A stretch of 32,000 bases of DNA from an uncultured Actinomycetota bacterium (GTDB taxonomy: Bacteria; Actinomycetota; Actinomycetes; Actinomycetales; Dermatophilaceae): positions 440,877 through 472,876 of the forward strand of contig CAVVZM010000002.1 of assembly GCA_963752705.1 (NCBI GenBank). Direction: 5' to 3'. How positions within the stretch are numbered: the first letter of the stretch is position 1; every line of letters begins with the position of its first letter. This document shows, in pieces, positions 1 to 32,000 of the stretch. Made by a program: the position numbers and the translations under genes. The notes below the pieces were generated by a model. It was not told the DNA's origin, did no database searches, and saw only the letters and a list, made by a program, of their open reading frames with translations.

Positions 1-934
1 ACGCACCCAGACCACTCGCGTACCCCTCGGCTCGTCGGCGAGGGCGGGTCCGTCGTCCTCGGGCGTCGGGGTGCGGGTGGAGCGGGTGAGCTGGGCGGCC
101 TTCTCGGCCGGGCTGACCGGGAGCCCGCGGGTGCGCTTGCCCTCGCGGTCGCGCAGGGAGGCGGCGCCGACGATCTGGGGGGCGGTGCTGGGGGCCTCGG
201 ACGCCCGCAGGTCGACCGCGTCGGCGACGACGACGGTGACGTTGTCGCGGGCGCTGGCCTTGAGCGCGACCTCGACGAGCCGTTCGGCCGCGGCGGCCGG
301 GACTGGCCGCGTCGCTCAGGATCTCCTCGATGATGTCGCGGCGGACGAAGTCGCTGAGACCGTCGGAGCACAGCAGGTAGCGGTCGCCGGCCCGCAGCTC
401 GCGCATCGACAGGTCGGGCTCGTCGTCGCCCTGACCGGTCATCACCCGGGTGACGAGGGAGCGCTGCGGGTGGTCCTCCGCCTCCTCGGGCGTGATCCGC
501 CCCTCGTCGACGAGCTGCTGCACGAACGAGTGGTCCTTGGTGATCTGGCTGAGCGTGCCGTCGCGGAGCAGGTAGGCCCGCGAGTCGCCGATGTGGGCCA
601 TGGCGAGCTTGTTGCCGCTGCGGAGCATGGCGATCGTCGTGCTGCCCATGCCGCGCAGCTTGGGGTCGTCGTCCATCGCCTGGCGCAGGCGGCGGTTCGC
701 GTCGCGCACCGACCGCTCCAGGGTGGGCAGGGCCTGCTCCGCGCTGATGCTCTCGCCGTCGAGCGGGGCCAGCTGGCCCACGATCATCGAGCTCGCGACG
801 TCGCCGGCGGCGTGGCCCCCCATGCCGTCCGCCAGGACGAGCAGGTGCGGACCGGCATACCCGCTGTCCTCGTTGCGGGACTTCGGGCCCAGCCCGAGGT
901 CGGTCCGCGCTGCGTAGCGCAGGGCGATGGCCAT
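1..934 (-). pseudogene. pstP: PP2C Ser/Thr phosphatase PstP. The 3' end lies beyond the window. Apparent 1-nt frame disruption near 297-301.
   Basis: The minus-strand ATG at 934-932 reads MAIALRYAARTDLGLGPKSRNEDSGYAGPHLLVLADGMGGHAAGDVAS...GDSRAYLLRDG...LLCSDGLSDFV, which carries PP2C motifs. It is absent from the ORF track because there is no stop inside the window. After ...IIEEILSDAASP (codon 301-299), the conserved tail AAAAERLVEVALKASARDNVTVVVAD is readable only from 297 downwards, one base out of frame. Synteny is fhaA-fhaB-pstP. Confidence 0.8.
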
Positions 935-937
935 GGG

Positions 938-1471
938 TCAGTCCCGCAGTTCCAGCGTGGTGCGGCCCACCTTGACCACGGACCCCGACTCGACCGGCAC
1001 GGCGCCGGTGATCTTCGCGCCCCCGACGACCGTGCCGTTGCGGGAGCCGAGGTCCTCGACGAACCAGCCCTCGGCGCGCGGGAAGATCCGCAGGTGGCGG
1101 CCCGAGGCGAACTCGTCGTCGATGACGAGGGTGCACTCGGGGTTGCGGCCGACGACCACGCCTTGCCGGCCGAGGGGCAGGGAGGTGCCCGCCATCTGGC
1201 CGTCCGTGACGACGAGGGTCGTCGGCGGGCGGCGACGGCGGGGCTGACGCGCGGCGGCGGCGGCCCCGGCTCCGACGGCAGCCGCGGCCGGTGCGCGGGG
1301 GGCCGGCGCCGGAGCGACCGGGCGGGCGCCGGCCCGGCGGTCGGCCCGTGACCGGTGGGACACCCGGGTGCCGTAGAGGTCGCGGCGCAGCACGGCGGCC
1401 AGCGACAGCACGAAGACCCACAGCAGCGCGAGCAGGCCGAGGCGGACGATCGTGTAGGTGAGCTCGCTCAT
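938..1471 (-). CDS. fhaB: FHA-domain membrane protein FhaB/FipA
   Basis: 177 aa. N-terminal TM helix (LGLLALLWVFVLSLAAVL), an Ala/Pro/Arg linker, and a C-terminal FHA domain (GRNPECTLVIDDEFASGRHLRI...DLGSRNGT). It sits between fhaA and pstP, and its stop is 3 nt before the pstP ATG. Confidence 0.9.
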   Translation of the reverse strand: MSELTYTIVRLGLLALLWVFVLSLAAVLRRDLYGTRVSHRSRADRRAGARPVAPAPAPRAPAAAAVGAGAAAAARQPRRRRPPTTLVVTDGQMAGTSLPLGRQGVVVGRNPECTLVIDDEFASGRHLRIFPRAEGWFVEDLGSRNGTVVGGAKITGAVPVESGSVVKVGRTTLELRD

Positions 1472-1483
1472 CGGGTCACCGGG

Positions 1484-2257
1484 TCACCGCTTGCCAGGAC
1501 GGAACACCGCCTGGGTCCGTCCGACGGTGATCTGGTCCCCCTCGTCGAGCCGGGTGCTGGTGATGCGCTGGCCGTTGACGAAGGTGCCGTTGGTGGAGCC
1601 GAGGTCGCGGATCGACGTGACGAGGTGGGGACCGTCGTTGGTGACCCGCACCTCGCAGTGGCGCCGCGAGATGCCGGGGTCGTCGAGGACGATGTCGGCG
1701 AGCTCGTCGCGGCCGATGACGGTGTGCGCGCCGATGAGCGGGTAGCGCTCGCCGTCGACGACGAGCCACGGGCGCTGCACCGGAGCGTGCGCCTGCCGCT
1801 GCGGGGGCGCCGACACGGGCGCGTTCTGCGCGGGCGGCACGGTCTGGCGGTCGGGCAGCTGGGTGCTGGGGGCGATCGAGCGCCGGCTGGTGGCGGGGCG
1901 GACGCGGAACACGCCCGTCTCCAGCTCCTCGTCGCGGTGGAACGTCACCTGCACGGGGCCGCCGGGCTGGTAGCGCTGGGAGTCGGCGTGCTCCTGGGCG
2001 GCGGCCACCAGCTCGTCGGAGAGCGCCTCCTCGTAGCCGGAGAGCCGCTCGAAGTCGGTGCCGCTGAGCTCCACGGTGTAGATGTTGGGGACGATCGTGC
2101 GGCCGTGGCCCATGACCGCGGCGCGGTCGTCCATGGCCCGGCGGATCGCCGAGGCCAGCTCGACCGGCTGCACCTCGGACTTGAAGGCCTTGGCGAAAGC
2201 GCTGCTGACCGCTCGCTCCAGGCCGCGCTCGACCTTGTCGAACAGTCCCACGCACAT
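1484..2257 (-). CDS. fhaA: FHA-domain protein FhaA (DUF3662 N-terminus plus C-terminal FHA)
   Basis: 257 aa. N-terminus is GLFDKVERGLERAV... The C-terminal FHA domain reads IGRDELADIVLDDPGISRRHCEV...DLGSTNGTFVNG. A GGAG at 2261-2258 abuts the ATG at 2257 and lies 6 nt from the GTG at 2251, so 2251 is the likelier start. Confidence 0.9.
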   Translation of the reverse strand: MCVGLFDKVERGLERAVSSAFAKAFKSEVQPVELASAIRRAMDDRAAVMGHGRTIVPNIYTVELSGTDFERLSGYEEALSDELVAAAQEHADSQRYQPGGPVQVTFHRDEELETGVFRVRPATSRRSIAPSTQLPDRQTVPPAQNAPVSAPPQRQAHAPVQRPWLVVDGERYPLIGAHTVIGRDELADIVLDDPGISRRHCEVRVTNDGPHLVTSIRDLGSTNGTFVNGQRITSTRLDEGDQITVGRTQAVFRPGKR

Positions 2258-2378
2258 CTCCTTGTTCTTCTCGCGTCCCCGCCGGGGATCGCGTTCATGG
2301 TAGCCGCCAGGGACTCCAGGGTCGGGGAGCCTGAGACGACCTTGAGCGGCCCGCGGCCCGGGTTCGTAGGCTGGGGCG

Positions 2379-2597
2379 ATGCGGATCGAGCTGCCGGAGG
2401 GCTACGTGCCCCCTCAGCCGACCCACCCGCACTACGGCTACGTGACGCCCGAGGAGCAGGCGGAGCGCGAGGCGGCGGAGGGGCCCGAGGGTGCCGAGGG
2501 GGCGGAGGGCATCGTGCCCACGCGTCGACCCCGAGGCCGGTATGCCGCCCGCGGCCCCCTCGCCGTGGGCGCCGGAGCCGGAGGCAGTGGAGCCTGA
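2379..2597 (+). CDS. Small hypothetical ORF, possibly the 5' part of the next ORF
   Basis: ATG start, MRIELPEGYVPPQPTHPHYGYVTPEEQAEREAAEGPEGAEGAEGIVPT... G/C-ending codons dominate up to about 2520. Bias then degrades (cga, cga, tat, gga, gga, agt, gga) until the stop at 2597. Confidence 0.35.
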   Translation: MRIELPEGYVPPQPTHPHYGYVTPEEQAEREAAEGPEGAEGAEGIVPTRRPRGRYAARGPLAVGAGAGGSGA

Positions 2598-2964
2598 ACC
2601 CGAGCCTGAGCCTGAGCCGGAGGTCGTGGAGCTGGAGGTGGTCGAACCCGAGGCGCCCGACGAGGCGACCCGCCCCCGCCCGACCGGCTGGGTCCCCCAG
2701 GCCCCGCCGGAGCCCATGCCGACGCCGATGCCGATGCCCATGCCGACACCCGAGCCGGCTGCGAGCGGGGAGCCGCGGTGGGACGCGTACCGGCAGGAGT
2801 GGGTCACCGCCCCGGCTCCGGCTGCCGAGGAGCCGCCCCCCGACGTCGCGGCCGCAGCCGGTGGCCGGGCGTCCTCCAGCTCGTGGACGAGTGCCGACGG
2901 TCAGCGCTACCGCTGGGACGCCCGCGCGCAGCAGTGGGTCGCCGAGCCCCCCGACCCGAACTGA
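2491..2964 (+). CDS. Pro/Glu-rich hypothetical protein with two RWDA..QxWV motifs. Start is ambiguous: GTG 2491 or ATG 2544.
   Basis: Strong G/C third-position bias from about 2525 to the stop at 2964. Contains EP repeats (EPEPEPEPEPE), MPTPMPMPMPTP, and the repeated motifs PRWDAYRQEWV and RYRWDARAQQWV. The ATG at 2544 has a GAGG 5 nt upstream. Confidence 0.55.
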   Translation: MPRGRRASCPRVDPEAGMPPAAPSPWAPEPEAVEPEPEPEPEPEVVELEVVEPEAPDEATRPRPTGWVPQAPPEPMPTPMPMPMPTPEPAASGEPRWDAYRQEWVTAPAPAAEEPPPDVAAAAGGRASSSSWTSADGQRYRWDARAQQWVAEPPDPN

Positions 2965-3052
2965 GCCGCACCGACCCGCCACCCGCTACCGGCCGGTCCC
3001 CGGCCGATGCGGTTTGGCGATGCCGCGCACGATGCAGCACACTGGACCCCGC

Positions 3053-3135
3053 GCGCGAGTGGCGGAATGGCAGACGCGCTGGCTTCAGGTGCCAGTGCCC
3101 GCAAGGGCGTGGGGGTTCAAGTCCCCCCTCGCGCA
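3053..3135 (+). tRNA. tRNA-Leu, anticodon CAG
   Basis: Cloverleaf folded by eye. Acceptor GCGCGAG/CTCGCGC. D arm GCG-GAATGGCAGA-CGC. Anticodon arm CTGGC-TTCAGGT-GCCAG. Long variable arm GCCC-GCAA-GGGC. T arm GGGGG-TTCAAGT-CCCCC. Discriminator A. No encoded CCA. Total 83 nt. A tRNA-Leu next to fhaA matches the arrangement I recall in Mycobacterium. Confidence 0.93.
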
Positions 3136-3146
3136 CAGATGGACCG

Positions 3147-3192
3147 GGTCGGGAGCCGCCGGGGCGCATACCCGCCTCCGCGGCTCCCGACC
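3147..3192 (+). terminator. Stem-loop downstream of tRNA-Leu
   Basis: GGTCGGGAGCCGC (3147-3159) pairs perfectly with GCGGCTCCCGACC (3180-3192). That is 13 bp with a 20-nt loop and no U-tract. Confidence 0.45.
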
Positions 3193-3230
3193 GGAACGCC
3201 GCACCGCCGTCGGGAACTCCCGTTCGTTGG

Positions 3231-3923
3231 ATGGTCGTGCCGACCTCTATGCCGCTGTGGACCGGTCGGGCGGCGGGTCGCGCCCTCGCGGCGTCCACCC
3301 GGTGGGCCGCCGGCCAGGCCATCCCGGCCGTCTGCTGCTCGCGTCGCACCGACGAGCCGGTCGTCGCCCTCACCTTCGACGACGGTCCGCACGAGGCGCT
3401 CACCCACGGGGTGCTCGACGTGCTGGCCCGCCACGACGCCGACGCGACGTTCTTCGTCATCGGCGAGCGGGTCGCCGGCAACGAGACGGTGCTCACCCGG
3501 ATCGTCGACGACGGCCACGAGCTGGGCAACCACCTGATGAAGGACGAGGCCTCGATCCTGCTGCCGCGCCACCAGTTCCTCGGCGACCTGACGCGCAACA
3601 GCGAGCTGCTCGCCGACTACCAGGAGGTCACCTGGTGGCGGCCGGGGTCGGGCTGGATGACGCCGTCCATGGTGCGCGACGGCGCCGAGCGCGGCGTGCG
3701 CTGCGCCCTGGGCACCGTGGCCATCGCCGACGGGCCGCCCCCCGACCGCGGGTCGTGGCGCGAGCAGCGGCTGCTGGCCCAGATCGACGCCGGCGCGGTG
3801 GTGGTGCTGCACGAGGGCACCGAGGCCCGCTCCGACGTCGTCGACACGACCGACTGGCTGCTGACCCGGCTGGCCGAACGCGGCCTGCGCAGCGTGACGA
3901 TGAGCGCGCTCGGCCGCGCCTGA
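3231..3923 (+). CDS. Polysaccharide deacetylase (NodB homology domain)
   Basis: This is the C-terminal part of the 2778..3923 track ORF. The region upstream of 3231 overlaps the tRNA, so the first plausible start is ATG 3231 (alternative 3249). Motifs: VALTFDDGP, GHELGNH, VVVLHEG. Confidence 0.85.
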   Translation: MVVPTSMPLWTGRAAGRALAASTRWAAGQAIPAVCCSRRTDEPVVALTFDDGPHEALTHGVLDVLARHDADATFFVIGERVAGNETVLTRIVDDGHELGNHLMKDEASILLPRHQFLGDLTRNSELLADYQEVTWWRPGSGWMTPSMVRDGAERGVRCALGTVAIADGPPPDRGSWREQRLLAQIDAGAVVVLHEGTEARSDVVDTTDWLLTRLAERGLRSVTMSALGRA

Positions 3924-3930
3924 CCAGAGG

Positions 3931-4899
3931 TCAGGACGAGGCGACGAGCAGCAGGAACGCCGTCGTCGCGGCCACGATCTGCTGCTGGGCGGCGGCCCGG
4001 TCGATGGTCGCGGTGCCGTCGCCGGCCTGCGCTCCGTAGTCGCCGAAGTACGCGTGGACGCCTCCGGGCACGGCCGTGAAGACGGTCGCCGGAGGCAGCT
4101 TCGCCCGGCTCGCCTCGATGTCCGCGGGGGTCGAGAGGCCGTCGGCGGTGCCGGAGACCGATGCCACGACGAGGTCGGTGCGGTCGGCGAGCGACGTGAG
4201 CGGGTAGGACGCCCAGAACAGCAGCCCGCGCACCCCGGCGTCGGGCCGTGCGGCATACACGCTGCCCGCGACGCCGCCGAGGCTGTGGCCGCCGACCGCC
4301 CACCGGGTGACCTCCGGATGGCCGGCGACGACGTCGGCGGGGTCGCCGATCGCGAGGAAGCCGATGTCGACGGGCTGCTTGACGATGACGACGAGGTAGC
4401 CCGCGGCGCTGACCTGCTGCAGCAGCGGGACGTACGCCCGGGGGTCGACCTTGGCGCCGGGCTGGAAGACCAGACCGGCCGCGGGCGCCCGACCGGTGGG
4501 GGTGAGTGTGATCCGGGTGGGTGACTCGCTCACCCGCACGGCCGGGGTGCCGGCCATCGCGGCCACGGCGTCGGGGGCCGCCGTGGCGGGCACGAGGTAG
4601 ACCAGCGACCCCAGCACCACGAGGCTGAGCAGCGCCGCGAGGCCGCGGCCGACCACCGTCGCCACCCGGTGGCGGGGCCGGTCGGCCGGCACCGGCCGCA
4701 GACCGGTGCCGAGGAGCAGCAGCCCGACGAGGACGCAGACGGCGAGCAGGACGGGGTAGGCCGGGTGGCCGGCGAGCAGCGACCCGCGGGCGAGCACGGC
4801 ACAGACCCCGGCGACGAGGACCCACAGAGAACCCACGATCGCTCGCCAGGCGGACCGGCGCCGTCGGGTGGAAGACTCGGGCGCGGACGACGACATCAC
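3931..4899 (-). CDS. Membrane-anchored alpha/beta-fold hydrolase
   Basis: 322 aa. About three N-terminal hydrophobic helices, then a hydrolase fold with the nucleophile elbow GGHSLGG, and later GGVHAYFGDYG. Confidence 0.8.
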   Translation of the reverse strand: MMSSSAPESSTRRRRSAWRAIVGSLWVLVAGVCAVLARGSLLAGHPAYPVLLAVCVLVGLLLLGTGLRPVPADRPRHRVATVVGRGLAALLSLVVLGSLVYLVPATAAPDAVAAMAGTPAVRVSESPTRITLTPTGRAPAAGLVFQPGAKVDPRAYVPLLQQVSAAGYLVVIVKQPVDIGFLAIGDPADVVAGHPEVTRWAVGGHSLGGVAGSVYAARPDAGVRGLLFWASYPLTSLADRTDLVVASVSGTADGLSTPADIEASRAKLPPATVFTAVPGGVHAYFGDYGAQAGDGTATIDRAAAQQQIVAATTAFLLLVASS

Positions 4900-4946
4900 G
4901 GCCGCAGCCTCGCACGCCGGGCCTGGGGGGCCGGGGAAGGACGCAC

Positions 4947-5417
4947 ATGGACAGCAGGGTCGTGCTGGAGCCGGACACCGGGGCCCCCGACAGCCCCCTG
5001 ACGAGCGACGAGGCCGATGAGCAGGCGCTCGAGGAGCTGCTGGGCCGGGTAGCCCAGTGGGACCAGGCGATCCGCGACCGCGACGAGCCGCTCGCCCGGC
5101 AGCTGCTGCATCCCGGGTTCGCGCTCGAGATGGTGCAGCCCGTGCGCAGCGTCATGCGACACGACGTCTGGCTCGAGATGATGTCCGACTACGTCGTGCA
5201 CGAGTGGGAGGTCGAGGACCAGCTCGTCGACCTCGACGGTGATATCGCCGCGCTGCTGCAGCGGGTGCGGATGCGCGCGACGGTGATGGGGGAGGACTGC
5301 AGCGGCATCTTCGTCGTGTCCGACCTGTGGCGGCGCGTCGGCGGCGAGTGGGTCGTGTGGCGACGGCACTCGACCCCGTTGTCCCCCGGCCGGACCGGCG
5401 CCGGCACCAGCCGGTAG
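4947..5417 (+). CDS. SnoaL-like / DUF4440 (NTF2-fold) protein
   Basis: 156 aa. Pattern W-x-AIRDRD...LL.PGF...GDIAALL.RV...G...FVVSDLWRRVGGEWVVWRRHSTP is typical of DUF4440/NTF2-like proteins. This is recognition by eye only. Confidence 0.65.
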   Translation: MDSRVVLEPDTGAPDSPLTSDEADEQALEELLGRVAQWDQAIRDRDEPLARQLLHPGFALEMVQPVRSVMRHDVWLEMMSDYVVHEWEVEDQLVDLDGDIAALLQRVRMRATVMGEDCSGIFVVSDLWRRVGGEWVVWRRHSTPLSPGRTGAGTSR

Positions 5418-5420
5418 GCG

Positions 5421-6548
5421 TCAGGCCGAGAGGGTGCTCCAGCGGATCGACAGCCCGAGGCCGCAGAGCAGCACCACGGCGGCGAGCCCGATGAAGCCGG
5501 CACTGATGTCGACGTCCTGCTGCTGCACCGTGACGTGGCGCGGGAGGTTGGCGAGCACGTCGGTCAGCTGACCGGCGTCGGTGGCCGCGAAGTACTCGCC
5601 GCCGGTCGTCGTGGCGACGCCGCGCAGGGCGTCCTCGTCGACGACGAGGAAGCTGCGCGCGCCACCGAGACCCCCGCCGCCGGGGCCGGCGTCGCGGGCG
5701 CCGAACCGCTGCTGCGCGGACCCGCCGAGCTGCGAGCGCGAGCAGACCATCTGCGCGGGGTTCTTCGTGCCGAAGCCGATGGGATAGATGCGTACGCCTC
5801 TGGCCGCGGCCTGCAGCGCGGCGTCCTGCGGCGTGATCCCGCGGGTGTTGGCGCCGTCGGTGAGCAGGACGATGATCTCCGGTGCGGTCTGGACCGCTCC
5901 GGTCGACGGCGGGGTGCTGCCGCCGGAGCCCTCGGTCGGGGTCGGCTTGGGGATCGAGGAGCCGTCGGGGTTGGGCCCGGTCTCCGGGTCGCTCGGGGCG
6001 ACGTTGGGGTCGAGCTCGGAGATGGCGTCCAGCGACTTGAGGATCGCCGCCCCGATGGTCGTGCCCCGTCCGGTCGTCGCGGCGTCGAGGGTGCGCAGCA
6101 GGTCGTCGTGGCTCGTGGTGGGGGCGACGGCGAGCTGGGCGAAGCCGGAGAAGAGCACCAGGCCGATCTTCGTGTCGTCGTTCTGGCCCTGGATGAAGGC
6201 GCGGACGGCGGCCTGGGCGGCGGTGAGCCGGTTGGGGTCGACGTCGGTGGAGCACATCGAGCCGGAGACGTCGAGCGCGAGGATCACGGTGGCGCTGGAG
6301 ACGGGTACGTCGGTGCGCACCTGCGGTCGCGCGCCGGCGACGCCGAGCAGCCCGAGGCTGGCCAGCACCAGGGCGATCGGCACGTGGCGGCGCCAGCGGC
6401 GACGCGGTCCGACCGCCGAGCGGACCAGCGCGACGTTGGAGTGCCGCACGGCGGTGGGCCGGCGGCGCCGCAGCTGCCAGAGGTAGGCGGCGAGGAGCAC
6501 TGGCACCGCCAGCAGCAGCAGGAGCAGGAACGGCTGGTCGAACGACAC
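5421..6548 (-). CDS. VWA-domain membrane protein (BatA/BatB-like)
   Basis: 375 aa, GTG start. N-terminal and C-terminal TM helices. MIDAS motif LALDVSGSM and LLTDGANT. A low-complexity insert (PSDPETGPNPDGSSIPKPTPTEGSGGSTPP) lies inside the VWA domain. Confidence 0.85.
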   Translation of the reverse strand: MSFDQPFLLLLLLAVPVLLAAYLWQLRRRRPTAVRHSNVALVRSAVGPRRRWRRHVPIALVLASLGLLGVAGARPQVRTDVPVSSATVILALDVSGSMCSTDVDPNRLTAAQAAVRAFIQGQNDDTKIGLVLFSGFAQLAVAPTTSHDDLLRTLDAATTGRGTTIGAAILKSLDAISELDPNVAPSDPETGPNPDGSSIPKPTPTEGSGGSTPPSTGAVQTAPEIIVLLTDGANTRGITPQDAALQAAARGVRIYPIGFGTKNPAQMVCSRSQLGGSAQQRFGARDAGPGGGGLGGARSFLVVDEDALRGVATTTGGEYFAATDAGQLTDVLANLPRHVTVQQQDVDISAGFIGLAAVVLLCGLGLSIRWSTLSA

Positions 6549-6549
6549 C

Positions 6550-7536
6550 TCAGATCACCCGGCCCTGGCGCAGCACGGAGACGACGGCCCCCGCGAGCAG
6601 GAGCAGCGCGGCGAGGCCGGCGACGAGCGACGTGACCTCGTGGGGCACCGTGCGGGTGACCCAGCCGAGGTCGATGGTGCGGTAGACGTTGGAGAGGGAG
6701 GCGGCGTCGGTGGCTGCGTAGTAGGTGCCCCCGGTGGTCTCGGCGATCTGCTGGAGACCGGCCTCGTCGAGCTTGGTCGCGATGCTGAACCCGTTGACCT
6801 CCAGCGTCGTGCCGGCGGCGCTCCCGAGGCCGATGGGGTAGATCTTCACGCCGGCGGCGGAGGCGAGGTCGGCGAGGTCGGCCGGGTCGGGGCCACTGGT
6901 GTTCTCCCCGTCGGTGAGCATGACGATGGACGTGCCTCCGTAGTAGCCGATGGGCGTCTCGGTGGCGCTGCCGTTCTCGCTGTCGCCGCTGGACTGGATC
7001 GGCTTGCCGGCGATGGCGCTCAGCGAGGTGAGGATGCCGCGCCCGAGGGACGTGTCGCCCTCGGGCTTGAGCCGGGCCACGGCGGCGAGCACCTGGTCCT
7101 TGTCGGTCGTCGGCTGCTGCACGATGAGCCCGTTGCCACCGAAGGCGACCACCGCGATCTTCACCGTGGCCGGCTGGTTGTCGACGAACCCCTTCGCGGC
7201 GGCCTTGGCCGCGTCGAGCCGGGTGGGCTGGATGTCCTTGGCGGCCATGCTCGTGGACACGTCGAACGCCAGCACGACGGTGCCCTCGCGGCGCGGTTCC
7301 GCCACGGCGGCGACGGGCCGGGAGAGGGCCAGGAGCATCACGGCCAGCGCCGCGACGAGCAGGGCGGGGGCGAGGTGCCGCCACCGGTCGCGGCCCGTGG
7401 GCCGGGGCACGACGAGGCCCTGCGCGGCGAGACCTGCACGGCGGTCCCGCTGGCGACGCAGCAGGCGCCGGTAGGCCACGAGCACGAGGGGGAGGGCCAG
7501 CAGCCCGAGGAGGGCCCAGGGCCACTGCAGCGTCAT
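6550..7536 (-). CDS. VWA-domain membrane protein (BatA/BatB-like)
   Basis: The real start is ATG 7536 (MTLQWPWALLGLLALPLVLVAYRRLL...), inside the 654-aa track ORF. Motifs: MIDAS FDVSTSM, MLTDGENT, and a C-terminal TM helix. Its ATG overlaps the DUF58 stop (ATGA at 7536-7533). Confidence 0.85.
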   Translation of the reverse strand: MTLQWPWALLGLLALPLVLVAYRRLLRRQRDRRAGLAAQGLVVPRPTGRDRWRHLAPALLVAALAVMLLALSRPVAAVAEPRREGTVVLAFDVSTSMAAKDIQPTRLDAAKAAAKGFVDNQPATVKIAVVAFGGNGLIVQQPTTDKDQVLAAVARLKPEGDTSLGRGILTSLSAIAGKPIQSSGDSENGSATETPIGYYGGTSIVMLTDGENTSGPDPADLADLASAAGVKIYPIGLGSAAGTTLEVNGFSIATKLDEAGLQQIAETTGGTYYAATDAASLSNVYRTIDLGWVTRTVPHEVTSLVAGLAALLLLAGAVVSVLRQGRVI

Positions 7537-8504
7537 CGGCGTCGCCGCCGGTCGGAGGAGATGCGCAGCAGCGAGCGCACGAGGTCCTCGTCGGTGCGCA
7601 CCTGGTGGAGCTCGACCCCCGCGCCGCGGGTGGCTTCTTCGAGCTGCGCCTGCTGCTCCGCTGCGGCGGCGCGCATCCGGTCGCGGAAGGCGGGGTCGGA
7701 GGTGTCGACGAAGATCTGCTCGCCCGTCTCGGCGTCCTCGACGTAGATCGAGCCGACGTCGGGCAGCTCGCTCTCGCGCGGGTCGCTCACCTGCAGCGCG
7801 ACCACCTCGTGACGGCGGGCCAGCCGGCCGAGGGCGGGCTCCCACCCGGGGGCGCTGATGAAGTCGGAGACGACGAGCACCACCGACCGCCGGGTGATGA
7901 TGCCGGCCGAGGCGTGCAGCAGGGCGCCGAGGTCGGTGACGGGGGGCCGCGCGGTGGGCGCGTCGCGGTCGCGGCGCCGCGGACGGCCCAGCCGGGGGCG
8001 GCCGGGCGGATGCGTGGGGGCGGCCGGTCCCGCCTCGCGCCGGGTCAGCAGGGCGCGGGCGATGCGCAGCACCTGGTTGCGGCCCGACGCCGGGGGGATG
8101 ACCGTCTCGATGCCCTGGTCGAAGACGACGACGCCCACCCGGTTGCCGCGCCGCGCCAGCACGAGCCCGAGGGTGGTCGCGACCTCCGCGAGGACGAGGT
8201 CCTTCTGCCGGTCCACCGGGCCGAACCCCATCGACGCCGAGTGGTCGAGGAGCAGCCACGCCGTGATCTCGCGGTCCTCGACGTACTCGCGCACGTAGGG
8301 GGTGTCGGTACGCGCCGTGACGTTCCACTCGATATGCCGGAGGTCGTCGCCGGGCTCGTACTCGCGCAGGTTGGTGAAGTCGAGCCCGTCGCCGCGGAAC
8401 AGGCTGCGGTAGTCGCCCTGGAGGCGGCCGTCGAGCCGGCGCACGACCCGCCACTCGAGCTGCCGGAGCAGTCGCTCCGGCGTCAGCGTGGCGGTCTGGT
8501 CCAC
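7533..8504 (-). CDS. DUF58 protein (MoxR-associated)
   Basis: 323 aa, GTG start. Hallmark LREYEPGDDLRHIEWNVTAR, and a degenerate VWA-like core (WLLLDHSASM). It sits between moxR and the VWA genes. Confidence 0.85.
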   Translation of the reverse strand: MDQTATLTPERLLRQLEWRVVRRLDGRLQGDYRSLFRGDGLDFTNLREYEPGDDLRHIEWNVTARTDTPYVREYVEDREITAWLLLDHSASMGFGPVDRQKDLVLAEVATTLGLVLARRGNRVGVVVFDQGIETVIPPASGRNQVLRIARALLTRREAGPAAPTHPPGRPRLGRPRRRDRDAPTARPPVTDLGALLHASAGIITRRSVVLVVSDFISAPGWEPALGRLARRHEVVALQVSDPRESELPDVGSIYVEDAETGEQIFVDTSDPAFRDRMRAAAAEQQAQLEEATRGAGVELHQVRTDEDLVRSLLRISSDRRRRR

Positions 8505-9583
8505 GGTGAGCCACCAGGGCTGTGCCCGCCGGGGACGCCGGCCTGGGCGGGCCGCTCCCGCAGCGGGGTCTGCGGCACGGGCACCGAGTCGAGGATCGGC
8601 GTCAGCAGGTCGTCGGCGCTCATGTCCTCGGCGAGCGCCTCGTAGGAGAGCACGATCCGGTGCCGCAGCACGTCGCGGGCCAGGTCGCGCACGTCGCTCG
8701 CCAGCGCATACTCGCGTCCGCGCAGGTAGGCGAGCGCCCGGGCGGCCAGGATCATGTTGATGGAGGCACGCGGGCTGGCGCCGTAGGTGAGGTAGCGGGC
8801 CAGCTCGGCGCGCCCGACGATCGAGGGGTTGCGCGTCGCGGTGGCGAGCTGCACGGCGTACTCGATGACCCCGGGGTCGACGTAGACCTGGTCGGCCTCC
8901 TGCTGGTAGCGCCGCAGCGAGTCGGCGTCGAGCACCTGGTTCGTCGCCGCCAGGGCGCCGATCATCCGCTCGACGACGACGAACTCCTCGGCGGGAGAGG
9001 GGTATCCGATGAGCACCTTGAGCATGAACCGGTCGACCTGGGCCTCGGGGAGCTGGTAGGTGCCCTCGGACTCGATGGGGTTCTGCGTGGCCATGACGAG
9101 GAACGGGTCGGGCGCCGGGAAGGTCTCCCGGCCGATGGTCACCTGGCGCTCCTGCATGACCTCGAGCAGGGCCGACTGCACCTTGGCGGGCGCCCGGTTG
9201 ATCTCGTCGGCGAGCACGAGGTTGGCGAAGACCGGGCCCAGCGACACCTGGAACTCGCCGTCGCGCTGGTTGTAGATGCGGGTGCCGACGAGGTCGGCGG
9301 GCACGAGGTCGGGGGTGAACTGGATGCGCTGGAAGTCGCCGCCGATCGCCTGGGCCAGGGTCTTGATGGCCATGGTCTTGGCCAGACCCGGCACCCCCTC
9401 GACGAGCAGGTGGCCGCGGGCGAGGAGGGCGATGATCATCCGCTCCAGCAGGTCGTCCTGGCCGACGATGGTGCGCTTGACCTCATAGAGGGCCTGCTCG
9501 AGCGGATGCGTACGCGTCGGAGGCGTCGGCGGGACGGGCTGGCCCTGCTGGGGGTTGCGGTGGGGCTCGCGGGGGTGGTCCAT
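8483..9583 (-). CDS. moxR: MoxR-family AAA+ ATPase
   Basis: ATG 9583 is preceded by GGAG 5 nt upstream. Walker A is EGVPGLAKT, Walker B is LVLADEINRAP, followed by FLVMATQNPIE and YGASPRA. A roughly 30-aa low-complexity tail overlaps the DUF58 start by 22 nt. Confidence 0.92.
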   Translation of the reverse strand: MDHPREPHRNPQQGQPVPPTPPTRTHPLEQALYEVKRTIVGQDDLLERMIIALLARGHLLVEGVPGLAKTMAIKTLAQAIGGDFQRIQFTPDLVPADLVGTRIYNQRDGEFQVSLGPVFANLVLADEINRAPAKVQSALLEVMQERQVTIGRETFPAPDPFLVMATQNPIESEGTYQLPEAQVDRFMLKVLIGYPSPAEEFVVVERMIGALAATNQVLDADSLRRYQQEADQVYVDPGVIEYAVQLATATRNPSIVGRAELARYLTYGASPRASINMILAARALAYLRGREYALASDVRDLARDVLRHRIVLSYEALAEDMSADDLLTPILDSVPVPQTPLRERPAQAGVPGGHSPGGSPWTRPPR

Positions 9584-9591
9584 GGGGGCTC

Positions 9592-10503
9592 CTACTGAGG
9601 GGGGCTGCCGGCGGCGCCGCCGGCGGTGGCGATGGGGACGGCGAACCCGATGCCGACGAAGAACCCCTGCTGGCTGGGGTTGGCCAGGCCGGTGACGATG
9701 CCGACGACCTGCCCGGCGGCGTTGAGCAGCGGCCCGCCGGAGTTGCCGGGGTTGACGGCGGCGTCGATCTGGATGAGGTGCTGCAGGCTCTTGCCGTCGC
9801 CGACCTTCACGGTGCGGTCGAGCGCCGACACGACGCCGGCGGAGAGCGAGTCGGCGAGCCCGAGGGGGTGCCCGACGGCGAAGACCGGGCTGCCGACCTG
9901 CACGCCGCCGCCGAGGACGGCCGGCACGAGCGTCTGCGGGAGGGTGCTGGGCAGCAGCGTGGCGATGTCGCTGTCGGGGGTCTGGGTGACGACCGTCGCC
10001 GGCGACGAGGTGCCGTCGGTGTAGCTGACGGTCACCGAGTCGGCCCCCGAGACGACGTGCAGCGCGGTGAGGATGGTGCCGTCGGTCTTGACGATGACGC
10101 CGGCACCGCTGGCCTGCTCGGCCCCGGCGGCCGTGGTGCGCTTGGTCGTGATGAGGACGAGTGACGGCTGGATCGCCTGGTACGCCACGGTGGCGGCGGG
10201 TGGGGCGGCCGCCTGCGCCTTGGCCTGCGCGTCGACCCCCTTCTGCACCGCGGTGTCGACGTCCTTCTGGGTCACGGCCGGGGTGGGGTTCGGGCGGCTC
10301 AGCTCGAAGGCCAGCAGCGCGGCGACGAGGACGACCACGAGGGTGCCGACGGCCCACAGCCGGGCCGGCACGGCGGCCAGCCGTTCCCACGTCGCGACCG
10401 CCGTACGCCGGGCGCCGGCCAGGCGGTCGGGCCCGGGTCGCTGCGGATCACCACCGGGTGCTCCGGTGGTCTCCGCCGAGGGCGGCGCGATGAGGCGGGC
10501 CAC
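9592..10503 (-). CDS. Membrane-anchored trypsin-like serine protease (S1C/HtrA-like, no PDZ seen)
   Basis: 303 aa, GTG start. One TM helix (LWAVGTLVVVLVAALLAF). Catalytic contexts: ILTALHVV, DSDIATL, NPGNSGGPLL. Its stop lies 8 nt before the moxR ATG. Confidence 0.85.
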   Translation of the reverse strand: MARLIAPPSAETTGAPGGDPQRPGPDRLAGARRTAVATWERLAAVPARLWAVGTLVVVLVAALLAFELSRPNPTPAVTQKDVDTAVQKGVDAQAKAQAAAPPAATVAYQAIQPSLVLITTKRTTAAGAEQASGAGVIVKTDGTILTALHVVSGADSVTVSYTDGTSSPATVVTQTPDSDIATLLPSTLPQTLVPAVLGGGVQVGSPVFAVGHPLGLADSLSAGVVSALDRTVKVGDGKSLQHLIQIDAAVNPGNSGGPLLNAAGQVVGIVTGLANPSQQGFFVGIGFAVPIATAGGAAGSPPQ

Positions 10504-10603
10504 CTGGCGACTCTACGTTCGGGATCGCCGATCCGGCAGGCCCGGGGCCGGACTCATAGGGGTTCGATAGGTTCGGCGACCCCACCGAGATCCGCACCGA
10601 GAT

Positions 10604-11521
10604 CTACGCCGACGCGCCCACCGTGCGGAACCCGGCGTTGCCCATGGAGGAGTCGGGGGTGTTCGACGACCGGGCGGCGTTGCGGTAGCGGTTGCAGTAG
10701 GAGTCGTGGCACAGGTAGGAGCCGCCGCGCATGACCCGCGCGAAGCCGGAGTCGGGGCCGAGCGGGTCGGTGCGCGGCGACCGCGCGTAGTAGCTCGGGT
10801 GCCACCAGTCGGCGCACCACTCCCAGACGTTGCCCACCGTCTGGTGGAGCCCGAAGCCATTGGGGGCGAACGCGGTCACGGGGGCGGTGGTCAGCCACCC
10901 GTCCAGCGCGGTGTTGACCGTGGGGAACCGGCCCTGCCAGATGTTGCAGCGCCACCCACCGCCATCGGGCCGCTCGTCACCCCACGGGTAGCGGCCCCCC
11001 TCCAGCCCGCCGCGCGACGCATACTCCCACTCGGCCTCGGTGGGGAGCCGGCGGCCGGCCCAGGCGGCGTAGGCGCTCGCGTCGTTCCAGCTGACGTGGA
11101 CGACCGGGTGGTCGCCGAGGCTGTCGAGGTCGGACCGCGAGCCGCCCGGGTGGCGCCAGTCGGCGCCCTGCACGCCCACCCACCACGGGGTGCCGGAGGC
11201 GGGCCCCATGACCTCGTCGGGCGGCGCGGCCACGGCCAGGTGGAAGACGGCGGAGAAGCCGAACGTCTCCGCCTCGGTGCGGTAGCCACTGGCGTCGACG
11301 AAGCGGGCGAAGTCGTCGTTCGTCACGCTCGTCGTGTCGATGCTGAACGGCGAGAGCTGCACCGCGTGCACCGGCCCCTCGCCGTCGCCGACGTTGCGGT
11401 CACCGGTGGCGTCGCCCATGCGGAAGACCCCGCCCGGGAGGACGGCCTGCGGGACGGTAGTGCCGCACCTCACCGGCCGCCGGCGGCGCGAGCGGCACCG
11501 GCGCGACGGCGAGCACGACAT
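10604..11521 (-). CDS. Formylglycine-generating enzyme (FGE / SUMF1 family)
   Basis: 305 aa. Motifs: LPGGVFRMGD, HPVVHVSWNDASAYAAWAGRRLPTEAEWEYA, GNVWEWCADWW, and the active-site pair RGGSYLCHDSYCNRYR. The Arg/Cys-rich first 16 residues look non-native, so GTG 11473 is an alternative start. Confidence 0.9.
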   Translation of the reverse strand: MSCSPSRRCRSRRRRPVRCGTTVPQAVLPGGVFRMGDATGDRNVGDGEGPVHAVQLSPFSIDTTSVTNDDFARFVDASGYRTEAETFGFSAVFHLAVAAPPDEVMGPASGTPWWVGVQGADWRHPGGSRSDLDSLGDHPVVHVSWNDASAYAAWAGRRLPTEAEWEYASRGGLEGGRYPWGDERPDGGGWRCNIWQGRFPTVNTALDGWLTTAPVTAFAPNGFGLHQTVGNVWEWCADWWHPSYYARSPRTDPLGPDSGFARVMRGGSYLCHDSYCNRYRNAARSSNTPDSSMGNAGFRTVGASA

Positions 11522-11574
11522 CGTGGCGGGCCGCCGGCGCGCAGCAGGCGTGGTCCGCGGCCATGCGGCCCAAC

Positions 11575-12528
11575 CTAGCCGGGGCCGGTGGCGTCCAGCC
11601 TCGGCGTCCGGACGCGCTCCTGCGTGAGGCGCCGGGTCACCCCGATGTCGGCGTCGCCGAGACCGCGCTCGACGAGCTCGGTGAACGCGGCCCGGACCGC
11701 CGGCAGGAGCGCGGTGGTCGTGTCGGTGTCGGCCGCGACGTCGGCGGCGAACCCGACGTCCTTGAGCAGGTAGCGCGCCGCGGCCGACGGGTCGTAGTCC
11801 TCGGCCACCATCCGGGCGCCGCGGGTGCGGAGGATGCGGCTGTCGGCGTAGCCGCCCGCGAGCAGGTCGACGAGCAGGTCGAGGTCGAGGCCGCTGCGCT
11901 CGGCCAGCACCAGCGCCTCACCGAGGGAGAGCACCGTGGCCGCGACGATGAGCTGGTTGCAGGCCTTGGCCACCTGTCCGGCACCGAGCGGGCCGAGGTG
12001 CACGGGACGTCCGCAGGCGGCCAGGACGGAGGCAGCCAGGGCGGCATCGGCGTCGGACCCGCCGACCATGATCGACAGCGTGGCCGCGGCGGCCCCCTCG
12101 ACACCACCCGAGACCGGGGCGTCGACGAGGCGCACCGCCCCCTGCGTCTGCTCCTCGAGGCGGCGGCCGAGCGCGCGCACGCCCGCCGGCGACGACGTCG
12201 ACGAGACGACGAGCAGCAGGTCGGCGGGCTCTGCCGCCAGGATGCCGTCCGGTCCGTCGAGCACCGCCTCGACCTCGGGCAGGTCGGGCAGCATGAGCAG
12301 GACGACCCGCGCGGCGGCGGCGAGGGAGCGGGGCGAGTCGTGCCAGGTCGCCCCGGCGTCGACGAGGTCGCGGTAGCGCTCGGCGCCACGTCCGGTGATC
12401 CCCACGGGCGTACCCGGGCTCGCGAGCAGGTGGCGGGTCATCGGCCGGCCCATCGCCCCCAGCCCGATGACCCCGACCTCCGTGACCGACGTGGACGCGC
12501 TGTTCGGGGTCGGAGGGGTCGCGGACAT
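11575..12528 (-). CDS. NAD(P)-dependent oxidoreductase, 3-hydroxyisobutyrate dehydrogenase (HIBADH) / 6PGDH-NAD-binding family
   Basis: The real start is ATG 12528 (MSATPPTPNSASTSVTEVGVIGLGAMGRPM...), inside the 385-aa track ORF. Rossmann motif GxGxxG, then MVGG and GAGQVAKACNQ, which are typical of the family. Confidence 0.85.
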   Translation of the reverse strand: MSATPPTPNSASTSVTEVGVIGLGAMGRPMTRHLLASPGTPVGITGRGAERYRDLVDAGATWHDSPRSLAAAARVVLLMLPDLPEVEAVLDGPDGILAAEPADLLLVVSSTSSPAGVRALGRRLEEQTQGAVRLVDAPVSGGVEGAAAATLSIMVGGSDADAALAASVLAACGRPVHLGPLGAGQVAKACNQLIVAATVLSLGEALVLAERSGLDLDLLVDLLAGGYADSRILRTRGARMVAEDYDPSAAARYLLKDVGFAADVAADTDTTTALLPAVRAAFTELVERGLGDADIGVTRRLTQERVRTPRLDATGPG

Positions 12529-12577
12529 GGCCGCATCATGCCCGACAGGGCCGCCGTTGCTGGTCCCTGAAACAGGT

Positions 12578-12623
12578 AGCTCGGAGCCCCACACCCCCCA
12601 GGAGGGGTGCAACGCTCCGAGCT
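12578..12623. other. Two-tier perfect hairpin in an intergenic region
   Basis: Outer stem AGCTCGGAGC (12578-12587) pairs with GCTCCGAGCT (12614-12623). Inner stem CACCCC (12592-12597) pairs with GGGGTG (12604-12609). Confidence 0.7.
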
Positions 12624-12666
12624 GAGTGCGGCGCCGCGTTCGATCAGCACCGGGGGCACGACCGTC

Positions 12667-12700
12667 ACGCCGCGGGCGCGACGTATCGCGCCCGCGGCGT
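12667..12700. other. Perfect 15-bp hairpin with a 4-nt loop
   Basis: ACGCCGCGGGCGCGA-cgta-TCGCGCCCGCGGCGT, read directly from the sequence. Confidence 0.75.
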
Positions 12701-12739
12701 CGCCATCGTGCCCCACCCGCCGGCGGAGCCACAGCGGTT

Positions 12740-12799
12740 GTCGTAGCGGCTGGAGTGTCGCTGTCACGACCAGTTGGCCGCTACGACCGCCGCTACGAC
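12740..12799. repeat. 11-nt element present once inverted and twice direct, allowing alternative pairing
   Basis: GTCGTAGCGGC (12740-12750) is the exact reverse complement of GCCGCTACGAC at 12777-12787 and again at 12789-12799. Confidence 0.7.
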
Positions 12800-12834
12800 T
12801 ACCGGGGCCGACGGCCGCCGCACCCGGCGGGCGG

Positions 12835-13719
12835 CTAGAGGCGGTGGGCGGCGGCCCGCACGAGAACCGTGGCCCACGTGCGGAACGGCGCCCAGCGCTC
12901 GGCGAACCGGGCGTACTCCTCGTCGCTCATGGGCTCGTCGATGCCGTAGAGCCGGTGCACCGACGCGCGCCCACGGGGCTCCTCGGGGGCCAGGACGTCG
13001 GCGAAGCCGCACGCCCGCACGACGATGAGCGCGCTGTAGAAGGGACCGATGCCCGGCAGCCGCTGCACCGCCTCGCTCGCCGCCTCGGGCCCCATCGCGA
13101 CCAGCCGGTCGGCCTCGAGGTCGCCGGCCTGTGCCGCCGCTCCGATCGCCCGCAGCCGCGGCACCCGGTCGGCGGGCAGCCCCGGCACCCCGGGGTCGTC
13201 CGGCAACGCTGCCAGGGCGCTCGGCGGGGGCAGGGCCGCGACGGGCTGGCCCGCCAGGTCGAAGGTCTCGCCGTACGCCTCGCTCAGCCGCTGGCGTACC
13301 CCGATGCCCTGCGGGCGGGCGCGCCGGGCACTGACCACCGACCAGACCGCCGCCTCGTATGGGGAGTAGAACAACGGTGGTCGGAGACCGGGCGCCGCCT
13401 TCTGCAGCGCGCCGATGACCGGGTCGCGGCGGCCGAGCTCGGCGAACGCCTCGCCGTCGTGGTCGCAGGAGAGCACCCGCGCCACCTGACGGGCCACCGC
13501 GTCGGGGTCAGCGTCACCGTGGATGGTCAGGTGCAGCGTCTCGCCGTCCTGCCGCACCTCCACGCCCGCGGCGGTCTCCAGGTCGTGGTCGACGCGGAAC
13601 GCCATCCGCATGACCCCGTCGAAGTCCCGCTCGGCCCGGTGCCCGAAGCCGAAGAGCGCGAGCTCCTCCAGCGAGAAGGGGCCGCGGGTCGGGATGGTGC
13701 GCTGCTCGGTCGCCGTCAT
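12835..13719 (-). CDS. HhH-GPD superfamily DNA glycosylase (AlkA-like 3-methyladenine glycosylase II)
   Basis: The real start is ATG 13719 (MTATEQRTIPTRGPFSLEEL...), inside the 791-aa track ORF. Helix-hairpin-helix region VQRLPGIGPFYSALIVVRACG. The ATG overlaps the sulfatase stop (ATGA at 13719-13716). Confidence 0.72.
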   Translation of the reverse strand: MTATEQRTIPTRGPFSLEELALFGFGHRAERDFDGVMRMAFRVDHDLETAAGVEVRQDGETLHLTIHGDADPDAVARQVARVLSCDHDGEAFAELGRRDPVIGALQKAAPGLRPPLFYSPYEAAVWSVVSARRARPQGIGVRQRLSEAYGETFDLAGQPVAALPPPSALAALPDDPGVPGLPADRVPRLRAIGAAAQAGDLEADRLVAMGPEAASEAVQRLPGIGPFYSALIVVRACGFADVLAPEEPRGRASVHRLYGIDEPMSDEEYARFAERWAPFRTWATVLVRAAAHRL

Positions 13720-15149
13720 GCCCCTATGGTGACGCCGGGGTCCGACATCCCGGCCGGGACCGGCTGGCTCGGATGCGGCTCGTCCCCCACCGCCGCCTGG
13801 GCCCGCCACAGCCGCACCTCGAGGTCGGCCCGCACCACGGCGTACGCCGGGTCGTCGGCGACATTGCGCAGCTCCTCGGGGTCGGTCTCGAGGTCGTAGA
13901 GCTCCCACTCGGGCGGGTAGACACGGTCGCCGCAGCCGGGGTAGCCCATCCCGTCGTTGTAGAAGTAGATGAGCTTGTGCCGAGCCGTGCGGTAGCCGTA
14001 GTGGGCCGGCGCCTGGTGGCTCGGGTCGTCGTGCTCCCAGTAGCGGTAGTAGAGGCCGTCGGCCTCGGGCGGAGCGGCCCCGCCGGTGAGGTCGGCCCAG
14101 AAGCTGCGGCCCTGCATCCGCGGATGGTGCGCCACCCCGGCGGCGTCGAGGATCGTCTGCGCGACGTCCACGTTCGTGACGATGCCGGTATGCGTACCGC
14201 CGGCCGGGACCGCGCGCGGGTAGGACACGAGGAACGGCATCTGGAGCGACTGCTCGTACATGAACCGCTTGTCGAACCATCCGTGGTCGCCGAGGAAGAA
14301 GCCCTGGTCCGACGCATACATGAGCAGGGTGTCGTCGAGCTGGTCGTGCTCGGCGAGCCAGTCGACGACCCGGCCCACGTTGTCGTCGACGGACGCGACG
14401 CAGCGCAGGTAGTCCTCCATGTAGCGCTGGTACTTCCACAGCGCCTCGTCCTCGGGCGAGAGCCCTTGCGGCACAGGCTGTTTCAGGTCGGTGGCGTTGA
14501 GGTGCTCGGCGATGCGCATGGCCGCACGCTTGGCCGACTCCGAGCGGGTGGCCAGGTCGTCGGTGAACGTCGTGGGCACCGGGATGGGCTCGGTGTAGAG
14601 GTCGGCGTGGGCGGCGTCCGGCTCCCACGGCCGGTGCGGGGCCTTGTGGTAGATCAACAGGCACCACGACGCGTCCGGGTCGAGCGACTCGAGCCAGCGC
14701 AGCGAAAGGTCGGTGATGACGTCGGTGGCGTAGCCCTCCTCGACCCGCAGCCCGTCGACCGACAGGAACTGCGGCTCGACGTACTCGCCCTGGTCGATGA
14801 GCACGTCCCAGTAGTCGAAGCCCTGGGGGTCGTGCCGGATGCCGTCGGTCTCGCCGTCGCCCATGTGCCACTTGCCGACGATGGCCGTGCGGTAGCCGGC
14901 GTCGCGCAGCTGCGTGACGAAGGTCGGCTGCGAGGCGTCGATGAAGGTCCGCAGCGTGCGCACGCCGTTGACGTGGCTGTAGGTGCCGGTCAGGAGGCTC
15001 GCCCGGCTCGGAGCGCAGAGGGAGTTCGTCGCGAAACAGCTCTCCAGGACCACGCCCCGCCGCGCGATGTCGTCGATGCGGGGCGTGTGGTTGACGACCG
15101 AGCCGTAGACCCCGATGGCGTGCGCCGCATGGTCGTCGGTGAGGATCAT
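13716..15149 (-). CDS. Cys-type (formylglycine-dependent) sulfatase. No signal peptide seen. N-terminus looks clipped.
   Basis: 477 aa. Motifs: ILTDDH, FGly motif LCAPSRASLLTG (CxPxR), GKWHMG, and ASDQGFFLGDHGW. The in-frame sequence just upstream of the ATG still encodes ERRPNIA, the conserved sulfatase N-terminal motif, but has no start codon. Confidence 0.88.
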   Translation of the reverse strand: MILTDDHAAHAIGVYGSVVNHTPRIDDIARRGVVLESCFATNSLCAPSRASLLTGTYSHVNGVRTLRTFIDASQPTFVTQLRDAGYRTAIVGKWHMGDGETDGIRHDPQGFDYWDVLIDQGEYVEPQFLSVDGLRVEEGYATDVITDLSLRWLESLDPDASWCLLIYHKAPHRPWEPDAAHADLYTEPIPVPTTFTDDLATRSESAKRAAMRIAEHLNATDLKQPVPQGLSPEDEALWKYQRYMEDYLRCVASVDDNVGRVVDWLAEHDQLDDTLLMYASDQGFFLGDHGWFDKRFMYEQSLQMPFLVSYPRAVPAGGTHTGIVTNVDVAQTILDAAGVAHHPRMQGRSFWADLTGGAAPPEADGLYYRYWEHDDPSHQAPAHYGYRTARHKLIYFYNDGMGYPGCGDRVYPPEWELYDLETDPEELRNVADDPAYAVVRADLEVRLWRAQAAVGDEPHPSQPVPAGMSDPGVTIGA

Positions 15150-15264
15150 CGCGATGTTCGGCCGTCGCTCGGCTCGAGGTCCATGGCGCCATCGTGCCGG
15201 ACGGGTGCACGGCCGGGACTGCGGGCCTGACGACCAGATGTCCCGTTGCGAAGGGATATCCAGC

Positions 15265-15308
15265 GTCAGCGCGCAGATCGGTCGTCAGCGCGCCGATCGG
15301 TCGTCAGG
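15265..15308. repeat. 19-bp tandem direct repeat, about 2.3 copies
   Basis: Copy 1 is GTCAGCGCGCAGATCGGTC (15265-15283). Copy 2 is GTCAGCGCGCCGATCGGTC (15284-15302). A partial copy GTCAGG follows. Copy 2 contains the 8-bp palindrome CCGATCGG. The repeat overlaps the tspO stop codon. Confidence 0.85.
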
Positions 15309-15771
15309 ACGAGGGGTTGCGGGCCGCGATCGAGGCGTTGAGGGCGGTCGCGAAGGCGGTCCACGCGGCATACGGGGCGAGCAGCCAGCCGGCGGCGGGG
15401 TCGACGCGGGCGCTGCGGCGCACGAGGTCGAGGTTCGAGACGTTGAGGGCGAGGATCTCGGCGAGGGCCCAGCGCGGCTTCTTCGCGGTGAAGAAGACCC
15501 AGGTCCAGCCGATGTTGAGGACGAGGTTCGTGGCCAGCGCCGCGATGTACGCCCGGCGCTCGTCCTCGTCCTCGATGCGGTCGATCGTGCGCGCCGACCC
15601 GACGGCGATGAGGGTGTAGAGCGTCGTCCACGCCGGGCCGAACGCCCACCCGGGCGGCTGCCACGACGGCTTGTCGAGGCGGTCGTACCAGCGCGACCGC
15701 ACGTCGGTGCCGAGGCCCCCGGTCACGGCGGTGCCGACGAGGGCGGGGACGGTCCACTTCAATGCTGACAT
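15304..15771 (-). CDS. tspO: TspO/MBR family tryptophan-rich sensory protein
   Basis: 155 aa, five hydrophobic segments, Trp-rich. Hallmark KPSWQPPGWAFGPAWTTLY and LAPYAAWTAFATALN. A GGAG sits 6 nt upstream of the ATG. Confidence 0.9.
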   Translation of the reverse strand: MSALKWTVPALVGTAVTGGLGTDVRSRWYDRLDKPSWQPPGWAFGPAWTTLYTLIAVGSARTIDRIEDEDERRAYIAALATNLVLNIGWTWVFFTAKKPRWALAEILALNVSNLDLVRRSARVDPAAGWLLAPYAAWTAFATALNASIAARNPSS

Positions 15772-15796
15772 GGGCTCTCCTTCGGATGGGTGGGCG

Positions 15797-17158
15797 TCAG
15801 ACCGCCCGGAGACGCTCCAGCGCCTCCTTGCGCTCCACGTCGTGGTCGACGATCGGCGCGGGGTAGTCCTCAGGCGGGGGGTCGAGCTTCCACGGCTCGT
15901 GGATCTCCTTGGCGGACAACGACTTCAGCTCCGGCACCCACCGCCGCACGTAGTCCCCGGCCGGGTCGAACTTCTTGCCCTGCAGCGTCGGGTTGAACAC
16001 GCGGTAGTAGGGCGCCGCGTCGGTGCCGGTGCCCGCCGTCCACTGCCAGCCGTGCTGGTTGTTGGCGAGGTCGCCGTCGATGAGGTGGTCCATGAAGTGC
16101 TTCGCGCCGACGGTCCACTCCAGGTGCAGGTCCTTGACGAGGAACGACGCGACGATCATCCGCAGCCGGTTGTGCATCCACCCGGTGGCGATGAGCTGGC
16201 GCATCCCGGCGTCGACGATGGGGAAACCGGTGCGCCCTTCCTGCCAGGCGGCCAGCTTCTCGTCCGCCTCCTTGCCTGTGTCGTAGTCCATGCCCTTGAG
16301 CTGCGGGGAGTAGTAGTCGTGGGCGCTGTGCGGGAAGTGGAAGAGGATCGCGGCGTAGAAGTCGCGCCAGCACAGCTGCCGCCGGTACGCCTCGCCGGCC
16401 CGCCCCAGGTCGGCGAGCATCGTGCGCGGGTGGATGGTGCCGAGCTTGAGGTGCACCGACATGTGCGACGTCGAGTCGAGGTCGGGGCGGTTGCGCTCCT
16501 TGCTGTAGCGCGCGAGGTCGTCCTTCTGGAACGCCGTCCACAGGCGGTGCGCCGCCGCCTCGCCCGCGTCGGGGATCTCGACGGAGGTCTTCGGGTCGTG
16601 CGGGAGGTCGGTGCCGTCGACGGGGTGCCAGTCGACGCTGCCCGGCCGGGTCTGCGCCGGGCTGTGCCAGCCGCGTTCGGACCACGCCCGGTAGTACGGG
16701 GTGAAGACCTTGAACGGGGTGTCGTCCTTCTTGAGCACGTGCCCCGGCGACACGGCATACGGGCTGCCGGTGCGGACGAGGGGTATGCCGCCGCCGACCT
16801 TCCCCAGCGCGGTCTCGACCCGCTCGTCGCGGGCCCGGCCGTAGGGGGCGAAGTCCTCGCTGATGTGGACCGCGCTCGCGCCGATCTCCTTGGCCAGCGC
16901 GGGAACGACGTTCTCCGGCTTGCCCCGCTTGATCGTCAGCCGGCCGCCGTGGCTGCGCAGGTCCTCGTCGAGGGCGCGCAGGGTGCGGTAGAGGAACGCC
17001 GTGCGCGGACCGGCGTCGGCGCGCAGCAGCACGTCGTCGAGCACGAACAGGGCGGTGACCGGCCCGTCCTTGGCCGCGGCGTCGAGCGCCGGATGGTCGT
17101 GCAGCCGCAGGTCGCGGCGGAACCACAGGATCGTCGGCTGGTCTGCCGTGGACGTCAC
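15797..17158 (-). CDS. phr: Deoxyribodipyrimidine (CPD) photolyase
   Basis: GTG 17158 gives MTSTADQPTILWFRRDLRLHDHPAL, inside the 942-aa track ORF. FAD-binding region: TGFPIVDAGMRQLIATGWMHNRLRMIVASFL and DGDLANNQHGWQWTAGTGTDAAPYYRVFNP. The start overlaps the upstream stop (GTGA at 17158-17155). Confidence 0.93.
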   Translation of the reverse strand: MTSTADQPTILWFRRDLRLHDHPALDAAAKDGPVTALFVLDDVLLRADAGPRTAFLYRTLRALDEDLRSHGGRLTIKRGKPENVVPALAKEIGASAVHISEDFAPYGRARDERVETALGKVGGGIPLVRTGSPYAVSPGHVLKKDDTPFKVFTPYYRAWSERGWHSPAQTRPGSVDWHPVDGTDLPHDPKTSVEIPDAGEAAAHRLWTAFQKDDLARYSKERNRPDLDSTSHMSVHLKLGTIHPRTMLADLGRAGEAYRRQLCWRDFYAAILFHFPHSAHDYYSPQLKGMDYDTGKEADEKLAAWQEGRTGFPIVDAGMRQLIATGWMHNRLRMIVASFLVKDLHLEWTVGAKHFMDHLIDGDLANNQHGWQWTAGTGTDAAPYYRVFNPTLQGKKFDPAGDYVRRWVPELKSLSAKEIHEPWKLDPPPEDYPAPIVDHDVERKEALERLRAV

Positions 17159-18804
17159 GCCGAGAGCTCCTCGCGTCGGATGGACCGCTCGAACAACGGC
17201 GGGAGGAAGCGCAGCATGAGCATCGCCCACGTCACGTGGGTGAGCATCGGGGCCTGGATGCCGCCGGACGCCCGGCGCTGCATCCCGAACAGCAGCCCCA
17301 TCACCCCGCCGGCCACGGTGAGGGCGGGGTTGCGGCTCGCCGCCGTCGCCACGGTGTAGGCGGCCGTCGAGATGAGGATCGGCCGGTCGGCCGCCGCGGT
17401 GTAGAAGGCGCCGCGGAAGAACATCTCCTCGGCGAGCCCGTTGACCGAGGTCGTGAGGATGATCAGCGGCATGCTGCCCTGGTCGGCGTAGCGCAGCACG
17501 TTCCCGATGGCCCGGTCGAGGATCGGGACCTCCCGGGCGACGAGCGCCGCCGCGTAGAACCCGCCGAAGGTGAGCACGCCGGTGACGACCGGTGTGACGA
17601 TCGGGCGGCGCAGGTTGTTGTCGCGCCCCTTGATCCAGCCGAGGTGCAGCGGACCCGAGGCGACGGCCCCGGCCGTCCAGGTCGCCGCGAGCGCCCCGGT
17701 GAGCCAGTAGAACTTCTTCGACCCGGGGGCGACGTTGAGCGAGACGCCGAGCAGGGTGGCCCCCGCGACCCCCACGCCGGCGACGACCCGGCGCCGACGC
17801 GTACGCACGGCGTCGGTCTCCTGGGGGACCTGCGGCTCCTGGAGGTGGAAGGGCTTGGGCAGCCGCCCGAGCACCCGGTGGATGGTGTCGGCGGGCGAGG
17901 CGCCGGAGGCGTCGTCGGCCCCGCGCGCGGCCCGCTCGTCGAGCGCCGCGCGGGCGGCGTCGTCGTAGCCCATCGGCTCGAAGGGCACCATGCGGCGGAT
18001 GCTGGGGTCCTTGACGACGACCTCGTTGGTCATCGAGTCGACGAGGTTGCGGCCCGTGGTCGTGTCGACGTCGGTGACGAGCGACAGCCACCGGGACGAC
18101 AGCTGGGGGGTGAGCATCGGCACCGGGACGATGGGCAGGTCGCGGCCCTGGAGCTTGGCCACCCGCTGCAGCATCGTCTTGTAGCGCAGCACCTCCGGGC
18201 CGCCGATCTCCAGCGCCCGGCCGGCCGCTTCGGGCAGGTCGAGCACGGCGACGAGGTAGCGCACGACGTCGGCCACGGCGATCGGCTGCGTGCGGGTCAT
18301 CACCCAGCGGGGCGTGATCATGGCCGGCAGGTGGTCGACGAGCTGGCGGGTCATCTCCCACGAGATCCCGCCGTCGCCGATGACGATGCCCGCGCGCAGC
18401 GTCGTGACGGGCACGCCGCTCGCGGCCAGCTCGGTCTCCACCTCGCGGCGGCTGCGCAGGTGGGCGGACAGCTCCTCGCTGTCGTCGCCGAGGCCGCCGA
18501 GGTAGACGATCCGCTGCAGACCCGCACGGGCGGCGGCGACCCCGAAGGCCTTGGCGCCCTTCGCGTCCTTGTTCTCGAAGTCGTCGTCGTCGAGGGAGTG
18601 CACGAGGTAGTACCCCGCGTCGCACCCCTCCATCGCGGCGTCCAGGGAGCTCGCGTCACCGACGTCGCCGGCGACCGCGGTGCCGGCACCGTCGTAGCTC
18701 TCGGGGCGGCGCGTCATGGCCCGCACCTCGTGGCCCGCCTCGACGAGGGCCGGGCAGAGGCGACGCCCGACGAAGCCGGACGCGCCCGCGACGAGGACCT
18801 TCAT
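17155..18804 (-). CDS. Fusion protein: N-terminal atypical SDR / NAD(P)H-binding (NmrA/YbjT-like) domain plus C-terminal CPBP (CAAX-protease/Abi) membrane domain
   Basis: ATG 18804 gives MKVLVAGASGFVGRRL (GxxGxxG), inside the 707-aa track ORF. The central segment TPQLSSRWLSLVTDV is typical of YbjT-like SDRs. The C-terminal ~200 aa has about 6 hydrophobic helices and CPBP motif 1, LAEEMFFRG. The start overlaps the litR stop (ATGA at 18804-18801). Confidence 0.8.
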   Translation of the reverse strand: MKVLVAGASGFVGRRLCPALVEAGHEVRAMTRRPESYDGAGTAVAGDVGDASSLDAAMEGCDAGYYLVHSLDDDDFENKDAKGAKAFGVAAARAGLQRIVYLGGLGDDSEELSAHLRSRREVETELAASGVPVTTLRAGIVIGDGGISWEMTRQLVDHLPAMITPRWVMTRTQPIAVADVVRYLVAVLDLPEAAGRALEIGGPEVLRYKTMLQRVAKLQGRDLPIVPVPMLTPQLSSRWLSLVTDVDTTTGRNLVDSMTNEVVVKDPSIRRMVPFEPMGYDDAARAALDERAARGADDASGASPADTIHRVLGRLPKPFHLQEPQVPQETDAVRTRRRRVVAGVGVAGATLLGVSLNVAPGSKKFYWLTGALAATWTAGAVASGPLHLGWIKGRDNNLRRPIVTPVVTGVLTFGGFYAAALVAREVPILDRAIGNVLRYADQGSMPLIILTTSVNGLAEEMFFRGAFYTAAADRPILISTAAYTVATAASRNPALTVAGGVMGLLFGMQRRASGGIQAPMLTHVTWAMLMLRFLPPLFERSIRREELSA

Positions 18805-19787
18805 CGCGTCACCGCCGGCTCCGGTCGCCGCGGCGCGCGGAGGCGCTGCGCCTCGGTGACCGGGTCGCCGGCCAGCGCGACGGCACCCGCGGCCCGGACG
18901 GCCTCGGGGGTGGCCCCCGCGCCTGCGAGCACGACGGAGGCGGTGGCCCCGAGCCGGGTCAGGTCCTCGGCGGCGGCCAGGAACGGAGCGGGGGTGGTCG
19001 CGGCGAGGACGACGACCTCGGGTCGTAGATGGCGCACGGCGTTCTCCAGATCGGTCACGGGGGTGTTGTTGCCCAGGAAGGTGATGCGCCAACCGCAGCG
19101 ATTCAAGGCGATCCCGAACACCATGAGCGGAAGGTCGTGCAGCTCGCCCTTCGGGCAGGCGAGGACGGCGCGCGGGCCCACCCCGTCGCCCCAGCCGAGG
19201 GCGAGGGCGGCCAGACGGCCGCGGATGAGGTTGCTCGCGAAGTGCTCCTGGGCGATGTCGACGCGGCCCGCCGCCCACCGGGCGCCCAGCTGCGCCAGGT
19301 AGGGCATGACGACGTCGCGCAGCACCGTGGTGACGGTCAGCCGGCGCAACATGGCGTCGAACACCAGCTGAGCGGCGGGCTCGTCGTAGGCGTCGAGCGC
19401 CTCCTCGAGGGCGCGGTAATAGCGCATGGCGGCGTCGGACTCGTCGTCCCCGTCGGGGACGGTGGCGACCGGGGTCGCGCCGGCGGGGGCCTGGCGCGCC
19501 GCCACGGCGGCCTCCGCGGCCGACAGGCCGTGGGTGAGCTGGTCCTGCATGAGGCGGACGCGGCGCTCGTCCTGCTCGGTGTAGAGGCGGTAGCCCTTGG
19601 GCGACCGGGCCGGCTGCAGCAGGCGGTAGCGCCGCTCCCAGGCCCGCAGCAGCTCGGTGCTGACGCCGACCCGTCGGCTCAGCTCGCCGATCCGCACCCC
19701 CACCGGCTCAGCCGGCTCACTCGGCACAGCCCGGTCGGCCGGGTCGGCCGGGTCGAGCGGCTCGCGGTCGGACAGGGGCGGGGGCAT
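18801..19787 (-). CDS. litR: MerR-family, cobalamin-binding light-responsive regulator (CarH/LitR class)
   Basis: MerR HTH: VRIGELSRRVGVSTELLRAWERRYRLLQPARSPKGYRLYTEQD. Wx9EH motif: WAAGRVDIAQEH. B12-binding domain with ExH: CPKGELHDLPLMVFGIALNRCGWRITFLG. The track ORF starts at TTG 19802, but I prefer ATG 19787 (MPPPLSDREP). Confidence 0.87.
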   Translation of the reverse strand: MPPPLSDREPLDPADPADRAVPSEPAEPVGVRIGELSRRVGVSTELLRAWERRYRLLQPARSPKGYRLYTEQDERRVRLMQDQLTHGLSAAEAAVAARQAPAGATPVATVPDGDDESDAAMRYYRALEEALDAYDEPAAQLVFDAMLRRLTVTTVLRDVVMPYLAQLGARWAAGRVDIAQEHFASNLIRGRLAALALGWGDGVGPRAVLACPKGELHDLPLMVFGIALNRCGWRITFLGNNTPVTDLENAVRHLRPEVVVLAATTPAPFLAAAEDLTRLGATASVVLAGAGATPEAVRAAGAVALAGDPVTEAQRLRAPRRPEPAVTR

Positions 19788-19793
19788 ACCCAG

Positions 19794-19823
19794 ACTGTAC
19801 AAACCTTGGACATCAGGCGTCGA
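19794..19823 (-). promoter_or_regulatory. Candidate leaderless promoter and operator for litR
   Basis: On the minus strand: TCGACG (19823-19818), an 18-nt spacer, TACAGT (19799-19794), then 6 nt to ATG 19787. The spacer and -10 carry TGTCCA (19812-19807) and TGTACA (19801-19796) exactly 11 bp apart. On the plus strand these read TggACA and TgtACA. Confidence 0.3.
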
Positions 19824-20274
19824 GGGGCACGACCTTGAACACCGGCATCCCGGGCGCGGCCGCCGCCAGCTCGCCGTCCGTGGACTTCGCCGTGAGGCCC
19901 TCGACGAACCGTCCGACCTCCCAGCCCCACCGCGAGAGGTAGACCCGCAGCACCGGGACCCGCTCGTCCACGGGCACCTCGACGAGGCGCACCTGCTCGA
20001 TGCGGCGCCCCACCCGCAGCTCCGCGACCCCGGCCACCCGCACGTTGCGCACCCACTGGGTGACGCCGCGCGGTGACACGAGGTAGCGCTCGCCGGCCAG
20101 GGGCAGGAGGTTGACGGGCACGCTCCGGGGGGTGCCGGACGAGCGGCCGGACACGGTGAGCACGCGCGAGCCGAGCAGGCTGACGCCGTGGCGGGTCATC
20201 CAGCGCACCGCCCGCATGAAGGCGAGCTCGGCCGCGGAGGTGGGGGCGATGTAGCGGTCGGCGGTCTGGTTCAT
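19813..20274 (-). CDS. DUF385 / deazaflavin (F420)-dependent nitroreductase-family oxidoreductase
   Basis: 153 aa. Pattern GRSSGTPRSVPVNLLPLAGERYLVSPRGVTQWVRNVRVAGVAELRVG...ERVPVLRVYL matches the Ddn/DUF385 split-barrel family by eye. It is divergent from a TetR gene. Confidence 0.78.
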   Translation of the reverse strand: MNQTADRYIAPTSAAELAFMRAVRWMTRHGVSLLGSRVLTVSGRSSGTPRSVPVNLLPLAGERYLVSPRGVTQWVRNVRVAGVAELRVGRRIEQVRLVEVPVDERVPVLRVYLSRWGWEVGRFVEGLTAKSTDGELAAAAPGMPVFKVVPLDA

Positions 20275-20295
20275 GATGGCCTCTTCTCTTCAAAC

Positions 20296-20310
20296 GAGAG
20301 CGGTGCTCTC
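20296..20310. promoter_or_regulatory. Palindromic operator O1 (candidate TetR site)
   Basis: GAGAGC-GGT-GCTCTC is a perfect palindrome, 22 bp upstream of the DUF385 ATG (20274). Confidence 0.5.
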
Positions 20311-20347
20311 TGTTGTGACGAGTATGCGCCGGCGCCTCAGGCGTGTC

Positions 20348-20362
20348 AAGAGCACTGCTCTC
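20348..20362. promoter_or_regulatory. Palindromic operator O2 (candidate TetR site)
   Basis: AAGAGC-ACT-GCTCTC has 5/6 arm symmetry and lies 23 bp upstream of the TetR ATG (20385). The 18-mers 20292-20309 and 20349-20366 are reverse complements of each other at 17/18 positions. Confidence 0.5.
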
Positions 20363-20384
20363 GTTTCTGTGGGACGATGACGGG

Positions 20385-21077
20385 ATGAGCCCCGGAGTAC
20401 GAGCCGCCCGCCGCGACGACGTGACCCAGCGCGTGCTCGAGATCGGGCGCCGGCACCTGTCCGAGCAGGGGGCCGCGGCGCTGTCCCTGCGGGCGGTGGC
20501 CCGTGACCTCGGCATGGTGTCGTCGGCGGTCTACCGCTACGTCGCCGACCGCGACGACCTGCTGACCCTGCTGCTCATGGACGCCTACTCCGAGCTCGCC
20601 GACGTCGTCGACGAGGCCGTGGCCGGGGCTGCCCGGTCGGCCTGGGACACGCGGATCCTGGTCGCCGCGACCGCCGTGCGCAGCTGGGGGCTGCGCGAGC
20701 CGGCGCGCTACGCGCTGCTGTACGGCAGCCCGGTGCCCGGGTACGTCGCCCCCGAGCGCACCACCGAGCCCGGGACGCGGGTGATCCGGCTGCTCGTCGA
20801 CCTGGTGGAGGAGGGCGTGAGCCGCGGTGACGTCACCGACGGACCGGGGCCGGTGCCGGTCCCCCGAGCCCTGCGCACTGACCTCGCGCAGGTGCGCGAC
20901 GCCCTCGGCGCCACGATGGACGCCGCGGTGCTCGGCCGGGCCGTGGGGCTGTGGGCGACGGTGTTCGGGGCGGTGAGCCTCGAGGTCTTCGGCCAGCTGG
21001 GCGACGACACCTTCGCCGAGCCCGGCCTGCTGTTCGAGCAGCAGGTCCGTCTCGCTCTGGTCACCCTTCGGGGGTGA
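20385..21077 (+). CDS. TetR/AcrR-family transcriptional regulator
   Basis: HTH: LSLRAVARDLGMVSSAVYRYVADRDDLL. I prefer ATG 20385 over the track start GTG 20343, which would place operator O2 inside the coding sequence. Confidence 0.9.
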   Translation: MSPGVRAARRDDVTQRVLEIGRRHLSEQGAAALSLRAVARDLGMVSSAVYRYVADRDDLLTLLLMDAYSELADVVDEAVAGAARSAWDTRILVAATAVRSWGLREPARYALLYGSPVPGYVAPERTTEPGTRVIRLLVDLVEEGVSRGDVTDGPGPVPVPRALRTDLAQVRDALGATMDAAVLGRAVGLWATVFGAVSLEVFGQLGDDTFAEPGLLFEQQVRLALVTLRG

Positions 21078-21510
21078 GGCTCCCGGCCCCGCTGTGCGCG
21101 ACGCCCGTCGCTCCCAGGGAGGCGAGGTCCATGTGCAGCACCTCCCAGACGTGTCCGTCGGGGTCGCTGAAGCTGTGCCCGTACATCGGGCCCTCCTGCA
21201 TCTTGGGGAGCCACTCGCCCCCGCCGGAGGCGAGCGCCCGCTCGACGAGGTCGTCGACCTCGCGGGGGGAGTCGGCGCTGAGGCACATGATCGACGTGGT
21301 CGCGGCCTTCGGGTCGCCGACGGGGCCGGTCACGAAGTCGCCGAAGCGCTCGCGGGTCAGGAGCATGACGACGATGGTGTCCGACACGACGATGGAGGCG
21401 GTGGAGTCGTCGGAGAACATCTCGTTCACCCCGAAGCCCAGACCGGTGTAGAAGGAGCGGGACGCCTGCAGGTCCGAGACGGGCAGGTTGACGAAGATCA
21501 TCCGGTTCAT
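21061..21510 (-). CDS. VOC-family (glyoxalase/bleomycin-resistance fold) protein
   Basis: ATG 21510 gives MNRMIFVNLPVSDLQASRSFYTGLGFGVNEMF...GHSFSDPDGHVWEVLHMD, inside the 483-aa track ORF. The 3' end overlaps the convergent TetR gene by 17 nt. Confidence 0.85.
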   Translation of the reverse strand: MNRMIFVNLPVSDLQASRSFYTGLGFGVNEMFSDDSTASIVVSDTIVVMLLTRERFGDFVTGPVGDPKAATTSIMCLSADSPREVDDLVERALASGGGEWLPKMQEGPMYGHSFSDPDGHVWEVLHMDLASLGATGVAHSGAGSLTPEG

Positions 21511-21576
21511 GGTGGTGAGACCACGGAACCGGCCGGAACTCGTCGCTGTGTCGGCGGTGTCCCGTAGGTTCTTCGG

Positions 21577-22590
21577 ATGACGGATCTGGCCCTGGCCCGC
21601 ACCGACCGTGAGCACGACGACCGGGAGTTCATGGCGCTGGTCGAGCCCCTGCGCGGAGAGCTGACCGCCCACTGCTACCGGATGCTCGGCTCGGTGCACG
21701 ACGCCGAGGACCTCGTGCAGGAGACCTACCTGCGGGCCTGGCGCGCGTTCCACGGGTTCGAGGGGCGCTCCTCGGTGCGCACGTGGATGTACCAGATCGC
21801 CACCAACACCTGCCTGACCGCCCTCAAGGGCAAGGCCCGCCGCCCGCTGCCCACCGGTCTGGGCGCCCCGGCCTCCGACCCCGTCGGCGCCCTCGAGTCG
21901 CGGCCCGAGGTCTCCTGGCTGGAGCCGGCCCCCGACCGGGTCGTGGCCGGCACCGCCCCGGTCGACCCCGAGGCCGCCGCCGTCAGCAGCGACTCCATCC
22001 GGATCGCCTTCATCGCGGCCCTCCAGCACCTCACCCCCATCCAGCGGGCCGTCCTCATCCTGCGCGACGTGCTCGCGTGGCACGCGGCAGAGGTCGCCGA
22101 GGCCCTCGACACCTCGGTCGCGGCGGTCAACAGCGCGCTCCAGCGGGCTCGTGCGCAGATGGCCAAGCTCGACCCTCCCGACGAGGCGTCGGCGTCCCTC
22201 GGCGTCGACGACCCCGCCGCCCGTGCCCAGCTCGAGCGCTACGTCACCGCCTTCGAGCGCTACGACATCGACGGCATCGTCGCGATGCTCACGGCCGACG
22301 CGGTCTGGGACATGCCGCCCTTCACGGGCTGGTACCAGGGCAACGAGGCCATCGGCCGCCTCATCGCCACCCAGTGCCCCGCCAGCGGCCCCGGCGACAT
22401 GCGGCTCGTGCCGACGACAGCCAACGGCCAGCCGGCCTACGGCCTCTACATGCGCGACGACGACGGACGGCTGCGGGCGTTCCAGCTGCAGCAACTCACG
22501 CTCGGCGCCCACGGCGTCACCCGGGTCACCGCCTACTTCGACCTACGCCTCTTCGACCTGTTCGGCCTGCCCATGGAGCTGCCCGCCTGA
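21577..22590 (+). CDS. ECF sigma-70 factor with fused C-terminal SnoaL-like (NTF2) domain (SigG/SigJ-like architecture)
   Basis: 337 aa. Region 2: [36 protein letters not shown]. Region 4: [41 protein letters not shown]. The C-terminal ~130 aa reads [27 protein letters not shown]...[10 protein letters not shown]. No adjacent anti-sigma gene. Confidence 0.9.
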
Positions 22591-22594
22591 GCCG

Positions 22595-23806
22595 CTATCC
22601 GGTCCAGCGCGCCGACCACAGCGCGGTCGGTCCTCCCGGCTGCTGACGGGTGGCGACGTAGAGCCGGTCGCCCACCAGTGCCGCTGCAAGCGGGCGCCCA
22701 CCGGGGCCGGCCGAGGTGCGCCAGGGGGCGTCCGCACCGAGCAGCGTGCCGGCCAGCACCGTCGTCCCTGTTTCCGAGGGGCTGACGACGAGGGTCGCCG
22801 AGCCGGTCGCGAGGGGCGCGGGCACGGGGTCCTGGTCGCCCACGGCGAGGCGCGGTATGCCGCCGAGCCGCCCGGCGCGCTCGCCGTCGAGCCGCCACAG
22901 GGCCAGGGCCCCGTCGACCTGCCCGGCGACGACGCATACCGCGTCGGGCGCGGGGCAGTGGGCCGAGACCGCCTCGCTGCGGGTGCCCCCGTCGGGCAGG
23001 TCCAGCCTCCGCCAGGCGGTGTTCACGCCGGGCGAGCGCCAGAGCGCCGCGGTCTGCCGCACCGGCCCCGGCGCGAGGTGGAGTGCGGAACCGGCGATCA
23101 GCAGGCCGGAGCCGTCGACCGTCGCCCCACGGGGCCCGGCCAGCAGCTCGGGGGTGCTCTCGAGCGCGGTACCGGCGGGGTCCTGCCGGGTCCAGATCGG
23201 GGCGGCGAAGGTCCACACCGCGGTGTCCAGCCCGGCCCGGGCTCCGCCCCAGCTGCCGACGAGGGCGTCGCCGCTGGGGGTGACGACGGCCTCGACGAGG
23301 TCACCGGCCCCCCAGCCCCCGAAGGTGTAGAAGCTCTGCGGGAGCTCGACGACCCCGGCGGCCGTGCCCGCCCAGGTCGTCCAGCGCACGTTGGCGTGGG
23401 CGCCACCGTTGGCGCCGCCGATGGCGATGACCCGGGCGCCGTCGGTGGCCACGGAGTACCACCGCGCCTCGGACCCGTAGGGCGACGAGGGCGTCAGAGG
23501 GACGGAGGTCGCTGCTCCGGCGGCGTCGAGGGTGACCATCGCCGGCGCCGGGGGGTCCCCGGCCCGCAGCGCCCCGACCAGCAGCCGGTCACCGATCGTC
23601 GTGAGGGTGCGGGCCTCCAGGCCGGCCGGCAGGGCGACGGGCGCCCAGCCCAGCACCGGGCCGGGGCTCGTGGCCGCGGTCGTGCCCACGGTCGTGACGC
23701 CAGGGTCCGGGGTGCCCACGGCGCAGCCCGCGAGGGCCAGCGCCCCGAGCGCGACGCCGCTGCGCCGCACGGAGCGGCCCCACCGGCCCCACCGGCTGAC
23801 CCGCAT
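22595..23806 (-). CDS. Hypothetical lipoprotein, possibly a beta-propeller-like repeat protein
   Basis: ATG 23806 gives MRVSRWGRWGRSVRRSGVALGALALAGCAV, a signal peptide with lipobox LAGC, inside the 585-aa track ORF. The body is Gly/Ala/Trp-rich with recurring ...W...G motifs. No family was recognised. Confidence 0.65.
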   Translation of the reverse strand: MRVSRWGRWGRSVRRSGVALGALALAGCAVGTPDPGVTTVGTTAATSPGPVLGWAPVALPAGLEARTLTTIGDRLLVGALRAGDPPAPAMVTLDAAGAATSVPLTPSSPYGSEARWYSVATDGARVIAIGGANGGAHANVRWTTWAGTAAGVVELPQSFYTFGGWGAGDLVEAVVTPSGDALVGSWGGARAGLDTAVWTFAAPIWTRQDPAGTALESTPELLAGPRGATVDGSGLLIAGSALHLAPGPVRQTAALWRSPGVNTAWRRLDLPDGGTRSEAVSAHCPAPDAVCVVAGQVDGALALWRLDGERAGRLGGIPRLAVGDQDPVPAPLATGSATLVVSPSETGTTVLAGTLLGADAPWRTSAGPGGRPLAAALVGDRLYVATRQQPGGPTALWSARWTG

Positions 23807-23897
23807 ACCGCGAGTATCACGCGGGCTGCACCCCGACCCGACCCTCGGCGAGAGTTTTCCGTCGGAACCGCCGGTGGGGACCGGCGCGCACCGACGA

Positions 23898-24320
23898 TCA
23901 GGTGGCGAGGGCGTCCAGCCGGTCGAGCGCCGACGACCACCGCTGCTGCATGGCGGCGCCGTCGGGGCCCCCGGACCCGCCGAGGTCGTGGCGCAGCGAC
24001 ACTCGGGTCGCGTCGCCCTCGGGGGCGAGGTGGAGGTCGACGAGCGAGCGGGGGGCGTCGGCGTCGGCGTGCCAGGACACGCGCACCTGTTCCATGGGGT
24101 GGTAGCTGCGCCAGACGCCGTGGCTGCCGTCCTCGGCGTGCCACGTCTCGCCCTTGCCGCCGAGCCGGGCGCCGCTGCCGAGCAGGGCCTGGGCGCCGTC
24201 GTTCGTCGTGAGGACCCGCCAGACGTGGTCGACCGGGTGGTGCAGGACGGTGTCGACCTCGACCACGTCGTGGGCCTCGGGCTTCCCGTCGACCGTCTCG
24301 CTGGATGCCGGATCGGACAT
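23898..24320 (-). CDS. SRPBCC (START/AHSA1-like) domain protein
   Basis: ATG 24320 is preceded by GGAGG 6 nt upstream (the track start 24359 has no SD). Sequence VVEVDTVLHHPVDHVWRVLTT...WRSYHPMEQVRVSW...ATRVSLRH is typical of the AHSA1/SRPBCC fold by eye. Confidence 0.72.
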   Translation of the reverse strand: MSDPASSETVDGKPEAHDVVEVDTVLHHPVDHVWRVLTTNDGAQALLGSGARLGGKGETWHAEDGSHGVWRSYHPMEQVRVSWHADADAPRSLVDLHLAPEGDATRVSLRHDLGGSGGPDGAAMQQRWSSALDRLDALAT

Positions 24321-24549
24321 GCGTGCCTCCTTCGTGGGCCCCGCCACGCCACGCTGCACGGCGGTCAGGGGGTCTGTGGCCCAGGCTCCACTCCACCGCT
24401 AACCCCGGCTCTTGACCAGCCCCTGGGCGGACAAATCTCGACCCGGACGTTTCGGACGCTCGCTGCGACGCGCAGTCCCCGGTGTGGCCCACTAGCGTGG
24501 CTCGTGGCTCAGTGCTGAGCCGTCCCCCACGCGAGGAGCGCACGTCGTC

Positions 24550-25946
24550 ATGAGTCCCTGGGTCTGGGTTGTCGTCATCGTCGTCGTGCTGGCCGTCATC
24601 GGCCTCGTGGCATCGCGGAGCCGCACGAAGCGGCTGGAGGGCCGGCGGGAGGAGGCGGCCGCGCTGCGCGACACCGCGGCCGAGCGCAAGGCCGCCATCC
24701 AGCGGCACGAGGTGGCCGCGTCGACGAGCGAGGCCGAGGCGCGCCGGGCCCGTGAGGAGGCCGACGCCAAGGCGGAGCAGGCCCGCGCGCTCGAGGCCCA
24801 GGCCGCCCGCGACCGCGAGAAGCGCGACGAGGCGCTGGCCACCCACGACGAGCACCTGCGCCGCGCCGACGCCATCGACCCCGACGTGCGCACCGACGAC
24901 GAGGGCTACCGGCTCGACGACGACGGCAACCGGGTCGAGGAGCACCGGGGGGCCGCTGGTGCTGGGCTCGCCGCCGCCGGGGCGGCCGGTGCCGGAGCCC
25001 TGGCCGCCGCGCACCACGGCGACCACGAGCCCAGCGAGGTGTCCCGCGAGGAGGCTCGTGACGGGGGCCTGGCTGACGACACGCGAGCAGACGCGGGGTA
25101 TGCGTCCGACGAGCGTCCGACCGAGGGTGACCTCGCGACCGATTCCCGCAGCGAGGAGCCGCGGGGCGAGGAGCCGCGAGGACCACGAGGGCCAGGAGGG
25201 CGGCCTGGCGGCCGGTGCGGGTGCGGTGGCGGCAGGAGCCGCGTCGCACCACGACGACGAGCGTGCGGAGACGCAGGAGGTCGCTGCTTCGGAGCCGGAC
25301 GCTCACGAGGGTGACGTGCTGCGCGACGCGCGCACGGGAGAGCCGCTCGACGAGCACGGGTACGCGAGCGAGAACCGGGACGGCGACCGCGGCGTGGATG
25401 ACGGCCGCGACGGCGAGAACGACCAGCGGGCGATCATGAAGACGATCACGACCATGAAGACGAGTCACGACCAGCACGCCGAGACGGCGAGACGCCGGCC
25501 TTCGCGGCGGCGGAGCCGGGCGGCGGCCACGGGGGCGAGGTCGGCGACGGCGACGACCGGGACGTGGTGCGCGACGCTCGCACCGGAGAGCCCTTGGACG
25601 ACCAGGGCTACGCGATCGAGCGCCGCACCGACGACGCTGACCATCAGGACCACGACCACGACCACGGCGACCACGACCACGGGGACCACGGGACCACGGG
25701 GACCACGACCACGGCGATGACGCCGTGGAGGGTCGCGACGCCGACGTCGAGGGTGAGGCCGGTGACGCGTACACGGGCAGCCACCGCGCCGAGTCGGACG
25801 CGGTGGACGGCGAGCAGGGCACTGAACACGGCGAGCAGGTCACCGAGCAGGTCACCGAGCGGCAGAGCTGGCAGGAGCGCGCCCGCGACCGCGCCGACGA
25901 CGCCCTGGGCCGGCGCGACACCGACGGCGACGGCCGCCGGGGCTGA
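24550..25946 (+). pseudogene. Membrane-anchored acidic, His/Asp-rich modular repeat protein whose reading frame changes three times
   Basis: ATG 24550 with GAGGAG upstream. N-terminal TM helix (WVWVVVIVVVLAVIGLV) followed by a charged helical region. Sensible coding continues in frame 1 to about 25176, frame 2 from 25178 to about 25489, frame 1 from about 25489 to 25692, and frame 0 from 25692 to 25946. The module DV(L/V)RDARTGEPLD(E/D)xGYA occurs in frame 2 (about 25310) and again in frame 1 (about 25560). Confidence 0.6.
25639..25721 (+). repeat. Imperfect GACCAC/GACCACGGG microsatellite encoding a (DH)n/(DHG)n tract
   Basis: gac cat cag gac cac gac cac gac cac ggc gac cac gac cac ggg gac cac ggg-ac cac ggg gac cac gac cac ggc gat gac. 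The G-run at 25690-25692 has 3 G where the flanking units have 4 (25681-25684 and 25698-25701). Confidence 0.85.
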
Positions 25947-25967
25947 GCCCCCTCGACTGACCTCTAC

Positions 25968-26010
25968 CGCGCAGGGCCGGCCCCAGCCTGACGGGGGTCG
26001 GCCCTGCGCG
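25968..26010. terminator. Bidirectional stem-loop between convergent genes
   Basis: CGCGCAGGGCCGGCCCC pairs with GGGGGTCGGCCCTGCGCG. That gives 12 perfect bp, one mismatch, then 4 bp. It lies 22 nt after the + gene stop and 19 nt before the PBP stop. Confidence 0.6.
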
Positions 26011-26028
26011 CGGCCAGCGGCGCCGGCG

Positions 26029-28119
26029 TCAGCCGCCGTAGGCCTCGAGGAACTGCTTGAGCAGCGGTCCGGCCGTCTTGGACCCGGAGTCGCCCTTCTC
26101 CACGTAGACCGCCACCGCCAGGTCGCCGCGCCCGGCCACCATCCAGGCGTGGGTGAGCGGGGGAGTGGCCGTGCCGTACTCGGCGGTGCCCGTCTTGGCC
26201 GCCGTGACCCCGTTCGCGGCCAGGATGGCGCCGCTGCCCTCCGAGACCACCGCGCCCATGAGGCCCTGCAACGCCTGGGCCTCGGCCGGCGTCAACGGCT
26301 TGGCCGGGGTGGGGAAGGCGGCCACGGCCGGGTTGTCGCGGATGAGGCTGGGCCGCACGAGAGCGCCGTGCATGACCGACGCGGTCACGGCGGCCATGTT
26401 CATCGGCGACACGAGCACCTTGCTCTGGCCGATCATCGTCGCGGCGTGGTCGGTGCCGCTCGCGGTGTCGGGCACCGACCCCAGGTAGGCCGGGAAGCCG
26501 AGGTCGAGGTCGACGCCTACGCCGAGCGCCGCGGCGGCGGTGGCGAGGTCGGCCTGGGTCACCGCGCTCGCGTTGGAGATGAAGGCGGTGTTGCACGAGT
26601 TCGCGAACGCGGTGCGCAGCGAGATCGGCCCCAGCTTGTCGGTCGGGTAGTCGTTGTAGTTCTTGAACGACCGCCCCGCCACGGTCACCGTCGGCGTGCA
26701 CTGCACCGTCGCGTCGGGCGTGAGCCCCGCGCGCAGCAGCGCCAGCGCCGTGACGATCTTGAACGTCGAGCCCGGCGCGGTCTGCCCCGTCGTCCCGATG
26801 GTCAGGCCGTTGCTGCCGGGCCCGTTCGCGGACGCGAGGATCTCACCCGTCGAGGGCCGGATCGCGACGAGCGACGTCGCCGTGTCGGTGGGTCCCGCCG
26901 CGAGCACGGCCTCGCCGATGTTCTGGGCCTTGGCGTCGAGGGTGACCTGCAGGGGCTTGCCGTCGGCCGGCGGCACGGTGAACAGCGTGCGCGAGGTCTT
27001 CTTGCCGGCGGTGTCGGTGCCGGTCGCCTGCACGGTCACGCCGTTCGACCCGCGCAGCCGCGCGTCGTAACGCTGCTCGAGCCCCGACAGGCCGACGACG
27101 TCACCGGTCTTGAGGGCGCCGTTCGACTTGGCGATGATCTCGGCCGTCGCGTCGCCGACGGTGCCGAGCAGCGAGCGGGCGAAGGTCGGGGTGGGGCCGA
27201 CGACGCCGGAACCGCCGAGGATCGCCGCGCCGGGGATCGCGGTGACGGCGCCGCGTTGCGCGGTGACCAGCGGGTCGTCGGAGCGCACGGTGATGATCGG
27301 CACGAACTGCTTCGTCCCCGCGCCGGTGACGGCCTTGACGTAGGCCGCCGGGTCGGTCCCGACGAGCTGCGCCAGGGCGGTGGCTGAGGAGGTGTTCTGC
27401 GCGGCGTCCAGCTTGGTCTTGTCGATGCCGACCTGGGCGGTCGCCCGCTGGGTCATCAGCGGGGTGTTGTCCGCGCCGACGATGTCGCCCCGCTTGGCGG
27501 GAGCGGTGGCCAGCGCGAGCTTCTCGCTGCCGGTGAGGTCGGGGGCGAAGAGCTTCGGGGTCCAGGCGACGTGCCAGGTGTCGTCCTGGGCGCGGGTGAG
27601 GCTGGCCGTCGTCGTGTAGGTCCAGACCGCGTCCGAGGGGCCGGTCGCGGCCCCGGTCGGTGTCGCCGAGGCGGTGCCGGTGGCCGTCCCGGACGTCGCC
27701 GGTGCGCTCGTGGTCGTGCTCGTCGCCGTGCCCGTCGCGGTCGCCGTCCCCCCGGCCGTGACCCCCGCCGTCGTCGCGGTGGGGAGCGTCCACGCATACG
27801 TGAGGGTCGCCGTGGAGGTGCGCTCGTTGCCCTTCGGCTCGGTGACCTGGCTGGCGGTCACGGTGCGTTTGAGGTCCTTGAGGTCGCCGACGGCGGCGGC
27901 GAGGAACGTGGCGACGTTGTCCGAGGTGGCGCCGTCGAACCGCACGGCGTTGACGTCGCCCCCCGCCATCGCCGCGGCCAGCGTCTTCGCCGCCGCGTCG
28001 GGGGTGGGCGGCTTGGACCCCGTGATGGCGTCACACCCGGCGAGGGCGACGGTCGTCACCAGGATGCCGGTGAGACCCACTGCGGCGCGCTGTCGTAGGT
28101 TGCGTGACGGAGGGCGCAT
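26029..28119 (-). CDS. Penicillin-binding protein (transpeptidase, class-B/MecA_N-like N-terminal domain), lipoprotein
   Basis: ATG 28119 gives MRPPSRNLRQRAAVGLTGILVTTVALAGCD (lipobox), inside the 723-aa track ORF. Motifs: SxxK as GSTFK, SxN as NSCN, KTG as AKTGTAE. A Thr/Ala/Gly low-complexity insert lies in the N-terminal domain. Confidence 0.9.
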   Translation of the reverse strand: MRPPSRNLRQRAAVGLTGILVTTVALAGCDAITGSKPPTPDAAAKTLAAAMAGGDVNAVRFDGATSDNVATFLAAAVGDLKDLKRTVTASQVTEPKGNERTSTATLTYAWTLPTATTAGVTAGGTATATGTATSTTTSAPATSGTATGTASATPTGAATGPSDAVWTYTTTASLTRAQDDTWHVAWTPKLFAPDLTGSEKLALATAPAKRGDIVGADNTPLMTQRATAQVGIDKTKLDAAQNTSSATALAQLVGTDPAAYVKAVTGAGTKQFVPIITVRSDDPLVTAQRGAVTAIPGAAILGGSGVVGPTPTFARSLLGTVGDATAEIIAKSNGALKTGDVVGLSGLEQRYDARLRGSNGVTVQATGTDTAGKKTSRTLFTVPPADGKPLQVTLDAKAQNIGEAVLAAGPTDTATSLVAIRPSTGEILASANGPGSNGLTIGTTGQTAPGSTFKIVTALALLRAGLTPDATVQCTPTVTVAGRSFKNYNDYPTDKLGPISLRTAFANSCNTAFISNASAVTQADLATAAAALGVGVDLDLGFPAYLGSVPDTASGTDHAATMIGQSKVLVSPMNMAAVTASVMHGALVRPSLIRDNPAVAAFPTPAKPLTPAEAQALQGLMGAVVSEGSGAILAANGVTAAKTGTAEYGTATPPLTHAWMVAGRGDLAVAVYVEKGDSGSKTAGPLLKQFLEAYGG

Positions 28120-28165
28120 GCCGCCATCCTCACACTCCGACATCGCGAGACGAGGCGCCGACGCC

Positions 28166-29411
28166 ATGGTTGCAGCAGATCGACAGCAGGTCGTGATCAT
28201 CGGCGGAGGGCTCGCCGGGGCGAAGACGGCGGAGGCGCTGCGCGCCGAGGGGTATGCCGGGTCGATCGTCCTGTTCGCGGCCGAGCGCCACCTGCCCTAC
28301 GAGCGTCCGCTCCTGTCGAAGGGGTTCCTGCAGGGCGAGCAGGAGGTGAGCGAGGCCTACGTCTTCCCGCAGGAGTGGTACGCCGAGCACGACGTCGACC
28401 TGCGGATCGGGGTCGAGATCGCCTCGGTCGATGCCGGGGCCCACGAGGTGTAGACCAGCGACGGGAGGCCGCACCGCGTACGACGCTCTCGTGCTGGCGA
28501 CCGGCGCGTCGCCGCGCCGGTCCACCCTGCCGGGGGCCGACCTGCCCGGGGTGCTCTACCTGCGCACGATCGAGGACAGCGAGCGGCTGCGCGAGGCGTT
28601 CCAGCCCGGTGCGAAGGTCGTCATCGTGGGCGGCGGCTGGATCGGGCTCGAGACGGCCGCGGCGGCCCGGGCGGCCTCGGCCGAGGTCACCGTTCTCGAG
28701 ATGGCCGCCCAGCCGCTCCTCGCGGTGCTGGGGGAGAAGCTGGGCGCGTCGTTCGCCGCCCTGCACCGTGACCACGGCGTCGACCTGCGCACCGGCGTCA
28801 CCATCGAGGCGATCGAAGCCGCCGAGTCCAGCCATCGCGTCGGCGGGGTCCGGCTCGCGGACGGCACCGTGCTGCCGGCCGACGTCGTCGTCGTCGGCGT
28901 GGGGGCCACCCCGAACGTCGATCTGGCGGTCACCGCCGGGGTCGAGGTCGACAACGGCGTCGTCGTCGACGCGCAGGGCCGATCGAGCGACCCCGACATC
29001 TTCGCGGTGGGCGACGTCGCCAACGCCGAGACCCCCGCCTTCGGCGCGCGCCTTCGGGTGGAGCACTGGGCCAACGCGCTCGACCGGCCGGCCACCGTGG
29101 CCAAGGGGGTGCTCGGGAAGGCCGGCGACTTCGACAAGCTGCCCTTCTTCTACTCCGACCAGTACGACCTGGGGCTCGAGTACGCCGGCCACGGCGACCC
29201 GAGGACCCAGGACGTCGTCGTCCGCGGCGACCTGGAGGGACGGGAGTACGTCGCCTTCTGGCTCGACGGCGACCGGGTCACCGCCGGGATGAACGTCAAC
29301 GTCTGGGACGTGCAGGACGACATCCAGGCCCTCATCACGAGCAAGGACCCCGTCGACCGCGAGAAGCTCGCGGCCGACGGGGTCCCGTTGGCCCAGGTCA
29401 GGAGGTCCTGA
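28166..29411 (+). pseudogene. FAD/NAD(P)-dependent ferredoxin-reductase-type oxidoreductase, interrupted by TAG 28451-28453 and a frame change
   Basis: The N-terminal part (frame 2) reads MVAADRQQVVIIGGGLAGAKTAE...YERPLLSKGFL...SVDAGAHEV and then stops. The remainder is in frame 0: AYDALVLATGASPRR, VVIVGGGWIGLE, IFAVGDVAN. Together the two track ORFs (27674..28453 and 28431..29411) make one colinear reductase. Confidence 0.85.
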
Positions 29412-29432
29412 CCGTGGTCAGGACCTCCTGAC
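29397..29432. terminator. Perfect 16-bp stem-loop between convergent genes
   Basis: GTCAGGAGGTCCTGAC-cgtg-GTCAGGACCTCCTGAC. The left arm contains the reductase stop codon (29409-29411). The right arm ends 7 nt before the BNR protein stop. Confidence 0.65.
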
Positions 29433-29438
29433 GAGACG

Positions 29439-32000
29439 TCACTGACCGAACCAGGTGAGGGCGTTGCCGACGAGCTTGGCCTTGTCGGCGGCCGACCCGA
29501 AAGCCTCCACCGGGAAAGCCGCGAAGAAGACCTTGTAGTTCCCGGCCTGCACGGTCAGGGCGTCCGTCGCCCCCGAGTCGTCCTTGAAGGCGGCCTGCGC
29601 CGGGCCGATCGGGGTGATCTGGTCCTCGTAGTTCGCATCGAGGACGTCGTGGTTGATCGTCACCTGCCCGAGGTTCCCGGTGACCGGGCTCGGCTGCGCC
29701 GTCACGAAAGCCGTGGCCTGGTCGTTCTGGACGTCCGTACCGTTCCAGTTGACGTGCAGGTAGTTCTTCACGAAGGCCGTCGTGCCGGCAGCCTGGTCCA
29801 GCAGGTCCTGACCGGAAAGGAACAGCCGCCCACCACCGTCGAGGAACAAGGCAAGCTCGCTCTCGTATGGCGTGATCGGGCCCGGGTAGCTGTTGCCCGT
29901 CCACCACACGACGTTCTTGTGCGCCTTGAGGTATGACAGCGGCAGGTCGGGCTTCTTCGCGAGGTCCCAGTAGCCGTACTTCGCCCCGTTGGCGTCCATC
30001 GCCGCCGTGTAGTACGGCGCTGAGTCCACGGGCTTGTTCGTGTCCTCGTCGACCAGGAGGTTGTCCGTGGTCACGGCGATGCTCGTGAACGCGGCCGTCG
30101 CGGACACGCTCGGGTTCCCGACGGAGGTCACCTTCAGCGACTCCGTGTCGGTGGCGTCGTTGGCCGCACCCGCGGGGACGTCGACCTTGACGCATACCGT
30201 CGTGCTCGCGCCGCCGGCCACTGCAGGAGTGGTCGTGATCGGTGTGGTGCACGTCGCGTCGTACGCCTTGGTGGCCCACGCGCCCGAGCCCGCCAGAGTG
30301 TAGCTGTCGGTCTTGTAGCCCGAGTTGGTCACCGTCACCGGGTAGCTGATGGAGGTGCCGACCTTGGCGCCCCCGCTCTGCTCGGCCGGCTTCACCGTGA
30401 CGCCGTTGGCCGGCGCGATCGCCGTCGTGTGCGGGCTCCCCGTGGTCGAGATGCCGCTGATCGTGCGGGCCGTGAGCCCGTCGTTGACGATGCCGGTCAC
30501 CCCGCTCGCCAGCGTGGGCGAGATCTGCACCGTGAAGTGCACCTGCACCTGACCCCCGGCCGGGATGGTCAGCTGGTTCCATCTCACCGTTCCGGCGACG
30601 AACCGCCCACCCTGGTCGGCCGACACGAAGGTCGTGTTGGCCGGCAGCGGGTCGGTCACGGTGACGTTGCTCGCCGTCGCGTTACCGATGTTCTTGACGG
30701 TCACGGTGTAGTCGATCGTGCTCCCCGGACCGACGGGCTTGCCCGAGTCGCTCTTGGAGATGACGAGCGCGGCGGAGGCATCCCGGTTCTGCAGGGTGTA
30801 GGCGCCGCGGCCGTGCGTGCCGTTGATGAGCACGCCGTTCTTGGCGTCGTAGTCCAGCTGCCAGGAGGCGACCTTCGGGATGCCGTCGCCGAGCCGCTTG
30901 TAGACCCGGCCCGCATTGGTCGAGACGAACGTACCGACGTCGGTACCGACGTAGATGATGTTCGAGTCGGACGGGTCGATCACCACGGTGTTGGCCGGCA
31001 CGTCGGGCAGGTTGCCGGACGCGTCGCGGAACGTCTTGCCGCCGTCGGTGGTGGCGAAGACATGGCCCGTCTTGCCGGGGGTGGCCACCCCGAACCCGCC
31101 GTACGCGAGGTAGGCGATGCGGTAGTTGGACTTGTCCACGGCGATCTGGTCGACCGGTCGGTTGGGCAGCACGCCCTGACCGACGCGGTTCCACGTCGGC
31201 TTCGCCGCCGTCACGGCGTCGGGGCTGACCGAGACGACGGCGTCGTCGGTGCCGACCCACACACCATCGCCACCGTCGGCCACGCCGACCGCGGAGATGA
31301 CGCAGCCACGCGACCCGTTGGGCGCCGCGCCCGGGCATCCGGTCGTGAGGTCACCACTGATCGGCGTCCAGGACACGTCACCGGCCGAGGGGGCCTCGGC
31401 GTTGTCGGTGCGGTAGAGCCGGTAGGTGCCGAGGAACATCTGGTTGGTGTTCCCCCGGTTCTGCGTCCACGGGACGTAGAACTCCGCCCGGTCGGTCATG
31501 TCGATGCCACCGTCGATGGCCTCGTTGCCGAAGAAGGTGTTCACCTCGGACGGGTCGTAGCGGTAGGGGCTGATCGCGTAGTAGCTGCCGAACACATAGG
31601 CCGGATAGGCCGGGTTGACCGGGTTGACCGTCGTCTGGTCGACGATCACCTGACCGCCGTCGCCGCTGGCCTGGTCGAACCAGCGCGTGTTGGCGAGCGA
31701 CTTGCGCAGCGTGCCGTTGTCCTGCGTGCCGCCCCAGTACTGGCCGGGCACGTTGGGGACGGTGGCGATCGAGGTGAACTGCGTGATGCCGAGGCCGGTC
31801 GAGTGGATCAGGGCTCCGGTCGTGGGGTTGACCTGGCCGTTGAGGTCCTCCCAGTCCACCGAGGAGAGCGGCCCGCCGGTGAGCCGGCCACCCCGGTTGT
31901 GCGACTGCCAGACCCCGCCGTCGTTGCCGATGACGATGTGCTTGGTGTCGGTGGGCTGGAACGCGAAGGCGTGGTAGTCGGGGTGCAGGTCGTAACCCAG
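29439..32000 (-). CDS. Large secreted multidomain protein: BNR/Asp-box (sortilin/VPS10-like) beta-propeller, DUF11-type repeat domains, and an unrecognised C-terminal domain. The 5' end lies beyond the window.
   Basis: The frame stays open from 31859 to 32000 (LGYDLHPDYHAFAFQPTDTKHIVIGNDGGVWQSHNRGG...), so the track M at 31859 is a GTG inside the gene. Motifs: GGTQDNGT, Asp-box ATTDGGKTF, DUF11-like STIDYTVTVKNIGNATASNVTVTDPLP. C-terminal region: LLVDEDTN...VVWWTGNSYPG...LFLSGQD. Confidence 0.8.
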   Translation of the reverse strand: MGYDLHPDYHAFAFQPTDTKHIVIGNDGGVWQSHNRGGRLTGGPLSSVDWEDLNGQVNPTTGALIHSTGLGITQFTSIATVPNVPGQYWGGTQDNGTLRKSLANTRWFDQASGDGGQVIVDQTTVNPVNPAYPAYVFGSYYAISPYRYDPSEVNTFFGNEAIDGGIDMTDRAEFYVPWTQNRGNTNQMFLGTYRLYRTDNAEAPSAGDVSWTPISGDLTTGCPGAAPNGSRGCVISAVGVADGGDGVWVGTDDAVVSVSPDAVTAAKPTWNRVGQGVLPNRPVDQIAVDKSNYRIAYLAYGGFGVATPGKTGHVFATTDGGKTFRDASGNLPDVPANTVVIDPSDSNIIYVGTDVGTFVSTNAGRVYKRLGDGIPKVASWQLDYDAKNGVLINGTHGRGAYTLQNRDASAALVISKSDSGKPVGPGSTIDYTVTVKNIGNATASNVTVTDPLPANTTFVSADQGGRFVAGTVRWNQLTIPAGGQVQVHFTVQISPTLASGVTGIVNDGLTARTISGISTTGSPHTTAIAPANGVTVKPAEQSGGAKVGTSISYPVTVTNSGYKTDSYTLAGSGAWATKAYDATCTTPITTTPAVAGGASTTVCVKVDVPAGAANDATDTESLKVTSVGNPSVSATAAFTSIAVTTDNLLVDEDTNKPVDSAPYYTAAMDANGAKYGYWDLAKKPDLPLSYLKAHKNVVWWTGNSYPGPITPYESELALFLDGGGRLFLSGQDLLDQAAGTTAFVKNYLHVNWNGTDVQNDQATAFVTAQPSPVTGNLGQVTINHDVLDANYEDQITPIGPAQAAFKDDSGATDALTVQAGNYKVFFAAFPVEAFGSAADKAKLVGNALTWFGQ

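Follow-up and report, generated by a model that had tools for sequence, protein, structure and literature searches.

A probable light-derepressed LitR operon in an actinobacterium carries a conserved two-domain membrane protein alongside photolyase and TspO

Introduction

CarH/LitR switches are mostly known for the onset of carotenoid synthesis, and they now serve as optogenetic parts. Class I regulators, described from Thermus thermophilus, Bacillus megaterium and the Myxococcales, share a domain order together with RxWERRY, Wx9EH and ExHx2G/P motifs, are autoregulated, and are encoded within the unit that they control. RxWERRY, Wx9EH and ExHx2P are used as the criteria for calling CarH; the classic B12 motif reads D/ExHx2G/P-x41-SxT/V-x22-27-GG, and the operator follows the rule nnnnTnnACAn, with 11-bp tandem repeats lying over the -35 and -10 elements (PMC9304148). 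In the class II systems of Pseudomonas, as far as the published account of PplR and PmlR describes them, what the regulator controls is not carotenoid genes but a photolyase, a short-chain dehydrogenase (SDR), an FAD-dependent oxidoreductase and proteins whose function is unknown; the Rossmann B12 domain is missing from these regulators, which depend on LOV proteins, and neither a CPBP-like partner nor TspO is among the genes described there (PMC9758184).

Several protein families outside these systems are also relevant to the locus considered here. NDUFA9 (the 39-kDa subunit of complex I), KstA11, SimC7 and SwaQ2 are atypical SDRs without the classical Tyr, and NDUFA9 sits at the membrane surface, holding NADPH. 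SpdC of Staphylococcus aureus is a CPBP-fold membrane protein that positions a soluble partner enzyme without itself being catalytic, while in CPBP proteases the second motif, FxxxH, supplies a catalytic His. NmrA-type domains are known redox sensors, and porphyrin binding and light-dependent porphyrin breakdown are established for TspO.

Here we describe a locus within a window of 32,000 nucleotides (the whole stretch of DNA that was analysed) in which a CarH/LitR switch of known kind appears to govern a carotenoid-free gene set that includes a membrane protein new to light responses.

Results

Gene order and boundaries of the unit

The source of the locus is a soil actinobacterium. Gene identities, motifs, the operator, overlaps and synteny were all read from the sequence, and the features are listed in Table 1.

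Table 1 Features of the locus and its flanks, in window coordinates.
Feature	Coordinates	Strand	Remarks
Long hairpin	15226..15308	-	Starts at the tspO stop codon; possible terminator
tspO	15304..15771	-	Tryptophan-rich sensory protein/translocator protein, 155 aa; GGAG 6 nt upstream
phr	15797..17158	-	Class I CPD photolyase, 453 aa
SDR::CPBP-like fusion	17155..18804	-	549 aa; 4-nt overlaps at both ends
litR/carH	18801..19787	-	328 aa; predicted class I (AdoCbl-type) LitR/CarH photoreceptor-repressor
P_litR promoter and CarH-type operator (putative)	19791..19824	-	Tandem 11-bp repeats; from sequence and comparison
F420H2-dependent quinone-reductase-like (Ddn-family) gene	19813..20274	-	Context, probably outside the unit
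TetR gene	20343/20421-21077	+	Divergent from the Ddn-like gene

Read directly on the minus strand, the litR stop and fusion start overlap as ATGA (18804-18801) and the fusion stop and phr start as GTGA (17158-17155), while 25 nt separate the phr stop, ending at 15797, from the tspO ATG at 15771, which has its own GGAG at 15780-15777. These junctions agree with a preliminary description of the locus, and its statement that carotenoid genes are absent was likewise borne out by those genes of the window that were scanned. The 4-nt overlaps on both sides of the fusion argue for selected co-expression. We consider it likely that litR, fusion, phr and tspO form one transcription unit whose first product represses it in the dark, with light lifting the repression; the locus is probably a light-derepressed LitR operon of known kind that carries new cargo.

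Beyond tspO, the hairpin has a 10-bp outer stem (CCUGACGACC/GGUCGUCAGG) without a U-tract, encloses a 19-nt tandem repeat (2.3 copies, 15264-15307), and folds with a marginal z of -1.97. It lies between tspO and a sulfatase gene 154 nt away, on a side where synteny is not conserved, and the sulfatase maturation enzyme (formylglycine-generating enzyme) is encoded further downstream. Given the hairpin, the gap and the downstream maturation enzyme, the unit most likely ends at tspO, and the earlier suggestion that the chain might continue into sulfatase-alkA appears unlikely on these grounds and on that of the unconserved synteny.

On the other side, the Ddn-like gene ends 25 nt ahead of the litR ATG with no intervening terminator. 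Its own promoter is sigma-70-like (TTGACA-17-CATACT, 20349-20321) and faces the divergent TetR gene; this TetR-Ddn pair is syntenic in L002-L007, L025, L029 and L081. Read-through from the Ddn promoter into litR is therefore possible. The window also has an ECF sigma gene at 21577-22590, 1.8 kb from the unit.

The regulator

The preliminary description assigned the regulator a MerR helix-turn-helix (HTH) and a B12-binding domain, and Pfam matches to MerR_1 (2.8e-14), B12-binding_2 and B12-binding bear this out. T. thermophilus CarH (TtCarH; 5C8D/3WHP) aligns with the protein over its full length (E 4e-28). The two signatures singled out earlier, WAAGRVDIAQEH and GELHDL, are both present and align exactly: WAAGRVDIAQEH falls on W131...E141-H142 of TtCarH, leaving Wx9EH intact, and the His of ELHDLP falls on the axial (lower-ligand) His. 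RAWERRY corresponds to the RxWERRY recognition-helix motif. RxWERRY, Wx9EH and ExHx2P are kept in all ten regulators encoded directly upstream of the fusion or the equivalent gene pair, the window's included (in the orthologues, ExH was taken from the alignment, and RxWExRY and Wx9EH from a motif scan).

In the remainder of the classic B12 motif, the window regulator departs from class I, with AAT in place of SxT, 41 residues on, and AG in place of GG, 23 further; orthologues in L002-L004 and L025 have SAT at the first of these positions. The regulator scores 135.7 bits against NCBIfam NF052513 (TransRegCarH equivalog), for which the cut-off is 400; as this is a narrow equivalog model, the shortfall argues against orthology with the model's proteins and not against family membership. 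By published sequence tests, the regulator passes as a predicted AdoCbl-dependent class I CarH/LitR protein.

The mechanical open reading frame begins at TTG 19802. Alignment with orthologues instead points to ATG 19787 as the start, and the TTG falls within the putative promoter/operator.

Promoter and operator

Two perfect tandem 11-bp repeats, TGTCCAaggtt (19812-19802) and TGTACAgtctg (19801-19791), read as TnnACA on the opposite strand and are flanked by degenerate repeats. The -10 box of the litR promoter (TACAGT, 19799-19794) sits within them, only 7 nt ahead of the litR ATG, so the litR mRNA is probably leaderless. Immediately next to the operator is the stop codon of the upstream gene (19815-19813); the end of this gene takes the place of the first repeat, and just two copies are perfect. 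Eight related loci (L002-L006, L025, L042 and L076) have this motif at an identical distance from their litR ATG, and two of them, L042 and L076, have three perfect TnnACA repeats.

In the window, the 19-nt operator core is found a single time (0.00 expected), as is the looser pattern TGT-N8-TGTA-N3-T (0.05 expected). Across the 80 genome-scan loci and the window, about 1.3 Mb per strand, TGT-N8-TGTANANT occurs ten times; nine occurrences precede litR and the tenth precedes a litR relic. The tandem operator and the placement of the regulator within the unit that it is proposed to autoregulate are shared with class I systems, whereas the putative leaderless promoter, the two perfect repeats and a cargo of membrane fusion, photolyase and TspO set the locus apart.

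Photolyase and TspO

The phr product matches DNA_photolyase (8.8e-44) and FAD_binding_7 (1.2e-83) in Pfam. Its closest solved relatives are the CPD photolyases of A. nidulans (1TEZ/1OWL), E. coli (1DNP) and T. thermophilus (1IQR), at E of about 6e-83 to 1e-75, and lower scores were obtained with the NCBIfam models for DASH and plant cryptochromes. The tspO product matches TspO_MBR (149 bits, 7.9e-44) from position 4 to position 143 of the 145-position profile. Its solved relatives (E 1e-15 to 1e-19) are TspO of mouse, Rhodobacter and Bacillus, and the protein is a clear homologue of TspO from Rhodobacter sphaeroides and Bacillus cereus. The porphyrin connections of TspO, namely binding and light-dependent breakdown, are consistent with a photoprotective operon. 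A literature search pairing CarH with TspO returned no relevant report among the matches listed.

The fusion protein

The N-terminal half of the fusion is an NmrA/NDUFA9-like atypical SDR, followed by a conserved middle region and a C-terminal membrane half. Residues 2-153 match NAD_binding_10 (2.8e-18) and NmrA (2.6e-11) in Pfam, and the best fold and sequence matches of residues 1-300 are NDUFA9, KstA11, SimC7 and SwaQ2 (Foldseek E 1e-13 to 1e-12; TM to target 0.7-0.78). The dinucleotide motif GxxGxxG is present as G7-A-S-G10-F-V-G13 (GASGFVG), along with T31-R32. As in the four relatives, the classical Tyr is absent: YxxxK has no match, and its place is taken by H115-L-R-S-R119, aligned with H-F-E-T-K of KstA11. 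H115 and R119 are invariant across the fusion family. Identity to the NDUFA9/NmrA-like reductases is about 20%; none of these is joined to a CPBP-like domain, and unlike them the fusion family has the HxxxR pair and a conserved LVDSMxNE region.

The preliminary description called the second half CPBP. This half is a helical membrane domain of CPBP-like character, tentatively assigned to the Rce1/SpdC fold, and residues 444-527 match the Rce1-like family PF02517 at 41.0 bits against a gathering cut-off of 22.4. Motif 1, EExxxR, is kept as E459-E460-M-F-F-R464; in 57 sequences, neither Glu varies and the Arg is nearly invariant (at least 90%). At the position of motif 2, however, the family has Y483xxxT487, and the window protein has no His between E460 and H523. 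Motif 3, HxxxN/D, is also incomplete, with an invariant H523 followed at +4 by Ala here and by Ser in most relatives; W526 is invariant. As judged from these alignments, two of the three CPBP protease motifs are no longer intact in the membrane half, which has neither the motif-2 His nor the motif-3 Asn and is for this reason not a canonical CPBP protease.

Structural comparison of the membrane domain gave SpdC (6U0O_A, TM 0.59) and Rce1 (4CAD_C, TM 0.52) as the best matches, both non-significant at E > 0.1, and a profile of the domain found no solved CPBP protein by sequence. The full-length model has a pTM of 0.58, with uncertain domain packing. The family extends over at least 593 actinobacterial species, in which it usually takes the form of two overlapping genes, one for an NAD(P)-binding protein of NmrA/NDUFA9-like type and one for a membrane protein of 220-260 aa.

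Conservation across loci

The preliminary description had made its reading depend on a gene order conserved in relatives, and such conservation was found. The order litR-fusion-phr(-tspO) recurs in L001-L006 and L025, phr-tspO in L006, L007 and L081, and fusion-phr-tspO in L007 and L081; litR is absent from the locus in L007, L029, L053 and L081. More broadly, 30 of 81 loci have a light-related marker (a B12-LitR, a MerR-DICT regulator, a photolyase, TspO, or FAD-oxidoreductase/DUF1365 genes) within four genes of the SDR/CPBP-like pair, and 51 have none. The latter include a Nocardioides group in which the pair lies between a two-component system and a UvrD-like helicase.

In L008, tspO directly follows the pair, and in L042, L059 and L076 an FAD-oxidoreductase and DUF1365 gene stand beside it, the oxidoreductase being an element shared with the class II LitR clusters. 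A divergent MerR-DICT regulator, which represents a second and unrelated type of sensor, adjoins the pair in 13 loci. Its HTH is 51% identical to that of LitR, and the DICT domain has been predicted to act in light response (PMC8612252); this regulator may correspond to the uncharacterised non-B12 LitR classes. That homologues adjoin MerR-DICT and FAD-oxidoreductase/DUF1365 genes in other lineages strengthens the earlier proposal of the fusion as a candidate new component of light-stress responses.

Discussion

From these features we infer cobalamin binding, a response to light, co-transcription and all of the biochemistry of the fusion. In the mechanism that we propose, an AdoCbl-bound LitR oligomer would bind the tandem 11-bp TnnACA repeats over the -10 box and block RNA polymerase. 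UV, blue or green light would photolyse the Co-C bond, upon which the oligomer would disassemble and leave the DNA, and the operon would then be transcribed from its leaderless promoter. The 4-nt overlaps would couple translation of LitR, fusion and photolyase, with tspO re-initiating at its own GGAG. The cargo would be a damage-control set in which photolyase deals with cyclobutane dimers and TspO binds, and perhaps helps destroy, photosensitising porphyrins. The degenerate CPBP-like domain may serve as an anchor and a lipid-facing site for a substrate or partner, taking toward the SDR domain the role that SpdC has for SagB; here the partner is an NAD(P)-binding domain and not a glucosaminidase, and EExxxR is kept. 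What the fusion acts on may be lipophilic, either produced by photo-oxidation or giving rise to it; quinones, isoprenoid lipids and tetrapyrroles are examples. Our committed guess is that the fusion is not a protease but a membrane-anchored NAD(P)H-binding enzyme or sensor.

One may postulate that transcription comes mainly from the TetR-controlled Ddn promoter or is constitutive, such that LitR merely trims its own level or reports the supply of cobalamin and not light, and the cargo is not meaningfully light-induced. The sigma-70-like Ddn promoter, the terminator-free 25 nt ahead of litR, the synteny of TetR-Ddn with the cluster in many relatives and the retention of fusion-phr-tspO without an adjacent litR in L007 and L081 would all be in keeping with this. 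The operator, however, lies exactly over a well-formed, conserved leaderless promoter, an arrangement that is sensible only if that promoter matters; it is kept even where a DUF4232 gene separates Ddn from litR (L003, L004 and L025), a bound repressor would stop read-through as well, and all photoreceptor motifs are intact apart from AAT/AG in the classic B12 motif. We consider this scenario quite improbable, and prefer light-released transcription from the litR promoter.

Two further alternatives concern the fusion itself. It could be an active glutamic-type intramembrane protease gated by its NAD(P)(H)-binding domain, signaling redox or light stress by cleaving an anti-sigma factor, a lipoprotein or some other membrane substrate; the Rce1-like match above the gathering score, the invariant EExxxR glutamates and single His, an invariant R491-N492-P493 that could replace the lost His and Asn, the redox-sensing record of NmrA-type domains and the nearby ECF sigma gene can be read in this way. 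Two of the four canonical catalytic positions are nevertheless missing family-wide, the domain profile retrieves no solved CPBP by sequence, and no conserved candidate substrate gene accompanies the pair, and we regard proteolysis as unlikely. Alternatively, the pair might do housekeeping work in the envelope or on lipids, unconnected with light, and its presence in the operon would be a lineage-specific accident, as might be suggested by the 51 loci without a light-related neighbor, by the envelope-stress and cell-wall genes around the Nocardioides pair (a PspC-type two-component system, an M15 peptidase), and by the unrelated genes adjoining the pair in Geodermatophilaceae. Against this, the pair is tied to genes of light response or photo-oxidation in several structurally different ways (a B12-LitR ahead of it; a photolyase behind it where LitR is lacking; a divergent MerR-DICT that has a palindromic operator; TspO directly downstream; FAD-oxidoreductase/DUF1365 alongside), and the overlaps on both sides of the window fusion point to selection for co-expression; we accord this possibility, too, a low probability. 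A more far-reaching possibility, which we consider less likely than not, is that the SDR and CPBP-like pair is a hitherto unrecognised module, widespread and conserved in actinobacteria, that deals with light or photo-oxidative stress and that different lineages have placed under at least two different MerR-family sensors (B12-LitR and MerR-DICT); it may act with TspO on membrane photosensitisers (tetrapyrroles, quinones) and not as a protease.

These comparisons single out a conserved membrane protein of two parts as a likely participant in light stress. The compact promoter/operator, putative and leaderless, could be a reusable part. MerR-DICT is a second candidate light regulator, and it has a clear palindromic operator (putative) of its own.

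Gene order and setting

The window has a GC content of ~73%, that of a high-GC actinobacterium, and its nearest public DNA comes from Lapillicoccus MAGs, in which the fusion protein is 96% (locus L001) and 93% (locus L006) identical; an identical copy of the fusion protein was absent from the contig index. Gene order was called with a codon log-odds gene caller trained on the window. The preliminary description had read ATGA and GTGA overlaps joining litR, the fusion gene and phr, followed by tspO after a 25-nt spacer with GGAG; all of these stand in the sequence at the coordinates claimed, and a Pfam scan returned the same domains for the four genes. The absence of carotenoid genes also holds for the window genes scanned. 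Elsewhere, the window encodes FhaA/FhaB, a MoxR-DUF58-BatA cluster, a PBP, an ECF sigma factor, a formylglycine-generating enzyme (FGE) and similar genes; the tRNA gene, FHA pair and MoxR cluster are ordinary housekeeping surroundings for actinobacteria. RNA elements such as a cobalamin riboswitch were also sought in the window, and only the tRNA gene came up.

Coordinates of genes and sequence elements in the window.
Feature	Position	Strand	Remark
FhaB/FhaA-like FHA pair	938-2251	-	
tRNA gene	3053-3135	+	
MoxR AAA-DUF58-two BatA/VWA cluster	5421-9583	-	
FGE	10604-11473	-	~2 kb downstream of sulfatase; FGE-sulfatase, 3.4e-82
alkA-like glycosylase	12835-13719	-	4-nt overlap with sulfatase (13719-13716)
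Sulfatase	13716-15149	-	
Gap			154 nt, between tspO and sulfatase
19-nt tandem repeat	15264-15307		
tspO	15304-15771	-	
phr	15797-17158	-	
SDR::CPBP-like fusion	17155-18804	-	
litR	18801-19787	-	
Perfect operator repeats	19812-19791		
Ddn-like F420H2-quinone-reductase family gene	19813-20274	-	
Ddn-like promoter	20321-20349	-	
TetR gene	20343-21077	+	divergent from Ddn-like gene
VOC/glyoxalase gene	about 21061-21500	-	between litR and ECF sigma gene
ECF sigma factor gene	21577-22590	+	C-terminal SnoaL_2 domain; 1.8 kb from litR

In Streptomyces, LitR acts together with the ECF sigma factor LitS; we found no evidence linking the ECF sigma factor of the window to litR.

The regulator and its predicted operator

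The window regulator can be aligned over its whole length with CarH/LitR of T. thermophilus (structures 5C8D and 3WHP; E 4e-28), with its Trp, Glu-His and axial His at the positions of those in the Thermus protein. Both motifs pointed out earlier, WAAGRVDIAQEH and GELHDL, are present. CarH proteins are identified by a recognition-helix RxWERRY, a Wx9EH that is intact and a D/ExHx2G/P...SxT/V...GG cobalamin motif (PMC9304148); the window protein carries RAWERRY, Wx9EH and ELHDLP, while further along its cobalamin motif AAT stands in for SxT and AG for GG. Several litR orthologues have SAT in place of AAT, and RxWERRY, Wx9EH and ExHx2P are kept in all ten regulators found directly upstream of a fusion or of a separate SDR and CPBP-like gene pair. 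On these motifs the protein is filed as a putative class I LitR/CarH with a small deviation in its cobalamin motif.

Mechanical ORF calling started litR at TTG 19802, which was ruled out by cross-locus comparison in favor of ATG 19787. In nine loci (the window, L002-L006, L025, L042 and L076), a TANNNT box (TACAGT, TACAAT, TAGAAT, TAGAGT or TATAGT) is followed by six nucleotides and then the litR ATG, a spacing that is the predicted geometry of a leaderless mRNA. The -10 box lies within tandem 11-bp repeats, each starting TGTnnA. Published CarH repeats have the form nnnnTnnACAn and overlap -35 or -10 elements (PMC9304148), and the litR repeats read on the opposite strand are exactly the TnnACA of that motif. 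The window holds two perfect repeats (TGTCCAaggtt and TGTACAgtctg) with degenerate repeats on both sides, and L042 and L076 hold three perfect ones. The operator core occurs once in the window versus 0.00 expected, and a looser pattern once versus 0.05. The 80 genome-scan loci and the window together hold ten occurrences of TGT-N8-TGTANANT, nine of them preceding litR; the tenth, in L076, precedes a truncated copy of litR next to comparable repeats that open a FAD-oxidoreductase/DUF1365 operon, and the sequence suggests that LitR may also control those genes there. The predicted operator fits dark repression by promoter occlusion with release in light, and it is the strongest new evidence for the light-derepression model of the preliminary description.

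The second promoter/operator copy in L076 and the truncated litR remnant that follows it (LPLLPIGELSRRLGV...) lie at 5729-5900, and 11-bp-spaced TGTCAA/GTCTAA/GTATAG repeats stand at the very start of the divergent FAD-oxidoreductase-DUF1365 operon. Four loci have no litR and retain a promoter relic before the fusion or SDR gene: L007 (about 7950-8010), L081 (6860-6920), L029 (about 7860-8000) and L053 (about 7830-8000). The litR ATG has given way to that of the fusion in L007 and L081, where the -10 box has decayed to TGAAGG. In L029 the old promoter (TAGAGT) is linked to the start of the SDR gene through a mini-ORF of 33 codons and a GTGA overlap.

Extent of the predicted transcription unit

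Gene overlaps and a short spacer tie litR, the fusion gene, phr and tspO together as a predicted unit. The gap after tspO folds, with a marginal z of -1.97, as a long hairpin that opens with the tspO stop codon; directly downstream of tspO, the hairpin includes 2.3 copies (96% match) of a tandemly repeated 19-nt unit, CGTCAGCGCGCAGATCGGT. This hairpin may be the terminator. The preliminary description had proposed that the chain might continue into the sulfatase and alkA-like genes. Synteny of the sulfatase with the cluster is absent in most relatives, however, an opposite-strand gene often intervenes before alkA, and the sulfatase is better accounted for by its functional pairing with the FGE than by a light operon. 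We therefore ended the unit at tspO and rejected the continuation, on the grounds of the hairpin gap, the poor synteny and the functional match between FGE and sulfatase.

On the upstream side lies the Ddn-like gene, served by a sigma-70-like promoter of its own. It ends 25 nt ahead of litR with no terminator in between, and some degree of read-through into litR is possible. Three loci (L003, L004 and L025) have a DUF4232 gene between the two and still keep the litR promoter. The Ddn-like promoter (TTGACA-17-CATACT) is of near-consensus sigma-70 type and overlaps the start region of the TetR gene, an arrangement that is typical of a TetR-controlled divergent pair, and many relatives keep this pair in synteny with the light cluster. 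Photolyases of the group to which phr belongs may use a deazaflavin antenna.

The fusion protein and its family

The N-terminal half of the fusion belongs to the atypical, NmrA-like SDRs. It carries GASGFVG, a T31-R32 pair that is invariant and follows the second strand, and an invariant H115xxxR119 at the site of HxxxK in KstA11 and YxxxK in classical SDRs; by fold it best matches NDUFA9, a subunit of complex I, and the reductases KstA11, SimC7 and SwaQ2. The C-terminal half clears the Pfam Rce1-like threshold and retains EExxxR and one His, features that would accord with an active protease. There is no His between E460 and H523, however, and position H523+4 is Ala; the CPBP motif-2 His and motif-3 Asn are therefore absent family-wide, with R491-N492-P493 and W526 conserved in their stead. 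A confident predicted model of this half (pLDDT 86.8, pTM 0.84) gave top TM-scores of 0.59 for SpdC and 0.52 for Rce1, with Foldseek E-values that were not significant, and a profile search with the membrane domain hit no protein of solved structure at the sequence level. The C-terminal half is thus probably a CPBP-fold domain and not a canonical protease, and we consider proteolytic activity of the fusion unlikely. Our own tentative guess, which could well prove wrong, is an enzyme or sensor that depends on NAD(P)H and is anchored in the membrane, its non-protease CPBP-like half serving as anchor or substrate site.

Among the candidates scored, 6056 fusion homologs were found at E <= 1e-5, and relatives occur in at least 593 species genomes, every one listed belonging to Actinomycetota; carriers include Nocardioides, Klenkia, Modestobacter, Blastococcus, Pseudonocardia, Nocardia, Amycolatopsis and Mycobacterium. 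The split form, an SDR gene (~300 aa) followed by a membrane protein gene (~240 aa), is found in 46 of the 81 compared loci, with a 4-nt overlap in 23 of these by our gene calls, and the fused form in 24. A membrane-domain profile matched 268 clusters at E <= 1e-30 in a library of 1.84 billion proteins, nearly all of them stand-alone proteins of 200-270 aa. The fusion therefore derives from a conserved pair of separate genes, and this argues for a joint function of its two halves. Our literature search found no paper on the fusion or the pair, and no description of the pair and TspO under a B12 photoreceptor.

Possible association of the pair with light

Within four genes of the pair, across the 81 loci, we counted B12-type LitR in 12 loci, photolyase in 12 (including L007, L022, L028, L029 and L053, which lack an adjacent litR), tspO in four (including L008, where it directly follows a split pair in a different regulatory context), a divergent MerR-DICT regulator in 13, FAD-dependent amine-oxidase-like genes in eight and DUF1365 in three. 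At least one such light-related marker is present in 30 loci; the other 51 have none, which counts against a universal link to light. In Nocardioides the fusion has a two-component system on one side and a UvrD-like helicase on the other, and is under its own leaderless promoter. Nocardioides-type fusions (L012, L014, L015, L017, L018, L020 and L027) share a conserved leaderless-style promoter, GGTTGCGG ... cacTAGCGT/TACGGT - 6 nt - ATG, and no TnnACA repeats were found in it; these fusions are therefore regulated differently. Pseudomonas light-inducible LitR regulons are reported to include photolyase, SDR and FAD-oxidoreductase genes, and Micrococcales to have non-B12 LitR classes whose function is not known (PMC9758184).

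For the window itself, we consider it likely that the four genes are repressed by LitR in the dark and co-expressed upon release in light. In such a scheme, AdoCbl-bound LitR would occlude the leaderless promoter in the dark; light would cleave the Co-C bond of the cofactor and the repressor would depart, whereupon the four genes would be expressed with translational coupling. The photolyase would then repair UV lesions, TspO would handle porphyrins, and the fusion would act as the membrane-anchored enzyme or sensor envisaged here. The regulatory device is of a well-studied kind and would in principle not surprise a specialist; the locus offers a good, testable handle on the uncharacterized SDR/CPBP-like family.

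The HTH of the MerR-DICT regulator is 51% identical to that of LitR, and the DICT domain is predicted to function in light response (PMC8612252). The intergenic region of these loci holds a conserved palindrome, CCTAAACA-N4-TGTTTAGG, and the operon may be a second light or redox regulon. The loci concerned (L008, L009, L030, L034, L036, L039, L046, L058, L059, L069, L070, L072 and L074) come from Nocardioidaceae/Propionibacteriales-type genomes, L058 being from Nocardioides pocheonensis Gsoil 818, with conserved operon positions at about 6.6-9.7 kb in most, and the regulator gene itself is apparently leaderless. The palindrome is followed by genes for an 80-aa protein (core DWTDLGREMWSFLTGREAAINYRFIDM) that had no Pfam match, an FHA-domain protein, the SDR and the CPBP-like protein, and an amine-oxidase-like FAD protein, classical SDR or PNPOx-like gene often comes next.
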